Assembly: GCA_017513285.1 (NCBI GenBank)
Contig: JAFXGD010000046.1
Coordinates: forward strand, 1 to 58,296
Source: Alphaproteobacteria bacterium
Lineage (GTDB): Bacteria; Pseudomonadota; Alphaproteobacteria; Rs-D84
DNA: 58,296 nucleotides
Reading direction: 5' to 3'
In this document: positions 1-58,296 of the stretch, one piece after another
Position numbering within the stretch: position 1 is the stretch's first letter
Layout of the letters: the number at the start of each line of letters is the position of its first letter
Translations under genes and position numbers: made by a program
Notes under the pieces: model-generated
Told to the model about the DNA's origin: nothing
The model's input: only the letters and a program-made list of their open reading frames with translations
The model's database searches: none

Positions 1-142
1 ATTATATCATATGCAGTAAATTATTCAACTGCACATCAACCAACTTTACAATCATATACCCATCGGACAGCAAAACAATCTGAAATAAAATTGTTAAAAA
101 TTCCCCGGGTTTTTTGATAAAAATAATCAAAAACGCCGGTGG

Positions 143-1753
143 TTATATTGAAATTAAAATTTCTAATTTTTCATTATACTTTGCGATTTCTTCATCGATT
201 TTTGTGATTTCATCACGTGCGTTTTCATCGCCCGCCAATAACGCATTTGTGTATTCACGTTTTTGCAGGTTTAATTTTTCCAAATATCTTTGCAGTTTTA
301 ATGACACGATATATTTTTCTGCGGCATTTTTATCCAAATTCAAAGCGGCCGCATCACCATCAAAATCAACCCCCAACGTCCCCAAGAAATCTAAATATTG
401 TTCGGCCAATTCCGGAAAAGTATTTACAATATAAACCAAAGTATTTTTTGTAATCGCATCAATATCCGGCAGTTTTATATTCGGTGCCACTTTGGTTTTT
501 TTCCAACTGTGCCAACTTTGGAATTTTCGTTTATCGTATTCTTGTTTGTATTGTTTTTTTAATTCGGCATCTGAAATTTTTTCCAATTGTGTATCTAAAA
601 ATTTTTCGGCCTGGGCCCGTCCCCCTGGTGTTGAAACAACAAAGTTTTTATTTGCCAATTCCCACAAAAAGTCGGTCAATCCCACGGCATCATCGATAAT
701 TTTTTTCATGGCATCTGCGCCACTGGTTTTTAAGATTTCATCCGGGTCTTTTCCGCCAGAAACAAATGCAAAACGCACATCAGACGTATCACGAACGAAT
801 GGTATTACGATACCGCATGCACGGGCGGCGGCTTTTTGTCCGGCCGCATCCCCGTCAAAACAAAAAATAATATTTCTGTTTGATTTACACAGCAATGCAA
901 TATGGTCTTCGGTCAGTGCCGTCCCCAAAGGCGCAACTGTTTCACCAAATCCGCCGCATTGCATTTTTATTGCATCGATTTGTCCTTCGACGATGATACT
1001 TCTGTTTGCACGGTGTATTGCATCACGTGCAAAGTTTAACCCAAAGACCGTTTTACGTTTATGGAAAATATCTGTATCTGTTGTATTTATATATTTTGGT
1101 TCTGACCCATCCAAAGACCGTCCCGAAAACGCCACGATTTTTCCATTTGCATTAAATATAGGAAACATTAATTTATCACGGAAAAAATCATACATTCCAT
1201 AATCGCCACGCCGACATAAACCCGATGCTATCAAGTGTTTAGAATTTGCAAATTTATTTGCGATAATATTATTTTTTGGTGCATATCCGATACGATATTT
1301 TTTAATCATATCATCTGAAAATCCCCGTTTACGCACGTATTCCAATGCGTGTGCCGCATCTGGGGTAAATAATTTTTCGCTGTATGTTTGTGCGGCCCGT
1401 TCGCATATATCGAATAATTCTTCTTCACGTTTAACGACATTTGGGTCACGTGGTTTATAGTCGGGCATTTTAACCCCGGCCATATTCGCCAATTCGGTTA
1501 TTGCGGCCCGGAAATCCATATTACCATGCTTCATAGTAAACGAAATAATATCGCCGTGTTCACCGCAACCAAAGCAATGATAAAAACCTTTTTCTTCATT
1601 TACGGAAAAGCTGGGTGTTTTTTCATTATGGAATGGACAGCATCCCCAATAATTTTGTCCTTTTTTGGTTAATGGCACAACCCGCCCGACCACATCCACG
1701 ACCGATAACCGTGCACGTAATTCGTCGGTAAAGTTGCGATCCAATCCTGCCAT
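143..1753 (-). CDS. dnaG: DNA primase
   Basis: 536-aa ORF with a CHC2 zinc finger (CPFHNEKTPSFSV) near the N-terminus and TOPRIM-like blocks (EGQIDAI, FDGDAAG). Shorter than typical DnaG. Confidence 0.93.
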   Translation of the reverse strand: MAGLDRNFTDELRARLSVVDVVGRVVPLTKKGQNYWGCCPFHNEKTPSFSVNEEKGFYHCFGCGEHGDIISFTMKHGNMDFRAAITELANMAGVKMPDYKPRDPNVVKREEELFDICERAAQTYSEKLFTPDAAHALEYVRKRGFSDDMIKKYRIGYAPKNNIIANKFANSKHLIASGLCRRGDYGMYDFFRDKLMFPIFNANGKIVAFSGRSLDGSEPKYINTTDTDIFHKRKTVFGLNFARDAIHRANRSIIVEGQIDAIKMQCGGFGETVAPLGTALTEDHIALLCKSNRNIIFCFDGDAAGQKAAARACGIVIPFVRDTSDVRFAFVSGGKDPDEILKTSGADAMKKIIDDAVGLTDFLWELANKNFVVSTPGGRAQAEKFLDTQLEKISDAELKKQYKQEYDKRKFQSWHSWKKTKVAPNIKLPDIDAITKNTLVYIVNTFPELAEQYLDFLGTLGVDFDGDAAALNLDKNAAEKYIVSLKLQRYLEKLNLQKREYTNALLAGDENARDEITKIDEEIAKYNEKLEILISI

Positions 1754-3990
1754 TACTTTTTCTTTGCTTTATCGTTAATTAATTTAATTGCGGTTTCCAA
1801 ATCCGGCTGTTCACGTACAGACACATTCACACGATTTGAAGAAATGTATGCGCCATATCTGCCGGTTGGATAAAAGAAAATCATTTTTTTGGTTTCTGGG
1901 TTTTCGCCGATTTTAATTGGTTCGGTTTTTTTACCGGCGTTTGCCAATAAATCACGTGCGATTTCCAAAGTTATTGTTTCGTGTGTATATTGTTTTGCGG
2001 CGACATTTTTTGCACCATCTGTGACATACGGTCCAAATTTACCGACCCGGAATTCGATTCCATCCCCCAATTCAACCGTATCTGATTTTGTCTGTACGGC
2101 GGAATCTGTGGCCTGGGCAGATGTATCTGTTTTTCCCAACTGTTTTGTATATTTGCAATCGGGGTATTTTTCGCAACCGATAAAAGGCCCAAATTTAGAC
2201 AATTTAATTCCCAACTTTGCCCCGCAATCTGGACATACGTCATTACCATCTGAAAACAAATGATTGTGCATAAACACATTTATTTCATCGATAATTTCCG
2301 CAGTCTTAATTCCCCGTGCGCCTTCAATCATATTGTCTGTTGGTCGCCAGAAATTTTCCAATGCGGTTATTTTATCTTGCTTACCATTTGACACATCGTC
2401 CAAAGTATCTTCTGTTTTTGCGGTAAAATTCACATCAACCAAATCTGAAAAGTATTTATTTAAATACGATGCAATAACCCAACCACCATTTGTTGGATGG
2501 AAACGTCTTTGTTTATCTTGTTCGACGTATGCCCGATCAACAATGGTTGACATAATTGTTGCATATGTCGACGGTCGCCCGATACCCAATTCTTCTAATT
2601 TTTTAACCAAAGATGCTTCGGTATATCTGGGTGGTGCCTGGGTAAAATGTTGTTCGGGAATTAATTCTGTGATATTGATTTTATCACCGACGTTCAAAGG
2701 CGGTAATTTTGATTCTTTTTTATCTTCTTCATCATCTTTATCTTCGGTGTACACCTTCATAAAACCATCGAAAGTACGCACAGACCCCACCGCATGGAAA
2801 ACGGCAATATGGTTATCCGTTTCGATATCTGCGGCAACCGAATCAAATTCTGCATTTTTCATTTGGCATGCAATTGTACGTTTCCAAATTAATTCGTATA
2901 ATTTGGCTTCATCGCCACTTAAATTTTTCGCCGGCCCATCAAAGTGTGTTGGTCGAATTGCTTCGTGTGCTTCTTGGGCATTTTTAGATTTGGTTGCATA
3001 CACATTCGGTGTTGCAGGCAAGAAGTTATCACCATATTCCCGTGTGATATATGCCCGAATTTCATTAACCGCATCTGCGTTCAAGTTTGTTGCATCCGTA
3101 CGCATATATGTAATTAAACCTTGTTCGTATAATTTTTGTGCGGCACTCATTGTGCGTTTTGATGCAAAGTATAATTTACGTGCGGCTTCTTGTTGCAGTG
3201 TTGATGTTGTAAAAGGCGCCGCCGGTTTTCTTTGATTTTTCTTTTTTTCAATATTTACGACGCATGCAGCGATTTTTGGATTACCAATTTGATTTAAAAT
3301 ATCATCGACAAATTCTTTGTTTTCAATGGTCATCTTTTCAATTTTTTTACCATTGAATTTATTCAGCATTGCGTTAAAGTTCGCAGATTCTGTCGTACAC
3401 ACGGAATCGACGGACCAATATTCAACCGGTTTAAATTCTTCGATTTCTTTTTCACGGTCAACGACTAATTTAACCGCCACCGATTGCACACGCCCGGCCG
3501 ATTTTCCCAAATTACGCCGCCACAACAAAGGTGATATTCCAAAACCAATCAAATAATCCAACGCGCGTCGCACCAGATATGCATCCACCAAATTAGTATC
3601 AATTTCACGTGGATTTTCGATTGCGGCTTGCACGGCTTTTTTTGTAATTTCGTGGAACGCCACACGATAAACTTTTTTATCTTTTAATAATCTTTTATTT
3701 TTCAAAATGTCCAACAAGTGCCATGCGATTGCCTCTCCTTCACGGTCAGGGTCGCTTGCCAGATATACTGCATCTGCTTTTTTTAATTCATCTGTAATCA
3801 GTTTAATTTGTTTTTCTTTTCCTGGCATAATTTGCCATTTCATTTTGAATTTATTTTCTGTATCGACACTGCCATTTTCCGGCACCAAATCACGCACATG
3901 ACCAACAGATGCGATAACACGCCACCCCGCCCCCAGGTATTTTTCAATTGTCTTTGCCTTTGAAGGTGATTCCACAATCAATAAATTCAT
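1753..3990 (-). CDS. topA: DNA topoisomerase I
   Basis: 745-aa ORF with a TOPRIM start (MNLLIVESPSKAKTIEKYLG), a DPDREGE motif and C-terminal Cys-pair zinc ribbons (CPDCG, CEKYPDC). Confidence 0.95.
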   Translation of the reverse strand: MNLLIVESPSKAKTIEKYLGAGWRVIASVGHVRDLVPENGSVDTENKFKMKWQIMPGKEKQIKLITDELKKADAVYLASDPDREGEAIAWHLLDILKNKRLLKDKKVYRVAFHEITKKAVQAAIENPREIDTNLVDAYLVRRALDYLIGFGISPLLWRRNLGKSAGRVQSVAVKLVVDREKEIEEFKPVEYWSVDSVCTTESANFNAMLNKFNGKKIEKMTIENKEFVDDILNQIGNPKIAACVVNIEKKKNQRKPAAPFTTSTLQQEAARKLYFASKRTMSAAQKLYEQGLITYMRTDATNLNADAVNEIRAYITREYGDNFLPATPNVYATKSKNAQEAHEAIRPTHFDGPAKNLSGDEAKLYELIWKRTIACQMKNAEFDSVAADIETDNHIAVFHAVGSVRTFDGFMKVYTEDKDDEEDKKESKLPPLNVGDKINITELIPEQHFTQAPPRYTEASLVKKLEELGIGRPSTYATIMSTIVDRAYVEQDKQRRFHPTNGGWVIASYLNKYFSDLVDVNFTAKTEDTLDDVSNGKQDKITALENFWRPTDNMIEGARGIKTAEIIDEINVFMHNHLFSDGNDVCPDCGAKLGIKLSKFGPFIGCEKYPDCKYTKQLGKTDTSAQATDSAVQTKSDTVELGDGIEFRVGKFGPYVTDGAKNVAAKQYTHETITLEIARDLLANAGKKTEPIKIGENPETKKMIFFYPTGRYGAYISSNRVNVSVREQPDLETAIKLINDKAKKK

Positions 3991-3994
3991 ATCC

Positions 3995-5140
3995 CTAACT
4001 CCCCTTTGCAGATAATTGTTGGTCTTTGTGAATATATGCGTTTTGGCACAGTCCGAACCCGAACATCAGTGATAATAAACTGCTGCCACCAAAAGACATT
4101 AATGGCAACGGTACCCCGACGGTTGGCAACAATCCCAAAACCATAGAAATATTTATAAAGTAATAAACAAAAAAGTTCAACATAAAACCAAAACAGATTA
4201 ATTGCCCAAATCTGTTACGGCACATTTTTGCGCACCAAAACAGTACAACCACAATCCATGTATATATCATCAACAAAGAAAAAGCCCCCAAAAATCCGAA
4301 TTCTTCCCCCAGCATAGTAAATATAAAATCAGTCTGTTTTTCGGGCAGGAAAGACTGTTGTGATTGTGAACCTTTCATATAACCTTTACCGGTCATACCG
4401 CCGCTGCCGAATGCGATTTTTGCCTGATTTATTTGATATCCCGCACCTTGGATATCGCTGTCCGGGTTCAAGAAAGTAATAATACGTCCACGCTGATAAT
4501 CATGCAGACCGCCATACCAAACGACCGGTGCCGCCATCAATCCCAAGATTGCCGCAATAATAAACCATTTTTTATTTGCGCCGACGATATAGAACACCCC
4601 AACTGTAATCATACCCAACGACAGTGCGGTCCCCAAATCCGGCTGTGCCACAATCAATGCAAACGGCAACAATAACATTAACGACGGCACCAGATAGTGC
4701 TTAAATTGCCCCAGTTCCACCGAATTAAACCATGCGAAATATCGTGCCAGTGCCAGCACCAGCGCAATTTTAATCAATTCGGACGGTTGAATATGAATAA
4801 ATCCCAAATTTAACCATCTTTGCGCCCCCATACCTGTATGCCCGACAAAAGTCACCAAAATAATCATAATCAATGCGATTGCATAAATCACATATGCAGA
4901 CTTAATCCATGTCTTTATATTTGTAAATGCGGCGAAAAAGAACACCCCGAACCCCAGTATTATTTTCATCAGCTGTGACAGTGCATATGGTCGCCAATTT
5001 CCCCCGCCGGCCGAATACAGCACCACAATAGAAATCGCCAACACTATACACATTGGCACAAACAGACGCCATGAAAACCGCCCCAGTTTTTCACTAAGTC
5101 CCATCATATTTGCGTTTGAAATTCTGGTTTGTTTTGCCAT
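3995..5140 (-). CDS. rodA: SEDS-family peptidoglycan polymerase (RodA type)
   Basis: 381-aa polytopic membrane ORF of FtsW/RodA type, directly downstream of the PBP2 gene as in mrdAB operons. Confidence 0.85.
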   Translation of the reverse strand: MAKQTRISNANMMGLSEKLGRFSWRLFVPMCIVLAISIVVLYSAGGGNWRPYALSQLMKIILGFGVFFFAAFTNIKTWIKSAYVIYAIALIMIILVTFVGHTGMGAQRWLNLGFIHIQPSELIKIALVLALARYFAWFNSVELGQFKHYLVPSLMLLLPFALIVAQPDLGTALSLGMITVGVFYIVGANKKWFIIAAILGLMAAPVVWYGGLHDYQRGRIITFLNPDSDIQGAGYQINQAKIAFGSGGMTGKGYMKGSQSQQSFLPEKQTDFIFTMLGEEFGFLGAFSLLMIYTWIVVVLFWCAKMCRNRFGQLICFGFMLNFFVYYFINISMVLGLLPTVGVPLPLMSFGGSSLLSLMFGFGLCQNAYIHKDQQLSAKGS

Positions 5141-6907
5141 TTACTTTAACAACTCTTTCATAACTGCGGCGGCGCATCGTGCGGCGGGGCCGCTGCCACC
5201 TGCGTGTTCTGCGATAACGCACACGGCGTATCGTGGGTTATCGGTTGGTGCGTATCCAACAAATAATCCATGGTTACGCATATTCCACTTTAATTGTTCG
5301 TTTGTCAATACCCCGCTTTCACGTTCTTTTTTTGAAATACTGCGCACCTGGGAAGTACCGGTTTTGCCCCCCATTTTTTTACCATTAACATTTATTGCGC
5401 TGCCTGCGGCGGTGCCGCCTTTTTTTGTCACTTGTTCCAATCCACGCATAACGGCTTGGATATTTTTCTGGCGCAGACCCATTGACGCAAACCTTGGTCG
5501 TGTGCCGTCGGAAATCAATCTGGGGACGACGACTTTATTGGATGTTGCCCGTGCGGTCATAACCGCCAACTGCAGGCAATTTGACAGTATGAATCCTTGA
5601 CCGATACCGGAAATAATGGTGTCGCCATGCACCCATTTATATCCGACATTTTTTTCTTTCCAATATCTGTCGGGGATAACGCCGGCCATTTCACGTGATA
5701 AAATATCATCCATATATTTTTCTGTAAATCCCAAACGGATGGCCATTTCTTTAATTGCATCGATACCGATACGCAATGCGACCTGATAAAAGTATATGTC
5801 ACAAGAATGCTTTAACGCCCCCGCTAAATCGACTTTACCGTGTCCTTTATCTTCCCAACAGTGATACCGTCTGTCGCCGTAATCCCAATACCCGGGACAG
5901 AATATTTTTTCTTTTTCATTTATTGCGCCCGATTCCAGCGCTGCCAACGCAACAACGATTTTAAACGTCGACCCCGGTGGGTACAGACCTTCGATTGCTT
6001 TGTTCATAAAAGGTTTTGCAAAATCGGACCGCAAATTTTCTATATATTCTTCTGCATCATCGCTGCGGAATTGGTTGGGGTCAAAACTGGGGGTTGAAAC
6101 CATTGCCAAAATATCGCCATTTCTGATATCAATTGCGACCCCGCACCCTGCCCTGTGTTGTGTCAAAGCATCATACATAACCCTTTGCACATTTTCATCG
6201 ATTGTTGTTTTGATATCATCGCCAACGATTGGTGCGACAAATCTGGATTTATCTTCGCCTGTGATGCGTCCGACCGCATTGGTTATTGATACGGTTTGAC
6301 CCGAAACGCCTTTTATATCATCGTTAAATCTTTTTTCCAATCCGGTGATACCTGTTGTCAAGAACGGTGTATTTGCCACAGGTTTATCAGGTTCGCCAAC
6401 ATACCCAAATATTTGCGCACCCGCCGCCCCCAATTCATACGAACGTGCATATCCGCTTTCCACGTGCAGTCCCTGTAATCCTTTGGCTTGGATACGTGCC
6501 AATTGGGCCCAATTTGTATTTTCGCTGACCAAGACGGGTTGAAATTTCGGTTGTTTTTTTATTTTTGCCCGAATTTTATCGACTTTTTTTTGCTTTAAAT
6601 TTAAATCATTTGCCAAAATTTCCACTAATTTATCGGTGTCGTCTGATTCTTCTGGGATGATATAGATTCTGTAAATCGGCACATCGCGTGAAATAGGCAC
6701 ATTATTTCGTGACAGTATCTTACCCCTTTCCGGCATATTTATCTGAATCCGGAAAGAGTTATTTTCGCTTTTTTGTTTATATTCGTCATAACTGAATAAT
6801 TGCATCTGCAACATACGTAATACCAGTGCAGATGTCAAAACCGCCCCTGCGGTTAAAAACAGTGCGCTGCGTCGGTCAAAAGTACGTGCGACTTCTTTAT
6901 CAATCAT
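5141..6907 (-). CDS. mrdA: Penicillin-binding protein 2 (class B transpeptidase)
   Basis: Transpeptidase motifs SxxK (STFK) and KTG (KTGTS). Start placed at the in-frame ATG at 6907 (MIDKEV...), because the 15 extra codons in the ORF track run into mreD. Confidence 0.85.
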   Translation of the reverse strand: MIDKEVARTFDRRSALFLTAGAVLTSALVLRMLQMQLFSYDEYKQKSENNSFRIQINMPERGKILSRNNVPISRDVPIYRIYIIPEESDDTDKLVEILANDLNLKQKKVDKIRAKIKKQPKFQPVLVSENTNWAQLARIQAKGLQGLHVESGYARSYELGAAGAQIFGYVGEPDKPVANTPFLTTGITGLEKRFNDDIKGVSGQTVSITNAVGRITGEDKSRFVAPIVGDDIKTTIDENVQRVMYDALTQHRAGCGVAIDIRNGDILAMVSTPSFDPNQFRSDDAEEYIENLRSDFAKPFMNKAIEGLYPPGSTFKIVVALAALESGAINEKEKIFCPGYWDYGDRRYHCWEDKGHGKVDLAGALKHSCDIYFYQVALRIGIDAIKEMAIRLGFTEKYMDDILSREMAGVIPDRYWKEKNVGYKWVHGDTIISGIGQGFILSNCLQLAVMTARATSNKVVVPRLISDGTRPRFASMGLRQKNIQAVMRGLEQVTKKGGTAAGSAINVNGKKMGGKTGTSQVRSISKKERESGVLTNEQLKWNMRNHGLFVGYAPTDNPRYAVCVIAEHAGGSGPAARCAAAVMKELLK

Positions 6908-7355
6908 GGCGCACCCTTTTAATCCCAGAAACGACAGGTGTATACATTGCACACGTCAACACAACAATCCAAATCCCCCGTCCAAACGCCGTCCATGAAC
7001 AGTTTGTAATAACCAAGATTGATACAGCGGCTGTTATAAATATGGCAAATGCCCCCACGGCATTGTTGTCCATGCGTTGGAAATCAATCCAGTTTTGAAA
7101 TCCATTCACCGCATATAAACAGCAATATATCGCAATCCAAAAACAGACAGTTTGGAATTTGTAATCCAACGCCATGCACATAAATACAGAAAATATTGCA
7201 AACCAATTAACCGGCTTTACAAACGTGCAGTAAAATATCGGAATCAATGCCAAAACCCCGCCCGGATTCCACGTGGGGTGCGATAAATGCCACAGTGCAA
7301 CCGTCAACAGAAATGGAAATGTCACAGTAAAGAATTTAATTAAATTCTGCTTCAT
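6900..7355 (-). CDS. mreD: Rod shape-determining protein MreD (by position and hydrophobicity)
   Basis: 151-aa multi-TM ORF between mreC and mrdA. Assignment is mostly positional. Confidence 0.5.
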   Translation of the reverse strand: MKQNLIKFFTVTFPFLLTVALWHLSHPTWNPGGVLALIPIFYCTFVKPVNWFAIFSVFMCMALDYKFQTVCFWIAIYCCLYAVNGFQNWIDFQRMDNNAVGAFAIFITAAVSILVITNCSWTAFGRGIWIVVLTCAMYTPVVSGIKRVRHD

Positions 7356-8197
7356 CTGATATATCCGCTGTGATTCGAATTAAATTTTAACACGAAAACC
7401 TGTGACAATTTTTTTGGCGATAAAACATTAACGTCGTTTTTTTCTGTTATTTCGCCCACATACAGACCTGCGGGTAAAACACCGGAAATATTACTGGTCA
7501 CCAAAATGATTCCCGGGCTGGGTTGGAATTCGGGATTGCTGAAAAAACCAATTGTTGGGTTTGCCGACCCGTTTCCATCCAAAAATCCATATACGCCCGA
7601 ACCTGCGACACGCACGGCGATATTTGTATCTGCATCGGTTATTGCCCGCACCCGTGACATGTTATCTGCACTGTCGATAATAATGCCCGCCAACGTCATA
7701 TCAGGGCTGGTGACGACCATTCCTTTATCAACACCGTCGTTTGTACCACGGTTGATAAAATATGTATTATGTCCGATTGCGCTGGCATCATGAATGATAT
7801 CTGCGACCACTGTATCATATGGTTGCGCTGTGACGGTATCCAGCAATTTATTTAAACGGTCGTTTTCGGCCAATGCAAGTTTACATTTATTTTGATTTGC
7901 CATTAATTCGTTTAATCTGGCCTTTAATTCTTCGTTTTCAGACCTCAATGTTGCGAATTCTGCGACGTTGTTTGCGGCATCTTTTACCGCCCGCACGGGC
8001 CAGGTCACAATATTGCCCACCCATTGCGCCACCGGCACAACCACATGTGCGGTCGCATTCATAAATGTATAATCGGGCTTTGCAATCATGATATATATAA
8101 ACAGAATGGGCAGCACAGCCGCAGCCATGGCCGACTTAATCATACCGTATATTCTGGAAGATATCTTATTTTGGTTCATCGGGCATACTTTAATCAC
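7352..8197 (-). CDS. mreC: Rod shape-determining protein MreC
   Basis: 281-aa ORF with an N-terminal TM segment, a coiled-coil stretch (LRSENEELKARLNEL) and a beta-rich C-terminus (GLYVGEI). Overlaps the mreD start. Confidence 0.8.
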   Translation of the reverse strand: MIKVCPMNQNKISSRIYGMIKSAMAAAVLPILFIYIMIAKPDYTFMNATAHVVVPVAQWVGNIVTWPVRAVKDAANNVAEFATLRSENEELKARLNELMANQNKCKLALAENDRLNKLLDTVTAQPYDTVVADIIHDASAIGHNTYFINRGTNDGVDKGMVVTSPDMTLAGIIIDSADNMSRVRAITDADTNIAVRVAGSGVYGFLDGNGSANPTIGFFSNPEFQPSPGIILVTSNISGVLPAGLYVGEITEKNDVNVLSPKKLSQVFVLKFNSNHSGYIR

Positions 8198-8316
8198 AAA
8201 AAGTCAAACATTCAATAAAAACTTGATTTTTCCTTTTAATATGTCACAATTACAGTCAGTCAAAGTGGCAAGGCATTGCCATCCGACATAAAAAACATCT
8301 TAAAAAAGGATATAAA

Positions 8317-8520
8317 ATGCCAAAATTAAAAACGAAGTCGTACTTGAAAAAGCGTGCGTCTATGACTGCGACCGGTAAAATCCGTGTTGCCCGCAACTCT
8401 CATAAAAAATTGTTGCGTAAAAAATCCGCCCGTGCAAACAAAGCGGGTGCAAAACCACAATATTTGAATGAGAATATGGTTGGACAGGCTAAGATTCTGG
8501 CCCCATATGGTTTGAAATAA
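8317..8520 (+). CDS. rpmI: 50S ribosomal protein L35
   Basis: 67-aa basic ORF starting MPKLKTKS..KKR, followed by rplT. Confidence 0.9.
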   Translation: MPKLKTKSYLKKRASMTATGKIRVARNSHKKLLRKKSARANKAGAKPQYLNENMVGQAKILAPYGLK

Positions 8521-8539
8521 AGCAAGGGGGTAACAGGTC

Positions 8540-8908
8540 ATGGCAAGAGTAAAACGCGGAACAACCGTAAAACAAAAACATAATAAAATTTTGGCGCGTG
8601 CCAAAGGTTATTTGGGCCGTCATCATTCCACATATCGTGCCGCCCGTGAAAAAACAGAAAAAGCGGGTCAGTATGCATATCGTGATCGTCGTGTTAAAAA
8701 ACGCGAATTTCGTGGATTGTGGATTGTTCGTATCAATGCCGCAGTGCGTGCAAATGGTATGACTTACAGCCAATTTATGAATGGTTTAAAGAAAGCAGGC
8801 GTTGCATTGGACCGTAAAGTCTTGGCCGAAATGGCGTATGCAGGCGATGCAAACTTCACCAAATTGGTTGACACTGCAAAACGATTTATTGGCACCGATG
8901 TAAAATAA
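8540..8908 (+). CDS. rplT: 50S ribosomal protein L20
   Basis: 122-aa ORF starting MARVKRG...KKHNKIL..AKGY.G. Confidence 0.95.
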
Positions 8909-8994
8909 TACCTTGTCGGTGGGTATATCTTTTGTAATAATCAAGGCCGTCATATGACGGCCTTTGTCACAGAAATGAATTCAGGATTTAAGTT

Positions 8995-9948
8995 ATGCAG
9001 GAACAAATTAAAAATATAAACACACTGGAAGAATTACAGGCGTTGTACACTGCGACGTTTGGTAAAAACGGGACTATGACCGCACGGTTAAAAGAAATGA
9101 AGAATTTGGATAACGATGCCCGTGCGGCGTTAAATCTGGAAAATCAGGCGCTGCGTGAATTGTTCAAGGTGCGCCAGACAGAAATTGAAAACGCTGTATT
9201 GATGGCTGGGTTACAGAAACAAAAACTGGATGTATCGTTAAATCCGTTGCCGGAAAATCGTGGCACATTGCATCCTTTGACACAAAGTTTCAAAGAAGTT
9301 GTAAATATTTTTGAATCTTTGGGTTATACATATATGACGGGTCCAGAAATAGAAGATGATTGGCATAATTTTACCGCATTAAATACGCCATTACATCACC
9401 CTGCCCGTGATATGCAGGATACTTTCTTTTTAACAAACGGCAATGTAATGCGTACACAAACGTCTGCGGTACAAATTCGTGCGATGGAAAAAAATGGTGT
9501 ACCGATTAAAATGTTTACTGTTGGTCAATGTTATCGCAAAGAATTAGATGCAACACATTCTGCAATGTTTGGTCAAATAGAAGGTTTGTATATTGATACA
9601 ATTGAAAAAGGTGTAAATTTGTCTGATATGTTGGCAACAATGCGAACATTTGCATCTAAATATTTTGAAAAGGATGACCTGGAACTAAGAATTCGTCCAT
9701 CGTACTTTCCATTTACGGACCCATCAATTGAAATAGATATGAAATTTGGTGACAAATGGATGGAATTATTGTGCGGTGGTATGGTTCATCCAAATGTATT
9801 AAAAAATTGTAATATTAATCCAGATAAATATCAGGGTTTTGCATTTGGATTTGGTTGGGCACGTCTGGTAATGATTAAATATGGTTTGAACGATATACGT
9901 GCGTTTACAGATTCTGATGTACGTTGGTTGAAAAACAGTGGTTTTTAA
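8995..9948 (+). CDS. pheS: Phenylalanine--tRNA ligase alpha subunit
   Basis: 317-aa ORF with class II aaRS core motifs (HPARDMQDTFF, FRPSYFPFTDPS, GFAFGFGWARL). Confidence 0.95.
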   Translation: MQEQIKNINTLEELQALYTATFGKNGTMTARLKEMKNLDNDARAALNLENQALRELFKVRQTEIENAVLMAGLQKQKLDVSLNPLPENRGTLHPLTQSFKEVVNIFESLGYTYMTGPEIEDDWHNFTALNTPLHHPARDMQDTFFLTNGNVMRTQTSAVQIRAMEKNGVPIKMFTVGQCYRKELDATHSAMFGQIEGLYIDTIEKGVNLSDMLATMRTFASKYFEKDDLELRIRPSYFPFTDPSIEIDMKFGDKWMELLCGGMVHPNVLKNCNINPDKYQGFAFGFGWARLVMIKYGLNDIRAFTDSDVRWLKNSGF

Positions 9949-9963
9949 TACGGGGGTATAATT

Positions 9964-12267
9964 ATGAAATGGACTTATGATTGGTTAAAAGAATATTTAA
10001 ATACAGATGCAGATGTACAAACTGTATCTGAAACATTGACCCGTATTGGCCTGGAAATCGAAGACGTACAATCGCCAATATCACCAATTGTGGCAAAAAT
10101 TGTTAAATGCGAACCACATGAAAACAGTGACCATTTGCATGTATTACAGGTTGACGATGGGTCTGGTACCCTGCGTCAGGTTGTATGTGGCGCACCAAAC
10201 GCCCGTGTGGGGTTGGTATCTGCGCTGGCGGTGCCTGGGTGTGTAATTGCGGGTCATGAAATTCAGTCTGGTAAACTGCGTGGCGTATTATCAGATGGTA
10301 TGATGTGTTCTGGCAAAGAACTGGGAATAAATGACGACCACAGTGGTATTATTGAATTACCATCTGATTCTGTAATTGGTTCTGATGTTTTGGAAACAAA
10401 AACAGTCTTTGATGCGGGTATTACCCCAAACAGACCCGACTATTTATCTGTACGTGGTATTGCACGTGATTTATCTGCGGCGGGCATTGGTGAATATATT
10501 GAACCAAACGACCCAGCGTTCAAAAATATTTCTGGAAATCGTCAGGTTATATTGAAAACAGATAAATGCCGTGCATATAAAATGATTGAAATACACGGCA
10601 TAACAGTTAAACCAAGTAATAAAAAAATTGCATCCAGACTTGCCGCGATTGGTATAAATCCAAAGAACGCACCGGTTGATGCAACGAACTATATCTGTTA
10701 TGACATGGCGCAACCAATGCATTGTTTTAATGCAGACGAAATTGATGGCGATATTGTTGTGCGTATGGCAAATAATGGTGAAAAATTCACAGATTTATTT
10801 GGTAATGAACACGAATTGGTTGATACAGATATGGTTATCACAGACGCGTCTGGTATTTTGGCACTGGCGGGTGTGATTGGTGGCGCGCGTGGCGCAACCA
10901 CAGAAAACACCAAGAATATTATCTTGGAATCTGCGTATTTTGACCCTGTATCTGTTCGTAAATCTGCAAAAAGACTGGGAGTATCAACAGATGCGTCATA
11001 TCGTTATGAACGTGGCATTGACCCAACAGTAACGGGTAATGCTGCGATGTATGCGGCCCAGATAATTATGGACGCATGTGGTGGTGAAATTGTTTCTACG
11101 TTTGCCGCCGGTACAGATGCCGCCCCAGATGTTAAAATTAAATATACGCCAAAATATTTTGCACAAAAAATTGGTTTTGATATGGACCCAGAAACCCAAA
11201 AAACTATATTAGAACGTTTGGGGTATACAATAAAAATCAGTGGTGATACATGGACTGTTACGCCATGTCCTGCACGTGTTGATGTTGAAATTCCAGAAAC
11301 AATTGTTGCTGATTTGGTTCGTATATATGGTTATGAAAAAGTTGGTCTTAAAAAAATGTCAGACACCGTAACAAACGCTTTTCATAAAGACATAGATTTA
11401 GAATTAAAACAAAAATTGGCAAATCGTGGATTAAACGAAACGGTAACATTTGGTTTTGGCAATTCTGTTTTTGAAGAATTGTTGATTGATAAACCAATAA
11501 TTCCTGTTGCAAATCCTATAATTGTAGATTTGAATACCGCACGAAATAATTTATTGGGAAATCTGTTGATTGCGGTTTCTAATAATGAAAAGCGTGGATA
11601 CCCAGATTTAAATATTTTTGAACTGGGTACTGTATTTGATGGTGATATGCCGGGCCAGCAACATACATCTGTTTGTATTGTTCGCACGGGCAGCAATTCA
11701 CCAAAGCATTGGACACGTCGCAATCGTGCGGTTGATATTTATGATGTCAAGGCCGATTTGATTGCATTGATGGCGGGTCAACGCTTTACCGTATCGTCAG
11801 AAAATGCACCACGTTGGGCGCATCCATACAGATATGGCGCATTGTATCAAGGCAAAAAGAAAATTGCAGAATTTGGCGAATTACATCCATCTGTTGCTAA
11901 AAAACTGCGCATTAAAACAAACGTTGTTATTGCGATTGTTGATGATATTGAAAACTTGCCGACCAAACGCGGTGGCAAGCAACCTGTATTATCAGAATTT
12001 CAACCAATAACACGTGACTTTGCGTTTATCACAGATGTCGATACACCTGCAGAAAAATTGACATCTGTTGCAAAGTCGTGTGATGCACGCATATCTGATG
12101 TTGTTGTGTTTGATGCATTTGATTTGTCAGATGGCAAAAAGTCGATTGCATTTACAATAACGATATTGCCGACGGAAAACATGTCTGATACAGATTTGTT
12201 GGCGTTACAGAATTCTGTTATTTCATCGGTTGAACAGAAATGTGGTGCCGTAATTCGTGACAAATAA
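9964..12267 (+). CDS. pheT: Phenylalanine--tRNA ligase beta subunit
   Basis: 767-aa ORF with an N-terminal tRNA-binding fold, plus B3/4 and B5 domains. Immediately follows pheS. Confidence 0.95.
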   Translation: MKWTYDWLKEYLNTDADVQTVSETLTRIGLEIEDVQSPISPIVAKIVKCEPHENSDHLHVLQVDDGSGTLRQVVCGAPNARVGLVSALAVPGCVIAGHEIQSGKLRGVLSDGMMCSGKELGINDDHSGIIELPSDSVIGSDVLETKTVFDAGITPNRPDYLSVRGIARDLSAAGIGEYIEPNDPAFKNISGNRQVILKTDKCRAYKMIEIHGITVKPSNKKIASRLAAIGINPKNAPVDATNYICYDMAQPMHCFNADEIDGDIVVRMANNGEKFTDLFGNEHELVDTDMVITDASGILALAGVIGGARGATTENTKNIILESAYFDPVSVRKSAKRLGVSTDASYRYERGIDPTVTGNAAMYAAQIIMDACGGEIVSTFAAGTDAAPDVKIKYTPKYFAQKIGFDMDPETQKTILERLGYTIKISGDTWTVTPCPARVDVEIPETIVADLVRIYGYEKVGLKKMSDTVTNAFHKDIDLELKQKLANRGLNETVTFGFGNSVFEELLIDKPIIPVANPIIVDLNTARNNLLGNLLIAVSNNEKRGYPDLNIFELGTVFDGDMPGQQHTSVCIVRTGSNSPKHWTRRNRAVDIYDVKADLIALMAGQRFTVSSENAPRWAHPYRYGALYQGKKKIAEFGELHPSVAKKLRIKTNVVIAIVDDIENLPTKRGGKQPVLSEFQPITRDFAFITDVDTPAEKLTSVAKSCDARISDVVVFDAFDLSDGKKSIAFTITILPTENMSDTDLLALQNSVISSVEQKCGAVIRDK

Positions 12268-12280
12268 TTGCGAATCAAAA

Positions 12281-12316
12281 TGTTAAAAAATACCGGCATT
12301 TGCCGGTGTTTTTTTT
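12281..12316. terminator. Bidirectional intrinsic terminator, member of the TGTTAAAAAA-ACCGGCATTTGCCGGT-T(n) repeat family
   Basis: A-tract, GC hairpin (ACCGGC/GCCGGT) and T-tract between convergent pheT and sspB. A 35-nt stretch is identical to 21301-21335. Confidence 0.7.
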
Positions 12317-12779
12317 ATTTTCTGTTTTTTCTGAATTCATCCAAAGACACAACCCGACCCGGGTCAGGGACGGTGTCTGGTCTTTCTTCCAATGGTAATT
12401 CCATGTCGTTATCTGCGGCTGCATTTTGTGGTTTTGGTTGGAATGACAACATAAAATCCACCGACGGGTCTTTAAATTCAACCAATGCCGAAAACGGCAC
12501 CCGAATAAAGAATGGGCGTCCATCAAAAGTCAATTGAACCCCGAATTCTTTTTCGGACACATGCAGGTTGTTATAAGAATATTGTAAAACAATTGTCATT
12601 ATATCCGGATATCGTATACGCAGGAAATCCGGCAACACAACGCCATTATCACGTGTTCGAAATGTTATATAAAAATGTGTTCCGTCGCCCAATCCATTAA
12701 ATTGTGCGTGTACCAGTGCATCTTTCACCACGGACTTTAATGCGGTGTCTAATAAAGTTTGATAATCAATACGTGCCAT
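12315..12779 (-). CDS. sspB: SspB-like ClpXP adaptor (alphaproteobacterial type)
   Basis: 154-aa ORF with the SspB-like core (FYITF.T....V.LP) and a C-terminal VVSLDEFRK tail resembling a ClpX-binding XB motif. Recognised from memory. Confidence 0.6.
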   Translation of the reverse strand: MARIDYQTLLDTALKSVVKDALVHAQFNGLGDGTHFYITFRTRDNGVVLPDFLRIRYPDIMTIVLQYSYNNLHVSEKEFGVQLTFDGRPFFIRVPFSALVEFKDPSVDFMLSFQPKPQNAAADNDMELPLEERPDTVPDPGRVVSLDEFRKNRK

Positions 12780-13863
12780 CTTTTTTCTCCGGGCATACTA
12801 TATTACTTATTTCACCATTTTGGCAAGTGACAAATACTGCATCGGGAATATTGGTGAAAATATCTGCATCCAAACCGGTTGCCCACACTTGTGCATGTGC
12901 CGCCCCCAGTTCCCGAAACATGCATGTGCGTGCATCTTGGTCCAAGTGTGCAGCCGCTTCATCCAATAAAATCAGTGGTTTTTTACCGGTCTTGGTGTTT
13001 ATCAGTTTTGCGTGTGCCAGTATCAGGTTAATCAACGCAGTTTTTTGTTGGCCTGTACTGGTCAAATGTGCCGGCAGGTTTAATTTGGTATTCATTATCC
13101 CAAAATCCGATTTGTGTGGCCCGTCAATTACCATTTTATCGCCGACCAATTCCCGATTTTCTTTTAAGTATTGGGTGTATTTTCGTTCTGCGTCACCTGC
13201 GGACATCCCGTCTATCAGCATTTTTTCAATCAATCCCGACACAGAAATTGCACAGTCGTTTAAAAAATAATTTAATTCGCCTGCGTATTGGATTCGTGCG
13301 GCGGCGATTGCGATTGCGGTTCCTGCGATTTGTGTATCTAATGCATCCAACCAATGTCTGTCTGCGCCGTTTTTCAATGCATACGCCCGTTCGGACAAAG
13401 TTTTATTTAATCGTGCAATTCGTCCGGCGTGTGCGGCATCAAAACTGGCGGCCAATCGGTCAAAGAATGCCCGTCTGTCGGATGCGCCTTCGACGAATAA
13501 TCTGTCTTCTTTTGGTGTAATCCAAACGATTCTGACGTTGCGCACCAATTCGGTCACAGGTGTGTTTTCGCCATCGACTTTTGCCCGCCTGTTTGTATCG
13601 CCGGGATTAAAGTTTATTGAAATTTCGCAATCGTCATTTGTTATTGCGAATACAGAAAATCCGCCATCGCCGTTAAATCGGGCAATATCTGTCATTGCAG
13701 CGCCACGCATACCACGTTCACCACCCAACATTGATATGGCCTCTAACACGGCGGTTTTACCTGCGCCGTTTGGGCCGGTTATGATAATATTCTTATGCCC
13801 ATGGGTTTCGATACGTCCCATGACATGATTTCGAAAATTGGTCAATGTAACAGATTTAATCAT
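12766..13863 (-). CDS. recF: DNA replication and repair protein RecF
   Basis: Walker A GPNGAGKT and signature SGQQK-like STGQQKT. Start moved to ATG 13863 (MIKSVTLTNFRNH), because the 45-codon extension in the track reads through tRNA-Cys. Confidence 0.9.
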   Translation of the reverse strand: MIKSVTLTNFRNHVMGRIETHGHKNIIITGPNGAGKTAVLEAISMLGGERGMRGAAMTDIARFNGDGGFSVFAITNDDCEISINFNPGDTNRRAKVDGENTPVTELVRNVRIVWITPKEDRLFVEGASDRRAFFDRLAASFDAAHAGRIARLNKTLSERAYALKNGADRHWLDALDTQIAGTAIAIAAARIQYAGELNYFLNDCAISVSGLIEKMLIDGMSAGDAERKYTQYLKENRELVGDKMVIDGPHKSDFGIMNTKLNLPAHLTSTGQQKTALINLILAHAKLINTKTGKKPLILLDEAAAHLDQDARTCMFRELGAAHAQVWATGLDADIFTNIPDAVFVTCQNGEISNIVCPEKKDGTY

Positions 13864-13930
13864 ATCCCGATAATACACAAAAATAATTAAATCGGGAATA
13901 AAAAAAAGCCCGTTCGGGCAAATAATGTTA

Positions 13931-14004
13931 TGGAGGCCTGGGTCGGAATCGAACCGGCATCCAAGGATTTGCAGTCCTCTGCATAACCACTCTGCCACCA
14001 GGCC
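13931..14004 (-). tRNA. tRNA-Cys (GCA)
   Basis: Reverse complement folds as a cloverleaf: acceptor GGCCTGG/CCAGGCC, anticodon loop CTGCAAA, T-loop GGTTCGATTCC, encoded CCA. Confidence 0.9.
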
Positions 14005-14095
14005 ATAACAGTGACACCATCATACGCAAAAAATAATTGTATTTCAAGACAAAAATAATTATAATTTAAACAAATATTCATCAAGAGAGAGAATC

Positions 14096-15415
14096 ATGAA
14101 AAAAGTCATGTTTTTAGCGGTCTTTTTTGCGCCTTGTCTGGCATTTGGTGCGGTCGAAGACTGTTTGACACGCACAACGGTGCCGGATTCTGTATTGTCT
14201 TTGCCGGAAATTATTGAATTGGGTTTGTGTCGCAATCCGTCGACCACGGCATCATATTTGGCGTATGAATCATCACGTTTGTCCAAGAATGCGGGCTATG
14301 CGGATTATTTGCCGTCTGTAAATGCATCCGCCAATGCGTCTTTGCCATATCGTAATGAGCAGTGGGGTGATTGGTCATATGGCGCATCCTTGTCTGCATC
14401 TTATTTGATATTTGATTTTGGTAAACGTCTGTCTGATTTGAATCAGTTATCATCCACATGGCGTGCGGCGGGCTTTGAATATGATGCGACGGTTCAGAAT
14501 TATATATATGGTATAATTGGTTCATATTATGCGTTATTGAATGCGGATGCAGACGTTAAATCTGCAAAAATGTTACGTGATGTTGCGCAAACGGCACGTG
14601 ACACGGCGCAAAATAAATTCAAAGCCGGTGCGGTTGCCCGTGCCGATGTGTTAAAGGCCGACACCACATTGGCCAGTCGTGATTTGGATTTGGAACGTGC
14701 AAAAAACAATCGTGAAATTGCCAAAGGTTCTCTGTTGAACAAACTGTCATTTCCTGCGGACCAAGAAATTCAGATTGCAGATTTGCCATCTGAAATCGGC
14801 ACCCCCCAAGAAACCAAGACTTTGGACGAATTATTTGCCCAGGCTGAAAAAACACGTCCTGACTTGCTGCGTGCCACAGCGAACAAAGATGCCGCATGGC
14901 ACCGCCGTAACAGTGTATTTTTAAGCAACCTGCCAACTATATCTGCATCTGGTTCTTTGTCGTGGTCTGACACGCCGTCTGAATCGTTTAATGCCGGTTC
15001 TGATAACATCAGTGGCAGCATCGGCATCCGTGCATCAATGCCTTTGTTTGCGGGATTTGCGAACATGTACAACGCCCGTGCCGCCCAAGTAAACTATGAA
15101 CGTGCGATTGAAAACGAACGTGCGGCATCGGACAATGCCACGTTGGATATATATACCGCATATCATAATTATAAGACTGCACAAACGGTATTAAAGCAAA
15201 CCGAAACGCTGTTAAAATCTGCAACGGAAAGCGAAAAAGTAACGGCGGGCATGTATCGTGTTGGTCGTGCGACTATGTTGGATTGGCAAACGGCGCAGTC
15301 TGAATTGGTATCTGCGCAAAAGCAAAACAATGCGGCCAAATATGATTTGTTTACCAAACGTGCGGCGGTTGCATTGGCGGTGGGCGAAATCAAAACGAAT
15401 TTAGAGAGGGAATAA
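14096..15415 (+). CDS. TolC-family outer-membrane efflux protein
   Basis: 439-aa ORF with a signal peptide and the repeated alpha-helical/beta-barrel pattern typical of TolC/OprM. Upstream of an MFP gene with a 1-nt gap. Confidence 0.85.
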   Translation: MKKVMFLAVFFAPCLAFGAVEDCLTRTTVPDSVLSLPEIIELGLCRNPSTTASYLAYESSRLSKNAGYADYLPSVNASANASLPYRNEQWGDWSYGASLSASYLIFDFGKRLSDLNQLSSTWRAAGFEYDATVQNYIYGIIGSYYALLNADADVKSAKMLRDVAQTARDTAQNKFKAGAVARADVLKADTTLASRDLDLERAKNNREIAKGSLLNKLSFPADQEIQIADLPSEIGTPQETKTLDELFAQAEKTRPDLLRATANKDAAWHRRNSVFLSNLPTISASGSLSWSDTPSESFNAGSDNISGSIGIRASMPLFAGFANMYNARAAQVNYERAIENERAASDNATLDIYTAYHNYKTAQTVLKQTETLLKSATESEKVTAGMYRVGRATMLDWQTAQSELVSAQKQNNAAKYDLFTKRAAVALAVGEIKTNLERE

Positions 15416-15416
15416 A

Positions 15417-16637
15417 ATGGCAAAGAAAGTACAATCAGATGTTGTTAATAATGCGCCACGAAAATCATATTTTCGTCGTATATGGGGATTTGTATGGCGT
15501 AATAAATGGTGGATATTGTTGGGTGCATCCGCATTATTTGTAATCAGGTTGTTATTTGGCGGTGACGCATCCAAGCAGGCAGAATACATCACATTAAACA
15601 TCACCCGTGGTGACCTGCGTCAAGTTGTCAGTGCCACCGGCGAAATTCAACCTGTAAATACTGTCAATGTTGGGTCCCAGGTTTCTGGAACGATTGATAA
15701 CTTGTATGTTGATTTTAATTCCAAGGTAAAAAAGGGTGATGTATTGTTAACAATTGAACCGTCTGTTTTACAGGCGTCTGTGAACGAAGCTTTGGCGTCT
15801 TTGGAAAGTGCAAAATCCCAACGTGACTTGGCCAAAAGCGAATACGAACGCAATAAATATTTGTATGAAAAAGACTATATTGCCCGTGCCGATATGGAGA
15901 AAGCCGAAGCCTCTTATGTCCAAGCCGAACAATCTGTAAATCGTATGCAGTCGCAATATGATCGTGCGGTTACGAATTTGGGTTATGCAACAATTACATC
16001 GCCGGTTGATGGAACGGTTATTTCACGCAAAGTTGACACCGGCCAAACGGTTGCAGCGTCTTTCCAAACACCTGATTTATTTGAAATTGCCGAAGATTTA
16101 ACAAAAATGCAAATTGAAACATCTGTATCCGAAGCGGACATTGGTGTTATCAAAGATGGGCAACCTGTGACCTTTACGGTTGATGCGTACCCAACCGAAG
16201 AATTCAATGGTGTTGTACGTCAAATACGCCTGTCGCCAACCACGACATCAAATGTTGTTGTTTATACGGTTGTAATCGATGTTGATAATTCTGATTTGCG
16301 TTTGATGCCGGGTATGACCGCATTTGTTACAATTATTATATCGGAACGTGCGAACGTATGGAAAACCCAGAATGCGGCATTTTTGGTTCGCAGTTTTGAC
16401 AGTTTTATCCCCGATGCAAACGGTGCGACACCTGCGACACACATGGCATTGTTGCGTGATGGCGAAACGGTGTTAATTCCATACAGCAAAGGTTTAACCA
16501 CCGCCACCGAAACGGAAATAGTGTCTGATGAAATCCAATTGGGTGATAAAGTGATTGTTGGTCGTGTTGGTGCGACGGCCACCAAAGCAAATACGGGTGG
16601 TAATCGTGGAAACCCGATGCGTGGTCCCCGCATGTAA
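15417..16637 (+). CDS. Periplasmic adaptor (HlyD/MacA-type membrane fusion protein)
   Basis: 406-aa ORF with an N-terminal TM segment, a lipoyl-like motif (V.AP.DG.V), a coiled-coil hairpin and a beta-barrel domain. Confidence 0.85.
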   Translation: MAKKVQSDVVNNAPRKSYFRRIWGFVWRNKWWILLGASALFVIRLLFGGDASKQAEYITLNITRGDLRQVVSATGEIQPVNTVNVGSQVSGTIDNLYVDFNSKVKKGDVLLTIEPSVLQASVNEALASLESAKSQRDLAKSEYERNKYLYEKDYIARADMEKAEASYVQAEQSVNRMQSQYDRAVTNLGYATITSPVDGTVISRKVDTGQTVAASFQTPDLFEIAEDLTKMQIETSVSEADIGVIKDGQPVTFTVDAYPTEEFNGVVRQIRLSPTTTSNVVVYTVVIDVDNSDLRLMPGMTAFVTIIISERANVWKTQNAAFLVRSFDSFIPDANGATPATHMALLRDGETVLIPYSKGLTTATETEIVSDEIQLGDKVIVGRVGATATKANTGGNRGNPMRGPRM

Positions 16638-16667
16638 AAAATCCCCAAACGGGGATTTTTATTTATG
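16635..16667. repeat. 33-nt perfect direct repeat, copy 1 (contains a stop codon and terminator hairpin)
   Basis: TAAAAAATCCCCAAACGGGGATTTTTATTTATG, identical to 17073-17105. Confidence 0.9.
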
Positions 16668-16696
16668 TTGTGTATTTTTAATTTTTTGCATATAAT
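16668..16696 (+). promoter_or_regulatory. Candidate sigma-70 promoter
   Basis: TTGTGT, a 17-nt spacer, then TATAAT (16668-16673 and 16691-16696). Confidence 0.3.
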
Positions 16697-16702
16697 ATCT
16701 AT

Positions 16703-16873
16703 GCATTGGGATATTCCCAATGTGGGGCATACAAACCTCTTTCAGATTGTCTGTTATGACATAAAACTATCTCCAACCCCGGTTGGAGGGCTGTGATATA
16801 CATAAATAAACGGCGCTATTATCTGAAGTAGTTTGTAACCTCCAACCGCTTTTGAATTTCAAATGCGGTTTTT
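16703..16873 (+). ncRNA. Candidate small RNA or leader (unclassified)
   Basis: ORF-free stretch between the candidate promoter and a hairpin plus T-run (AACCGCTTTTGAA/TTCAAATGCGGTT-TTT, 16844-16873). Internal hairpins TGGGA-TAT-TCCCA and CTCCAACC-CC-GGTTGGAG. Confidence 0.25.
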
Positions 16874-16892
16874 AATTTAACAAGGATTTGTT

Positions 16893-17075
16893 ATGAAAGC
16901 GGGGTTTCAAATAGAGCAATTTCGTGTTCGGCATAATTTGCCAATATATGTCATGTGTGATATTTTGGCGATTTCCAGTGAATCTGAATATTATCAGATT
17001 GCCCATTGTCGCACGACATTAACGATGTATCAAAAAATGATGTTTATGATATTTGCGTGTCAATCATTGGAATAA
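16893..17075 (+). CDS. Hypothetical 60-aa protein
   Basis: ORF preceded by AAGGA 7 nt upstream; no recognisable family. Confidence 0.25.
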   Translation: MKAGFQIEQFRVRHNLPIYVMCDILAISSESEYYQIAHCRTTLTMYQKMMFMIFACQSLE

Positions 17076-17105
17076 AAAATCCCCAAACGGGGATTTTTAT
17101 TTATG
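17073..17105. repeat. 33-nt perfect direct repeat, copy 2
   Basis: Identical to 16635-16667 and abuts the 3' end of tRNA-Thr. Confidence 0.9.
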
Positions 17106-17179
17106 GTGCCGGTGACAGGACTTGAACCTACGACCCCCTCATTACGAATGAGATGCTCTACCAGCTGAGCTACACCGGC
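17104..17179 (-). tRNA. tRNA-Thr (CGU)
   Basis: Reverse complement GCCGGTGTAGCTCAGCTGGTAGAGC...TTCGTAA...GGTTCAAGTCC...CACCGGCACCA. Has a 7-nt anticodon loop with CGT. Confidence 0.9.
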
Positions 17180-17251
17180 AATGTGACAAAACTATAACCT
17201 ATTCATATAATAAATTCCAGTAATTTTTTTAACACAAAATCAGATTATTTT

Positions 17252-18895
17252 TCATCCCTTAATCCGGCGCAACACAACCATAATTCCCGCCGGTGTCATT
17301 CCCGGTATGCGTGACAGTTCTGCGATATTTTCCGGACGTGTGGCGGTTAACTTTTCCACCAATTCGTTTGTCAGGCCCGCCAACCCACTGTATTCAAAAT
17401 CACGTGGGATTTTTAATTCCATATCACGTTTATATGCCGCGATTTCACGTTCGTTTCGTGCGATATACCCGGCATAGAATTTATCATTTTCTGCAATGAT
17501 GTCTTTTTTTAATTCAAATATTTTGTCATACCACGACTGGCTTACCAAACCCAATTCAATACCAATCGGCCCCAATCGTGCAATTGCGTTATCACTGCGC
17601 AGGCTTAATCTGTATTCTGCCCGTGATGTGAACATACGATAAGGCTCGTCAACCCCCAACGTTGTTATATCATCAATCAAAACACCAATCATAGAATTTG
17701 TTCTGTTGATTTCCAACGGTTGTAACCCACATGCAAATGCGGCGGCATTACTGCCTGCGACCAAACCTTGGGCGGCGGCTTCTTCGTATCCGGATGTTCC
17801 GTTAATTTGTCCGGCAAAAAACACATGTGGCATATCAACGGATTGCAGTTTTGAATTCAGCGCCCGTGCATCAATCGCATCATATTCAATTGCGTATCCA
17901 TATCTGTCGATTATTGCATTTTCCAATCCGGGGATACTGCGAATCCATTTATCTTGGATATCGCTGCCAAAACTGGTTGATATTCCGTTTGGGTAAATTA
18001 AATCGCTGTTATATCCTTCGGGTTCTAAAAACACATGGTGCGAAGTGTGTTCCGGGAAACGCATAACTTTGTCTTCCAAACTGGGGCAATATCTGGGGCC
18101 GGTTCCACGGATGTCACCATTATACATAGGTGCCTGGGCAATATTTTCACGGATAATATTATGTGTGGTTTCGGTTGTGTGTGTTATAAAGCACACAGAT
18201 TCATACGTGTTATTTTTGTCGCCATCTGCAAACCAATCGTGTGGCGTGTCGCCCGGTTGCACTTCACAGACAGAAAAATCTATTGAATCCCTGCGTATAC
18301 GTGCGGGCGTTCCTGTTTTTAATCGCAATAATTTGAATCCATTTTCAACCAAAGTTTTTGATGTTTTATTATCGGCATTTTGATATGTTCCATCGTCTTG
18401 CAGTCGTCCTGCAGAAATCTTTTCATCTCCACGTGTCACAACGCCATCTAAAAAAGTTCCGGTGGTCAATACGATTGCGGTCGCATGATATTTGTCATTT
18501 ACGATTGCGTTTTTTAAATCCAAATCCGATACAGTTTCATATTGGATTGTTAATTTTTCATATTCGCCCAAAATATCAACGATTGCATTATGATATAAAT
18601 CACGATCGATTTGCGCACGCAGTGCCTGGGTTGCCGCCCCATGTGATGCGTTCAGTGTTCGCCAATGAATTCCGGATTTATCTGCGGCCCGCCCCATAAC
18701 ACCACCCAAAGCGGTAATTTCTGCCACCATTTGTGATTTTCCGGGGCCACCGATACTGGGGTTGCACGACAATGCGCCCAAATCAGATATGGCTTGGGTC
18801 AATAACAAAGTCTTTGCCCCACGGCGTGCAGATGCGGCCGCTGCTTCGACACCGGCATGTCCCCCACCAATAACAATCACATCAAATTCTTGCAT
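17252..18895 (-). CDS. mnmG: tRNA uridine 5-carboxymethylaminomethyl modification enzyme MnmG (GidA)
   Basis: FAD motif VIGGGHAG plus conserved GTGPRYCPS and FFAGQINGTSGYEEAA. At 547 aa the C-terminal helical domain is shorter than usual. Confidence 0.9.
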   Translation of the reverse strand: MQEFDVIVIGGGHAGVEAAAASARRGAKTLLLTQAISDLGALSCNPSIGGPGKSQMVAEITALGGVMGRAADKSGIHWRTLNASHGAATQALRAQIDRDLYHNAIVDILGEYEKLTIQYETVSDLDLKNAIVNDKYHATAIVLTTGTFLDGVVTRGDEKISAGRLQDDGTYQNADNKTSKTLVENGFKLLRLKTGTPARIRRDSIDFSVCEVQPGDTPHDWFADGDKNNTYESVCFITHTTETTHNIIRENIAQAPMYNGDIRGTGPRYCPSLEDKVMRFPEHTSHHVFLEPEGYNSDLIYPNGISTSFGSDIQDKWIRSIPGLENAIIDRYGYAIEYDAIDARALNSKLQSVDMPHVFFAGQINGTSGYEEAAAQGLVAGSNAAAFACGLQPLEINRTNSMIGVLIDDITTLGVDEPYRMFTSRAEYRLSLRSDNAIARLGPIGIELGLVSQSWYDKIFELKKDIIAENDKFYAGYIARNEREIAAYKRDMELKIPRDFEYSGLAGLTNELVEKLTATRPENIAELSRIPGMTPAGIMVVLRRIKG

Positions 18896-19623
18896 TAAAA
18901 TCTTCCCATACCGCCATTGATGTGCAGTGTTTGACCATTAATATATGCGGCTTCTTCCGATGCCAAGAACACGCATGCATTTGCGATATCGTCCGGTTCG
19001 CCAAAGCGCCCGGCCGGAATTTGTGCCAGATAAGTTTTCTTTAAATCTTCGCCCAACACATCTGTCATAGGTGTTTTAATAAATCCCGGTGCGATTGCGT
19101 TTGCGGTGATTCCACGTGATGCGACTTCTGCGGCGATTGATTTTGTCATTGCAATCATACCACCTTTGGATGCGGCATAGTTTGCTTGACCCGGGCCACC
19201 GATTGTACCGATAATAGATGCCATATTAATAATGCGCCCAAATCTGTTTTTCATCATAGGCATAATTGCCGCACGGCACATTTTAAAGCACGAACGCAGA
19301 TTTGTGTTTATTACATCGTCGAACTGTTCGTCTGTCATGCGCATTAACAAAGTATCTTTTGTAATACCTGCGTTGTTGATTAAGATATCAATTTTGCCGC
19401 ACTTTTCAATTGTATCCATAATTAATTCGACGGCACCACCTTCTGCGGCCAAATCGCATGGTAATTTGATATATTCATCACCAAATTCCGCATTCATTTT
19501 TGCCACATTTCGTCCGGACACGACAACGGTTGCGCCGGCTTGTTTCATTTTTTTTGCGATTGCGCATCCGATTCCGCCGGTTGCGCCGGTGATTAAAGCA
19601 ACTTTGCCCGATAAATCAAACAT
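18895..19623 (-). CDS. fabG: 3-oxoacyl-ACP reductase
   Basis: SDR motifs ITGATGGIG, NNAG and YAASKGG. Confidence 0.9.
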   Translation of the reverse strand: MFDLSGKVALITGATGGIGCAIAKKMKQAGATVVVSGRNVAKMNAEFGDEYIKLPCDLAAEGGAVELIMDTIEKCGKIDILINNAGITKDTLLMRMTDEQFDDVINTNLRSCFKMCRAAIMPMMKNRFGRIINMASIIGTIGGPGQANYAASKGGMIAMTKSIAAEVASRGITANAIAPGFIKTPMTDVLGEDLKKTYLAQIPAGRFGEPDDIANACVFLASEEAAYINGQTLHINGGMGRF

Positions 19624-19624
19624 A

Positions 19625-20500
19625 TTAAACCTCCAATTTTGTTGCGGTTATTTTATCTGTGATGCGTGAACACAGGCCTGTTAAAACATTGCCTGGGCCG
19701 ATTTCGATTTGTTGCGTTATTCCCAATTCGGCCATTGCCAAGACACTTTCACGCCAACGTACACCGTGTGTTATTTGATATACCAACGCATCCTTGATTT
19801 CGTTTACATCCGTCAAAGGCGTACATGTTTTATTTGAAATAATTGGCACGATTGGTGTTTTAAAATCTATTTCATCCAATGCTTTACGCATGATTTCTGC
19901 GGTGGGTGCCTGCATACGGCAATGTACCGGCACCGACAGTGCCAAAGGCATTGCACGTTTTGCGCCGGCTTCTTTTGCGGCGACCATTGTTTTTTCGACC
20001 GTATCACGTGGGCCGGAAATAACGACTTGTCCGGCGGTATTGTCGTTTGCGACGTCACAGTCTGTCTGTGCGCAAATGTCCCGTACGGCATCGATATCCA
20101 ACCCCATAATAACGGCGGTCAGTCCCGAACCTGCGGGTGCGGCATTTTGCATTGCATTACCACGTACCCGCAACAGTTTTGCCGCATCACCCACCGATAT
20201 TGCGCCGGCTGCACACAGTGCGGTATATTCCCCCAAAGAATGCCCTGCGACATATTCGGGTAATGGAACGTTTGCCGCCCGCAACATTGCGATTGACGTT
20301 GCCATAATTGCGGGTTGCACATTTGCCGTCAAGGTCAGTTCTTCTGCCGGTCCATGAAAGATAATATCGGATAACTTTTCACCCAATGCGGCATCTACTT
20401 CATCAAAGACGGCCCGTGCATTGGCGTTGTTGTCGTATAAATCTTTACCCATGCCGACGACTTGTGCGCCCTGTCCCGGGAAAACAAAAACAGATGACAT
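19625..20500 (-). CDS. fabD: Malonyl-CoA:ACP transacylase
   Basis: FPGQGAQ and GHSLGE motifs. Start set to ATG 20500 (MSSVFVFPGQG) rather than the 55-codon upstream extension in the track. Confidence 0.9.
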   Translation of the reverse strand: MSSVFVFPGQGAQVVGMGKDLYDNNANARAVFDEVDAALGEKLSDIIFHGPAEELTLTANVQPAIMATSIAMLRAANVPLPEYVAGHSLGEYTALCAAGAISVGDAAKLLRVRGNAMQNAAPAGSGLTAVIMGLDIDAVRDICAQTDCDVANDNTAGQVVISGPRDTVEKTMVAAKEAGAKRAMPLALSVPVHCRMQAPTAEIMRKALDEIDFKTPIVPIISNKTCTPLTDVNEIKDALVYQITHGVRWRESVLAMAELGITQQIEIGPGNVLTGLCSRITDKITATKLEV

Positions 20501-20622
20501 ATAAAACCTTTTTTTAATAACGGGGTTATTATAGACGTTTTTTACATAATCGCAAACAGAATAATACAAATTGACAAATGTGAAATATGTGATACTGTTA
20601 TGGTGGTAAATAAGAGGATAAA

Positions 20623-20877
20623 ATGTATTTTTGTACCAAGTATGATGATTGGCATTTCTGTCCATATCGTGATATAAATGATTTGTGTATGCAGCCCCGT
20701 TATAAAAACTGTGCGCATGCGGTTGAATTTTCGGCCACTGCGGCGCAGCGTGGCGGATGCATTGTGGATTGTTTGCTGTATAACATGAACAAGACCCCCG
20801 ATTACAGGCTTAACAAAACGCAACCTAATTACAGAATTATAAAACCTGCGCCTAATCGCAGTGGTAAAAAAAGGTAA
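20623..20877 (+). CDS. Hypothetical Cys-rich 84-aa protein
   Basis: Preceded by TTGACA-N17-like -10 and a GAGGA SD. Seven Cys; no family recognised. Confidence 0.4.
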   Translation: MYFCTKYDDWHFCPYRDINDLCMQPRYKNCAHAVEFSATAAQRGGCIVDCLLYNMNKTPDYRLNKTQPNYRIIKPAPNRSGKKR

Positions 20878-20883
20878 TAAAAT

Positions 20884-21294
20884 ATGTCAAAAAGAACTAC
20901 GGCAGATACTCAAATTCAAGTTTATTTAACGTACCCCGGGGGCGAATTGTTAAAGATTGGTAAACCCATATCTTTACAACGTGCAACGGATATGACACGT
21001 ATGTTTCGTGGTGTCACATCCAACTGCATTGGTACGGGTGTTGCAAAATTAGAATATGAAGTTGGTACCGAAAATTTAAAACAAGGCAAATTGGTATTCG
21101 AATTTCCTTATGATGGCTTTGTGGTATTTAAGTGTGATATGTGCATGGGGGCGTCTGTCACTTTGCCGTTAAGCGCAGAACGTAAAATAAAATGTTGCCG
21201 TGAATACATTCGTAATGGTTTTTGCAAAGACCCAATGATGGCAATGGTTGTTGGTGCGGGTTTGTATCCAAATCGCTATACCAAAAGACGTTAA
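20884..21294 (+). CDS. Hypothetical 136-aa protein
   Basis: Begins 6 nt after the previous ORF and is closed by the family terminator. Cys cluster (CDMC...KCC...C). Confidence 0.45.
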   Translation: MSKRTTADTQIQVYLTYPGGELLKIGKPISLQRATDMTRMFRGVTSNCIGTGVAKLEYEVGTENLKQGKLVFEFPYDGFVVFKCDMCMGASVTLPLSAERKIKCCREYIRNGFCKDPMMAMVVGAGLYPNRYTKRR

Positions 21295-21300
21295 TAAAAT

Positions 21301-21335
21301 TGTTAAAAAATACCGGCATTTGCCGGTGTTTTTTT
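21301..21335. terminator. Bidirectional intrinsic terminator (repeat family)
   Basis: TGTTAAAAAATACCGGCATTTGCCGGTGTTTTTTT between convergent orf136 and queH. Confidence 0.7.
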
Positions 21336-21870
21336 ATATTTTTCTGATGCTGAATTCGCATCCGCAATAATTCTGTCTGTAAAAATCAGATTCTTTATTA
21401 ATCTGGCTGCGCATTCCTTCGTCCCATTTAATAGGTATGTACAAAATGTCGTCGCATACAGATTGTGCGGCATTGTCGACCTGTTGTTGGCTTTTGTGTC
21501 TGGATACACCCAACACAGATGCGATTGCGTTATATCCGTTTTCACGTGCAAATTTAACCGCCCGTTTAAATCTGTATTCAAAGCATATCGAACATCGTCC
21601 ACCCCGTTCGGGTTCGGATTCGAATCCACGAACCGCATTCCGCCATGCGTCATGGTCGTATTCCAACACGGCATATTTTACACCGCATGATTCACAGTAT
21701 TTAATCTGTTCGTTCATGCGTTTTGTGTATTCGGATTCCGGGAAAATATTTGGGTTGTAAAACAAGACGATAAAATCATCGACGTTTGGTATTTGTGTTT
21801 CTGCCAATTGTTTAATTGCGCCCGCCGAACACGGTGCACAGCAAGAAACCAAAACCAATCGCATTCCCAT
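21334..21870 (-). CDS. queH: Epoxyqueuosine reductase QueH (DUF208)
   Basis: 178-aa ORF with SCCAPCS, FYNPNI.P..EY, RC..CF and YCGCEFS signatures. Confidence 0.8.
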   Translation of the reverse strand: MGMRLVLVSCCAPCSAGAIKQLAETQIPNVDDFIVLFYNPNIFPESEYTKRMNEQIKYCESCGVKYAVLEYDHDAWRNAVRGFESEPERGGRCSICFEYRFKRAVKFARENGYNAIASVLGVSRHKSQQQVDNAAQSVCDDILYIPIKWDEGMRSQINKESDFYRQNYCGCEFSIRKI

Positions 21871-22196
21871 TATTTTGCCTTTACGTGACTTATTAATGCA
21901 CGATTTGTGCGCAGTTTTTGCGCCCGTGCAATTACTTGTTGTGCGTGTGCTTGGTCTTGTTCGGTTGGCAAAACCAATCTTAAGATAGGCGTATTATTCA
22001 AATGTGTATATGACACATTTTCTTTTACCATTCTTTCTGAAATATATTTAACAAACGTACAGTTTGCCGGATTCATGCAATTTGGAAAATCGTTGCATTT
22101 TTCACAACCATAGAAAGAAATAAAAGATACCTTTCTTGGTTCTGCTAACTTTTCATAACCGATAATTTTAACTTTTCTTTTAATATTATTTATCAT
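21870..22196 (-). CDS. Hypothetical 108-aa protein
   Basis: Start and stop overlap metG and queH, suggesting translational coupling. Contains CEKC...C.....C; no family recognised. Confidence 0.45.
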   Translation of the reverse strand: MINNIKRKVKIIGYEKLAEPRKVSFISFYGCEKCNDFPNCMNPANCTFVKYISERMVKENVSYTHLNNTPILRLVLPTEQDQAHAQQVIARAQKLRTNRALISHVKAK

Positions 22197-24175
22197 TTGT
22201 ATTCTGATCCTATTTTTGTATTAGTGTCTAATTCAACTATATTTTTACCAATGTCCCCCTGCCCCAGTTCGCCTGCACTGCACAGCATTCCGAACGATTC
22301 AACGCCCGCCACGGCACGTGGTGTAATGGGTTTTTTATTGCCCGGCAAAACGCAACCCACGGGTGCCAAAACACTGTGCATTCCGGGTTTTACGTTTGGT
22401 GCGCCGCACACGATTTGTACGTTTTTGTCTGCACCATAATCAACCATTAATACGTGCAAATCTTCACGTGTGGGATGTTGTTCGACGGACACAACTTTTG
22501 CCACGACCGGTACAGGCACATTTTTCTTTGGTGTGTATTTTTCATTCAATTGTGCAACCCGTTCATCGTCGATACGACCGAACAAGTTTTCCGGCACAAC
22601 AAATTCTGCGCCATTTGCGATACGGCGTTCAAAAGATTTTGGCCAAGACAAATCTTTTTTATCTGCAAAAATATTTTGCATTTTTTCTGCTGCACCCGGT
22701 ATAACCGGTGCAGACACCCGTGCAAACAAATCAATCATTTGCATACATGTGTTCAAGCATTTTCCCGCCCCATCTAAATCGCCGTTTTTCACCATGGTCC
22801 ATGGTTCGCATTTTGTCATATATTCATTACCAATTGCGTACAGTCCACGCAACGCCGCAATTGATGCACGGAATTCGCATGCATCCAAAGCGTTGGTTAA
22901 TTCTGACAATTTCTGATTAATTTCTTGTTCTAAATCCGGTTCGATATCACCTGCGGCGGGTACTTTGTTACCAAAATTTTTCTGGGTTAATTTGCAAACG
23001 CGTGATACAAAGTTCCCCAACATACCATTTAAATCTTTGTTAACGATTTCTGCGAAACGGTTGATTGTAAAGTCTGTATCATCGGTTTCTGGTGCCGATG
23101 CGATTAATGCGTACCGCCAATAATCTGCGGGCAATTCGCGAATTGCATCATTCAAGAATATACCATTGCCGGTTGATTTTGAAATCTTTGAACCATTAAA
23201 GTTCAAGAAATTCATACCCTTTAATACATCAACGGTTTTCCAATTATCATTCATTGCCAATTCTTGGGCCGGAAAGAATATAGAATGGAAAGACACATTG
23301 TCTTTACCCATAAATTGTGTGTAATGTACATCATCACCACCATGCCACCAATCGGCCCAATTTTCATTTGCGGCCTGTGAAATAGAAACATAACCCCATG
23401 GTGCATCAAACCAAACATAGAAAACTTTGTTTTCATATCCGGGCTTGTTTACGGGAATTCCCCATTTTAAATCACGTGTAATTGGGCCGTCACGCAAACC
23501 TTCGCTTAACCATTTGTTTGCGATTGCCAATGCGGTTTTTGACCACCCGCGACGTGAATCAATCCATTTGCGCAGTGCGTCTTGCATTGCGCTGTATTTA
23601 AAGTACAGGTGTTTTGTTTCCCGCATTTCAACCGGTGAATCTGGGGTGATTGCACTGTGTGGATTAATTAATTGTTCCGGTTCCAAAGTTGCACTGCATT
23701 TATCGCATTCGTTTCCATATGCTTTGTCGTGACCACACTTTGGGCAAATTCCAATAACAAATCGGTCGGCCAAGAACATTTTGTCTTTTATTGAATATGG
23801 TTGAACGGATGTTTTTTCAACCAACATATCTTGTTCTTCTAAACGTTTGAATAATTGTTGGATTAATTTTTCTTGGCGTTCTGTGTGTGTGCGCCCATAC
23901 ATATCAAAAGACAAATTAAAGTCACGGGCCGATTGTTCGTGTGCAACGCGATATTTATCGACATATTCTTCAACGGACAAACCTTCCTTCATTGCGCCAA
24001 CTTCACTGGTTGTGCCGTGTTCGTCGGACCCACAAACGTACAGTACATCACGCCCCATTGCCCGACAGAAACGTGCGTAAATATCACTGGGTAACCAACA
24101 TCCAATCAGATGTCCAATATGCAGATTATTGTTTACATATGGTAACGCAGAAGTAATTAAATATTTTTTTGCCAT
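22193..24175 (-). CDS. metG: Methionine--tRNA ligase
   Basis: HIGH-type (NLHIGHL) and KMSKS-type (KISKS) motifs, a zinc knuckle (CPKCGH...CDKC) and a C-terminal tRNA-binding domain. Confidence 0.95.
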   Translation of the reverse strand: MAKKYLITSALPYVNNNLHIGHLIGCWLPSDIYARFCRAMGRDVLYVCGSDEHGTTSEVGAMKEGLSVEEYVDKYRVAHEQSARDFNLSFDMYGRTHTERQEKLIQQLFKRLEEQDMLVEKTSVQPYSIKDKMFLADRFVIGICPKCGHDKAYGNECDKCSATLEPEQLINPHSAITPDSPVEMRETKHLYFKYSAMQDALRKWIDSRRGWSKTALAIANKWLSEGLRDGPITRDLKWGIPVNKPGYENKVFYVWFDAPWGYVSISQAANENWADWWHGGDDVHYTQFMGKDNVSFHSIFFPAQELAMNDNWKTVDVLKGMNFLNFNGSKISKSTGNGIFLNDAIRELPADYWRYALIASAPETDDTDFTINRFAEIVNKDLNGMLGNFVSRVCKLTQKNFGNKVPAAGDIEPDLEQEINQKLSELTNALDACEFRASIAALRGLYAIGNEYMTKCEPWTMVKNGDLDGAGKCLNTCMQMIDLFARVSAPVIPGAAEKMQNIFADKKDLSWPKSFERRIANGAEFVVPENLFGRIDDERVAQLNEKYTPKKNVPVPVVAKVVSVEQHPTREDLHVLMVDYGADKNVQIVCGAPNVKPGMHSVLAPVGCVLPGNKKPITPRAVAGVESFGMLCSAGELGQGDIGKNIVELDTNTKIGSEYK

Positions 24176-24196
24176 ATTGATTTGTCCTTTTTTTAC

Positions 24197-24222
24197 AAAA
24201 AAACAGACGCCAACGGGGCGTC
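24197..24222 (-). terminator. Orphan hairpin plus T-run just outside the island's left repeat
   Basis: GACGCC-AACGG-GGCGTC preceded on the plus strand by A7, giving a minus-strand terminator with no gene directly upstream. Plausibly the pre-insertion tRNA-Val terminator. Confidence 0.5.
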
Positions 24223-24315
24223 CATTGAAACCCGTTGAAACCAGATTAAAGATTAATTGTGCATTCGCATATTATTCCCAGATTTTGATTATGTTATTTA
24301 CCATCTTGGCAAATA

Positions 24316-24335
24316 ATGGTGGGTGGTATTGGACT
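24316..24335. repeat. att repeat (distal copy of the tRNA-Val 3' end)
   Basis: ATGGTGGGTGGTATTGGACT, identical to 32139-32158, followed by a degenerate T-arm-like sequence. Confidence 0.9.
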
Positions 24336-24495
24336 TTCTCCACGACCTAAAAAGTCCCAGGAATCTCCCACTTTTTTCATTTTTCCAGTACCTTTTTTCG
24401 TGGTTCCGGTACCAACGACAGCCACTCAGTGTTTTCGTAGGCAAAGTATATATTGAAAAATGGCGAATGTCAATAGAATGCCCTAAATTTTGTTC

Positions 24496-24568
24496 TAGTA
24501 AGTACTTTTTTAGTACATACTGAACCTTAGTATGTACTGATGATAGTAAGTACTTTTTAGTAAATACT
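24496..24568. repeat. Direct and inverted repeat cluster near the island end
   Basis: TAGTAAGTACTTTTT(T)AGTA(C/A)ATACT occurs twice (24496-24521, 24544-24568). Also a perfect 10-bp hairpin AGTACATACT/AGTATGTACT (24512-24538). Confidence 0.8.
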
Positions 24569-24693
24569 TCCAAATTTGCGCGCTTTATACAAGGTGGTTG
24601 ATTACGATCGGGGGCTTTTTACTTGGTTATTCCCCGCGATATATTTCCGAAGATTTTTTATAGTTCTAATCATCTGTATACGGTAGAAAAGTA

Positions 24694-24999
24694 ATGAATT
24701 TGACAGAACTAACAGTAAAAAAACTAGATCGCGACAAAGATATATTGGTTGGTACGTTTAGTTTGTGTTTTGAGAAAATGCTGCATGTTGACGGCTTTAG
24801 GGTATATTACACTTCTGCACCGCGGCATCAGTATTCAGTGTCTTTTCCGTCTAATTTTACAGTAGATAGCCCAAAAGTAAGAAAGCAAATCGTAAGTAAC
24901 ATCCTAAGACAAGTAGATCAAGAAATCGCGCGCCAAGAGATCAAACAGTACGAATTGAATGATAGTAAAATCATAACAACGCAAGAAAATAAAAAATAA
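24694..24999 (+). CDS. SpoVG-like small nucleic-acid-binding protein (tentative)
   Basis: 101-aa ORF. MNLTELTVKKLDRDKDILVGTFSLCFEKMLHVDGFRVY...SVSFPS parallels SpoVG MEVTDVRLRRV...AIASITLD..FVVHDIRVI...FVAMPS. Recognised by eye from memory. Confidence 0.4.
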   Translation: MNLTELTVKKLDRDKDILVGTFSLCFEKMLHVDGFRVYYTSAPRHQYSVSFPSNFTVDSPKVRKQIVSNILRQVDQEIARQEIKQYELNDSKIITTQENKK

Positions 25000-25031
25000 C
25001 AGTTCTATTATTTGAAAAGATAAAGAATCAG

Positions 25032-25143
25032 ACATTAGTGAAAGACAAATAGACTGATTTTTTACCTGGATACATTCACAAGATTTGCATAGAGTTTCAC
25101 TAATGTAACCCCACCAAGTTTTTGTGAATGGCTTGATGGGGTT
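25032..25143. other. Interlocking inverted repeats in an ORF-free region (candidate origin or structured RNA)
   Basis: 12-nt perfect IR 25032-25043/25095-25106; 9-nt IR 25073-25081/25122-25130; 12-nt IR with 1 mismatch 25107-25118/25132-25143. Confidence 0.6.
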
Positions 25144-25507
25144 TCTTCGTAGTCCGTAAAATCCCCCAAGCTACTATTTTTTGAACAATCCTGAACCATA
25201 GAGCCACGTTTGCTTAGCCGGCTTTTATATCGCATCGTGTCTCTGTAATTTACTCAGACAAAACTATGGGGTAAAAACGATGTAGACACAATAATTTTTC
25301 TATCTTATTGCCACCAAGCTTATAAAGGGATCCACCGCGGCAAAAGATATACAAACACTGATTAGCTGGCACTCTATAAGGGAATCATTGCGGCTCGGAA
25401 TCAGTAGAAATCTAAGAAAAATAGCATACAATTTCCACGTTGATGCAAGTTCTTTTTTTATTTTATTTCCCCCTAAAGTATAACACATAAAGCATAAGGA
25501 CTAAATA

Positions 25508-26116
25508 ATGACAGAAGAAGAATTACAAAGACAACTAGAATCTATACAACAAACTATATACAATAAAATTCCGCACGATACATCCACCTATTTTATAACT
25601 ATCACTTTACCTTATGAGTTCAAGACGTATGATATTGGTTGCTTCGCGGATAGAATGAAATATCTCTTGTCTAAATTTATAAAACACCTATTGAATTGTA
25701 AAAGACTGTGGATAGATAGTGTATATGATTTTGATGCCTTCTTTGAAAATGTAGACCAAACTGAACCATGGCATCTACACTTACTTGGAACATTTATAGA
25801 TCAAACAACGGGCGCGCAATTACCAAAAAACCTTATAGAAGAAACGATGCAAAAGGCTAGTTACAGATTCAAACAACATTACGGACTAGACAGAGAAATA
25901 AACTATAAAATAAAGCTTGTTCCTTACTCTGATATTCAAACTGTTATAGGCTACTGCACAAAAGAATTGATCCAAGGTAATGTGTTGTGTTCTGATCGTA
26001 TTTATTGCCCCAAGACCTTATTCAACCCCTTACCAAAACAACCAACTAAAAAGAAAAACCTAACCAAAACCCAAAGGAAAATTCGCAAGATAAAAAAACT
26101 GTGTGGGCTTAGCTAA
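25508..26116 (+). CDS. HUH-endonuclease Rep-like protein
   Basis: 202-aa ORF with an AAGGA SD. Motif I FITITL (aa 29-34), motif II HLHLL (aa 89-93), motif III YCTKE (aa 149-153), and a Lys-rich tail. Confidence 0.5.
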   Translation: MTEEELQRQLESIQQTIYNKIPHDTSTYFITITLPYEFKTYDIGCFADRMKYLLSKFIKHLLNCKRLWIDSVYDFDAFFENVDQTEPWHLHLLGTFIDQTTGAQLPKNLIEETMQKASYRFKQHYGLDREINYKIKLVPYSDIQTVIGYCTKELIQGNVLCSDRIYCPKTLFNPLPKQPTKKKNLTKTQRKIRKIKKLCGLS

Positions 26117-26166
26117 TATCCCGCGGTCAACTCCCATAAATATCAGCTAAGACACACAAACAACAA

Positions 26167-26352
26167 CTATAAATACCGCCTAATACCATCCGCTGTAAAA
26201 AGAATTGTCTCATAGCTATTACCGCGGACTATAACATCTCCCCCTTGGTAATAGGCTGTTTTTGCATTTTTGACTGTATAGAGATAATTTCCAGACAGAC
26301 TACGAATTATCACATCTTTGCCTACCCACTCAAAACCAACACCTATACTCAT
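26167..26352 (-). CDS. Hypothetical 61-aa protein
   Basis: Its start overlaps the stop of the upstream serine recombinase gene (ATGA). Beta-rich; no family recognised. Confidence 0.4.
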   Translation of the reverse strand: MSIGVGFEWVGKDVIIRSLSGNYLYTVKNAKTAYYQGGDVIVRGNSYETILFTADGIRRYL

Positions 26353-26921
26353 TTTTTATCCTTTTCTGGTTTTTTCATATAGTTATAAACGGAAGCTCTA
26401 CAAAGTCCAAATTTTTCAGCAACTTCTGTTATATGCATTTTCTTTTTGCGAACCAACTCTTTCAATTCTGTTATATCATCATCATCCAACTTATTTTTTC
26501 CACCTTTGAATTTTCCGCGGGCTTTGGCTATTGCGATTCCTTCTGCTTGGCGATTTTTTATCAATGCTCTCTCAAATTCCGCGATACTACCCAAAATTTG
26601 TAACATCAACGTACTCATTGCATTATCTTTCCCTGGTTCAAATCGCAAATTTTCTTTCACAAACACCACTGAACAATCTTTATCTGTGATTTCTTTTACC
26701 AATGACTGCAAATCAAACAAGTTTCTAGCCAATCTGTCTAAACTGTGGCATGTGATTTCATCTCCTGGTCTCAAATTACCCAACATAGCTACCAATTCAG
26801 GACGTTCTCTATCCTTACCGCTACATTTGTCAGTATACACGCGGTCAAAGCCTTTTTCGTCCAAAGTTTGCCTGTCGGTGTTTTGGTAAACTGACGACAC
26901 GCGGCAATATAAGAATTTCAT
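26349..26921 (-). CDS. Small serine recombinase (resolvase/invertase family)
   Basis: 190-aa ORF with a catalytic N-terminus (YCRVSSVYQNTDRQ), LDRLARN, AEFER and a C-terminal HTH. Confidence 0.85.
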   Translation of the reverse strand: MKFLYCRVSSVYQNTDRQTLDEKGFDRVYTDKCSGKDRERPELVAMLGNLRPGDEITCHSLDRLARNLFDLQSLVKEITDKDCSVVFVKENLRFEPGKDNAMSTLMLQILGSIAEFERALIKNRQAEGIAIAKARGKFKGGKNKLDDDDITELKELVRKKKMHITEVAEKFGLCRASVYNYMKKPEKDKK

Positions 26922-26934
26922 TTTTTTATCCTTT

Positions 26935-27013
26935 TGTCTAACCTAACTCTTTATATCTGTTTAGATTATACTGAATCGTGTCTAAAAGTCAAGAAAAAAA
27001 CTTAGTTTAGACA
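26935..27013. promoter_or_regulatory. Cluster of TGTCTAA-type half-sites (candidate recombinase binding / res-like site)
   Basis: TGTCTAACC (26935), inverted AATCTAAAC (26959-26967), TGTCTAAAA (26979) and inverted TGTCTAAAC (27005-27013). They form two inverted pairs upstream of the recombinase gene. Confidence 0.4.
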
Positions 27014-27242
27014 TTTTTTATTTGTATATTCTAAGTGTACCCATTTTGGACAATGCAAAAAACCATAAAAAAGCCTGTTTTATACATGCGCGCAGGATCT
27101 GTTTATAAAACATATGATAAATCGCTTATAATCGGACTATAGCGCGCTTTTTTCTCAAACACTACAAACTATACCAGAAAGCCGTTTTTTGATAAACTGG
27201 GGCAAATTTTATATTGCTTGATTTTTGTCGCGGTATTCAAAC

Positions 27243-27266
27243 AAAAACGTCCAGAAGGGACGTTTT
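27243..27266 (-). terminator. Intrinsic terminator of the methylase-nuclease operon
   Basis: ACGTCC-AGAAG-GGACGT with flanking A/T runs, 5 nt after the nuclease stop codon. Confidence 0.65.
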
Positions 27267-27270
27267 GTTA

Positions 27271-28470
27271 TTACTTATCGTGATTTTGCTTTGCTGTTAT
27301 ATCCGCGTGGCAATCGTGGCATAACATCAGACAGTTATCTATTGTCGTTTCGCCACCATCTATAAAGGCTACTTTATGGTGCGCTTCTAGTTCAGAAAAC
27401 GGCATTTCGCGTCCGCAACGTCCACCACATCTTTTACCTTGGTTCGCATAAGCCTGACGTTGTTGTTTATCACTGAATATACGATGCCATATCAATGTAC
27501 GATCTCCAGACAACACGTATTCATAAAAGCCACTCTTTTTCAACCCGTCAGGATCAACATTGTACAGGTCAAACAATCGTTTCAATTCGGCTTCTAATAC
27601 CGCGGGGTCGTACTGATTATTACCGTATTTGTTATATAATGTTCCCCAATCAATACTTTTCATTTCCTTACGATACTCTGGGAATGTTGTTTTTACCCAT
27701 TCTATGACAGACTTGTAATAAGTCCAAAGTTCATTTGCGTTTTCATCAAAACGATGTTGTGCCATGTAATCTTTTATCTCTGGATATTGATCTGATTTAG
27801 ATATGCGCCACCGTAATGCCAATTCTAACAATTCTTGACGATTTGCCGCGACAGCATCCTTATTTACCAACATGTGCCGATCATCATTATCGCAAAAAGA
27901 TATGCTCAATGCTTTGTTATTGGTTTTTTTAGAGAAATACTGTTTGGCATCTGATAACCATGATCCTGTATAATTCGCATTCAGCAATTCTTGTTCAGTC
28001 ATCTGTTTGCCGGCAATGTTTATAGTATGAAACCATTCTAATTTTTCATCATCCGTTCCATTACATAAATACACTTGCAACCGATAATCTAAAATCTCTT
28101 CCTTTTTCTCTGGCGATAATCCTTCAAAAGATTGATTGTTTTTCCCATTGAAATTGATTGCTATTGGGTTGCCATGTCCGTCATCGTTAGTAATAAATTG
28201 ACAGATTGAAATAATGCGTTGCTGCCCATCAATTACTTCGTATGTACCATCTGGATTGATTGCCCAATACATACTGTTCAGTGGTAATCCATTATAAACT
28301 GACATCATAACGCGATCACGATCATTTGGTTCATATACGAACGCGCGCTGATATGCTGGTCTTACATTCAAAGTTCCATGATAGGCAACAACACCGTTAT
28401 CGCCACTATCTTTATAATTTTTTACCAATTCACGAATAGTTATAACTGGTGTTGTTATTGTCATAGTCAT
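27271..28470 (-). CDS. DUF262 (ParB/GmrS-like) plus HNH nuclease
   Basis: 399-aa ORF with IDGQQRI near the N-terminus and a C-terminal HNH finger (HHKVAFIDGGETTIDNCLMLCHDCH). Confidence 0.75.
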   Translation of the reverse strand: MTMTITTPVITIRELVKNYKDSGDNGVVAYHGTLNVRPAYQRAFVYEPNDRDRVMMSVYNGLPLNSMYWAINPDGTYEVIDGQQRIISICQFITNDDGHGNPIAINFNGKNNQSFEGLSPEKKEEILDYRLQVYLCNGTDDEKLEWFHTINIAGKQMTEQELLNANYTGSWLSDAKQYFSKKTNNKALSISFCDNDDRHMLVNKDAVAANRQELLELALRWRISKSDQYPEIKDYMAQHRFDENANELWTYYKSVIEWVKTTFPEYRKEMKSIDWGTLYNKYGNNQYDPAVLEAELKRLFDLYNVDPDGLKKSGFYEYVLSGDRTLIWHRIFSDKQQRQAYANQGKRCGGRCGREMPFSELEAHHKVAFIDGGETTIDNCLMLCHDCHADITAKQNHDK

Positions 28471-28472
28471 TA

Positions 28473-29435
28473 TTATGCTCCTTGCTTTTTACGAATGATT
28501 ATTCTTCTGTACAATGCCTTTCCATTTAGATCTGGACCCCTGCCGCGCCACTCAACTCTATGATCATCTAAACCTAAAATTTCAAATTGTTCAGGATTAT
28601 ATTTATGCAAAAACGAAATAGGAACTCCCATTAGTCCATCATAATCCATTGGCATATTTCTAACAGTTCCAACTTCTATAGCATCATAATTATCGTACTT
28701 TGGGTACATTGATTCAAAGCCATGATATGTTTTCCCTGTTTCTAGTTTTTCGTTTCGTTTACTATGCGGCAAATTAGTAAACCATACAACACCAGCAACA
28801 AAAGCATATTTTACACCATTTTCTATTTTATGATATTGCTCATAATCGTCCGGTACCGCGAACCATCTGTTTGAACTGTCCATTGTCATGCCAAGCCATA
28901 CTTTATTTGCTTTTATCAATGGAAAAAATTCTTTATACGTTATTGCATTTTGATTTCCGATGATTATAAATTTCTTTTTGTATTCCATGAGCTGAGCCAC
29001 ATATTCCCTGAACAGCGAGAACGGTGGATTTGTTATTACTATGTCAGCCTGTTTCAATAATTCTATACATTCCGCGCTACGAAAATCCCCATCGCTTTTT
29101 AGTGGTATTTCTTCTATATCTTCACTGCATATAATGCCATCGCCAGTATTATCTTTGTTCAAAATATACATCGTTGATTTTTTGCCGGCTTCGTAGTGTG
29201 TGGCGATAACTTTTTTGATTCCGAATGCTTGAAAATTGTCCGCGAGATATTTTATAAAATTTGATTTAGGTGTTCCTTTGCCAATACCGTAATGATCATC
29301 ACAATTACAGTATATGACTTTGCCTTTGAAATACTTTGCATAGTTTACAAGCTCTTTTTTTATATCGTCATAGCTTGTATAAAATTCATCTTTCTTTGCT
29401 GTATTCGCGACAATAAGCCCTGTATTTTTTCTCAT
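28473..29435 (-). CDS. N6-adenine DNA methyltransferase, M.EcoRI-like family
   Basis: DEFYT, YCNCDD, GDGDFRS, ITNPPFSLFREY and GVPISFL blocks. Start set to ATG 29435 with an AGGA SD, whereas the track starts at an upstream TTG. Confidence 0.75.
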   Translation of the reverse strand: MRKNTGLIVANTAKKDEFYTSYDDIKKELVNYAKYFKGKVIYCNCDDHYGIGKGTPKSNFIKYLADNFQAFGIKKVIATHYEAGKKSTMYILNKDNTGDGIICSEDIEEIPLKSDGDFRSAECIELLKQADIVITNPPFSLFREYVAQLMEYKKKFIIIGNQNAITYKEFFPLIKANKVWLGMTMDSSNRWFAVPDDYEQYHKIENGVKYAFVAGVVWFTNLPHSKRNEKLETGKTYHGFESMYPKYDNYDAIEVGTVRNMPMDYDGLMGVPISFLHKYNPEQFEILGLDDHRVEWRGRGPDLNGKALYRRIIIRKKQGA

Positions 29436-29682
29436 ATTGTATTTCCTGGTATTCAAAAATTTGTTGTAAAATCTTCCCTGGAAATACTTACATAAACCAA
29501 CGTTTTGTTATGGATTGCGCGCTTTCAAGTGAGCAATCTATTTGAATATGAAAGAATGCCTGTTTTCTGGGATTTATAAATTTGGACTTTTTATAATCTA
29601 ACCATTTCAAACAAGCTAAAAATATGTTGATTTTATCGTTCTATAAAAAAACAAGGATTTTTACAACATAAAGGTATAAAAA

Positions 29683-30282
29683 ATGGCTATAATTGGGTAC
29701 ATCCGCGTGTCTTCAAACAAGCAATCATGTGAACATCAAAAACACGAACTAACACAATTCGCGGCACAACAAAATATCAATATAGATCAGTGGGTAGAAG
29801 AAACAATATCATCACGAAAGCCGCTAAAGAAACGTAAACTAGGCGAATTATTAGAAACAATACAACCAAATGATATTCTAATCGCGGCAGAAATCTCGCG
29901 GCTTGGGCGTTCTTTGTTAGAAGTTATGCATATTTTGGAAATTTGCCTGAATAATAATTGTCAGGTGTGGACGTTGAAAGAACATTATAGGTTAGGAAAC
30001 GATATTCAATCAAAGGTTATGGCTTTCGCTTTTGGTCTTTCTGCAGAGATAGAACGTAACCTTATAAGTCAAAGAACAAAAGCATCTCTGGATAACATTC
30101 GCGCAAAAGGTAAACGATTGGGTAGACCTGTTTCTGCTCAATCTAAAAAACTAAAATTAGCTAAAAATAAAAAACGCATCCGGAAATTACTAGATGCGGG
30201 AATATCAAAATATAAGATTGCGAAATTGATGGAAGTACAACCTATGACTATCACAAGGTTTGTTTCGCGAATGGGGTGGTAA
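29683..30282 (+). CDS. Small serine recombinase (resolvase/invertase family), second copy
   Basis: 199-aa ORF with GYIRVSSNKQ, ISRLGRS, SAEIERNLISQRT and a C-terminal HTH. Only distantly similar to the 26349-26921 product. Confidence 0.85.
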   Translation: MAIIGYIRVSSNKQSCEHQKHELTQFAAQQNINIDQWVEETISSRKPLKKRKLGELLETIQPNDILIAAEISRLGRSLLEVMHILEICLNNNCQVWTLKEHYRLGNDIQSKVMAFAFGLSAEIERNLISQRTKASLDNIRAKGKRLGRPVSAQSKKLKLAKNKKRIRKLLDAGISKYKIAKLMEVQPMTITRFVSRMGW

Positions 30283-30306
30283 GATGTGTTTTTCCTACCA
30301 CCCCAT
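30271..30306. terminator. Hairpin between convergent recombinase and integrase genes
   Basis: ATGGGGTGGTAAG / CCTACCACCCCAT, with 11 of 13 positions paired. Confidence 0.5.
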
Positions 30307-30311
30307 AAAAC

Positions 30312-32006
30312 CTAATCAATGTTGATGTGTGGTTTGTATTTTCCGCGCTTAGTGCTGATCTTTTCTGGATTGATATAAAGATCTGGGATTATTTTTTTCC
30401 AATAATCAAGATGTAAAATTTCTTCTGGATACTCAATTCTATCAACAGCTTCTTTGATTTCTTCTGTAGAGTATTTTAGATAGTTTTTTTGCCGTATAGT
30501 GCTTCCTTCCCAACCAATAATGTCATCAACAATGGAATCGTCAATCTTTAGTCTTTTTGTGTGTTTGCTTATTGTGTCGCGGAAAGAATGAAAAGAGTAT
30601 TTATTACCATCACGTGATACGATTCCTAACTCATTCTGTATAAAGCGTTCCCATGGTGCCATAAATTTTTTAGCAGGATCGCCCTTTGAACTAGCTGCGC
30701 GGTCAAATATAAAATCTGTCTCTTGCGCACCCATTTTTTTCTGTCGTGCCTTTATCATATCTAAAAAACCAAAATCTAATAATTGTTTTGCAATAGCTAA
30801 TTTTCGTTCACTAGCTTTATTTTTTCTGTTTTTCTTGGTATGGTTTTTACGGAACCAAATACAATGAACACCATCTTTTTCAATAAAATCTCCGAACTGC
30901 AAAGTGACAGCTAAATTTGTTCTTGAACCAGAAAACAATGCAACCAAACATGCTAAAAATTCATCAGGATGTGTTTTGAAGAAATCATATTTTGGGTCAA
31001 AAATTTTTGCTAATTGTTCTTCGGTAAACGTGCCAAACTCTTCTTTTTCGCCCGCTGGTGTTTCTGGTAACCTTTCTGTGTAATAAAGTAATTTTTCCCC
31101 TTTGTAAAATTCTGGTTCTTTCTTATGAGCCTGCTTTATAACCTTACGCAATACGTCCATTGTTTTGTTTTTAGAATCATTGTTTAGATTGGTTCTGCTA
31201 GTTAGCGCTTCAACTATTTTCTTTATCACGTTTTCATTGTTCAATTTAGAATAATCATCGTCCAGAGATAGATTTACCGGTTTCAATAATGTTGCTAATA
31301 TCCGCGGGAATCTCTCTTTGATTGTATCACTATTACGTTTCAGAGATTCTGTTAGAATTTCTCTTATGGTATTTTGGGGCATTTGCATGCTTGGATATTG
31401 TGGCATGTATTGTTTGTTGATTGCGGGCATTACCGGTATCATAGTTTGTGTGCCGTATACCATTTGTTCCCAAGACGTGTATTGTGGTGTAAATAATTGT
31501 TGATGTTGCTTGAATTGATACTGTATCGCTGGGTTGGTCTTTGCGCGAATAAAATGGATCAATATGTGAAGCTTGTTGCGTTCTAATTCTGCAGCCATGC
31601 CCGCGGAACATCTTTCTGTCAATGTAGCGCTGTTTCCAGTTTTGCTTAGTCTTAGTATTTCTTCACATTTGAAATATTTATCAATAGCTTGAGTGTCCGA
31701 TAAATTTTTATATTCGTTTTCTATAATGCGCGCTCGTTCTTCATCGGTTTGTGCAATTTGATTTAGATATTGATCAATAGTTACTGGTTTAGTGGTATCC
31801 AGTTCCACATTATTTATTATTTGCATAGAAAGCTCCTTTTTCACTAATGCGAGCCTTTGGATAGCCAAATTTAGATCGCTTGTTCCTAGGCTCTTTTTTA
31901 TAGAACTGAACTTTCCATCACTTTTTTTGAAAGAAATGCGAAAATAATAAATTTTTTTTCGTAAAACTAAGTTCTTTATATATACATGTCTCACTTTTGG
32001 TACCAC
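30312..32006 (-). CDS. Tyrosine recombinase / integrase (unusually long)
   Basis: 564 aa with a GTG start. Has an N-terminal arm-binding-like segment (YYFRISFKK..GK..SIKKSLGTSD). C-terminal catalytic residues are SGSRTNL (R), HSFRDT (HxxR) and GWEGST...NYLKY (W...Y). Confidence 0.85.
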   Translation of the reverse strand: MVPKVRHVYIKNLVLRKKIYYFRISFKKSDGKFSSIKKSLGTSDLNLAIQRLALVKKELSMQIINNVELDTTKPVTIDQYLNQIAQTDEERARIIENEYKNLSDTQAIDKYFKCEEILRLSKTGNSATLTERCSAGMAAELERNKLHILIHFIRAKTNPAIQYQFKQHQQLFTPQYTSWEQMVYGTQTMIPVMPAINKQYMPQYPSMQMPQNTIREILTESLKRNSDTIKERFPRILATLLKPVNLSLDDDYSKLNNENVIKKIVEALTSRTNLNNDSKNKTMDVLRKVIKQAHKKEPEFYKGEKLLYYTERLPETPAGEKEEFGTFTEEQLAKIFDPKYDFFKTHPDEFLACLVALFSGSRTNLAVTLQFGDFIEKDGVHCIWFRKNHTKKNRKNKASERKLAIAKQLLDFGFLDMIKARQKKMGAQETDFIFDRAASSKGDPAKKFMAPWERFIQNELGIVSRDGNKYSFHSFRDTISKHTKRLKIDDSIVDDIIGWEGSTIRQKNYLKYSTEEIKEAVDRIEYPEEILHLDYWKKIIPDLYINPEKISTKRGKYKPHINID

Positions 32007-32102
32007 CTGAATGTTTCATGGTTGTTTTTTATGCTGGAAAACATTGAGATGGCGGGAATCTAAGAATGATCAAATTTCGCGGTTCGGTACCATGGATGAT
32101 TC

Positions 32103-32131
32103 AAAAAATAAAAAATCCCAGATAACTGGGA
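32103..32131 (-). terminator. Hairpin plus T-run immediately downstream of tRNA-Val (island-borne)
   Basis: TCCCAG-ATAA-CTGGGA with an A-run on the plus strand (T-run on the minus strand). Confidence 0.5.
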
Positions 32132-32138
32132 AAAATTC

Positions 32139-32158
32139 ATGGTGGGTGGTATTGGACT
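32139..32158. repeat. att repeat (within the tRNA-Val 3' end)
   Basis: Identical to 24316-24335. Confidence 0.9.
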
Positions 32159-32216
32159 CGAACCAACGACCTTTACGATGTCAACGTAACGCTCTAACCA
32201 ACTGAGCTAACCACCC
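32140..32216 (-). tRNA. tRNA-Val (GAC)
   Basis: Reverse complement GGGTGGTTAGCTCAGTTGGTTAGAGC-G-TTACG-TTGACAT-CGTAA-AGGTC-GTTGGTTCGAGTCCAAT-ACCACCC-ACCA. Confidence 0.92.
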
Positions 32217-32292
32217 AAGCGACAACTATTATAACAATAAAATTTAGATTTGCAAATAAATTATACTGTATAATTATTTTACTTTTGTGCAT

Positions 32293-32321
32293 AAAAAACA
32301 CCGGCAAACGCCGGTATTTTT
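32293..32321 (-). terminator. Intrinsic terminator after accC (repeat family, inverted orientation)
   Basis: AAAAAACACCGGCAAACGCCGGTATTTTT. Confidence 0.65.
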
Positions 32322-33666
32322 ATTGGTTTTTCAGGTATGATTCCAACCACTTGTTATCGAATTTTAATTGTTTGACATCTTTGTTTGCCAACAGTTTTTT
32401 CTGCAAAGGAATAGTTGTTTTAACACCTTCGATAACAAATTCGTCCAACGCACGTGTTGCCCGCATAATGCATGCCGGTCTGTTTTGTGCATGCACAATC
32501 AGTTTTGCAATCATTGAATCATATGTTGGTGGAATTGTGTATCCGGTGTAAACAGCACTGTCCACACGTACGCCCAACCCGCCCGATGGCGCATACAGTG
32601 ATATTTTACCTGCGCATGGTGTAAAATCATCGGGGTCTTCGGCATTTATACGAAATTCGATTGCATGTCCATTTGGAATAACATTGGACTGCGTATATCC
32701 CAACTTTTCACCTGCGGCCACACGAATTTGTTCACGCACCAAATCTACGCCATAAACCATTTCTGTTACAGGATGTTCCACCTGTAATCTGGTATTCATT
32801 TCCAAGAAATAGAATTTACCATCTTCGAACATAAATTCGAAAGTCCCGGCATTTGTATATCCCATTTTTTTGGCGGCAGTCTTACAAATTTCAATCATAT
32901 CGTCACGTTGTTTTTGTGACAGTATCGCAGCGGGGCATTCTTCCATAACTTTCTGATTTCGTCTTTGCAGTGAACAATCACGTTCACCAAAGATTACGAC
33001 ATTACCATGTTTATCGCCCAACACTTGGAATTCTATATGTCTGGGATGTGTTAATAATTTTTCTATATACAGTGTATCATCGCCGAATGCAGACTTTGCT
33101 TCATTTTTTGTTAATTGATATGCTTCGGCCATTTGTTCTGCATCCATAACCGGCCGCATGCCACGTCCGCCACCACCGGCCGCCGCCTTTAACATAACGG
33201 GGTAGCCGATTTTTTCTGCGATGTGTAAAGCGCTGTCCACAGAATCGACGGCGCCATCTGAACCGGGGACGACGGGCAATCCGCATTCAATGGCGGTCTT
33301 TTTTGCATTAACCTTATCGCCCATTTTTTCAATCATGTCTGGCTTTGGTCCAATCCAAATCATTCCATGTTGTTCAACTTTACGTGCGAAATCTGCCCGT
33401 TCGGACAAAAATCCATATCCCGGATGAATTGCATCGGAATTGGTCAACAGTGCCGCCGTCAATATTGCAGATTCATTTAAATAAGAATCCCGTGCCGCCG
33501 CCGGTCCGATACAGACGGATTCGTCGGCCAATTGCACATGCATTGCATCACGGTCCGCCACAGAATATACGGCAACCGTTCGAATACCCATATCACGACA
33601 TGCGCGAATAATTCTTAATGCGATTTCGCCCCGATTTGCGATTAAAACTTTTTTAATTTGTGACAT
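32320..33666 (-). CDS. accC: Acetyl-CoA carboxylase biotin carboxylase subunit
   Basis: 448-aa ATP-grasp protein starting KVLIANRGEIALRIIRAC, with GGGGRGM and EMNTRLQVEHPVTE. Confidence 0.95.
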   Translation of the reverse strand: MSQIKKVLIANRGEIALRIIRACRDMGIRTVAVYSVADRDAMHVQLADESVCIGPAAARDSYLNESAILTAALLTNSDAIHPGYGFLSERADFARKVEQHGMIWIGPKPDMIEKMGDKVNAKKTAIECGLPVVPGSDGAVDSVDSALHIAEKIGYPVMLKAAAGGGGRGMRPVMDAEQMAEAYQLTKNEAKSAFGDDTLYIEKLLTHPRHIEFQVLGDKHGNVVIFGERDCSLQRRNQKVMEECPAAILSQKQRDDMIEICKTAAKKMGYTNAGTFEFMFEDGKFYFLEMNTRLQVEHPVTEMVYGVDLVREQIRVAAGEKLGYTQSNVIPNGHAIEFRINAEDPDDFTPCAGKISLYAPSGGLGVRVDSAVYTGYTIPPTYDSMIAKLIVHAQNRPACIMRATRALDEFVIEGVKTTIPLQKKLLANKDVKQLKFDNKWLESYLKNQ

Positions 33667-33674
33667 ATTATATA

Positions 33675-34115
33675 TTATTCGATAACGATTAAAGGTTGGT
33701 CAAATTCAACGGCTGCGCCATCTGTAATCAGAATTTGTTTCACGACCCCGTCTTTATCTGCCTTGATTGGGTTAAAAGTTTTCATTGCTTCGACCAATGC
33801 GACTGTATCGCCGACTTTGACGGTTGCGCCCACTTCGATAAAGTGTTCTGCGCCGGGTTCTGGCGCCAAATAAACCACCCCGACCATTGGCGATTTTACC
33901 ACATGACCTGAAATGTTTGCATCGCATTTGGCGGCTTGTTTACATTCGGTCAAAGTTGCCGTTGGTACGGCGACCGCTGCGGTGGCTTGCTGTTTTGATA
34001 AATGAATATGTTTACGGTATACGCCGAACAAGAATTGGCGTTCTAAATCTAACTCTGTAATTCCCATATCGTCCATGATTTTAGACATAGATTCAACGGT
34101 TGCACGAAAAGACAT
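33675..34115 (-). CDS. accB: Biotin carboxyl carrier protein
   Basis: C-terminal biotinyl domain with EAMK. Directly upstream of accC. Confidence 0.9.
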
Positions 34116-34178
34116 TTTTAATCCTTATGTTTAATTTTGTCTGGCATAAATAAAATTCTATCATAATCCCGCCCATTG

Positions 34179-34415
34179 TCAAGGCACAGGGTCGTAACCG
34201 AACCCGCCACCGGGCCTGCAACGTGATATACGTCGTATTCCCAACCATATACCACGCACAATACCGTGCTTTTGTATTGCGATGCGTGTGTATTCGCTGC
34301 AACTGGGGGTAAAACGGCATGTATTTTGTCCGCCGATAATTGGTGATATTGTACATTGATATGCCCGCACGCATGCGCATGCCGCCCTTTGCGCCCAAGA
34401 TTGATTATTTTGCAT
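34179..34415 (-). CDS. yidD: Membrane protein insertion efficiency factor YidD
   Basis: 78-aa ORF with YQ..ISP......CRF.PSCSEY and a GYDPVP end. Overlaps the rnpA stop. Confidence 0.85.
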
Positions 34416-34773
34416 TTTTATACAGTTTTTTTAAATAATGCAGTGCTTTTTTCATTGCCACCCGTCCATCTGTACGATTGGCGGTTAATATATCACGACG
34501 CACCACAAATACATAGTCCCATTCACGCACCAACAAATTTTCATTGGCGCAAATCCAATCACGTATTAATCGTTTGGCCCGATTTCTGTCCACAGCGTGT
34601 TTAAAAGTCTTTTTTGTGACGATTAAACCGTATCGTGGGTCGTCGGGGAATTTTGCATTTTTTGCCCGCACCAAAAAGTATGCACAGCGTGCAGATGGGT
34701 CGGAATCCCCCATTGCGAAATCTGCATGTTTTTTTATTGTATCACGTATCATAGTGTCCCCATAATAGCACAA
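34405..34773 (-). CDS. rnpA: RNase P protein component
   Basis: Basic 122-aa ORF with the RNR-type motif ([13 protein letters not shown]). The true start may be the internal Met at about 34752. No rpmH is visible upstream. Confidence 0.8.
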
Positions 34774-34863
34774 TATCCGTTAAGTCAAATAAATTTGTTG
34801 TCGCATCTTGATTTTTTGCCATACGTGATTTATAGTGCAAAAAACAAAATTATGGGGAAATAA

Positions 34864-35910
<1,047 letters not shown>

Positions 35911-35913
<3 letters not shown>

Positions 35914-35950
35914 AATGTTAAAAAAACACCGGCAAATGCCGGTGTTTTTT
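35911..35950. terminator. Bidirectional intrinsic terminator (repeat family)
   Basis: TAAAATGTTAAAAAAACACCGGCAAATGCCGGTGTTTTTT. Confidence 0.7.
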
Positions 35951-36413
35951 AACGTAATTTTTGAAAGTTTTTATATATCTTACAATCTATGAATTGACAG
36001 TATGGTTGACTGGTATAATTCACCCGTGTTGGTTTATTACACTTTGCGCCCAATAATTGGCAGTATGGCTGTCCGTCTTTTTGGATTCGCAAACCGGAAT
36101 ATTGTGCGGCCTGTTTTGTGGTTGGGGTAAACATTGGTGTTTTGCCCCCTGCGACATATCTGCTGTAAATGTAATTTGTGACCTGTTGCAGTGAAAAATT
36201 ATTCATTGCTTCGATATCTTTATCGGACACACGTATTCCGAATGCACGTTCAAATGCCACAAACATATCGATTGTATCCAAAGAATCCATTGCTGAAAAT
36301 TTACCTAAAAAATGTGGGGCGGTTAAATCTGTGACCGTTATGCCAAAGCGTTCTTTTGCTTCATCGGCAAAGAATTTTTGAATTTCCGATTTTGTTGGAA
36401 TTTTGCATGTCAT
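35949..36413 (-). CDS. Acyl-carrier-protein-like domain with a Cys-containing C-terminal extension
   Basis: DSLDTIDMFVAFERAFGI matches the ACP phosphopantetheine-Ser helix. Start set to ATG 36413 to clear nth. The C-terminal 75 aa carry two QPYCQ repeats. Confidence 0.55.
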   Translation of the reverse strand: MTCKIPTKSEIQKFFADEAKERFGITVTDLTAPHFLGKFSAMDSLDTIDMFVAFERAFGIRVSDKDIEAMNNFSLQQVTNYIYSRYVAGGKTPMFTPTTKQAAQYSGLRIQKDGQPYCQLLGAKCNKPTRVNYTSQPYCQFIDCKIYKNFQKLR

Positions 36414-36423
36414 AATTATACCT

Positions 36424-37074
36424 CTATATTCTTTTGTCTGGCGCATTACACCATTTTGCCACCGGGCATTTTTCACATTCGGGACGCAACGCTTTACACA
36501 CATATCGTCCGTGCAAAACCATAACGTGATTTACAATTGGGTGATATTTCTTGGGAATTTTCTTTAACAATTTTACTTCAACTTTTTCCGGTGTATTATC
36601 GGCGTCATCCACCCAACCGTACCTGTGTGCATTTCGAAAAACATGTGTATCAACCCCAATATTTGGCGCATGCCACAAAACGTTGCATACGACATTTGCG
36701 GTCTTTTGGCCAATCCCCGGCAATTTCATTAATGCATCACGATTATGATATTTTTCTGGGAATTTATCTGTGACGTTTTCTGCCACCAACTGTTCGGCCA
36801 AAGCGATAATATTTTTTGCTTTGTTATTAAAGAAAGAAATAACCTTGATGTGTTCTTTTAACCCATCGATACCCAAATTCAACATTTTTTGTGGTGTTGG
36901 TGCAACTTCAAATAACTTTGGGGTGACTTCGTTTACTTTTTTATCGGTTGCCTGGGCGGACAGTATAACCGCCACCGCAAAGTTAAATTCATTTGTATGA
37001 TACAGTTCCGACCGTATGGTCATATCAACCGTTTCGGGAACAATTTCAAAATATTTTTGTGGTGTCAGTTTCAT
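36424..37074 (-). CDS. nth: Endonuclease III
   Basis: HhH-GPD motif (LMKLPGIGQKTANVV) and a 4Fe-4S loop (CKALRPECEKCPVAKWC). Confidence 0.93.
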   Translation of the reverse strand: MKLTPQKYFEIVPETVDMTIRSELYHTNEFNFAVAVILSAQATDKKVNEVTPKLFEVAPTPQKMLNLGIDGLKEHIKVISFFNNKAKNIIALAEQLVAENVTDKFPEKYHNRDALMKLPGIGQKTANVVCNVLWHAPNIGVDTHVFRNAHRYGWVDDADNTPEKVEVKLLKKIPKKYHPIVNHVMVLHGRYVCKALRPECEKCPVAKWCNAPDKRI

Positions 37075-37075
37075 A

Positions 37076-37822
37076 TTATTTCATTGTTGTTGTATACGTT
37101 GGGTTGTTTCCCAAGTATTCTGAAAATACACTGTCGCACAATCTGCCGCACCAACGTTCGCATTGTGCGGCCGCATCTTCGGGTGTTTTTTCGGTAAATT
37201 CATCTGATTTAATACGATCGGATTTGAATTCTGCGGACATATTTTTCATATCTGTCACATTGCATTTGCATTCGGATGCGTATTTGGTTTCTTCATCGAT
37301 GGTGATTTCGTGTGCATTCATACATTGATGCGATACAACGAAATATTCACGTGGCATGAAAGTCCCATTTTCGATATGATTTGTAAAAGCCGAACAAATA
37401 TCATCGCACAGTCTTTGATTTGCGATTGCGCCGGCGACTATATCATCTTCACCGAATCCCAATTCATATTCGTAAACGGACTTTACATCATATTCTTTGA
37501 CAAAGGTTTTATCATCGATTGTGGTCGTGCATTTACAGGCTTGCTTTACATCTGTTTTGACGACATCGTGATTTCCGCTGCATATACTGGGGGCTTTATC
37601 GTCCAAGCATTCCGTTGGAACAGATTTTTTACGAAAACTGTTGGCCTGTTGATTGGCGTTAAATTTCACATCCATTTGTTGTGCGTCACGTATTTGGACC
37701 ACGGTTTTTTCGGGCGTAATTGTTATATGCGCCCGATAGTGTTTTTTTAACGCATAACCTGTTGTCACCAATGCGACCAAGATTACCAAAAACGACAAAC
37801 CAATCAGTTTTCTTTTTTTCAT
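37076..37822 (-). CDS. Hypothetical membrane-anchored or secreted Cys-rich protein
   Basis: 248 aa with an N-terminal KKRK plus hydrophobic helix and about 16 Cys, often as C-x-C or C-x3-C. No family recognised. Confidence 0.55.
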   Translation of the reverse strand: MKKRKLIGLSFLVILVALVTTGYALKKHYRAHITITPEKTVVQIRDAQQMDVKFNANQQANSFRKKSVPTECLDDKAPSICSGNHDVVKTDVKQACKCTTTIDDKTFVKEYDVKSVYEYELGFGEDDIVAGAIANQRLCDDICSAFTNHIENGTFMPREYFVVSHQCMNAHEITIDEETKYASECKCNVTDMKNMSAEFKSDRIKSDEFTEKTPEDAAAQCERWCGRLCDSVFSEYLGNNPTYTTTMK

Positions 37823-37833
37823 TTGTTCTTTCT

Positions 37834-37932
37834 TTATGCTTTTTTTACTGCGATACAGAAATTACATTTCTGAATTGTCATATCAACTGTATCAGGCACT
37901 AAATCAAAGTATCTTTGCGGTGTAAGTGACAT
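37834..37932 (-). pseudogene. Chimeric 32-codon remnant: nth 5' end fused to ileS 3' end
   Basis: Encodes MSLTPQRYFDLVPDTVDMTIQKCNFCIAVKKA. The first 20 aa parallel the Nth N-terminus (MKLTPQKYFEIVPETVDMTI). The last 36 nt match the ileS 3' end at 31 of 36 positions. Confidence 0.7.
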
Positions 37933-37935
37933 TTT

Positions 37936-38157
37936 TTATTTCATCCTTCTATTGCCACGAATGTGCAACAAGATTTCTGCGTTTTGTTTTTTTACAATTC
38001 GCAGGCTGTCCAAAATTGCAAAACTTTCTTTGTCAAGATTTAGTTGGTATTGGCATATCTGTGTCGCGTTGCAACGGCCAGAGACCGACAACATTTGTTC
38101 GCATTTTGAACGTTTGGCTTCTGGATAGAAAAAATCTGCGCAATATTTTGCTGTCAT
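37936..38157 (-). CDS. Hypothetical 73-aa Cys-containing ORF (possibly a decayed paralogue of the 248-aa gene)
   Basis: AGGGG SD 11 nt after the ileS stop. Ends in ..MK-stop like the 248-aa ORF and shares a KCEQM..GRC / QCERW.GRLC patch with it. Confidence 0.35.
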   Translation of the reverse strand: MTAKYCADFFYPEAKRSKCEQMLSVSGRCNATQICQYQLNLDKESFAILDSLRIVKKQNAEILLHIRGNRRMK

Positions 38158-38168
38158 AACTTACCCCT

Positions 38169-41100
38169 TTATGCCTTTTTTACAGCGATACAGAAATTAT
38201 ATCCTTCGATATCTTTCTGATATTCGCCATCACCGGTCATCATTTCTGTGACCAATGCGTCACGCATGATGCGTTTTTTATGTTGTTCGATTGCCGCCGC
38301 CAATGCAGGGTCTGCATTATACGTCAACACGATTCTGTCGGACACGTCCAAACCTGCGACTTTACGTGTATCTTGGATAAAGCGCAAAGCATCATTGGCC
38401 AAACCTTCGGCGACCAAATCTGCGGTCACATCTGTATCCAATACGACCACGGCGGTATTGTCGGGCAAAGCGGCCCCTGCCACATCATCACGTACGGTCA
38501 AACGGGTTTCGAATTCATCTGCGTTTAATTCGTATTGACCGACGGTCATTTTGTTTCCTGTGACATTATATTCGCCACGTTTAACGGCCGGGATAATTTC
38601 TTTTAACGCCCCGCCCAAACGTGCGCCAATTTTTGGTGTAATCAAGTACACAAAACTGTCTGCCACGCCCGCAAAGTTTTCTTCAAACCGCACCGATTTG
38701 ACGTTTAATTCGTCTTTTATGATATCTGCATATTCGGGCATGCTGACACCTGCGACGGTCAAACTGTTCAAAGGCAAACGGTTACGCAATTTATATTGTT
38801 CACGCAATTGTTTACCGGTTGAAACGATTGATTGCACACGGCGCATATCGTTAACAATTTGTTCATCGATTGCACCCGGAACCGGGAAAGTGGTCAAATG
38901 CACGGATTCGCCACCTGTTAAATTGCGCCATACATATTCGGACACAAATGGGGCAAATGGTGCCAATGTGCGACACAGTGTTGTTAACACGGTGTACAGT
39001 GTATCAAATGCCGCCTGCTCTTCATCCCAGAAACGTGCACGTCCACGTCGGATATACCAATTATTTAATATATCCAAGAAACGTGTAAATTCTTTGATTG
39101 CGACATCTGGTTTGTATTCTGTCAAAGCCTTGTCCACCACACCAATCAAAACATTTAATTCCGCCAAGATATATTTATCCAATGGGTTTTCTGCACTTTG
39201 TATTTCACGTGCGGTGATATTTCCGGCATTCGCATACAGTGTAAAGAAGTGATACGCATTCCACAAAGGCGTCTGGATAGTTTTTGTTGATTCAACGAAA
39301 ACTTTACCTTCTTTATCGACCGGCACGGGTTCTGCCTTCATAAAGTTAGACCCCAAGATATACAGGCGAACGGCATCTGCGCCATATTGTTCGATTTGTT
39401 CTGATGGGTCAACAAAGTTGCGCAGTGATTTTGAAAACTTCTTTTTATTTTCATCTACCACCATACCGTTTGCAGATACCGCCATAAATGCAGGCTTGTC
39501 AAACAGTGCGGTTGCCAACACCATCAACGCATAGAACCAACCACGTGTTTGGTCTTGTCCTTCGATGATATAATCTGCCGGGAATGTTTCGTTAAATTTA
39601 TCAACGTTTTCGAATGGGTAATGCAATGATGCCCATGGCATAGACCCCGATTCCACCCAACAGTCCAATACGTCTGGTATACGTACCCAACCATCTTTGG
39701 TCAGTTTATCCAACGTTGGACGATGTAAATCTTCGATTTTTTCACCAAAGAATTCTTCTAACTCTGCGATGGAACCGAAAATTTTATATTCACCATCTTT
39801 TTCCCATATTGGCAAAGGCATCCCCCAGAAACGATTACGGGAAATCGACCATGGACGTGCATTTTCAATCCACGAACGGAAACGTTCACCTGCGGATGTC
39901 CAATTTACTTTTGCGTTATTTGCCAACAGTTTGTCTTTGATTTTTGGTACATCGATATACCAAGAATCCGTTGCACGTTGGATTAATTTTTCTTTACTGC
40001 GGTCACCAAAAGGATAACTGTGCTTATATTGTTCTTTTTTAACCAGTTTTCCGTTATTCTTTAACCAATCCATGATTTTTGGTGTTGCGACAAAGATATT
40101 TTCACCTGCGAAATCTGTGACCGTTTCATCAAAGTTGCCATATGTGTCAACGTTCAACAGAACCGGGAATTTTGGGTCGATATTTTTTGCCGCCCAAAAG
40201 TCTTCTGCCCCATACGCCGGTGCGATATGTACGATACCTGTACCGTCGCCATCGGAAACATAATCCGCCGGTATGATTTGGAACAACAAATCAGATTGCC
40301 CCGCATAGTATGGGAACAATGGCGTATAGTGCATGCCCGCCAATTCTGCGCCGGACACACGTCCGATTTCGGTTGTTGATGCGAATTGTTTTTCATATGC
40401 TTTTAATCTGGTCTCTGCGATAACATAAACGGCGCCATCTGTATCTTGCATGCGCAGGTATGTCATATTTGGATTAACGGCCAATGCCGAATTCGCCGGC
40501 AAAGTCCAAGGTGTTGTTGTCCATGCGATTGCACGATCACCATTTTCCAATTCGAACCATACTGTGACGGCATCATCAACGATTTCACGGTAATCACTGG
40601 ATGCTTCGGAATTTGAAATAACCGTACCATTTACCCAATCATATGGATTTACACTGTAATCTTTGTACAACAGACCCTTTTCATACAAAGACTTTAATGT
40701 CCACAGCATGGATTCCATATAATTTTTATCCATGGTTTTATATCCGTATCCATCGCCGATATCGACCCAACGTCCCATACGTGTGATAAAACGATTCCAA
40801 TCATTTGTATATGTCATAACATCGGTTCTGCACATATCACAGAATGCGGCGATACCATCGGCTGCGACAATATCCTTGGCGGATTTACCGACTTTCTTTT
40901 CTACGGAATTTTCTGCGGGCAAACCGTGGCAATCCCATCCCAATTCACGCACGACGTGTTTGCCATTCATTGTTTGGAAACGTCCGACCATATCTTTTAC
41001 AACCGACACGCCCAAGTGGCCCCAGTGTGGACGCCCATTGGCAAAAGGTGGCCCGTCATAGAAAGAAAACGGTGCACCCATTTTTGTTTGTTCCAAAGAT

Positions 41101-41192
41101 TTATGAAAAGTATTATTTTCCTGCCAATAATTCAGCACTTCTTGTTCCAGTGATGAAAAATCTGCACGTGGGTCTGTTTTTTTATATGCCAT
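38169..41192 (-). CDS. ileS: Isoleucine--tRNA ligase (type-2 / eukaryote-like form)
   Basis: 1007 aa with FYDGPPFANGRPHWGHL (HIGH region) and KFSKS (KMSKS). The N-terminal pattern resembles type-2 IleRS. Confidence 0.95.
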   Translation of the reverse strand: MAYKKTDPRADFSSLEQEVLNYWQENNTFHKSLEQTKMGAPFSFYDGPPFANGRPHWGHLGVSVVKDMVGRFQTMNGKHVVRELGWDCHGLPAENSVEKKVGKSAKDIVAADGIAAFCDMCRTDVMTYTNDWNRFITRMGRWVDIGDGYGYKTMDKNYMESMLWTLKSLYEKGLLYKDYSVNPYDWVNGTVISNSEASSDYREIVDDAVTVWFELENGDRAIAWTTTPWTLPANSALAVNPNMTYLRMQDTDGAVYVIAETRLKAYEKQFASTTEIGRVSGAELAGMHYTPLFPYYAGQSDLLFQIIPADYVSDGDGTGIVHIAPAYGAEDFWAAKNIDPKFPVLLNVDTYGNFDETVTDFAGENIFVATPKIMDWLKNNGKLVKKEQYKHSYPFGDRSKEKLIQRATDSWYIDVPKIKDKLLANNAKVNWTSAGERFRSWIENARPWSISRNRFWGMPLPIWEKDGEYKIFGSIAELEEFFGEKIEDLHRPTLDKLTKDGWVRIPDVLDCWVESGSMPWASLHYPFENVDKFNETFPADYIIEGQDQTRGWFYALMVLATALFDKPAFMAVSANGMVVDENKKKFSKSLRNFVDPSEQIEQYGADAVRLYILGSNFMKAEPVPVDKEGKVFVESTKTIQTPLWNAYHFFTLYANAGNITAREIQSAENPLDKYILAELNVLIGVVDKALTEYKPDVAIKEFTRFLDILNNWYIRRGRARFWDEEQAAFDTLYTVLTTLCRTLAPFAPFVSEYVWRNLTGGESVHLTTFPVPGAIDEQIVNDMRRVQSIVSTGKQLREQYKLRNRLPLNSLTVAGVSMPEYADIIKDELNVKSVRFEENFAGVADSFVYLITPKIGARLGGALKEIIPAVKRGEYNVTGNKMTVGQYELNADEFETRLTVRDDVAGAALPDNTAVVVLDTDVTADLVAEGLANDALRFIQDTRKVAGLDVSDRIVLTYNADPALAAAIEQHKKRIMRDALVTEMMTGDGEYQKDIEGYNFCIAVKKA

Positions 41193-41295
41193 TTTGTTTT
41201 CTCTTGCGTTTACTTACATATTAAAAACGGGCGCCATGCGCCCCAGCCACCGCCAAAGCGCAGTGCCCAATTATTTAATAATAATTATTGTTTTT

Positions 41296-41311
41296 TGTTT
41301 CACGTGGCACA
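41296..41311. promoter_or_regulatory. parS-like palindrome
   Basis: TGTTTCACGTGGCACA matches the canonical TGTTTCACGTGAAACA at 14 of 16 positions. Confidence 0.35.
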
Positions 41312-41351
41312 GGTTACAATGAATTTATACAAAACGCAAGTATTTGATAAC

Positions 41352-41379
41352 AAAAAAAATACCGCCCAAACGGGCGGGG
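41352..41379 (-). terminator. Intrinsic terminator after the 455-aa ORF
   Basis: CCGCCC-AAAC-GGGCGG with an A8 run on the plus strand. Confidence 0.65.
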
Positions 41380-41380
41380 G

Positions 41381-42748
41381 TTACATTCTGTGTTCGCCGA
41401 ACTTTTTTACTATTGCCAACTGTGCCTTTGTTGGTTTTTTTGTGTCTTTGACTCTATCGAATGTTTGGTCTGTTGTTTCGACGGCGAATTGCTGTCTCAT
41501 CTCGCCGACCGCATTTAATACGGCGACGTTTGACATTGGTTTGCCGTCTTTGATACGTTGGGCCGCAACAGTCAATGCCACTTTTGAACGCATTTTATTT
41601 TGTTTTGTTTTTTTGTATTCTGCATCATAATCCAAAGCAAACGTATCACACATTTGTTCGATTAAACGTTTATCGGATGTTGCGCCCAACAAAGAACGCA
41701 TAAACTCATTAACTTCTGGATTGATATTAAATCTGTTGTATTTGATTTTCAGTGTATCATACATCATACGCACAATATCTGGGTTGCAATAGTATGCATA
41801 ATCAAACCGTGCGTGTTTTAAAATTGACTTCATAAACGGTGTAATATCTTCACCTGTTATCATAATGCTTTCCATGCGTTGTTTGATAATCAGTGCGTCT
41901 TCCCAGTATTGCATAGCATATGGCGCATGATTTTTTGCCAAATCGTTATCTGGCATACTTTTAAGCGCATGTTGTTTTGCGGTGGACATAAATACATCCA
42001 TATTTCCGGTCAATCTGAAATATTCATATTTTGCTGCGTCACGCAACATGTCATTTGCCGCCGACCCTATGGCTGTTTTCACGTCTTCTGGTGTATCGGG
42101 CCATGATGGATATCTTTCTTGACGATTTTCTGCGTTAAGTTTTTTGATTTCTTCTCTGGCCGCATCTTCGGTCAGGACAAAGTTATTTTCGGCACAGAAT
42201 TTGCCCAACCGTTTCGCCAAATTTTTTGGCAACGCTTCGATTGCCTGTAAAGTCTGTTTTCTGTCCACGAATTTCAAGAAATCTTGGGTTGCGGCCTTTA
42301 ACGGATACTTGGCACCTGTCACCATTGCTTTGATACCAATGGGTGAAAATTTCTGTAATGCTGCCAAGATGCTGATATAATTCTCAATATCCCGCAATCC
42401 TTGTTCATAGTAATGATATGATTCTGTATATGCCAAAACCTTTGCATCAAATTTGGCATCGTGACCGCCAATTTGTTTATCAATCAATTCCAAGACTTCT
42501 GCTACATTCATACTTTTTTTGATACCGATTTTTGGTGTTTGATTGGATATGGTCTGTGCGATTTGTGCAAAGTCATTATTGATGTTTTTATAATCACGGT
42601 ATTTGCACATACTCTGTGGTGGCAAGAATGCAACACCACCATATGTGGTTTTGCCGATGGCGCCCAATGTTTCTGCTTCCATATATGCCGAATTGTTACT
42701 GTATATAAACAGTTCTTTTGTTAATCTGTATCTGACATTTGACGCCAT
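41381..42748 (-). CDS. Hypothetical 455-aa protein
   Basis: Long uninterrupted ORF with its own terminator. Helical, no TM segments, no family recognised. Confidence 0.6.
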   Translation of the reverse strand: MASNVRYRLTKELFIYSNNSAYMEAETLGAIGKTTYGGVAFLPPQSMCKYRDYKNINNDFAQIAQTISNQTPKIGIKKSMNVAEVLELIDKQIGGHDAKFDAKVLAYTESYHYYEQGLRDIENYISILAALQKFSPIGIKAMVTGAKYPLKAATQDFLKFVDRKQTLQAIEALPKNLAKRLGKFCAENNFVLTEDAAREEIKKLNAENRQERYPSWPDTPEDVKTAIGSAANDMLRDAAKYEYFRLTGNMDVFMSTAKQHALKSMPDNDLAKNHAPYAMQYWEDALIIKQRMESIMITGEDITPFMKSILKHARFDYAYYCNPDIVRMMYDTLKIKYNRFNINPEVNEFMRSLLGATSDKRLIEQMCDTFALDYDAEYKKTKQNKMRSKVALTVAAQRIKDGKPMSNVAVLNAVGEMRQQFAVETTDQTFDRVKDTKKPTKAQLAIVKKFGEHRM

Positions 42749-42813
42749 GCGCCATCTCCTTTGATTTATTGTTAATCACATTATACCACATTTGTGTGGT
42801 CAAAACCAAACGG

Positions 42814-44031
42814 TTATTCGTATCGTAAACTGTCGATTGGGTTTAATTTCGCCGCTTTCATTGCAGGAACAACCCCCGAAGACAAACCGACAACCACCGC
42901 CACAGACACAGACAGTACAACGGGCCAAATACTGAACGGCACATTATATCCCAATATAAATCGCCCCACACCCTGGGACAGACCGACCCCCAACACCAAA
43001 CCAATCATAGAGCCTATAAAAGAAATCAGTACAGATTCCGACAAAAATTGAATAATAATCATGCGTTCACGTGCGCCGATTGCTTTACGTATTCCGATTT
43101 CACGTGTTCTTTCTGCGACGGACACCAACATCATATTCATAATTCCGATTGCGCCCACCAACAAAGACACAGCGGCGATTGCGATTAACAGCAACTTCAT
43201 ATACCCCGTGACGGTTGTCATGGTTTCCATAATTTGCTTCATATCCATTATTTGGAAATCATCCACCGCATCGTCTTTTAATCTGTGTCTTTGGCGCAAC
43301 AGTGCGGTAATCTGTTCGATTGCCAGATTGTTATCCGCCTCTGGAAATAATTTCAATGCCACCATATTTACAGAATTTGGGAATCGTGACCCCTGCAGAC
43401 GTTTTTTCAGCGTTGTGATTGGGATAATAATCATATCGTCTTGGCTACCCATTGCGGAATCACCTTTGGCTTTGGTGACACCGATAATAACGAAAGGTGT
43501 ATTTTGCACACGAATAACTTCGCCCACCGGGTCTTTGGGCAATCCTAATTCTTCGGCGGTTTCCGGGCCGATTACGGCATATGTAGATGCATTTCGCACG
43601 GCAGACATATCAAAAAAAGTACCGTATTCCATTTCAATATTTTGCACGATTGTATAATCTGGATATACCCCAACCATCGAAGTGCCCCAGTTTTTATTGC
43701 CATAAATTGCCTGGGCTGCGCCGTTTTGTACCGGCGTGACTGCCAACACATCGGGCAAACGTGTAATAAATTCTGCATCTTGGATGGTCAAAGTATTTCT
43801 GTTCCCGGTTCTGACACCTGCTGATTGTGCGGCCCCTGCACGTATCATGATTGTATTTGTACCCAATGATGAAAATTGGTCTGTTATTTCTTTTTGGACT
43901 GTTTCGCCAACGGCCACCATAATTACCACGGCCAAAACACCGATGATTATGCCCAACACCGTCAAGAAAGACCGGATTTTATTACCGCTGATTGACAGCC
44001 AAGATTCCTTTAAAATATCGTTAAATGTCAT
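42814..44031 (-). CDS. ABC transporter permease (MacB-type, FtsX fold)
   Basis: 405 aa with an N-terminal TM segment, a large periplasmic domain and a C-terminal FtsX-like 3-TM bundle. Confidence 0.85.
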   Translation of the reverse strand: MTFNDILKESWLSISGNKIRSFLTVLGIIIGVLAVVIMVAVGETVQKEITDQFSSLGTNTIMIRAGAAQSAGVRTGNRNTLTIQDAEFITRLPDVLAVTPVQNGAAQAIYGNKNWGTSMVGVYPDYTIVQNIEMEYGTFFDMSAVRNASTYAVIGPETAEELGLPKDPVGEVIRVQNTPFVIIGVTKAKGDSAMGSQDDMIIIPITTLKKRLQGSRFPNSVNMVALKLFPEADNNLAIEQITALLRQRHRLKDDAVDDFQIMDMKQIMETMTTVTGYMKLLLIAIAAVSLLVGAIGIMNMMLVSVAERTREIGIRKAIGARERMIIIQFLSESVLISFIGSMIGLVLGVGLSQGVGRFILGYNVPFSIWPVVLSVSVAVVVGLSSGVVPAMKAAKLNPIDSLRYE

Positions 44032-44051
44032 ATGTTGCCCCCTGCCCTGTA

Positions 44052-44774
44052 TTACAGCCCCCTGTCATCACGTGGCATTTTTCCGTCATAGTTTATTTTT
44101 CCGTCACGAATATGAATTAATCTGTTGGCATATTTTGCGATATCGAATTCATGCGTAATCATAACGATTGTAATGCCCATATCTTGGTTTAACTGTTTAA
44201 AGAATTGCAAAATTTCATTACCCATTTTACTGTCCAATGCGCCGGTTGGTTCGTCTGCCAAAATCAGTTTTGGTTCACCGGCCAATGCACGTGCGATTGC
44301 CACACGTTGCTTCATTCCACCCGACAGTTGTGTTGGCAGATAACTTTCAAATTTTTCCAATCCGACCCGGCGCAGCATTTCCCTTGCCCGTGCAATTCGG
44401 TCACCCATTGGCAATCCACGATACATCAAAGGCAACATTACATTGTCCAACACGCTGCGTTTGGGTAATAAATTAAATTGTTGAAAAACAAACCCAATGG
44501 ATTCGTTTCGTGCCATGGCCAATTCGTCCGGCGTTAAACCTGTGACATCACGACCGTACAGTTCGTATGTCCCCGATGTCGGTGTATCCAACGCCCCAAT
44601 TATATTCATACACGTTGATTTTCCCGACCCCGACGGCCCCATAACTGCAACAAATTCACCCGCCTTGATATCAAAGTTTATATCAAACAGAACCTGTTGC
44701 ACACCGCCCATTTCCAACGGGAAACTTTTATTAATTTTTTTCAGTGATATAACCGTATCTTGAATTTTTTTCAT
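44052..44774 (-). CDS. ABC transporter ATP-binding protein (MacB/LolD-like)
   Basis: Walker A GPSGSGKST, signature LSGGMKQRV and Walker B ILADEPT. Confidence 0.9.
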   Translation of the reverse strand: MKKIQDTVISLKKINKSFPLEMGGVQQVLFDINFDIKAGEFVAVMGPSGSGKSTCMNIIGALDTPTSGTYELYGRDVTGLTPDELAMARNESIGFVFQQFNLLPKRSVLDNVMLPLMYRGLPMGDRIARAREMLRRVGLEKFESYLPTQLSGGMKQRVAIARALAGEPKLILADEPTGALDSKMGNEILQFFKQLNQDMGITIVMITHEFDIAKYANRLIHIRDGKINYDGKMPRDDRGL

Positions 44775-44833
44775 TTTCTCTCTCGTACCTGCGTATTATA
44801 TCACAGTTTTTTTATTGTTTTCAAATAAAACAT

Positions 44834-44863
44834 AAAAAACACCGGCAAATGCCGGCGTATTTA
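44834..44863. terminator. Intrinsic terminator (repeat family variant)
   Basis: AAAAAACACCGGCAAATGCCGGCGTATTT at the der stop codon. Confidence 0.55.
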
Positions 44864-46192
44864 ATCAAATGGGTTATCTGATTTTTCATATTCTATTATT
44901 ATTGGCAAATGTTCCCACTTTAATGCGGTTGCCAATCCACGTCTTAAATATCGTGTATAAGATTCCGGTATATCGGATGCGCCACCAACATTAATGGTGA
45001 TTTTCATTGGATGGCGTCCGGTTTGTCGTGCGAATTTGATTTTCATTGGGCGTTTTAACCGTGACATAGGTGGCTGACGGTCTGCGACCAACTTCTCTAC
45101 AATTCTGTTGATTAAACTGGTTGGTGCCTGGGCGGCAGAAATATCCCACTGTTCATATATTCTGCGGAACATATTTTGCACGCCTGTGCCTGTTTCTGCC
45201 GACACCGCCAAAATCATAGGCTTTATAATCTGGTGAAAAGAGTTTGAAAATTGATGCTTTAATTTCAGCAGTTTTTCATCACGCAACTCCGGTTCGACCA
45301 AATCCCATTTATTCAGTGCAACGCACAATATTTTACCTGCATTATAAACACGCGACGCGATGCCCAGTGCCTGGTTTTCGATATTTTTTGTTGCATCAAC
45401 CATTAAAATAACGACATCTGCTTTTTCGATTGCATCCAAAGACTTTAATGCCGACAGTGTTTCAACGTCATCTGTGACACCGGCTTTCCTGCGCAACCCG
45501 GCCGTATCCATTAACAAGATATCACGACCATAGAATTTTGTTGGGATTTTAACAGTGTCACGTGTGATACCCGGCGCATCCATAACAATTTGCTTTTTTT
45601 CACCCAACACCCGATTAACAAATGTAGATTTTCCCACATTTGGTTGCCCCAACACGGCGATTTTTATACGTGTATCTGGGTTATTGGTATCTGTTTGTTG
45701 TGCGTCGGGGCCGGCAATTTTATCAATAAATTGGAATATTTCATCAAATCCCCGTTTATGTTCGGCCGAAATCAGTGTTGGTTCCCCAAATCCCAATTTA
45801 TAGAATTCATGTACATTATTTAATCGTTTTTCCGATTCGCATTTATTCACCAACAGCAACACCGGCGCTTTGGTTTTGCGACGCACCAATTTTGCCCATT
45901 CTATGTCTTGGTTTGTGATACCGACCCGTCCATCAACAACGAACAGTATTGCATCCGAAGACGCAACGGCATCAAACGCCATTTGTGTTGAATCCAATGC
46001 GATACCGGAACGTGCGTTTTCCAATCCTGCCGTGTCGTACAGCGTATATCCACCATGTTTCATAATGCCGCTGATTGTGTCACGTGTGACACCCGGGCGG
46101 TCGTGTACCAATGCGTCCCGTGTTCCCGTCAGTGCATTAAACAATGTTGACTTACCTGTATTTGGTCGTCCTGCAATAGTTATCTTTATCAT
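44861..46192 (-). CDS. der: Ribosome-associated GTPase Der (EngA)
   Basis: Two G domains (GRPNTGKST and GQPNVGKST) plus a KH-like C-terminus. Start set to ATG 46192 (MIKITIAG). Confidence 0.92.
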   Translation of the reverse strand: MIKITIAGRPNTGKSTLFNALTGTRDALVHDRPGVTRDTISGIMKHGGYTLYDTAGLENARSGIALDSTQMAFDAVASSDAILFVVDGRVGITNQDIEWAKLVRRKTKAPVLLLVNKCESEKRLNNVHEFYKLGFGEPTLISAEHKRGFDEIFQFIDKIAGPDAQQTDTNNPDTRIKIAVLGQPNVGKSTFVNRVLGEKKQIVMDAPGITRDTVKIPTKFYGRDILLMDTAGLRRKAGVTDDVETLSALKSLDAIEKADVVILMVDATKNIENQALGIASRVYNAGKILCVALNKWDLVEPELRDEKLLKLKHQFSNSFHQIIKPMILAVSAETGTGVQNMFRRIYEQWDISAAQAPTSLINRIVEKLVADRQPPMSRLKRPMKIKFARQTGRHPMKITINVGGASDIPESYTRYLRRGLATALKWEHLPIIIEYEKSDNPFD

Positions 46193-46261
46193 CGTTTTTT
46201 CCATTGATTTTTTACAATTATAAAGCAAAAATATAAATAATCAAACCTTGGGGGTGTAAAT

Positions 46262-46858
46262 ATGTTTAAAAAAATAAAAAGTGCATACAAACATATTCGC
46301 AATCTGATTGTGAATCCAAAACGCTATTTTACCAAAATTGTCGCAGACGGCAATATGGAAGAGGCTATGTTAAAAGCGTTCCTGTATGGTTTGTTGGGCG
46401 GGTGCTTGGTTTTATTGATACGTTTATTGGGTGGCGCAACAATTACATTGGGTTCGATTTTCACGGCAATTATAATTGTGCCTGTGTTGGCGGTGGCATT
46501 GCTGTTTGTGATGGGTGGATTGATGATGTTGGTATCTGAAATCACCGGTGGCGAACGTGATTGGGAAATTGCAATCAAAGGATTGGCGTCTGTATTCTTT
46601 ATTTATCCTGTTATATTGGTTTTGAATGCGCTGGCATTTAATTGCACGTCCATGTGGGTAATCAGTTTATTGGTTGATATTTATATCTTGTTCTTGTTTT
46701 ATAACATATCGCTGTATTGCATGCGTGGCAAGCGTGGCAATATCTTGGTTGTGATTGGCATATTGGCGTTGTTTATGGTCACCGTATACGCCACAGATTA
46801 TCGCTTTGGCTGGTTCATGTTAAAGAATACCGGTGCGGCATTGGCGTGCTTGCTGTAA
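46262..46858 (+). CDS. Yip1-like multi-pass membrane protein
   Basis: 198 aa with five hydrophobic helices after a short cytosolic N-terminus. Family call is tentative. Confidence 0.45.
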   Translation: MFKKIKSAYKHIRNLIVNPKRYFTKIVADGNMEEAMLKAFLYGLLGGCLVLLIRLLGGATITLGSIFTAIIIVPVLAVALLFVMGGLMMLVSEITGGERDWEIAIKGLASVFFIYPVILVLNALAFNCTSMWVISLLVDIYILFLFYNISLYCMRGKRGNILVVIGILALFMVTVYATDYRFGWFMLKNTGAALACLL

Positions 46859-46860
46859 TA

Positions 46861-46899
46861 TAAATGTTATAAAAACACCGGCATTTGCCGGTGTTTTTA
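46861..46899. terminator. Bidirectional intrinsic terminator (repeat family)
   Basis: TAAATGTTATAAAAACACCGGCATTTGCCGGTGTTTTTAT. Confidence 0.7.
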
Positions 46900-47760
46900 T
46901 TTGTTCAATTTGCCGTGCATTTGGCGCAGTGTCGGGATGTCGATTCCCAAATCTTTTGCCCGTTCAACCAATCCGGCCAATGCAAATATTCCTTCGACTG
47001 TGCCTTCGGGTTCTTTGCCTTGTGCAATTGCGACGCCGCCTGAAAAATTACGACTGGTCCCAGACGTTGCGGACAAAAACAGGTCCCCTATTCCGCACAA
47101 TCCCGAAAAAGTTCTTAATTTTGCCCCTGCGGCCAAACCGATTTCAATTATTTCGTTCCATGCACGTGTAAATATCATTGCGCGTTCGTTTTCGCCACGA
47201 ATTGCCACGCTGTTATATCCGCATATCAAAGCCATTGCGTTTTTGCCAACACCACAGAATTGGGTGCCGATTATATCGTCTGATTCTTCGATAAACAATT
47301 TGTTAAACGCATCCCGTGCCATTGTTCGTGCCATTGTGGTTCCGGCGATGGTTGTGCCTGTGGGAACGCCTGTGGCGACCTCTTCTGCGAATTGTGGACC
47401 GGACAGTGCGCCATATTCCACGCATTCTGGAATCTGTGTTGTCAGAATTTCAGACATGAATTGTTTTGATTTTGGATCCATTCCTTTGGTGCATATTATA
47501 ATTGGTTGTCCGTCATAGACATTTCGTGCTTTTTGCATGGTTTCTGCAAAGAATGCAGCCGGCGTAACAACGCACCATAAATCGGCTTTTTTTACATGTT
47601 CCATATCTGAAACGATTGCTAAATTACTGGGCATTTTTACACCGTCAAAGTGTTTGTATTCGCCATCATATGACCACAGTGTTACGTCTGCCCCGCCCTG
47701 GGCGATAATAATGGCCAATGCAGTACCCCATGCACCGGCCCCTATAACTGCGACTTTCAT
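46897..47760 (-). CDS. gpsA: NAD(P)H-dependent glycerol-3-phosphate dehydrogenase
   Basis: MKVAVIGAGAWGTALA Rossmann start and a conserved C-terminal GpsA core. At 287 aa it is shorter than usual. Confidence 0.88.
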   Translation of the reverse strand: MKVAVIGAGAWGTALAIIIAQGGADVTLWSYDGEYKHFDGVKMPSNLAIVSDMEHVKKADLWCVVTPAAFFAETMQKARNVYDGQPIIICTKGMDPKSKQFMSEILTTQIPECVEYGALSGPQFAEEVATGVPTGTTIAGTTMARTMARDAFNKLFIEESDDIIGTQFCGVGKNAMALICGYNSVAIRGENERAMIFTRAWNEIIEIGLAAGAKLRTFSGLCGIGDLFLSATSGTSRNFSGGVAIAQGKEPEGTVEGIFALAGLVERAKDLGIDIPTLRQMHGKLNK

Positions 47761-49373
47761 TTTAATTTCCTTATTTTTTGTTCGATTTTTGGCACGATAA
47801 CAAACCCATCGTCTGCCAATTCAATTGCGCGCATGTATGTTTGTTTTGCTTTTTCCACATCGCCCATATTCACATATACATCCCCCATATGTTCAAATAC
47901 AGATGAACACGTTCCGGCAACAGACGCCACCCTTTCAAAGATTTCCAATGCGGGGATATCGCCTTCACGAACGGCGACGACGCATCCCAAAGTATCCCAT
48001 GCCAAAATATCGGTTGGGGATTTTGTGACCAATGCCATTGCGTAATCGTATGCGTCTTCGATATTTCGATTTTGCACGGCCCATATTTTTGCCTGCAGTG
48101 CGAATATTTCTGGGTCGGACCCCAACACTTTTGCGGCTTGCTTTAAATCGGATTGTGCTTTTTTTATATCGCCAAACGTAAAGTAAATATGCGCACGGTT
48201 TTTCAAGAAAAACGCCCTGCCCGCTTCATCTAACTGCTTGTTATCTATTGCGTTGTTTATTACACGCAGTGCCGCCCGCTTGTTGCCATTTTTGATGTGC
48301 TGTGCGGTGATTTTATTTACCGCCGGTACGAACAGCGGATGGCGTTTCAACGCCTCTTCCAACATGGTCATATCTTTGGTTTTTTCTGTAATGCGCATAA
48401 TTGCGAACAGATAAAACGGGCTGCTTTCCGGGATTTTTTTGAAATAATCAACAAAGTTATTTTGGTTGTTATACATAAACTGACCTATGTAATAGTCCAA
48501 TGTATTATTAACCCTGGTAAAATTTGGTGCAGTAATTTGTGCGAATCTTAACATGACCAACGCTAAATCAGTATACATCAGAATTTGTGTATGTGACACA
48601 TTTTGAATTATGCTGAACGCCAATTGGTTATTTGTGCCGGCGTACGTATCCCATGTGGGTGGTGTTGCCATGTCTTTCATAAACATGCCCCCCGGCAAAG
48701 ATGTAAAATCTGCCTTTAAAGTATCGGCATTTGCCGGCATATCATGATGTGTATAAAATGACATCATATACAGGTAATCATTAATATTTAAAAACGTTGT
48801 TTGTACTGCATCAAAATGTTTTGTTGCGTTTTCTATATCGCCCATTTCGATATAGATTTGTCCCTTTACAAAGTTTTTCCAATCAACGCTGGTGCGCATA
48901 TCGTCGATAAATTTCAATGCATCTGTGTGCGATTTATTTGCGACCAATCCCCATATGCGCAAAGGTGCGCTGAATGCGCTGTCATCGGATTTGTGTCTGT
49001 TGTAAAAATCTTTCCACTTGTTATTTCGGACAAGGTATGCATCATAAATATACCGTGCGGTCATATTTTTTTCGTCTTTCAAAGTGGCGGCGTGTTCGGG
49101 TAATCGACCGCTTAAAAAGTCTGATAACATAATTGTGTTTTGCACGGATGTGTATTCTGTGTTGCCTAACTTTTGTGCAAATTCGACGGCATTATTGAAA
49201 TCGTTGACGTGAATTGCGTGTTGTGCCGCCAAAAAGTTTCCGTATTCTGTATCCGGGATTTTGTGTGTTAACTGTTCTGGTTTATGGTTTGGGGCGTACC
49301 AAATTCCCACACCTGTGGCAATAATGGCTGCAAATAAACCGAATGTAATAAATATGCTTTCTATTTTTCTCAT
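47757..49373 (-). CDS. TPR-repeat protein with an N-terminal membrane anchor
   Basis: Start set to ATG 49373 (MRKIESIFITFGLFAAII) to avoid overlapping rsmG. Multiple TPR-like A..Y...G....A repeats. Confidence 0.6.
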   Translation of the reverse strand: MRKIESIFITFGLFAAIIATGVGIWYAPNHKPEQLTHKIPDTEYGNFLAAQHAIHVNDFNNAVEFAQKLGNTEYTSVQNTIMLSDFLSGRLPEHAATLKDEKNMTARYIYDAYLVRNNKWKDFYNRHKSDDSAFSAPLRIWGLVANKSHTDALKFIDDMRTSVDWKNFVKGQIYIEMGDIENATKHFDAVQTTFLNINDYLYMMSFYTHHDMPANADTLKADFTSLPGGMFMKDMATPPTWDTYAGTNNQLAFSIIQNVSHTQILMYTDLALVMLRFAQITAPNFTRVNNTLDYYIGQFMYNNQNNFVDYFKKIPESSPFYLFAIMRITEKTKDMTMLEEALKRHPLFVPAVNKITAQHIKNGNKRAALRVINNAIDNKQLDEAGRAFFLKNRAHIYFTFGDIKKAQSDLKQAAKVLGSDPEIFALQAKIWAVQNRNIEDAYDYAMALVTKSPTDILAWDTLGCVVAVREGDIPALEIFERVASVAGTCSSVFEHMGDVYVNMGDVEKAKQTYMRAIELADDGFVIVPKIEQKIRKLK

Positions 49374-49394
49374 GGTTATGTTAGAATACCCCTT

Positions 49395-49955
49395 ATGAGC
49401 AATAAAGTCAAATTTGAACGTTATGCACAGTTGTTGCGTGAATGGTCCGAACGCATGAATTTGGTCGCCCCCAGCACGCTGTGTGACATAGAAAACCGTC
49501 ATTTTGCCGATTCTGCGCAATTGGCGGATGTTTTGCCACGTGATACGGCGATTGTTGATTTGGGCAGTGGTGCCGGCTTTCCTGGGGTTGTTTTGGCGAT
49601 TTTGGGCTGGCGTGTGACATGTATCGAATCGATTGGTAAAAAAGTCGCCTTTTTAAATGCGGTCAAAGCAGAATTGGGGTTGGATAACCTGACAATTTAT
49701 CATGGTCGTGTCGAAGAATATGTCCGGCATTTGCCGGCAAAAAACGATGATTTTGTGTTCACGTCACGTGCGTTTGCGTCACTGACCAAGATAATGGATT
49801 ATGTTGCGCATACAAAACGCCGGCTTTTTTTACTAAAAGGCCGGGAAATACCGGCCGAAGTTGAACAGGCAAAACTTAAATATAAATTTGAATATGAATT
49901 AATTCCATCAAAGACGGGTGATGGTTTTATAATAATTGTGCATTTTGGCCGGTGA
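49395..49955 (+). CDS. rsmG: 16S rRNA (guanine527-N7)-methyltransferase
   Basis: 186 aa with the SAM motif DLGSGAGFPG. Upstream of parAB. Confidence 0.88.
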   Translation: MSNKVKFERYAQLLREWSERMNLVAPSTLCDIENRHFADSAQLADVLPRDTAIVDLGSGAGFPGVVLAILGWRVTCIESIGKKVAFLNAVKAELGLDNLTIYHGRVEEYVRHLPAKNDDFVFTSRAFASLTKIMDYVAHTKRRLFLLKGREIPAEVEQAKLKYKFEYELIPSKTGDGFIIIVHFGR

Positions 49956-50004
49956 TTTCATATGAAATAACGGTTAACTTATTGAAAATTGTGCATTAAA
50001 TAAA

Positions 50005-50040
50005 AATGTTAAAAAAAGCCGGCAAATGCCGGTGTTTTTT
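50005..50040. terminator. Intrinsic terminator (repeat family)
   Basis: AATGTTAAAAAAAGCCGGCAAATGCCGGTGTTTTTT. Confidence 0.7.
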
Positions 50041-50060
50041 ATATTTTTTGTGGCGGGTGT

Positions 50061-50076
50061 TGTTTCATGTGAAATA
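50061..50076. promoter_or_regulatory. parS-like centromere site
   Basis: TGTTTCATGTGAAATA matches TGTTTCACGTGAAACA at 14 of 16 positions, 113 nt upstream of parA. A weaker relative, GATTTCATATGAAATA, lies at 49954-49969. Confidence 0.5.
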
Positions 50077-50188
50077 AAAAATAATATGTTGTTTTTACTA
50101 TGTTTTGTTTTGTGTATATTTTAATCTCTTGACCGAATCGATTGGTTTTTATAACCTGCGTTATGAAATATGTAATGGAAAGGGTGAA

Positions 50189-50971
50189 ATGGTACAAATA
50201 ATCGCATTTGCAAATCAAAAGGGCGGGGTGGGTAAAACCACGACCGCAATTAATATTGGTGCATCCTTGGCGGCAATAAAAAAACGTGTATTGTTAATAG
50301 ATTTGGACCAACAAGGTAATGCGGGTACGGGGCTGGGCTTTCGTCGTGCGGCGCATCCGCAAAGTGTTTATGGTGTTATTATGGGAACGGCAAATGCGGC
50401 GGATAATATTTTAACAACCGCCGTCAAAGGTTTGCATCTGTTGCCATCGTCTCAGGCTTTGGCCGGTGCGGATATTGATTTGTTGGATATGCCAAATCGT
50501 GAATATCGTCTGCGTGATGCATTGGTGCCAATTATGGATTATTACGATTATATATTGTTGGATTGTCCGCCTGCATTGGGTTATTTGACCATAAATGCAT
50601 TGGCGGCGGCCGATTCGGTTATTGTGCCACTTCAGTGTGAATTTTTTGCACTGGAAGGGGTGCAACAGTTAACTGATACGATATCTGTGGTCAAAGAACG
50701 TTGGAATCCACGCTTGGGGATTTTGGGTGTATTGTTAACCATGTACGATCGTCGTTATGGTGTCACACGTGCGGTTGACGAAGATGTTCGTGCGACCTTT
50801 GGCGATATTGTGTTTAAAACGGTTGTTCCACGTAATGTACGTGTATCCGAAGCGCCCAGTCATGGGATGCCTGCAATGTTTTACGATTTTAATTCTTCGG
50901 GGGCCCAGGCATACAGATGTGTTGCCACCGAAGTTGTTCAAAGAACCAAAGGTGATATAGATGTCGAATAA
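50189..50971 (+). CDS. parA: Chromosome partitioning ATPase ParA
   Basis: Deviant Walker A KGGVGKTT. Start set to ATG 50189 with a GGAAAGGG SD. Confidence 0.93.
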   Translation: MVQIIAFANQKGGVGKTTTAINIGASLAAIKKRVLLIDLDQQGNAGTGLGFRRAAHPQSVYGVIMGTANAADNILTTAVKGLHLLPSSQALAGADIDLLDMPNREYRLRDALVPIMDYYDYILLDCPPALGYLTINALAAADSVIVPLQCEFFALEGVQQLTDTISVVKERWNPRLGILGVLLTMYDRRYGVTRAVDEDVRATFGDIVFKTVVPRNVRVSEAPSHGMPAMFYDFNSSGAQAYRCVATEVVQRTKGDIDVE

Positions 50972-51842
50972 GAAATTTGGATTGGGTCGTGGTTTGGCGG
51001 ATTTAACTGCGGCACGTGGTACGATACCGGATATATCGTTGTTAACGCCGACGGAACGTGTTGTTGTTCGGCGCATTCCTTTGTCGCAAATTGGCGCAAA
51101 TCCGGACCAGCCACGCAAAACATTCACAGAATCTGAATTGGCGGATTTGGCGTCATCAATCAAAGAGCAGGGCGTTCTGCAACCCATATTATTACGCAAT
51201 GTCACGGGGCGGCCATATATGTACGAAATTGTTGCGGGCGAACGCAGGTTTCGTGCATCAAAAATGGCGGGGCTGACAGATATTCCGGCATTGGTAAAGT
51301 CTATGGACGACAATAATGCCCGGGAAATTGCTTTGATTGAAAATGTTCAACGTGAAAATTTAAATCCCATTGAAGAAGCCAATGCGTATAAAAACCTGAT
51401 GGAGTGTTGTGATTATGAATTGGATGATGTGTCCCGTTTGATTGGCAAATCGGTCAGTTATATTCGCAATATGTTGCGATTGACGTCTTTGCCGGAATCG
51501 GTTCAAACCATGGTCGGGCAGGGGGATTTATCTGCATCGCACGCCCGTACGATTGCGGTTGCAGAAAACCCCGAAGATTTGGCGCATAAAATAATTGCGG
51601 AAAAACTGTCTGTTGCGGCAACTGAAAAAATGGTAAAGTCGGCACCACGTTCAAAAACGACCCGTCAACGCAGTCACAGTGGTGTTGATTCTGACACTTT
51701 GCATCAGTTAGAAGGCCGTATAAAAACCGCATTGGGCGTACCTGTTAAGATTACAGAACGTCGTGGCGGGGCAGGGCAGATTATATTGTCTTTTGCCACC
51801 CGACCACAAATGTATGAATTGGTTGACAGGTTAACCAAATAA
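50961..51842 (+). CDS. parB: Chromosome partitioning protein ParB
   Basis: ParB box (GERRFRA...), LIENVQRENLNPIEEA and an HTH. Overlaps the parA stop. Confidence 0.93.
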   Translation: MSNKKFGLGRGLADLTAARGTIPDISLLTPTERVVVRRIPLSQIGANPDQPRKTFTESELADLASSIKEQGVLQPILLRNVTGRPYMYEIVAGERRFRASKMAGLTDIPALVKSMDDNNAREIALIENVQRENLNPIEEANAYKNLMECCDYELDDVSRLIGKSVSYIRNMLRLTSLPESVQTMVGQGDLSASHARTIAVAENPEDLAHKIIAEKLSVAATEKMVKSAPRSKTTRQRSHSGVDSDTLHQLEGRIKTALGVPVKITERRGGAGQIILSFATRPQMYELVDRLTK

Positions 51843-51877
51843 AAATGTTAAAAAAGGCCGGCAAATGCCGGCATTTT
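51843..51877. terminator. Intrinsic terminator (repeat family)
   Basis: AAATGTTAAAAAAGGCCGGCAAATGCCGGCATTTTT. Confidence 0.65.
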
Positions 51878-51907
51878 TATTGATTTGTGATTGTGGTTTT
51901 ATGAATA

Positions 51908-51939
51908 TAAAAAAAACACCGGCATTTGCCGGTGTTTTT
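51908..51939. terminator. Intrinsic terminator (repeat family, second tandem copy)
   Basis: AAAAAAAACACCGGCATTTGCCGGTGTTTTT. Confidence 0.65.
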
Positions 51940-51954
51940 GATGCTTTTCAACAA

Positions 51955-52371
51955 TTATTTAACTGTTGTTGTTGCATTACGGTTCCATTTCCATACTTCT
52001 TCACCGGAACCCTGAACCAATGGGCGTTCTTTACCATAAGAGATGGTCGAAATACGTTTTGCGCAAACGCCGTCTTTGACCAAAACTTCTTTGGCTGCAT
52101 TGGCACGACGTGCGCCCAATGCCAAGTTGTATTCTGTTGAACCACGTTCGTCACAGTTACCTGCGATTTGGATTTTAACATCTTCGTGGTTTTTCATGTA
52201 TAATGCTTGGCCCAACAAGTTGTTTTTTGCTTCTTCAGAAATTTCAGAAGAATTAAAGCCAAAGAATACACGTTGTTCGTTCAAGTCAGCAGGTTCAACA
52301 ATAGAAGAACCGCCACACGCTGCCAACAGGCCTGCAACACCCGCCAACAAAGCAAAGTTTTTTATTTTCAT
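51955..52371 (-). CDS. pal: Peptidoglycan-associated lipoprotein (OmpA-like)
   Basis: Lipobox LLAAC and an OmpA C-terminal domain (CDERGSTEYNLALGARRA). Confidence 0.9.
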   Translation of the reverse strand: MKIKNFALLAGVAGLLAACGGSSIVEPADLNEQRVFFGFNSSEISEEAKNNLLGQALYMKNHEDVKIQIAGNCDERGSTEYNLALGARRANAAKEVLVKDGVCAKRISTISYGKERPLVQGSGEEVWKWNRNATTTVK

Positions 52372-52408
52372 GAAAATACTCCCTTGAGTTTCTGTTACTC
52401 ATGGGCTA

Positions 52409-53230
52409 TTGTACAACAAAAGGTTTGAATTATCAAGGAAAAACAAAATGTCATGTGATGGATTGCGGGATTTAGATTTGGCGGGTGTGCGTTGGGAAAT
52501 AACCGACCGACCTTTGATGGCGCCGGCGCCCGTGGCGGATACGTCTGATGTACCACCCGTGCGCAGTGATTCTGCGTCTGTTATTGCGGAATTGGGGCGT
52601 GGTGCGCCATCTGTTGTGCCGCCGATTGCGCCAACTGTTGCGGTGTCATTGGACACTGTGCGTGCGATGGCGGCCCGTCCATCAGATATGGCGACGCTAA
52701 ATCGCATGATTGGTGAATTTAATCACCCGTTGCGCAATACGGCGACAAATACGGTTTTGCCACACGTGGGGCAGGGCGCTTTGACAATCGTGACCGATAT
52801 CCCATCATCTGATGACGATGCGACGGGGAATATACTGTCGGGGCCGGCCGGCGAATTATTGGATAAAATGTTGTTGGCGGTTGGTATGTCCCGTTCTGAT
52901 GTGTCGATTATTCCCATGGTGTTTTGGCGTACCCCCGGTGGTCGCACCCCCACACGTGAAGAATTGGATATGTCACGTCCATTCATAGACCGTGCGTTAT
53001 CGCTGTTATCGCCACGTGTTATTTTGACGTTGGGTACATTGCCTGCGATGGAATTGGCGGGTATAAACTTGGCGAAATCGCATGGCGAACCCGTGCCGAT
53101 GCCAGGTATGCCGGATGCAACATTGATTCCGATTTTTCATCCAAATTATTTGATATTAAAGCCTGCGGCCAAGCGTGACGTTTGGAATGCGTTGCAAAAC
53201 ATGCAAAATATCTTGAAAAGTCACGAATAA
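52409..53230 (+). CDS. Uracil-DNA glycosylase family-4-like protein with degenerate motifs
   Basis: The C-terminal 170 aa align by eye to family-4 UDG (AGELLDKML, FWRTPGGRTPT, HPNYLIL). GEAPG is replaced by TDIPS and the Fe-S cysteines are absent. The true start may be the Met at about 52448. Confidence 0.55.
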   Translation: MYNKRFELSRKNKMSCDGLRDLDLAGVRWEITDRPLMAPAPVADTSDVPPVRSDSASVIAELGRGAPSVVPPIAPTVAVSLDTVRAMAARPSDMATLNRMIGEFNHPLRNTATNTVLPHVGQGALTIVTDIPSSDDDATGNILSGPAGELLDKMLLAVGMSRSDVSIIPMVFWRTPGGRTPTREELDMSRPFIDRALSLLSPRVILTLGTLPAMELAGINLAKSHGEPVPMPGMPDATLIPIFHPNYLILKPAAKRDVWNALQNMQNILKSHE

Positions 53231-53269
53231 TAGTTAATAATTCGCATATGCTTAACAAAGGAGCCGAAC

Positions 53270-53821
53270 ATTAAACCCGTAATAAATCGTGATAATCGTC
53301 GTGACACAGGTCCACGTATGAACAACAAAATTTTTGCCAAATCTGTCCAGGTAATCAGTGCCGACGGTCAGAATTTGGGCATTATGCCGACATCTGCAGC
53401 GTTGCAGTTGGCCATGGACCAAGGCTTGGATTTGGTTGAAATGAACGCCAATGGCGCCACCCCAATTACCAAGATTATGGATTATGGTAAATTCAAATAC
53501 GAACAAAAGAAACGTGCATCCGAAGCCCGCAAGAACCAAAAAACGACCGAAATGAAAGAAGTTTGGATAAAACCTTTCATCGAAGAAAATGATTTGAACA
53601 TCAAATTAAAGAAAGTTTTTGAATTTTTGGCCGAAGGCAACAAAGTAAAAATATCTGTCATGACCAAAGGTTCAAAAAAAGTTTTGGCCCGTGGCAAAGA
53701 TGCGGTGCCGGAATTATTTGCCCGTGTATTGGAAATTATTGGCGATCGTGGTAATTTGGAATCGAAATCAAAGCCCGACGAACGCACAAAATCGATTATA
53801 ATTGCGCCTGTAAAGCAATAA
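53270..53821 (+). CDS. infC: Translation initiation factor IF-3 (probable AUU start)
   Basis: IF-3 core from RMNNKIFAKSVQVISADGQNLG onward. An in-frame ATT at 53270 lies 6 nt after AAAGGAG, with no stop codon before ATG 53318. Confidence 0.85.
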   Translation: MKPVINRDNRRDTGPRMNNKIFAKSVQVISADGQNLGIMPTSAALQLAMDQGLDLVEMNANGATPITKIMDYGKFKYEQKKRASEARKNQKTTEMKEVWIKPFIEENDLNIKLKKVFEFLAEGNKVKISVMTKGSKKVLARGKDAVPELFARVLEIIGDRGNLESKSKPDERTKSIIIAPVKQ

Positions 53822-53836
53822 GATTGATTCATGTAT

Positions 53837-53860
53837 AAATCCGCCAACCGGCGGATTTTT
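53837..53860 (+). terminator. Intrinsic terminator after infC
   Basis: ATCCGCC-AACC-GGCGGAT followed by TTTTT. Confidence 0.7.
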
Positions 53861-53916
53861 ATTGTTCTGTGTCGACCTATGGCGTCACCAATGATATATA
53901 AACATCGTACGCATAA

Positions 53917-53946
53917 TAAAAATCCCCCAAATGGGGGATTTATTTT
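53917..53946 (-). terminator. Intrinsic terminator after ppdK
   Basis: AATCCCCC-AAAT-GGGGGATT with an A-run on the plus strand. Confidence 0.7.
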
Positions 53947-53953
53947 GCGTCGT

Positions 53954-56614
53954 TTAGTTCTTTTTTGGGAACCGAACGGCTGCCTGGGCGGCTGCCAAAC
54001 GTGCGATTGGCACACGGAATGGCGAACAAGACACAGAATTAAATCCAACCTGATGGAAGAACATAATAGATTCTGGGTCACCACCATGTTCACCACAGAC
54101 GCCCAAATGGATATGTTCGCCTTTGGTGTCGCGTGCTTTTTTCACTGCGTCTTTAATCAACAGACCGACACCCGCTTGATCGACGGATGCGAATGGGTCT
54201 GCGACATAAACGCCACGTGCACGGTATTCGTCCAAGATTTTTGCGGTATCATCACGGCTCATTCCCAATGTTGTTTGGGTTAAATCGTTTGTACCGAATT
54301 CAAAGAATTCACAACTTTCTGCGATTTCGTTTGCCAAAACTGCGGCACGTGGCAATTCAATCATAGAACCGACTGTATATTCCACGGATTCGCCTGTTTC
54401 TGCGAACAAAGATTGTGCAGTTGCATCGATAACGGCTTTGACGATATCCACTTCTTTCTTGGAACCGACCAAAGGCACTTCGATTTCTGGGAACACACGT
54501 ACGCCTGCTTTTTTAACTTCCAACGCTGCGGACAGAATTGCACGTGTCTGCATTTCGCAGATTTCTGGGTATGTGATGGCCAAGCGGCATCCACGATGAC
54601 CCAACATTGGGTTTTGTTCATGCAATTGTTCTGCACGTTGTTTGATGAATTCAACGGATTTACCGATATGTTTTGCCAAATCTTCGATTTCTGCATCTGT
54701 ATGTGGCAAGAATTCATGTAACGGCGGGTCGATTAAGCGCACAGTAACCGGCAGACCGTCCATAATTTTGAACAGTTCGACAAAGTCGGCTTTCTGATAA
54801 GGCAACAATTTTGCCAATGCGGCACGTCTGCCTGCTTCATCTTCGGCCAAAATCATTTCACGCATATCTTGGATACGGGATGGGTCAAAGAACATGTGTT
54901 CTGTACGTGCCAAACCGATACCTTCTGCACCGAAATCGCGTGCTTGTTTTGCGTCTTTTGGTGTTTCTGCGTTTGCTTTGACGGTCAAAGTTTTGATTTC
55001 ATCAACCCATTTCATCAAAGTACCAAAGTTGCCTGTCAATTCAACAGAAACTGTTGGGATTTGACCGGCGATAATTTGACCTTTGGCGCCATCAATAGAA
55101 ATCCAGTCGCCTTCACGGATAACCGTACCGTCTGTTGTTTTCAGTGTTTTAGCCTCATAATCGATTTTGATATCAGGTGACCCAGATACGCATGGTGTAC
55201 CCATACCACGTGCAACCACGGCGGCGTGTGAAGTCATACCACCACGTGCGGTGATAACACCTTGGGCGGCATTCATACCTGCGATATCTTCTGGGGATGT
55301 TTCGATACGGATTAACATCACTTTTTTACCTTCGGCGGCCCATTTTTCTGCATCTTCTGCGTTAAATACGGCTTGACCGACTGCGGCCCCTGGGGATGCA
55401 GGCAGACCGTTTGCAATAACTTTCTTTTCTGCTTTTGGGTCCAACATTGGGTGCAACAGGTGGTCTAACTGTTCTGCGCCAACACGCAAGATTGCTTCTT
55501 CTTTGGTCAACAGTCCTTCTTCCACCATTTCCACTGCCATACGCACTGCGGCTGCGGCTGTACGTTTACCGTTACGGCATTGCAGCATCCACAATTTACC
55601 ATGTTCGATTGTGAATTCCATGTCTTGCATATCTTTATAATGCTTTTCCAATTTTTCACGAACATCGCACAGTTCTGCATAAACAGATGGCATTGCTTCT
55701 TCCAAAGACAGGCGTCCGGAATCATCTTTGCTCATTGGCTGTGGTGTACGGATACCTGCCACAACGTCTTCACCTTGGGCGTTAATCAGGTATTCACCAT
55801 AGTATTTATTTTCACCTGTGGCTGGGTCACGGCTAAAGCAAACGCCTGTTGCGGAATCGTCGCCTGAATTACCGAACACCATTGCCTGAACGTTAACAGC
55901 GGTACCCCAATCGGCTGGGATATTATTCAATTTACGATATGTGATGGCTTTTTTGCTCATCCAAGAACCGAACACGGCGCCGATACCCATTTCCAACTGT
56001 TTCCAAGGGTCTTGTGGGAAAACTTTACCGATTTTAACGCCAATTTCTTTGAATTTTTCAACCAAGTCTTTCAAATCATCGGCTGTCAATTCTGTATCCA
56101 GTTTATAACCTTTTTCTTCCTTCATGCGTTCCAGTGTATGTTCAAACAGGTCGATATCCGCACCCATAACAACTTCACTGAACATCATGATAAAGCGGCG
56201 ATATGAATCGTATGCAAAGCGTTCATTACCGGAAATTTTTGCCAATGCTTTTACTGTATCGTCATTCAAACCCAAATTCAATACAGTGTCCATCATACCC
56301 GGCATAGAAACACGTGCGCCACTGCGAACGGAAACCAACAATGGGTTTTCCAAATCTGCGAATTTTTTACCCATAATGGATTCAACGTGTGCGATACCAG
56401 CACGCACTTGGTCCATTAAATCGGATGGATATGTTTGATTATTTGCATAGTAATATGTACAAACATCGGTTGTCACTGTAAAGCCGGCCGGCACAGGCAA
56501 TCCAACCAAGTTCATTTCGGCCAAATTTGCACCTTTGCCACCCAGCAGATTTTTCATATCTGCCTGACCTTCGGCTTGACCATTACCAAAGGTATATACC
56601 CATTTTTCACTCAT
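53954..56614 (-). CDS. ppdK: Pyruvate, phosphate dikinase
   Basis: 886 aa from ATG 56614 (MSEKWVYTFG, with a GGAGA SD). Phosphohistidine motif GGMTSHAAVVARG and a C-terminal PEP-utilising TIM barrel. Confidence 0.95.
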   Translation of the reverse strand: MSEKWVYTFGNGQAEGQADMKNLLGGKGANLAEMNLVGLPVPAGFTVTTDVCTYYYANNQTYPSDLMDQVRAGIAHVESIMGKKFADLENPLLVSVRSGARVSMPGMMDTVLNLGLNDDTVKALAKISGNERFAYDSYRRFIMMFSEVVMGADIDLFEHTLERMKEEKGYKLDTELTADDLKDLVEKFKEIGVKIGKVFPQDPWKQLEMGIGAVFGSWMSKKAITYRKLNNIPADWGTAVNVQAMVFGNSGDDSATGVCFSRDPATGENKYYGEYLINAQGEDVVAGIRTPQPMSKDDSGRLSLEEAMPSVYAELCDVREKLEKHYKDMQDMEFTIEHGKLWMLQCRNGKRTAAAAVRMAVEMVEEGLLTKEEAILRVGAEQLDHLLHPMLDPKAEKKVIANGLPASPGAAVGQAVFNAEDAEKWAAEGKKVMLIRIETSPEDIAGMNAAQGVITARGGMTSHAAVVARGMGTPCVSGSPDIKIDYEAKTLKTTDGTVIREGDWISIDGAKGQIIAGQIPTVSVELTGNFGTLMKWVDEIKTLTVKANAETPKDAKQARDFGAEGIGLARTEHMFFDPSRIQDMREMILAEDEAGRRAALAKLLPYQKADFVELFKIMDGLPVTVRLIDPPLHEFLPHTDAEIEDLAKHIGKSVEFIKQRAEQLHEQNPMLGHRGCRLAITYPEICEMQTRAILSAALEVKKAGVRVFPEIEVPLVGSKKEVDIVKAVIDATAQSLFAETGESVEYTVGSMIELPRAAVLANEIAESCEFFEFGTNDLTQTTLGMSRDDTAKILDEYRARGVYVADPFASVDQAGVGLLIKDAVKKARDTKGEHIHLGVCGEHGGDPESIMFFHQVGFNSVSCSPFRVPIARLAAAQAAVRFPKKN

Positions 56615-56678
56615 GGTTTCTCCTTGCGTTAAATTAAAATGCCACAAGATTATGGGGTATGAAATGTCACTTCGCAAG

Positions 56679-56706
56679 AAAAAAATCGGCACGAATGCCG
56701 ATTTTT
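56679..56706. terminator. Hairpin terminator variant
   Basis: AAAAAAATCGGCACGAATGCCGATTTTT. Confidence 0.6.
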
Positions 56707-58174
56707 AATTATTTTCATTGTCATTTGGTTTAAACCTGGTGAACATTGCTTTCATACGTTTGGCCAAATTGTCTTTCAAACCTTGTGCTGAATCCGTGAA
56801 CAGATCTGCTTTGCTGCGTTGTGGCGGCGGCAGATTGCGCAAATAGTGTTTGATTGTCACCAAGTCCATATAAAAAATGCCTTCATTTTCTGGGGCAAAC
56901 ATATCCCGGTTAACCTTGTCGTAATCCAGTGCAGGTGCATCATACATATATGCAACATCCCCCTGTCCCCCCAGGTATTGGCGACCCGCACTGCGCAGAA
57001 CATCGACTGAATCACGAATATCACCGATTTGACCATCCAAAGCATCTGCGATTTTTTTTAATTCTGGGGAACCGTAATGATCTAAAATGTCTTCCAATCC
57101 GCCCTTTCTGAACCATATGTTGTCTGCTTCTTTATCCCTGATTTGAAATCCCCCAAAGAATTCCCATTTTCCTGTCGGGACATCGGTTTTTCCGGCCTTG
57201 CCCGTAGAAGTATAGAAAGGCAGTTTTTTATCGCCAACACTGGTCAACAATACGGGGCGTCCGTGGACGGCGCCGATATCATCCATTGATTCTATTACCA
57301 CGGGGTTTTCGTGTATGTCCGTCAAAGGTTTGCCGACCACTTTCTTTAAGTTTTCCATGGTTTTTGCATTATCTTTTTTCAATATCAGGTCGCCATATTG
57401 ATATTCTGCCCCCAATAACTTTGCATCAGATTTTTTAATTGCGATAACGATATAATCGTCTTTGTTACCTGTGCCATATTTGCCCAACGTCGTCACATAG
57501 TGTGTTCCTGCACTTTCTATTTTTTGTGCCAAATTGTCTGCGGACCATCTTTTTATTCCTGTGGATGGTATCATATTATCACGTGGCATACAGTCGTCGT
57601 CAAAAACGTATACTGGGATGTTGGTGCCTTTGATTTTGCGTGTATGGTATTGTCCCAATATTGCATCCAATGTATAGTTCGCAGGGTCGAACATTAAAAA
57701 CTTGCCTTTATTTGTATTTACTGCATGTACACCGTCAAATCCATATTGTTCCAACATACCAATCATTTGTTGTATCTGTTGTGATGTCATGTTATCAATT
57801 GGCGCCCGATAGTGTTCAAATCCCAATGCAGATGTTTCTGCTGTTTTGTGCGCCCAATTTAATCCGGTCAATCTGCTTAATTGATCCCCCAACTCTTCGA
57901 CCAACATTTCGGGTTCTACGACTTCGGCCAATACTTCGGGTTCTGCAACCTCGACCAATACTTCGGGTTCTACGACTTCGACCACAACTTCATCGTTTTC
58001 AATCGGTCTTGCTTTATCGTTCAGATTTTTACGCTTTTGTTGTTTGTTTGACGCATTTGGTTCGTTTGTTTGTACTTCTTGTAAATAGGGGTCTTGATAC
58101 TCTGGTTGGCCCAACGTCGGATCTGATAATAAAACTTCTTGTGGGTCATCGCCAAAGATTGGGTCGTCAAACAT
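56705..58174 (-). CDS. Hypothetical 489-aa protein with an acidic N-terminal repeat
   Basis: Long ORF. Three tandem 9-aa repeats (EV[VA]EPE[VM]L[VA]) sit in an acidic, Pro/Gln-rich N-terminus. The globular C-terminus has no recognised family. Confidence 0.6.
   Translation of the reverse strand: MFDDPIFGDDPQEVLLSDPTLGQPEYQDPYLQEVQTNEPNASNKQQKRKNLNDKARPIENDEVVVEVVEPEVLVEVAEPEVLAEVVEPEMLVEELGDQLSRLTGLNWAHKTAETSALGFEHYRAPIDNMTSQQIQQMIGMLEQYGFDGVHAVNTNKGKFLMFDPANYTLDAILGQYHTRKIKGTNIPVYVFDDDCMPRDNMIPSTGIKRWSADNLAQKIESAGTHYVTTLGKYGTGNKDDYIVIAIKKSDAKLLGAEYQYGDLILKKDNAKTMENLKKVVGKPLTDIHENPVVIESMDDIGAVHGRPVLLTSVGDKKLPFYTSTGKAGKTDVPTGKWEFFGGFQIRDKEADNIWFRKGGLEDILDHYGSPELKKIADALDGQIGDIRDSVDVLRSAGRQYLGGQGDVAYMYDAPALDYDKVNRDMFAPENEGIFYMDLVTIKHYLRNLPPPQRSKADLFTDSAQGLKDNLAKRMKAMFTRFKPNDNENN
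57896..57976. repeat. 27-bp tandem repeat x3 (plus a partial fourth copy)
   Basis: TTCGACCAACATTTCGGGTTCTACGAC / TTCGGCCAATACTTCGGGTTCTGCAAC / CTCGACCAATACTTCGGGTTCTACGAC, all inside the 489-aa ORF. Confidence 0.85.
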
Positions 58175-58296
58175 ATTGAAACTCCTTTTACCACTGACTT
58201 TAAATTACACTAATTATACTACATTTTACATGCGCAAGCCACGGAAAATAATTTTGACAATTCTGAATCAGACCGTGAATTGATGATAATTGGTGC

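Follow-up and report, generated by a model that had tools for sequence, protein, structure and literature searches.

In pSAM2-type ICEs of actinomycetes, the integrase acts on the 3' end of a tRNA gene, and the circle, once excised, is replicated by a rolling-circle Rep. Integrative mobilizable elements (IMEs) that combine tyrosine integrases with RCR-initiator-type proteins have been described (PMC5704250), as have pipolins, which are defence-carrying integrative platforms that consist of a conserved module and variable cargo (PMC11551731). Here we analyze a 7.8-kb island (24316-32158) at the end of the tRNA-Val(GAC) gene of Candidatus Enterousia, a gut bacterium with a tiny genome of 1.1 Mb. 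Positions are those of the window, the whole 58,296-nt stretch of contig JAFXGD010000046.1 that was analyzed. The island is very probably an integrative mobile element with a backbone of tyrosine integrase, HUH Rep, resolvase, and SpoVG-like protein and a slot for cargo, and as read from its sequence it putatively works like an IME with a rolling-circle Rep. Together with related islands it makes up a small family, 7.8 to 10.3 kb in size, whose cargo slot takes exchangeable content. Our analysis identified neither transfer genes nor an excisionase in the island.

Insertion at the tRNA-Val(GAC) gene

The tRNA-Val(GAC) gene is the only one with a GAC anticodon in the genome (ARAGORN), and the locus is flanked by housekeeping genes on both sides, as an earlier note on this DNA had stated, with metG on one side and accC/accB on the other. 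The features of the locus are:

24192-24226 (-): conserved hairpin and T-run, the original tRNA-Val terminator, outside the island (terminator scan; empty-site genomes)
24316-24335: attR core, 20-bp duplicate of the tRNA-Val 3' end (repeat search)
24336-24693: integrase-distal attP arm, with a tRNA-like continuation at 24336-24348 and a 15-nt direct repeat at 24496 and 24544
24694-24999 (+): SpoVG-like ORF, 101 aa, backbone (Pfam SpoVG in orthologues; weak fold match)
25000-25507 (+): ORF-free conserved region upstream of Rep, candidate origin (nick site or oriT; nucleotide conservation in nine islands)
25508-26116 (+): Rep-class HUH endonuclease, 202 aa (motifs, AlphaFold model, fold matches)
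26167-26352 (-): 61-aa ORF overlapping the resolvase stop codon and conserved beside the resolvase
26349-26921 (-): small serine recombinase of the resolvase/invertase type, 190 aa, backbone (Pfam Resolvase 1.2e-33 and HTH_7; PHROG DNA invertase 3e-54)
26922-27063: res-like and promoter region upstream of the resolvase (alignment of five islands)
27064-29480 (-): swappable cargo, Type II restriction-modification pair (Pfam, PADLOC)
27271-28470 (-): restriction endonuclease, DUF262(GmrSD_N) and HNH (PADLOC REase_II 2.6e-100)
28473-29456 (-): methyltransferase, M.EcoRI family (PADLOC MTase_II 1.1e-105)
29683-30282 (+): Mpi-like serine invertase, 199 aa (Pfam Resolvase 2.5e-32)
30312-32006 (-): tyrosine integrase, 564 aa (PHROG_1 integrase 1.3e-16)
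32106-32131 (-): island-supplied hairpin and T-run, now terminating tRNA-Val (terminator scan)
32139-32158: attL core, rebuilt tRNA 3' end (20-mer repeat and tRNA comparison)
32140-32216 (-): tRNA-Val(GAC), intact (ARAGORN; Rfam tRNA 71.4 bits)

The 20-mer ATGGTGGGTGGTATTGGACT, reported in the earlier note as a perfect direct repeat, is found exactly twice in the window, at the attR and attL cores, and the two copies lie 7,823 bp apart. None would be expected (100 shuffles), there are no extra copies at two or fewer mismatches, and the entire 1.1-Mb genome holds only these two, which is not the pattern of a common dispersed repeat. A 16-nt sub-core, CCAATACCACCCACCA, is common to the att repeats of the related islands L022, L027, L031, and L032, and in L075 the attL and attR differ by G/A, which places the crossover inside this 16-nt core. 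Past the left repeat, the sequence continues as TTCTCCACGACCT versus CGAACCAACGACCT in the tRNA. This imperfect match to the T-arm is real, but the earlier interpretation of it as a decayed host copy does not stand; the continuation belongs to the attP arm of the island and is conserved in L015 and L022. The arm as a whole is 84-99% conserved in these two islands, and identity is ~72% just beyond attR.

At least six genomes of the same genus (G014, G013, G021, G001, G007, and G017) provide the empty site that had been proposed as a check, with a homologous left flank and no insert, in the order metG, conserved hairpin and intergenic motif, intact tRNA-Val. The orphaned hairpin at 24192-24226 had been suspected to be the original tRNA-Val terminator, and the same hairpin does sit between tRNA-Val and metG in four of these genomes (G014, G013, G021, and G017); the insert now separates it from tRNA-Val. 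The hairpin and T-run that the island was thought to bring with it were recovered in the terminator scan, which placed this minus-strand site at 32131-32116 and the one outside the island at 24226-24202, and the stem beside attL is kept via paired changes in related islands (CCCAGTTATCTGGG, CCCGGTTAGCCGGG, CCCGGATTTCCGGG). A further genome, G015, carries a 182-bp att-duplication scar at the tRNA-Val(GAC) site, which marks it as a recurrent target.

The tyrosine recombinase described earlier lies 133 bp from the intact tRNA. It scores 25.2 bits against Pfam PF00589, under the cut-off of 27.1, and its catalytic residues are intact, with R362, K392/K395, H473, R476, W499, and Y509 invariant in 16 homologues. 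The protein has a long low-complexity middle and an N-terminus that is faintly DUF6538-like, and no recognised arm-binding domain was found in it. Members of this integrase family come only from gut and rumen Alphaproteobacteria MAGs, and the homologues are nearly always located after a tRNA gene (tRNA-Val, Lys, Ser, Leu, Asp, or Gly). We propose that the integrase recombined an attP carrying a copy of the tRNA 3' end with the terminal ~16-20 nt of the sole tRNA-Val(GAC) gene. This would have rebuilt the tRNA, given it a new terminator, and turned the displaced tRNA end into attR.

The Rep protein, candidate origin, and resolvase

The HUH Rep-like gene of the earlier note was borne out. Its motifs, in the order FITITL, H89-x-H91, and Y149CTKE, are invariant in nine orthologues, and the AlphaFold model (pLDDT 83) has an HUH fold with modest matches (TM ~0.4) to the AAV Rep nuclease domain, RAYT, and IS608/ISDra2 TnpA. 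The 202-aa protein itself has no Pfam match and no PDB sequence match; its distant relatives do match PF23343 (REP_ORF2-G2P), with scores above the cut-off in three cases, and also Phage_GPA weakly. It is a new Rep-class HUH protein that lies outside the Pfam families (Rep_trans, Rep_2, and Viral_Rep included), of a short 202-aa type that is ~50% identical to a 277-aa type. Within the candidate origin, 25021-25031 pairs with 25054-25064 to form a hairpin with compensatory changes in all 11 of 11 pairs; 94.8% of cells are paired, and 0 of 500 shuffles reach its score. The hairpin loop, CATTAGTGAAA, is repeated in inverted orientation ~70 nt downstream. The neighboring ORF had been called SpoVG-like, and Pfam SpoVG was matched by three of the four family members scanned (best E 6.5e-5), all three being orthologues, with no match for the window's own copy. 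Its top fold match is SpoVG (2ia9), a weak one (E 0.12, model pLDDT 61), and its orthologues are 55-63% identical where the integrase is only ~40% identical.

Both of the serine recombinases listed earlier were confirmed, and the 190-aa one is present in all tRNA-Val(GAC) islands examined. The 61-aa ORF beside it shows 59-100% amino-acid identity in L015, L022, L027, L031, and L032, and gave no match in family searches. Upstream of the resolvase, TGTCTAA/TTAGACA inverted repeats surround TTGACT-16-TATAAT, a promoter match of 11/12. After excision, the HUH protein would most likely nick the hairpin region, and this would initiate rolling-circle replication of the circle, helper-dependent ssDNA transfer, or both. 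Multimers of the circle would be resolved to monomers by the resolvase, whose upstream res-like site is probably autoregulated, and the SpoVG-like protein would bind DNA or RNA.

It is possible, although we consider it the less probable reading, that the HUH protein is purely a relaxase and the island a classical IME that hitches on a type IV secretion system of the host or a co-resident element, with no self-replication. In many IMEs the relaxase is a protein of the RCR-initiator type (PMC5704250), the conserved hairpin may represent an oriT, and the near-identical copies across species show efficient transfer. A VirB4 homologue is also encoded in the genome (C38:3281-5710), but its neighbors are housekeeping genes, and neither a relaxase nor a coupling protein was seen next to it, so it may belong to an effector system. 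The HUH-before-Tyr order and the distant link to PF23343, however, are features of replication initiators, and a backbone resolvase suits multimer resolution of a replicating circle.

Cargo, relatives, and recent spread

The cargo slot is situated between the integrase and the resolvase, and here it holds the invertase and the Type II pair. For the pair, which had been read as a methylase and a DUF262-HNH nuclease, Pfam agrees (M.EcoRI family; GmrSD_N and HNH), and the invertase scores 269 bits against NCBIfam NF009949, where the cut-off is 272. Together, they are predicted to give defence and probably addiction. In L022 a 1640-aa Type ISP enzyme stands in for the 27064-29480 interval, and in L027 and L032 a ~1270-aa BigA-like protein fills the whole interval from integrase to resolvase. 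The Mpi-like invertase travels with restriction-modification cargo (L015, L022, and L031) and is absent from the surface-protein islands (L027 and L032). The breakpoints of the cargo swap are fixed at 27063 and 29481, and at 27063, the left boundary of the slot, homology to L022 and L027 both ends exactly.

This arrangement could mean that the two divergent serine recombinases turn the restriction-modification cassette into a mobile or invertible unit nested in the island, with cargo captured or exchanged through site-specific recombination by serine recombinases at the res-like site and not by homologous exchange among islands. We think this unlikely. In its favor, the invertase co-occurs only with restriction-modification cargo, the homology of two islands stops ~50 bp outside the res-like inverted-repeat array, and the modules are mosaic, with amino-acid identities to L022 of 79% for the integrase, 95% for the invertase, and 93-99% for the resolvase-to-orf101 block. 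However, the cassette is not bracketed by any convincing pair of repeats, inverted or direct; in the best candidate, the 25-nt arms are 80% complementary, and one side overlaps the resolvase stop/orf61 start and the other the invertase start codon. The breakpoint is also outside the palindromic sites, not inside them, and homologous recombination through the conserved backbone, which islands at a shared att site can undergo, accounts for the mosaics just as well.

L015, L016, L057, and L075, which occupy the same tRNA in other Enterousia hosts, match the island at 95-100% identity, whereas flank identity falls to ~70-75% exactly at the att sites. The contrast shows recent movement of the island between species. 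Members of the family occur in 16 of 80 other genomes of the genus, a patchy distribution, and two contigs of island size, L017 and L075, prove to be integrated copies. A search for the attP junction of an excised circle recovered a further integrated copy from JGI metagenomes as its sole match, with none in IMG/VR, and no repaired attB of the same species was seen. The impression that the island is AT-rich and CGCG-rich was correct on both counts: GC is 0.354 versus 0.422 in the rest of the window, and there are 45 CGCG (5.8/kb) versus 25 in the other 50 kb (0.5/kb). GC and k-mer profiles both shift exactly at the att sites. The island is rich in CGCG and GATC, both of which the host avoids, and the CGCG richness reflects island enrichment and strong host avoidance alike. 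It contains neither TTAA nor GGCC, and no TTAA-free stretch of the genome is longer than the 8,111-bp one around it.

The families matched by the distant Rep relatives, PF23343 and weakly Phage_GPA, are replication families of ssDNA phages, and the best family match of the integrase is PHROG_1, which might suggest a degraded prophage or an ssDNA-phage (inovirus- or microvirus-like) satellite that keeps an integrase, a gpII-like Rep, and a few small genes. This is very improbable, as capsid, coat, morphogenesis, and lysis genes are missing from this island and every related one, the att junction is unmatched in IMG/VR, and a compact backbone kept across diverged islands speaks for a complete functional design, not decay. 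That the block is ancestral and was deleted from the relatives can be dismissed: beyond its presence here and the plasticity of the region, in which a 3.6-kb housekeeping block beside the tRNA is rearranged among species, nothing speaks for it, and it is contradicted by the empty sites, by 95-100% identity in the island versus ~72% in the flanks between species, and by the att duplication at the island ends, distinct composition, different left flanks of L057 and L075, and patchy distribution.

Comparison with known systems

As an integrative mobile element, the island shares with IMEs (PMC5704250) a small size, a tyrosine integrase that inserts at the 3' end of a conserved gene and leaves that gene active, a Rep-class HUH protein near a structured site, accessory cargo such as Type II restriction-modification, and no transfer apparatus of its own. 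Its host, an alphaproteobacterium that is uncultured and has a reduced genome, is not a member of the Firmicutes. Unlike in the described IMEs, the Rep is in no Pfam family, and a resolvase and a SpoVG-like gene are part of the backbone. As in tRNA islands with P4-type integrases, the integrase directly adjoins the tRNA, the tRNA 3' end is part of attP, the tRNA is restored, and the direct repeats are 16-20 bp, but the 564-aa integrase differs in its low-complexity middle, its sub-cut-off match to PF00589, its lack of a recognised arm-binding domain, and its restriction to gut and rumen Alphaproteobacteria MAGs. The targeting of a tRNA 3' end and the probable rolling-circle replication of the excised circle by Rep recall pSAM2-type elements, which belong to a different phylum; unlike them, the island was found to have no FtsK/TraB-like dsDNA translocase or Xis. 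Like pipolins (PMC11551731) and P4-like satellites, it is integrative, has direct repeats at a tRNA, and combines a core with an exchangeable slot that often holds restriction-modification genes. In contrast to both, it is much smaller (7.8-10.3 kb across the family) and carries neither pPolB nor phage-satellite genes, and its family carries as cargo either defence systems or giant surface proteins, the invertase and Type II pair of the present copy taking the place of the surface protein of L027 and L032.

Integration site and movement between species

The island occupies positions 24316-32158 of the window. The earlier note had described it as a 7.8-kb integrative island at the 3' end of tRNA-Val(GAC), an overall interpretation that we judge to be right. 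The tRNA gene (32140-32216, minus strand, by ARAGORN) is intact and single-copy, and its 3' end, including the CCA, forms the right copy of the 20-mer ATGGTGGGTGGTATTGGACT (32139-32158), which recurs at 24316-24335. These are the sole sites in the window even when up to two mismatches are allowed (none is expected from shuffles), and the entire 1,096,719-bp assembly holds only two copies, so the perfect repeat is not a dispersed one. Past the left copy the sequence reads TTCTCCACGACCT, at the place where the tRNA has CGAACCAACGACCT. Both island borders carry direct repeats that match the tRNA 3' end at 20 of 20 positions, and the tRNA itself is uninterrupted. ORF and domain searches matched the gene inventory that had been read by eye, listed here from left to right.

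22193-24175, minus strand: metG, left flank (ORF and domain searches)
island: ORF of 101 aa, SpoVG-like, orf101 (ORF search)
25508-26116, island: ORF of 202 aa, the HUH protein Rep (ORF search)
island: ORF of 61 aa, beside the resolvase (ORF search)
island: 190-aa serine recombinase, resolvase type (domain searches)
island: DUF262(GmrSD_N)+HNH protein (domain searches)
island: M.EcoRI-family methylase (domain searches)
island: 199-aa Mpi-like serine invertase (domain searches)
island, 133 bp from the tRNA: 564-aa tyrosine integrase (domain searches)
beyond the tRNA: accC, then accB, right flank

In genomes of the same genus (G handles below) tRNA-Val lies directly after metG, and the search for empty sites succeeded: G014, G013, G021, G001, G007 and G017 have an intact tRNA-Val free of any insert. 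These genomes share with the window's left flank both a GACGCCAACGGGGCGTC-type terminator hairpin and an intergenic motif (CCCGT...AAGATTA...CATTCGCAT), while in G024, G009, G002 and G011 a terminator hairpin immediately abuts the tRNA. Hairpins with T-runs had been placed at 24197-24222 and 32103-32131, and both were located there. Because genomes without the island keep matching hairpins at the tRNA, the orphaned left one (24192-24226) can be identified as the original tRNA-Val terminator, as had been proposed. In one genome (G015, contig C15, 760-960, locus L069), a pair of att cores lies beside tRNA-Val at a spacing of 182 bp, and the piece between them contains a hairpin resembling the terminator that the island supplies; an island was probably lost here and left this scar.

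The crossover can be narrowed using L075, a related island locus on a Logan contig (L handles denote such loci), where the host tRNA reads TATTGGGCT and attR reads TATTGGACT. This difference places the crossover within the 16 nt CCAATACCACCCACCA; the att repeats of L022, L027, L031 and L032 have this sequence in common as their minimal core. The predicted attP junction would consist of GGGAAAAATTC, the core and TTCTCCACGACC, and the predicted attB junction of host flank, core and CGAACCAACGACC. At a tRNA-Val(TAC) island (L030, 1416-7705), the tRNA 3'-end sequence is repeated twice (1579 and 7694), which suggests accretion of tandem or nested islands.

The same island was found on each of the contigs L015-L021, which have a 99%-identical integrase. 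Between the window and L015, the island is 95-100% identical in 200-column steps, save for a 64% patch at 28478-28663; the flanks are 70-74% identical directly left of attR and 74-83% past the tRNA, and the metG proteins are just 71.6% identical. A JGI contig (L057) has the same island at 95.9% identity over 7.9 kb, and L075 has the same gene set with a 97%-identical Rep; both have a different left flank. These comparisons indicate that the island moved recently between species, and members of its family occur in 16 of 80 other genus genomes. Searching with the attP junction gave one further integrated copy in JGI metagenomes (L057) and none in IMG/VR. Two contigs were considered as circles and rejected: L075 (7,873 bp) ends in host flank and tRNA without terminal overlap and is therefore the integrated form, and L017 (7,990 bp), from a coordinate comparison with L016, appears to run past attR into the metG flank. 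Neither the junction searches nor these contigs revealed an excised or circular form. All in all, we regard the island as a real and probably active integrative element.

Two local differences were also seen. The patch at 28478-28663 (~190 bp, 64% identical to L015 amid surroundings of 90-100%) covers the methylase 3' end and the methylase-nuclease junction, which itself differs in that the two genes overlap in L015. Next to the tRNA, a 3.6-kb housekeeping block (32293-35912, accC-accB-yidD-rnpA-mreB) has one orientation in the window and L031 and the opposite one in L015, L027 and L032, and it is partly rearranged in L022. DNA match orientations suggest that both orientations also exist among the empty-site genomes, so the inversion looks independent of the island.

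Integrase, cargo slot and Rep

Residues R362, K392/K395, H473, R476, W499 and Y509 of the integrase are invariant among 16 aligned homologues. Tyrosine recombinases have the catalytic pattern R-K-H-R-H/W-Y, and we infer from this that the invariant residues are the canonical catalytic set. The protein matches PHROG_1 (1.3e-16) and scores 25.2 bits against Pfam PF00589, under the 27.1 cut-off. Judged by its residues, a site-specific recombinase is intact at the tRNA-proximal border of the island. The family is small: a word-seeded search of a database of 5.8 billion proteins gave 26 clusters. A scan of genome contigs with the single protein gave no relatives, while a profile scan did find them. 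Members of the family are encoded immediately 3' of a tRNA gene, which is that for Val(GAC), Val(TAC), Lys, Ser, Leu, Asp or Gly. No excisionase was identified in the island. In L023, L027 and L030, a 60-62-aa ORF convergent with the integrase gene occupies the place where the window's island has the invertase; this ORF may encode a small regulator or a directionality factor.

We used tBLASTn with the window's proteins to compare the architecture of the tRNA-Val(GAC) islands. The order is integrase, cargo with or without invertase, resolvase, 61-aa ORF, Rep, orf101 and attR, with orf101 detected in the L015 and L022 islands and not in L027, L031 or L032. The cargo consists of invertase, methyltransferase and DUF262-HNH nuclease in the window, L015 and L031, of invertase and a 1640-aa Type ISP enzyme in L022, and of a ~1270-aa BigA-like protein, without invertase, in L027 and L032; an island at tRNA-Lys (L023) carries Slam, OMP and autotransporter genes. 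Homology of the window to L022 and to L027 breaks at the same position, 27063, and that to L022 restarts at 29481. Conservation is high in the 142 bp preceding the resolvase gene, which include TGTCTAA/TTAGACA inverted repeats flanking a near-consensus promoter. The modules are also mosaic. Compared with the window, L022 has 79% identity in the integrase and 93-99% in the block from resolvase to orf101, and L031 combines window-type invertase and restriction-modification genes (89-96% aa) with L027-type resolvase and Rep.

Both proteins of the window's cargo pair match PADLOC families over their full length (MTase_II, 1.1e-105; REase_II, 2.6e-100), and the methyltransferase matches Pfam EcoRI_methylase at 1.3e-112. 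These known-family matches identify the pair as a Type II restriction-modification system. GAATTC does not occur in the island, which is uninformative on the methyltransferase's specificity, as only ~2.7 copies are expected by our own estimate from base composition. The invertase scores 269.0 bits against NCBIfam NF009949, whose equivalog cut-off of 272 is not reached; by this measure it is a close relative of the Mpi-family master DNA invertase rather than a certified equivalog. We found neither an invertible segment nor convincing inverted repeats flanking the restriction-modification cassette, and for lack of such repeats the idea that the cassette is invertible was dropped.

FITI.LP, H89-x-H91 and Y149-C-T-K-E are kept in Rep and eight orthologues. 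In the structural model (pLDDT 83) the tyrosine lies within a helix (140-154) that follows the HUH strand, and every one of the best PDB fold matches is an HUH nuclease (AAV Rep, RAYT, IS608/ISDra2 TnpA), with probability up to 0.99 and TM about 0.4. By sequence, Rep and its orthologues have no match in Pfam and Rep has none in the PDB, where nothing above chance level matched the Rep or the orf101 profile. When 1.84 billion representatives were scanned in full with HMMER, only 66 relatives came up, and of ten distant ones scanned (E 1e-7 to 1e-18 to the Rep profile) six matched PF23343 (REP_ORF2-G2P), with three scoring over the cut-off. Because of its HUH motifs, its fold and this link to PF23343, we predict that Rep represents a new subfamily of Rep-class initiators.

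The non-coding 508 bp from orf101 to Rep are conserved at the nucleotide level across nine islands. Positions 25230-24995 are about 77% identical to L030, while the Rep proteins are only about 48% identical. Within this region, a hairpin (25021-25031 / 25054-25064) has 11 of 11 pairs with compensatory changes and is 94.8% paired, and its score was reached by none of 500 shuffles. The loop sequence is conserved and has an inverted copy about 70 nt downstream. The region around 25021-25064 looks like a nick-site or origin region and is a candidate for one; Rfam found the tRNA alone and no known RNA family in the conserved non-coding region. The neighboring orf101 is 55-63% identical among islands whose integrases are about 40% identical. 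Three of four members of its family match PF04026 (SpoVG; best E 6.5e-5), the window copy being the unmatched one, and its top fold match is SpoVG 2ia9, a weak one (E 0.12) from a low-confidence model.

Restriction-site composition

A windowed profile bore out the impression that the island is more AT-rich than its flanks, with GC of 0.34-0.37 inside and 0.40-0.46 outside. Its reported richness in CGCG also held, as 45 sites occur where a first-order model predicts 10.7 +/- 3.4 and a second-order model 22.9. These sites are spread evenly across genes and spacers and all codon phases. The other 50 kb of the window have 25 CGCG sites against about 184-208 expected, depending on the model, and genome-wide observed/expected ratios in the host (CGCG 0.27, GATC 0.20) indicate strong avoidance. 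GATC in the island is near expectation (27 versus 30). CGCG is enriched in the window, L015, L022 and L031 islands and not in L027 or L032. Avoidance of GATC is also seen in the flanks of all related loci, and that of CGCG is specific to the window's own genome (G000). Among methylases that could be related to these biases, G000 has no C5 type (PF00145) and no Dam type (PF02086); it has three N6/N4 methylases (contigs C81, C84 and C68). Several G000 contigs (C56, C7, C69, C46 and several short ones) have a GC of 0.47-0.52 and normal CGCG (about 5/kb), some being rich in GGCC and others without it, unlike the rest of the bin; they may stem from contamination, from another strain or from other mobile DNA.

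Two other sites are missing from the island, namely GGCC, of which 9 would be expected, and TTAA. At 8,111 bp (24253-32364), the stretch without TTAA is the genome's longest, and the second longest is 2,263 bp. Pooled over five tRNA-Val(GAC) islands, different cargos included, there are 3 TTAA against 230 expected and no GGCC against 47, and family members at other tRNAs are without this depletion. The signature is shared by the islands of the window, L015, L022, L027, L031, L032 and L057, whose hosts have 3-7 TTAA per kb. In our reading, a horizontally moving element has purged both sites to escape restriction.

A more ambitious reading makes the tRNA-Val(GAC) islands a dedicated platform for cargo capture, in which the resolvase and a res-like site would swap cassettes in an integron-like manner. 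Cassettes such as restriction-modification systems and giant adhesins would be taken up and exchanged site-specifically. The platform would travel as dsDNA within a population where restriction systems that cut TTAA and GGCC are plentiful; such spread would account for the purge of every module and cargo. We consider this unlikely. Were it true, adaptive gene flow in this otherwise streamlined symbiont genome of ~0.9 Mb would run mainly through these islands. We prefer to regard the island as a tRNA-integrated element of an already known kind.

Significance and relation to known elements

Candidatus Enterousia, the alphaproteobacterial group of the related loci, lives in the gut, is uncultured and belongs to the order Rs-D84; its genomes are smaller than about 1 Mb, and its description makes no mention of mobile elements, integrases or restriction (PMC12306168). 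The island shows that these reduced genomes still swap DNA across species, and that the vehicle is a compact, self-contained element with a lone cargo slot, which is filled either with phage defence or with surface proteins. It also provides material for experiments, namely a new subfamily of tyrosine integrases whose att sites are defined and a new small HUH Rep family with a candidate origin, as well as a clean natural example of restriction-site purging (no TTAA and no GGCC in 8 kb at 35% GC). As the kind of element is already known, we consider its value to be moderate rather than fundamental.

With regard to transfer, the island contains no T4SS genes. It carries the Rep-class HUH protein and the covarying hairpin as candidate relaxase and oriT. 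A VirB4-like ATPase homologue (G000 contig C38, 3281-5710) lies amid housekeeping genes and is a candidate helper. The same contig encodes a second, ordinary P4-type integrase of 392 aa (17072-18250; Arm-DNA-bind_3 and Phage_integrase). The FtsK/TraB-like dsDNA translocase of pSAM2-type AICEs is absent from the seven largest island ORFs by Pfam. The island is similar in concept to defence platforms whose cargo can be exchanged, such as pipolins (PMC11551731). Among described elements it comes closest to the integrative mobilizable element (IME) with a tyrosine integrase and an RCR-initiator-type protein; in such elements this protein may act as relaxase, replication initiator or both, and some IMEs of this kind carry Type II restriction-modification (PMC5704250).

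Follow-up and report, generated by a model that had tools for sequence, protein, structure and literature searches.

Why is the gene of a small rolling-circle-type endonuclease, carried on a chromosomal island at a tRNA gene, preceded by half a kilobase of DNA that is dense in inverted repeats? The question is raised by a 58,296-nt contig of an alphaproteobacterial genome (JAFXGD010000046.1 in assembly GCA_017513285.1; hereafter, the window is this whole stretch), in which a first-pass annotation had proposed a Rep-like gene and, upstream of it, either a replication origin or a structured RNA. The gene is ORF202 (25508..26116, + strand; 202 aa), and the three Rep motifs ascribed to it are present: motif I, FITITL, at aa 29-34, the HUH motif, HLHLL, at aa 89-93 and the Tyr motif, YCTKE, at aa 149-153. 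We infer that H89 and H91, together with E80 on the strand adjoining the HUH strand, are the metal ligands, and that Y149, with K152 as its conserved partner, is the nucleophile; E80, H89 and H91 would then hold the metal and Y149 would form a covalent 5'-phospho-tyrosine link.

The HUH Rep-like identity was borne out by sequence comparison, in which E80, H89, H91, Y149 and K152 do not vary among 38 relatives (18-52% identical), and by fold. In an AF2 model of ORF202 (pLDDT 80; order beta-alpha-beta-beta-alpha-beta-alpha), the H89-L-H91 motif lies on beta strand 88-95, and Y149 and K152 lie on helix 140-154, C-terminal to the HUH motif. The best PDB and BFVD matches found with Foldseek are almost all HUH nucleases, at modest scores (E of 4e-3 for PDB and 9e-5 for BFVD; TM 0.4-0.5), and comprise nuclease domains of AAV Rep, RAYT, IS608 TnpA, ISDra2 TnpA, circovirus Rep and microvirus Rep. 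The AAV Rep nuclease domain (5byg and 4zq9, the best PDB matches) has the same beta-alpha topology, but a TM-score of only about 0.4 and 13% identity to ORF202, and it comes from a eukaryotic virus, where it is fused to an SF3 helicase. The catalytic residues of AAV5 Rep (E82/H89/H91/Y153) are close to those of ORF202 in order and spacing. RepB of pMV158 is likewise a small single-domain HUH initiator, controlled by CopG and by a short antisense RNA acting on translation; RepB is comparable to ORF202 in its size of about 200 aa, the lack of a helicase domain, the HUH motif, the single Tyr and the part taken by a regulatory RNA in rep control, but it has no detectable sequence relationship to ORF202, and pMV158 is a plasmid, not an island.

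Direct searches with ORF202 returned nothing significant in Pfam, PHROGs, NCBIfam or PDB sequences, and the profile comparison with HUH families, suggested by the earlier annotation, succeeded only by way of the relatives: 22 of the 38 match Pfam PF23343 (REP_ORF2-G2P) at E <= 0.1 (best, 1.7e-7), whereas ORF202 itself does not at E <= 1, so that its membership of this family is transitive only. The host genome holds one copy of ORF202 and one distant paralogue, on contig C68, which scores 27.3 bits against a PF23343 cut-off of 27.8 and whose catalytic motifs align with those of ORF202. Judged by these alignments and by the model, ORF202 is a genuine Rep-class HUH endonuclease with one catalytic tyrosine, its catalysis being predicted, and its sequence places it on a strongly diverged branch, confined to one lineage, of the G2P/ORF2 replication-initiator family. 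In favour of a Y1 transposase (IS200/IS605 or RAYT), with the upstream hairpins as its DNA ends, are the small size and the single Tyr, and RAYT and the two TnpA proteins are among the fold matches; however, neither ORF202 nor its relatives have a Y1_Tnp match in Pfam, the hairpins stand on one side of the gene only, the genome lacks multiple hairpin-bounded copies, and the gene sits in integrase/tRNA islands with att repeats (an integrase homologue is found nearby in 19 of 27 loci). We rejected this extremely improbable reading on the copy number and on the integrase/tRNA island setting.

The island of the window is 7.8 kb long. Its left boundary is the attL core (24316..24335), a 20-nt direct repeat of the 3' end of tRNA-Val, and the same 20 nt form the attR core (32139-32158) inside the tRNA-Val(GAC) gene (32139..32216, - strand). 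Next to the latter lies the gene of a 564-aa tyrosine integrase (30312..32006, - strand), the second gene that is conserved at the core of these islands. A 61-aa ORF convergent with ORF202 (26167..26352, - strand) is kept beside the HUH gene in another island, L005, with 63% identity, which is above that of the HUH proteins. In the 19 loci with an integrase homologue, this gene lies 2.5-8 kb from the HUH gene, and a tRNA gene adjoins in 16 of them; the same two end genes recur across islands with different cargo, which includes defence systems (restriction-modification, Type ISP) and surface-lipoprotein export genes. The HUH gene and the large tyrosine integrase thus form the conserved core of tRNA-3'-end islands in gut Alphaproteobacteria whose genome size is about 1 Mb. 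Globally the ORF202 family is rare, with 38 clusters among 1.84 billion representatives, and a scan of viral contigs found no relatives; within the host order (Ca. Enterousia relatives), 104 of 328 genomes have a match. The integrase would excise the island as a circle, of which the HUH protein would then nick one strand, leading to rolling-circle replication or transfer.

A Rep of this kind on a tRNA island had been called unusual in the first-pass annotation. This finds no support: the arrangement is common in this bacterial order, and rolling-circle Rep genes are known on tRNA-integrated elements, namely AICEs such as pSAM2 (PMC2440964). These, too, are small, integrated into a tRNA gene by a tyrosine integrase and equipped with a rolling-circle Rep, RepSA (PMC2440964). 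They differ in phylum and Rep family, and in carrying Xis, Tra (FtsK-like), Kor and Pra, whereas the islands studied here carry defence and surface-protein cargo and no transfer gene; moreover, no structured leader comparable to that of ORF202 is described for AICEs. The lack of transfer genes in the compared islands also bears on a second role for the protein, that of a relaxase acting at an oriT in the upstream region, by which the island, as an integrative mobilisable element, would exploit the type IV secretion system of its host. Relaxases of IMEs and ICEs are reported to include Rep-like HUH or Rep_trans proteins (PMC6499999, PMC5090054). Of the 328 genomes of the order 297 have VirB4, and the window's own genome also has a coupling protein. 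The secretion system is, however, near-universal and single-copy in the order and looks like a core system; because it is near-universal, its presence is uninformative about the 32% of genomes with the HUH gene, and we discarded it as a discriminator. In addition, the nearest sequence family is one of replication initiators, from ssDNA phages and plasmids, and not one of MOB relaxases. We consider a relaxase improbable; this concerns the role of the protein and is compatible with an RNA leader in front of its gene.

The 508 bp upstream of ORF202 (25000-25507) contain no + strand ORF of at least 40 aa, in agreement with the view that they hold no credible ORF; there are three - strand ORFs of 40-62 aa, likely to be non-coding given the indels in the alignment of relatives. 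The three complementarities noted previously in this region lie at the positions given for them and are far above chance in comparison with shuffles and slid controls. They correspond, all on the + strand, to helix H1 (25032-25043 with 25095-25106; 12 nt, perfect), helix H2 (25073-25081 with 25122-25130; 9 nt, perfect, both sides changing in 7 of its 9 pairs) and helix H3 (25107-25118 with 25132-25143; 12 nt with one mismatch, a GC-rich hairpin). Two further + strand helices belong with them: H0 (25018-25031 with 25054-25067), whose loop holds the 5' arm of H1 and in which both sides change in 13 of 14 pairs, and an alternative helix, H3' (25131-25141 with 25163-25171), which draws on the same G-rich strand as H3 and is followed by T6 at 25177-25182 (region 25130..25182).

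The inverted repeats recur in homologous islands, and all five helices are kept, with compensatory changes, in eight lineages. The statistics come from window-anchored duplex searches with shuffles and from pair counts on a shorter alignment. In the eight lineages the helices each surpass their shuffles by 7-10 kcal/mol, and no more than 18 of 1600 shuffles attain the observed energy. Of the cells in a plain MAFFT alignment, 86.5% are paired, as against 73.5 +/- 1.3% in shuffles and 33-45% with slid partners, and both sides change in 27 of 47 pairs, a figure reached by none of 500 shuffles in the covariation test. A subfamily with an HUH protein about 22-28% identical to ORF202 retains four of the helices in different sequences, and a covariance model detects these copies of the element too. 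Another count, with covariance model R1 under strict filters, gave matches in only 5 of 151 sampled genomes, so that the modelled element is either narrow or quick to evolve. A column-based covariation scan of the whole 600-nt MAFFT alignment was unsuccessful, as indels shift the helices, and the consensus that RNAalifold drew from the full alignment was poor and in part spurious. In Rfam 15 only tRNAs of the window match at gathering score; the best match below threshold is rli38 (25 bits, cut-off 49; E 0.62).

In the 5' part each segment has two conserved pairing partners. H1 crosses both H0 and H2, and H2 and H3 are mutually exclusive because the 3' arm of H2 is the loop of H3, in line with the earlier remark that the pairings exclude one another. 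Moreover, in 15 lineages, the window included, the best terminator-like hairpin is followed by 5-8 U in 10 nt, the hairpin being H3 in 10 lineages and H3' in five. The U-tract is clear in the L022, L026, L027, L031 and L021 lineages and in L008. For four of the five helices the + strand fold is the more stable, and G-U pairs make up 54 of 489 (11%) on this strand. The + strand G-U pairs, the mutually exclusive helices and the hairpin with its U-tract favour a structured RNA over an origin, and of the two possibilities put forward at first, that of the structured RNA gains while the origin hairpin cluster loses ground; the 0.5-kb region is, by its sequence, a conserved folded + strand element and most likely an RNA.

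The four interlocked helices of the 5' part cannot all be present together. We propose that in one fold, Y, H1 and H3 form, and transcription would be terminated, since the H3 hairpin is GC-rich and runs into a U-tract (H3 with its U-rich tail TTTCTTC, 25107..25148, + strand, is a putative intrinsic terminator). In the other, X, H0 and H2 would form, together with H3', and transcription would proceed towards ORF202, since H2, the presumed antiterminator, sequesters the loop of H3. The element would in this way set the amount of HUH protein, much as leader attenuators do in pT181 and pIP501; the switch would perhaps respond to an antisense RNA, to the product of the upstream gene ORF101 (see below) or to the HUH protein itself. 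That ORF202 is an island initiator whose upstream leader RNA attenuates transcription towards it is, taken as a whole, an explanation that we hold to be probably right, if only just.

Countertranscript-controlled attenuators in rep leaders were reportedly treated by Novick in 1989. In pT181, pIP501 and pAMbeta1, segments of the rep leader pair in exclusive ways, one of which is a terminator hairpin with a U-tract, and these leaders, discussed in PMC2879508, provide the precedent. The leader of ORF202 departs from them in having four or five helices instead of two or three, in its much greater length (about 450 nt) with additional conserved domains and in that no antisense promoter was found in it; moreover, its host is a Gram-negative alphaproteobacterium, its element is integrative and its Rep family is unrelated. 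Several observations sit uneasily with an attenuator. Consensus scans detected no terminator and no clear promoter in 24300-26400 and no convincing - strand promoter in 25000-25200 (for promoters, the consensus may not be that of the host); the window's own tail after H3, TTTCTTC, is a weak U-tract; and the W-type lineages, in which the second hairpin, H3', is also followed by a T-run, complicate a simple on/off logic.

A different function for the same structures would be that of a rolling-circle origin working as ssDNA, that is, a minus-strand (single-strand) origin and a nick site, the hairpins of which would fold in the displaced + strand and recruit the host RNA polymerase or the Rep protein. 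In Ff phages a 508-nt intergenic region precedes gene II, and in RCR plasmids sso and dso lie upstream of rep. ORF202 belongs to the gene-II-protein/ORF2 lineage, and the Ff layout, a structured, ORF-free region of about 0.5 kb directly 5' of a Rep gene on the same strand, is matched, as is the presumed HUH and Tyr chemistry. The + strand specific, covarying folding fits an ssDNA origin as well as it fits an attenuator, a strand bias being expected from RNA and from ssDNA alike. Conservation above that of the Rep protein is typical of host-recognised sso cassettes in RCR plasmids, and the element is locally better conserved than the protein, with nucleotide identity of up to 95% over 79 nt where the HUH proteins are 52% identical. 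However, U/T-tracts after a terminator-like hairpin have no role in ssDNA, a static origin has no need of two complete, exclusive helix sets, and the share of G-U type pairs, 11%, also speaks against it. The islands have no structural or assembly genes of ssDNA phages, and ORF202, apart from giving no PF23343 score of its own, is half the size of Ff gpII and is borne by an integrase-carrying tRNA island; its upstream structure resembles an RNA switch with U-tracts and not the hairpins of an ssDNA origin. We regard an ssDNA origin as rather unlikely.

The hexamer CTTGAT (25132-25137), in which a likeness to the CTTGATA nick core of pC194/phiX174-type origins had been seen, does not help this case. 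It is not conserved, being CTTGTT, CTTGCC, CTTGGT or GTTGGT in other lineages, and changes in step with its pairing partners, and we therefore rejected it as a nick core. A better candidate DNA site is AGTTCTAT (25001..25008, + strand), at the 5' edge of the structured element, which is invariant in eight aligned lineages with very divergent HUH proteins; it may be a nick or binding site of the HUH protein or, with the overlapping TATTAT (25006-25011), part of a promoter. GTTCTA occurs upstream of the HUH gene in 21 of 28 distinct loci. A second, upstream copy in the window, AGTTCTAA (24662..24669, + strand), lies about 25 nt before the start of ORF101, and in L046, L051, L064, L065, L067 and L070 the ORF101-like gene has such a copy on either side, the two being 333-347 nt apart. 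A further AGTTCTAT on the - strand of the integrase gene (31900-31907) is compatible with chance (at least two matches in 11 of 100 shuffles), and the other islands show no consistent pattern. As a string, the invariant GTTCTAT is similar to the Ff sequence around the nick, GTTCTTT/AATAGTGG (nick position from PMC11765958), which is a point in favour of the ssDNA origin.

Between the switch helices and ORF202 lie about 300 nt of further conserved sequence, to which the attenuator reading assigns no role. A middle domain (25190..25258, + strand) has a CTGA/TCAG helix (25191-25194 with 25254-25257) that encloses an AGAGCC/GGCTTT hairpin (25200-25205 with 25220-25225, + strand), whose loop is conserved and after which TTTAT follows; all lineages retain this sequence block, and support for its helices is weaker, as covariation was judged by eye only. 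The 3' domain (25301..25405, + strand) consists of hairpin C1 (25301-25312 with 25339-25349) and a three-tiered hairpin, C2-C4 (25357-25363 with 25399-25405, 25364-25371 with 25389-25395 and 25372-25375 with 25379-25382). The C1-C4 topology is predicted alike in five of eight lineages, with some compensatory changes and weak energy z-scores (-0.7 to -2.1). Hairpin C5 (25424-25431 with 25440-25446, + strand), followed by TTCTTTTTTT at 25450-25459, is terminator-like, with U7, about 50 nt 5' of the start codon of ORF202; a hairpin of differing sequence, flanked by an A-tract and a U-tract, is found at this position in seven of eight lineages, and after it comes a conserved, -10-like TATAAC/GATAAT box. 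The single-stranded blocks GGGGTTTCTTC, AATTTAATCAG, CAATGTA, CATTGCGGCT and CAGAAATC are strongly conserved.

The -10-like box could be the promoter of ORF202 itself, in which case the element would be a separate RNA and not a leader. Such a free-standing non-coding RNA would be about 450 nt long, with its start near 25018 and its end at the hairpin and U-run of 25424-25459, and could work in trans or in partnership with the HUH protein (for instance as guide, primer or scaffold). The position of C5 and its U7, with the box behind it, agrees with an RNA that ends there, as do the many conserved single-stranded blocks, a length and complexity above those of known rep leaders and the basic C-terminal tail that is conserved in ORF202 and its relatives. 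Alternative helices that end in a terminator, on the other hand, typify cis attenuators, the distant subfamily lacks the 3' domain or has a different one, and we know of no precedent for an RNA-partnered HUH enzyme. A stand-alone RNA seems to us decidedly unlikely. Bolder, and very improbable, is the idea that the element represents a large structured RNA of a new class, specific to the integrative islands of reduced-genome gut Alphaproteobacteria, that would work physically with the HUH enzyme, perhaps guiding or priming the nicking and replication of the island once it is excised; a SpoVG-like protein would be the third partner.

The protein meant is ORF101 (24694..24999, + strand), whose gene is the conserved upstream partner of the HUH gene in several subfamilies. 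Matches to Pfam PF04026 (SpoVG) are found below the cut-off in four relatives of ORF101 (7.1e-5 to 0.08), the best of them, in homologue P0050, covering 80 of 82 profile positions. ORF101 itself has no SpoVG match in Pfam and, by profile search, none among PDB sequences, and a fold search with its low-confidence AF2 model (pLDDT 61) returned nothing meaningful. One source names the ORF101-type protein SpoVG. From the profile matches of its relatives, ORF101 is possibly a divergent SpoVG-like nucleic-acid-binding protein.

The locus defines a branch of HUH initiators that had no name and that escapes direct Pfam, PHROGs and NCBIfam searches, as well as a family of tRNA-targeting islands that ferries defence and lipoprotein-export genes through an uncultured, genome-reduced gut lineage. 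The RNA-like element in front of the HUH gene, absent from Rfam, shows unusually clear covariation for two exclusive folds and corrects the natural assumption that inverted repeats beside a Rep gene are a DNA origin. Attenuation in rep leaders is known mainly from Gram-positive plasmids. If the proposed switch is real, it would extend this mode of control to integrative elements of Alphaproteobacteria, and would offer a compact four-helix switch that can be tested by in vitro transcription.

The 202-aa frame that follows the element (ORF202; 25508..26116, + strand) carries the motifs attributed to it in the first-pass annotation, FITITL (aa 29-34), HLHLL (aa 89-93) and YCTKE (aa 149-153). Direct searches of Pfam, PHROGs, NCBIfam and PDB sequences with ORF202 returned nothing significant; only eight close relatives were found in large protein collections, and the relatives found among 1.84 billion representatives form 38 clusters at 50% identity. 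In an alignment of 38 sequences (18-52% identical), E80, H89, H91, Y149 and K152 are invariant and F75 is nearly so; these invariant columns make up the HUH motif and a YxxK motif, plus an acidic third residue on the adjoining strand. In the AlphaFold model (pLDDT 80), whose elements run beta-alpha-beta-beta-alpha-beta-alpha, strand 88-95 carries the HUH motif and helix 140-154 carries Y149. Foldseek matched this model in the PDB (best E 4e-3, TM ~0.4) to AAV Rep nuclease domains, a RAYT, TnpA of IS608 and ISDra2, and porcine circovirus Rep, and in BFVD to microvirus and parvovirus replication proteins (28 matches at E <= 1e-3). Scanned singly, 22 of the 38 relatives matched Pfam REP_ORF2-G2P (PF23343; best 1.7e-7). 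A distant HUH paralogue in the same genome (locus L013; G000 C68:12218-12601, in a 292-aa frame) scored 27.3 bits against a cut-off of 27.8, and profile alignment placed its FEH..WHVHL and YMVKE onto FEN..WHLHL and YCTKE of ORF202. The invariant catalytic residues, the fold matches and the PF23343 matches of the relatives bear out the earlier HUH Rep-like call, and we conclude that ORF202 is a predicted Rep-class, single-Tyr HUH endonuclease and, by a family membership that is transitive only, a putative divergent branch of the G2P/ORF2 initiators.

The gene lies in a 7.8-kb island flanked by a 20-nt direct repeat of the 3' end of tRNA-Val (24316-24335 and 32139-32158). In homologous contigs the two end genes, the ORF202 homologue and a tyrosine integrase of ~560 aa, are constant and the cargo is variable: resolvases, a GmrSD/HNH nuclease and an EcoRI-like methylase in the window, and in others a Type ISP restriction enzyme or a Slam/surface-lipoprotein pair. 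The only named genomes are Candidatus Enterousia MAGs; within the host order (genomes of ~1 Mb), matches are present in 104 of 328 genomes, and a genome may have as many as four. An integrase homologue is found 2.5-8 kb from the HUH gene in 19 of the 27 loci with enough flank, and adjoins a tRNA gene (Val, Pro, Gly, Thr, Leu, Ser, Lys or Tyr) in 16 of those 19. The HUH gene thus belongs to the core of a family of islands that integrate at tRNA genes and are specific to this lineage. A Rep this small on a tRNA island had been considered unusual; the combination as such is not, because RCR Rep genes are already known on the tRNA-integrated pSAM2-type AICEs of actinomycetes (PMC2440964). It might also be argued that the HUH protein is a relaxase mobilising the island, as 297 of 328 genomes of the order (216 of 224 high-quality genomes) carry one VirB4-type gene each and the window's own genome has a coupling protein. 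The near-universal presence of the VirB4-type gene suggests a type IV secretion system that is a core system of this order of ~1-Mb genomes, and the relaxase function is not specifically supported.

One Logan contig (L001; SRR21150980_31665, 7873 bp) is just the island, starting 12 nt left of attL and ending, by extrapolation, ~18 nt right of attR (the two island ends); the assembly graph seems to fork at attL and attR alike, a pattern suggesting that the sample contains occupied as well as empty or excised forms. At another locus (L064; G059:C12, 8368-8444) a complete tRNA-Val is found at the HUH-side end, the integrase end being beyond the contig, and this island may have inserted in tandem or in another arrangement. 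In the window, a near-consensus promoter (TTGACA-17-TATACT, 11/12; 24445-24473, - strand) in a repeat-dense island arm is directed outward, to attL and metG.

The 508 bp upstream of ORF202 (25000-25507), described earlier as ORF-free, have no + strand ORF and only three - strand ORFs, of 40-62 aa. The three inverted repeats reported there (I4, I12 and I7) lie exactly where they had been placed, and they interlock with a fourth, I3 (25018-25031 with 25054-25067). Folded as + strand RNA, 25020-25160 has z = -1.9; the value is -3.0 when it is folded as - strand RNA and -2.6 as + strand DNA, and a single sequence thus leaves RNA versus DNA undecided. Between loci whose proteins are only about 40-55% identical, the stretches preceding the ORF202 homologues have blocks in common that reach 95% identity over 79 nt. 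A metagenome pattern scan and BLAST in the order yielded 18 distinct element copies from ~8 lineages, 50-64% identical overall, and every lineage keeps five + strand helices, often with wholly different sequences: H0 (25018-25031 with 25054-25067), H1 (25032-25043 with 25095-25106), H2 (25073-25081 with 25122-25130), H3 (25107-25118 with 25132-25143) and H3' (25131-25141 with 25163-25171). The 5' arm of H2, for example, reads CAUUCACAAG, AAUUCGCA, GGUGGCUCAUAA, GGUCUGU or GUUCAUGA depending on the lineage. Helix energies are 7-10 kcal/mol better than with shuffled partners, the observed energy being reached by at most 18 of 1600 shuffles. In a formal covariation test on a plain MAFFT alignment, fitted to no structure, 86.5% of cells hold a standard pair (shuffles, 73.5 +/- 1.3%; slid partners, 33-45%), 27 of 47 pairs have changed on both sides (shuffles, 17.8 +/- 2.1, with 0/500 as high; slid partners, <= 8) and the covariation score is 0.46 (shuffles, 0.22; slid partners, 0.05-0.14). 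The inverted repeats are thus present in homologous islands with changes on both sides of the pairs. Four of these interlocked helices recur, with other sequences, in a distant subfamily (L022, L026, L027, L031 and L021) whose HUH protein is ~22-28% identical to ORF202. A covariance model of H0 and H2 found the distant-subfamily copies and two further lineages, and under strict filters only 5 of 151 sampled genomes; an Rfam search of the element gave no match.

The first-pass annotation had proposed a Rep plus origin module or a structured RNA, likening CTTGAT to the CTTGATA nick core. This hexamer sits in the 3' arm of H3 and changes across lineages in step with its pairing partners (CTTGTT, CTTGCC, CTTGGT, GTTGGT), which rules it out as a conserved nick core. 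Just 5' of H0, AGTTCTAT (25001-25008, + strand) is invariant in 8/8 aligned sequences from three W-type lineages (those set apart from the distant subfamily) and the distant subfamily. Of 28 distinct loci, 21 have GTTCTA ahead of the HUH gene, the C68 paralogue among them, and, where a gene like ORF101 (24694..24999, + strand) is present, a second motif copy lies ~340 nt upstream, just before that gene (AGTTCTAA at 24662 in the window). The AGTTCTAT motif resembles the nick region of Ff gene II, GTTCTTT/AATAGTGG (nick position, PMC11765958). It shares positions with a TATTAT/TCTAAT box that lies 4-9 nt ahead of H0, and so it may be promoter sequence; locus L010 (~9470-9480), where GTTCTA occurs only as its reverse complement TAGAAC, ~30 nt before H0, would be a poor fit to a simple promoter. 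Ahead of the C68 paralogue there are two CAGTTCTATT sites, at 649 and 280 nt from its start. In the window, AGTTCTAT has one further exact match, in inverted orientation, inside the 5' part of the integrase gene and close to the opposite end of the island (31900-31907, - strand); it is compatible with chance (11/100 shuffles), and other islands do not show it consistently.

H0 crosses H1, with 0 nt between their 5' arms, H1 crosses H2, and the 13-nt loop of H3 is the 3' arm of H2, so that the helices sort into two nested, mutually exclusive folds, X (H0 + H2, plus H3') and Y (H1 + H3). The + strand, the sense of ORF202, is the more stable for four of the five helices, and 54 of 489 pairs are G-U. 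The best terminator-like hairpin in 15 lineages is the GC-rich H3 in 10 and H3' in five (window included), each followed by 5-8 U within the next 10 nt; H3 is followed by UUUUAUGUUUUUUU or CUUUUUUAUGUUUUUU in the distant subfamily and by only UUUCUUC in the window. In RNA, a hairpin with a U-tract is an intrinsic terminator, we know of no function for it in ssDNA, and segments that each have two conserved partners are the signature of an attenuator. On these grounds the 5' 150 nt are read as a predicted transcription switch, in which H1 + H3 would terminate transcription and H0 + H2 would allow read-through. In pT181, pIP501 and pAMbeta1, attenuation in the leader is an established form of rep control (PMC2879508). 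Of the two earlier proposals, the structured RNA is the better supported and the origin is probably wrong in detail.

The switch reading is weakened by a T-run after H3' as well in W-type lineages, by a scan of the region that found no clear promoter or antisense promoter, and by ~300 nt of further conserved sequence for which it does not account. This sequence comprises a middle domain (with AGAGCC/GGCTTT as its hairpin), then, at 25357-25405, a three-tiered hairpin and, at 25424-25459, a last hairpin that has U7, all with weaker structure support than H0-H3'. A -10-like box 3' of the last hairpin also weakens the switch, and with it the element could be a separate RNA. The start of the switch (25015-25038) recurs with 75% identity, as a 24-nt direct repeat, at the start of the three-tiered hairpin (25342-25365), and internal duplication may have enlarged the element.

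ORF101 counterparts are kept upstream of the element in several subfamilies. Four ORF101 relatives match SpoVG below the Pfam cut-off (best 7.1e-5, over 80/82 profile positions) and one homologue is named SpoVG by one source; the predicted model of ORF101, of low confidence (pLDDT 61), gave no meaningful fold match. As SpoVG proteins bind RNA and DNA (PMC4959528, PMC11086051), ORF101 is, speculatively and by analogy, a candidate effector. Convergent with ORF202, a 61-aa ORF (26167-26352, - strand) is 63% identical to a counterpart in the island of L005 (8823-9014). The two islands differ in cargo; in both, a recombinase gene follows (the window's is a serine resolvase, that of L005 a small tyrosine recombinase), and the 61-aa ORF looks like another conserved member of the module.

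The structured-element family upstream of ORF202 is not in Rfam, and with it the element joins known kinds, an HUH Rep, a tRNA island and a putative rep-leader attenuator, in a new form.

Follow-up and report, generated by a model that had tools for sequence, protein, structure and literature searches.

The DUF262 domain is a ParB/Srx-type NTPase module that is shared by SspE, Menshen, Dazbog and PD-T4-2 (PMC10952713), and DGQQR is the NTP-pocket motif of this family (PMC4619093, PMC10952713). In GmrSD and BrxU, stand-alone enzymes of about 600 amino acids that attack modified cytosines, the N-terminus is a DUF262 domain that contains the DGQQR motif and is joined to a C-terminal His-Me-finger nuclease domain, DUF1524. 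SspE carries the same nuclease domain and is genetically coupled to the modification of the host's own DNA: four proteins are required for phosphorothioation. The host phosphorothioate is reported to stimulate the NTPase of SspE and to activate its nuclease (PMC9646914, PMC10952713). The authors of the Menshen study speculated that ParB-DUF262 proteins encoded beside methylases may target non-modified DNA.

The second point of reference is the EcoRI restriction-modification (R-M) system, a mobile module of two genes in the order R then M in which the methylase is combined with a PD-(D/E)XK endonuclease. In strict Type II systems, cleavage needs Mg2+ only and no NTP. Those HNH-type Type II enzymes that have been characterised, such as KpnI, Hpy99I and PacI, are, to our knowledge, small and without a ParB/DUF262 NTPase domain. 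Here, we analyse a locus of a Candidatus Enterousia-like gut alphaproteobacterium that shares features with all of these systems: a methylase of the EcoRI family (M) precedes a DUF262-HNH nuclease (R) in a window of 58,296 nucleotides, the whole stretch of DNA that was studied.

The methylase and nuclease genes

The elements of the gene pair are as follows.

27,244 to 27,266, minus strand: hairpin with a 9-bp stem, a 5-nt loop and A/T runs on both sides, 5 nt past the R stop codon
27,271 to 28,470, minus strand: R gene, nuclease of 399 amino acids (Pfam, PADLOC, AF2 model)
27,295 to 27,420, minus strand: HNH domain, R residues 351-392 (Pfam, alignment with McrA 6ghc)
27,970 to 28,365, minus strand: DUF262/GmrSD_N domain, R residues 36-167 (Pfam)
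28,471 to 28,483, minus strand: M/R junction with ribosome-binding site, M stop and R start (read from the sequence)
28,473 to 29,435, minus strand: M gene, predicted EcoRI-family N6-adenine DNA methyltransferase of 320 amino acids (Pfam, PADLOC, alignment with M.EcoRI)
29,436 to 29,682, strand-neutral: intergenic region between M and the recombinase gene res2

Both open reading frames are found where the original prediction had placed them, and the proposed family of the methylase was borne out: the Pfam family EcoRI_methylase (PF13651) matches M with E=1.3e-112 (377 bits vs a cutoff of 26), the full-length PADLOC model MTase_II (PDLC03297) matches with E=1.1e-105, and M is 46% identical over its full length to the true M.EcoRI of plasmid pU90-3. 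The two methylases share the NPPF catalytic motif (M residues 136-139) as well as the DEFYT and GVPI(S/T)FLHK blocks. Among the motifs that had been quoted in support of this assignment, DEFYT, YCNCDD, ITNPPFSLFREY and GVPISFL are present, whereas GDGDFRS is the M.EcoRI version of a block that reads SDGDFRS in the window. A sequence search of the PDB found no relative of M. The reading frame runs on the minus strand from an ATG at 29,435 to the stop codon at 28,473-28,475; a TTG at 29,456, to which the mechanical list of open reading frames extends, is an alternative start that would give 327 amino acids. We favour the ATG since the alignments of homologs start close to it, AGGAAA is located 8 nt 5' of it, and the identical 320-aa product is the existing gene call on seven contigs.

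The partner is, as had been stated, unrelated to the PD-(D/E)XK endonuclease R.EcoRI (no similarity by BLASTP, E>0.5). Its N-terminus is a ParB/Srx-like DUF262 domain (PF03235, E=2.8e-21) and its C-terminus an HNH finger stabilised by zinc (PF01844, E=6.9e-9), with a helical region at about residues 170-340 between the two; the motifs IDGQQRI and HHKVAFIDGGETTIDNCLMLCHDCH reported for the two domains are both found. R is not of a classical Type II fold, and its N-terminal half has a predicted NTP-binding pocket with intact motifs: RPAYQR occupies residues 37-42, DGQQR is found at residues 81-85 (nt 28,216-28,230), and P38, Q41, R42 and D81-R85 are invariant in 111 of 111 homologs, which reach down to about 33% identity. 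The same alignment confirmed that the residues expected to be catalytic are intact. Judged from the sequence, H364-H365, N379 and H388 would form the HNH active site, and C348, C352, C384 and C387 would bind zinc; H365, N379, C348, C352 and C384 are invariant in all 111 homologs, C387 is kept in 88 of them, and position 388 is either H or N. In the AF2 model of R (pLDDT 83.9), the HNH part is predicted as strands 362-365 and 380-383 followed by a helix (385-397). With the predicted catalytic His, structural Asn and metal-binding His/Asn and the modelled beta-beta-alpha fold, the C-terminus has the features of an HNH (His-Me finger) endonuclease.

The closest sequence match of R in the PDB is the HNH domain of McrA (6ghc; E=9e-5 with the single sequence and 1.7e-7 with the profile), with which R shares the beta-beta-alpha-metal HNH active site and the stabilising Cys4 zinc site of McrA and the HNH-type Type II enzymes, and R also aligns with the HNH domain of Gme. 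Searched against the PDB by sequence or by profile, R matched HNH domains only. A Foldseek search of the PDB with the R model found no full-length structural relative: its best match (E=0.05) was weak and at the level of a domain, and the weak matches of the DUF262 part were ParB-CTP structures, sulfiredoxin and SspE (E=0.7). The N-terminal 190 residues of R match the PADLOC models of Menshen NsnA (1.8e-24) and PD-T4-2_A (9e-15); these matches cover DUF262 only, and the two systems have other effectors (OLD/TOPRIM nucleases etc.) and other partner genes.

The combination of a methylase with a DUF262 nuclease had been regarded as paradoxical, as DUF262 enzymes are best known for their attack on modified DNA. 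This paradox disappears: DUF262 is not tied to modification dependence, and a Pfam search of R gave no match to DUF1524, the domain that defines GmrSD, BrxU and SspE. It is very improbable that R is a modification-dependent Type IV enzyme like GmrSD or BrxU, and that M is an independent or orphan methylase of non-overlapping specificity that is a mere fellow traveller. Such an idea could draw on the membership of the N-terminal domain in the GmrSD_N family of Pfam and on the HNH finger, whose closest counterpart is in the Type IV enzyme McrA. R differs from the GmrSD/BrxU enzymes in being about 400 amino acids long and in ending in a classical zinc-bound HNH domain, and it gave no significant full-length structural match to them. 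An argument against Type IV activity is that its best full-length PADLOC model is that of a Type II restriction enzyme (REase_II PDLC03418, for which REBASE is the stated source; E=2.6e-100, R residues 3-386 vs positions 1-364 of the 372 of the profile): R reaches 334 bits with this model but 23 bits with mREase_IV, and the latter match is restricted to the HNH part.

The arrangement of the two genes points to a common transcript. The M stop codon TAA is separated by 2 nt from the ATG of R at 28,470, and AAGGAG, 7 nt 5' of this ATG, is part of the 3' end of M, an arrangement that is consistent with translational coupling. No terminator was found between M and R, and the hairpin past the R stop codon is a probable terminator of the M-R operon; from the 2-nt gap, the uninterrupted junction and this hairpin we infer that the two genes are co-transcribed. 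The promoter is presumably located within the intergenic region between M and res2, although no match to the sigma-70 consensus was found in it.

Linkage and spread of the pair

Four lines of evidence strongly favour the first of the two possibilities raised in the original prediction, a Type II-like R-M system in which the methylase protects. First, among the related loci whose upstream DNA is long enough to be judged, all 104 (27/27 and 77/77) have an EcoRI-family methylase gene directly upstream of R and in the same orientation, and no solitary R was seen among them. These loci are distributed over Alphaproteobacteria, Clostridia, Bacteroidota, Spirochaetes, CPR phyla, Campylobacter, Actinomycetota and others. 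A genome scan detected the R family in species-level genomes of very diverse phyla, at least 537 in number. Second, M and R have diverged together: their pairwise identities are correlated (Mantel r=0.89), a value that was reached in none of 2000 permutations. Third, natural single-chain M-DUF262-HNH fusions of 688 amino acids are encoded on two independent contigs. Finally, there are small plasmids that carry Rep and the M-R pair but little else, as would be expected for an R-M system of the addiction type. The first three of these observations also speak against Type IV activity of R, which would not need a cognate methylase.

The M-R module is mobile, as it is also present on conjugative plasmids, megaplasmids and one Flavobacterium phage. 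Cultured carriers are Ligilactobacillus agilis La3 (on pLa3_1), Macrococcoides canis Epi0082, Flavobacterium psychrophilum DSM 3660, Campylobacter concisus Lasto28.99, Adlercreutzia sp. ZJ176 and S. indolifex DSM 14862. One observation runs counter to protection by M: on Microbacterium plasmid B, M is truncated by IS256 beside an apparently intact R open reading frame; polar loss of the promoter can explain how R persists there without its methylase. Separate methyltransferase and endonuclease genes that form one module are shared with Type II systems, and among these the EcoRI system provides the same methylase family. The gene order is opposite, though, and the methylases linked to EcoRI-type endonucleases form a separate small clade. 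Elsewhere, the EcoRI_methylase family is paired with EcoRI-type PD-(D/E)XK enzymes, and such a change of nuclease partners is normal module shuffling among R-M systems.

The pairing itself is not new as a catalogue entry, which the original prediction had listed as a ground for its refutation. It is widespread, and software already recognises it: full-length Type II models of PADLOC match both proteins, and in RefSeq the two genes are annotated together on many plasmids, with R named only "DUF262 domain-containing protein". A homologous pair on a plasmid of S. indolifex has already been flagged as a possible novel R-M system (PMC9025767). This plasmid note is the sole direct mention that we found in the literature; a biochemically characterised member, be it by cleavage, toxicity, the assignment of a methylome to the gene or a phage assay, was not found.

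Proposed protection and nucleotide binding, and the search for a recognition site

We consider it highly probable that the pair is a two-gene R-M module with a conventional, protective methylase. M would add N6-methyladenine at a specific site of the host DNA, and R, translationally coupled to it, would cut DNA that lacks this mark with its C-terminal HNH active site. The obligate linkage, the co-divergence and the fusions lead us to infer that the endonuclease is blocked by the cognate methylation and cuts unmodified DNA. By analogy to GmrSD, BrxU and SspE, nucleotide binding or hydrolysis by the DUF262 domain most likely serves to gate or assemble the HNH domain, and the central helical region and/or DUF262 would read the site and its methylation. 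The position of M before R should favour synthesis of the methylase ahead of the nuclease upon entry of the module into a new cell. Protection, cleavage of unmethylated DNA and NTP dependence are in this way suggested by sequence and analogy.

As the DGQQR/RPxYQR pocket is invariant, R may require more than Mg2+ and may then be outside Type II in its strict definition. We can tentatively imagine, without regarding it as the probable case, that R is an NTP-gated restriction enzyme in which a ParB/Srx switch reads the methylation by M, be it as a block or as an activator, and controls the HNH cutter. If this were true, the pairs would represent a widespread and so far unrecognised class of R-M systems that is neither Type I, II, III nor IV, and their recognition site would possibly be unlike GAATTC.

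A more specific version is modelled on SspE: DUF262 would sense the m6A mark of M on the host DNA, the NTPase would respond, and the HNH domain would then nick or cut unmarked invader DNA. In this case, self-methylation would be an activating signal, alongside or instead of a simple block, and the system would belong to a new mechanistic class rather than to Type II. The invariant DGQQR pocket would suit such a mechanism, and SspE, with its activation by phosphorothioate, is the one characterised DUF262 nuclease known to be genetically coupled to self-modification (PMC9646914, PMC10952713). The obligate linkage and the co-divergence fit this idea and simple protection equally well. Nevertheless, we regard it as unlikely: the nuclease domain of R is a classical HNH domain (PF01844) rather than DUF1524, the structural similarity to SspE is marginal, and both the M-first order and the carriage on addiction-type plasmids are hallmarks of ordinary, protective R-M systems. 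The predicted modification also differs from that of the SspABCD system, as m6A would be introduced by a single methylase and the phosphorothioate takes four proteins.

For the conventional module, a recognition site was sought as avoided sequences in the window, in the integrative island that harbours the pair and in pooled host neighbourhoods (667 kb), the R-M genes being masked. No clear target emerged from these sequences, and GAATTC, CAATTG and GGCATC were not outstanding: there is no GAATTC in the island against about 3-4 expected, and the pooled depletion ratio of 0.69-0.86 for this site is unremarkable. In S. indolifex, the GAATTC sites are unmethylated despite the presence of the homologous pair (PMC9025767), whose R is 41% identical to that of the window. 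At least that copy is thus either silent or of a specificity other than GAATTC.

If the conventional reading holds, the locus is of local interest only, as one more mobile R-M system with an influence on the gene flow of an alphaproteobacterium of the gut that has been little studied. We know of no characterised methylase-protected restriction enzyme that uses a ParB-like nucleotide pocket; to establish the site, and whether R needs NTP, could add a new class of enzymes to the restriction toolbox. The same work would also show DUF262 to be a general switch module rather than a marker of modification-dependent restriction.

The integrative island

The gene pair is part of an island between metG and accC, the elements of which are listed here.

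24,311 to 32,158, strand-neutral: low-GC integrative island with the R-M genes, about 7.8 kb (direct repeats, tRNA, GC content, related locus L001)
26,349 to 26,921, minus strand: res1, serine recombinase, downstream of R
29,683 to 30,282, plus strand: res2, serine recombinase similar to the Mpi invertase (Pfam Resolvase, 2.5e-32)
30,312 to 32,006, minus strand: tyrosine integrase of the island (Pfam, PHROG)

The ends of the island are direct repeats (24,311-24,335 and 32,134-32,158) with an identical core of 20 nt, and they correspond to the 3' end of tRNA-Val(GAC) (32,140-32,216, minus strand). The GC content is 0.34-0.37 as compared to about 0.42. The integrase matches PHROG 1 (integrase, 1.3e-16) and Phage_integrase (1.6e-5), the latter with 25.2 bits just under the cutoff of 27.1.

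The related locus L001 carries the same island at the same site, and its copies of the two proteins are 96% and 89% identical to those of the window; the R-M segment is better conserved between the two loci than the flanking host genes. This conservation bears on the question of whether the genome carries no more than a remnant of the pair that is decaying or has lost its activity, such as an orphan methylase beside a nuclease that is dead. Decayed copies of the pair do occur on Paracoccus and Microbacterium plasmids, and the unmethylated GAATTC sites of S. indolifex would fit as well. Yet both open reading frames of the window are full length and every conserved catalytic residue is present, so that together with the conservation in L001 we give this possibility hardly any weight.

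Two candidate features of the recombinases were rejected. A 16-nt inverted repeat on both sides of the R-M genes (26,399-26,414 and 29,578-29,593) and the Mpi-like res2 had suggested an invertible, phase-variable R-M cassette, but such repeats occur at chance level (one observed vs a mean of 2.35 in shuffled sequences) and the arms are not kept in L001. Similarly, the repeats D16, I2 and I20 near the starts of the recombinase genes reflect a shared ribosome-binding-site context rather than recombination sites. Res1 and res2 are genomic context and stand outside the R-M mechanism. The res2 gene is oriented divergently from M; its product reaches 269 bits with the Mpi family of NCBIfam (cutoff 272) and is 93% identical in L001, and res1 has a promoter-like site of its own at 26,992-26,965 with 11 of 12 matches.

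The methylase and its nuclease partner

The original prediction had placed two minus-strand ORFs next to each other, an EcoRI-family adenine methylase (M) followed by a nuclease with DUF262 and HNH domains (R), and both are present at those positions in the window sequence:

28473-29435, minus strand: M gene, 320 aa, from ATG 29435 (a mechanical ORF list extends it to TTG 29456); EcoRI_methylase (Pfam), residues 16-299, E = 1.3e-112
27271-28470, minus strand: R gene, ORF of 399 aa; GmrSD_N/DUF262 (Pfam), residues 36-167, E = 2.8e-21; HNH (Pfam), residues 351-392, E = 6.9e-9

We prefer ATG 29435 as the probable start of M, because the homolog alignments begin beside it, AGGAAA lies 8 nt upstream, and the identical 320-aa product is the existing gene call on seven public contigs. 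Given that only 2 nt separate the stop codon of M from the start codon of R, that AAGGAG lies immediately upstream, and that a hairpin with a flanking T-run is found directly 3' of the R stop, the pair looks like a self-contained operon that would be co-transcribed.

The Pfam searches confirmed all three predicted families well above threshold. Over its full length, M shares 46% identity with authentic M.EcoRI; the reference for this pairwise comparison came from a plasmid of E. coli on which R.EcoRI is encoded too. The window system thus shares a methylase of the EcoRI_methylase family with the EcoRI system, whereas sequence comparison revealed no similarity between R and R.EcoRI, in agreement with the claim that the partner of M is not EcoRI-like. 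The motifs that had been quoted for the two proteins all occur with the exception of GDGDFRS, which is the M.EcoRI form: the window reads SDGDFRS.

The catalytic residues of R are intact: in an alignment of 111 homologs with identities down to about 33%, the HNH general base H365 and the structural N379 are invariant, as are the zinc ligands C348, C352 and C384, and residues 364 (D or H) and 388 (H or N) show the usual HNH/HNN variants. In the DUF262 domain, P38, Q41 and R42 of the RPxYQR motif and all five residues of DGQQR are invariant, and R37 is present in 108 of the 111 sequences. The AlphaFold2 model of R (pLDDT 83.9, pTM 0.76) consists of an alpha/beta N-domain, a helical middle part (about residues 170-340) and a beta-beta-alpha HNH finger. 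Foldseek found no full-length structural relative in the PDB; its weak domain-level matches were the HNH domains of McrA, Gme HNH and Cas8-HNH and, for the N-domain, ParB-CTP, sulfiredoxin and SspE N-domains. The PDB was also searched by sequence and by profile, and all matches were HNH domains.

Linkage of the two genes and mode of action

Three lines of evidence bear on the way the two proteins act together. First, in homolog scans with one genome per species, R was accompanied by the methylase at every locus with enough upstream DNA. The first scan yielded 30 loci, and in each of the 27 with upstream DNA R is directly preceded by an EcoRI-family methylase gene on the same strand; the other three are cut by contig ends. 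A second scan with a profile built from distant representatives matched at least 537 loci, and among the 80 that were kept, which span Clostridia, Bacteroidota, Spirochaetes, Campylobacter, Coriobacteriia, several CPR phyla, Endomicrobia and others, the methylase is upstream in 77 of the 77 with enough upstream DNA and directly adjacent in 75. No solitary R was seen among these 27 and 77 loci. Second, the pairwise identities of M and R are strongly correlated across 28 loci (Mantel r=0.89, reached by none of 2000 permutations). Third, on two independent metagenomic contigs, P0155 (18.4 kb) and P0271 (11.9 kb), EcoRI_methylase, GmrSD_N and HNH are joined in a single chain of 688 aa, which is a Type IIC-like form of the same module. 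Obligate linkage, co-divergence and fusion are expected if R kills cells that lack its own M; they are not expected of a Type IV enzyme, which attacks modified DNA and needs no cognate methylase. Thus, a restriction-modification system with a protective methylase, the first of the two options in the original prediction, is the simplest explanation and in our judgement a highly probable one. In such a system, M would place m6A on a site, R would cut DNA lacking this mark through its HNH site, and the M-first gene order would favour safe establishment in a new cell.

The DGQQR pocket of GmrSD, BrxU and SspE is where NTPs are bound and hydrolysed, and it governs the nuclease (PMC4619093; PMC10952713). 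The strict conservation of this pocket suggests that R may be nucleotide-regulated, and this would put it outside the strict Type II definition. That R represents a class of NTP-gated, ParB-switch restriction enzymes is a tentative idea that we regard as rather doubtful. Alternatively, and less probably, the self-mark of the host, set by M, may activate R in an SspE-like manner; SspE depends on host phosphorothioate to act (PMC9646914).

The pair occurs in the same order on small plasmids with little beyond a replication gene. Conjugative and resistance plasmids from Aeromonas, Macrococcoides and Enterococcus carry it as well, as does a Flavobacterium phage. The methylase family is also found with EcoRI-type endonucleases in R-then-M order (E. 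coli, Leuconostoc), in a Dcm fusion and with an unrelated small ORF; this variety is normal shuffling of restriction-modification modules. In the methylase tree, the enzymes linked to EcoRI-type endonucleases form one small clade and those linked to DUF262-HNH proteins the bulk.

Two plasmid loci deserve mention. On plasmid B of Microbacterium sp. No. 7 (NZ_CP012699.1, 29068-30818), an IS256 insertion truncates the methylase, and the DUF262-HNH ORF downstream of it has kept its full length and its catalytic residues: the nuclease is either silenced through promoter loss or tolerated without its methylase. On L. plantarum plasmid p9 (NZ_CP060181.1), one 700-aa protein combines an EcoRI-family adenine methylase domain with a Dcm-type cytosine-5 methylase, and two hypothetical ORFs come after it; here the methylase family has another set of partners.

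A catalogued family and the sites examined

Full-length PADLOC models for a Type II REase and a Type II MTase match R (334 bits, 364 of 372 profile positions) and M (352 bits), respectively. The pair is routinely annotated in RefSeq, where R bears no label other than 'DUF262 domain-containing protein'. Moreover, Sulfitobacter indolifex has a homologous pair on a plasmid, found among our hits as H10 and H32, and the authors who described it suggested a novel restriction-modification system (PMC9025767). A literature search found no biochemical characterisation of any family member. The window system is therefore a further member of an already catalogued, uncharacterised family. Both the novelty of the pairing and the paradox of a DUF262 nuclease with a methylase had been overstated. 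A 2023 review names only GmrSD, BrxU, SspE, Menshen, Dazbog and PD-T4-2 as DUF262 defence proteins (PMC10952713). A preprint on MTase classification leaves 19 REBASE gold-standard sequences, including the EcoRI_methylase group, unclassified by its scheme; the only one of these with demonstrated activity is M.SsoI, whose sequence is that of M.EcoRI.

The S. indolifex methylase is 52% identical to M.EcoRI; in PacBio data of this strain GAATTC is unmethylated, and a strain-specific GGCATC motif was left without assignment (PMC9025767). In our site-avoidance counts, the island that carries the pair contains no GAATTC (about 3-4 expected), and in 667 kb of pooled neighbourhoods the ratio for GAATTC is an unremarkable 0.69-0.86; GGCATC does not stand out either.

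GATC is extremely rare in the 58-kb window (44 observed, 217 expected, z about -15) and in pooled Enterousia-like loci (z = -26.5), and CGCG and GGCC are depleted as well. This pattern suggests that other restriction systems, e.g. one targeting GATC, have exerted pressure over a long time, unrelated to the M-R pair.

The integrative island

In the source organism, a Candidatus Enterousia-like gut alphaproteobacterium, the pair lies on an element inserted between metG and accC:

24311-32158: island, 7.8 kb, low GC, at the 3' end of tRNA-Val(GAC)
24316-24335 and 32139-32158: identical 20-nt att core
24694-24999, plus strand: ORF of 101 aa
25508-26116, plus strand: ORF of 202 aa
26167-26352, minus strand: ORF of 61 aa
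29683-30282, plus strand: res2, serine recombinase divergent from M

The island ends are a direct repeat of the tRNA-Val 3' end, and the cargo comprises the R-M pair, one tyrosine integrase, two serine recombinases on either side of the pair (res1 downstream of R, and res2) and the three small ORFs. In a related Enterousia MAG, this island is inserted at the same position. The R-M-res2 segment (27271-30282) is 83% identical between the two at the nucleotide level, as compared to 67-75% for the remaining island, 69% for metG and 80% for accC on the other side. This would fit a recent horizontal swap of the cassette inside an island of greater age, or strong constraint on it.

With 269 bits, the res2 protein falls just short of the cutoff (272) of the NCBIfam 'master DNA invertase Mpi' model, and no convincing invertible segment was found near it. 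An inverted repeat bracketing the R-M pair was rejected as a signal: it is at chance level and its arms are not kept in the related MAG. Pfam and PHROG gave no match for the three small ORFs, nor did NCBIfam and PADLOC for the 202-aa ORF, the only one of them scanned there. The ATG of the 61-aa ORF overlaps the TGA stop of res1 (ATGA), which suggests that the two may be translationally coupled.
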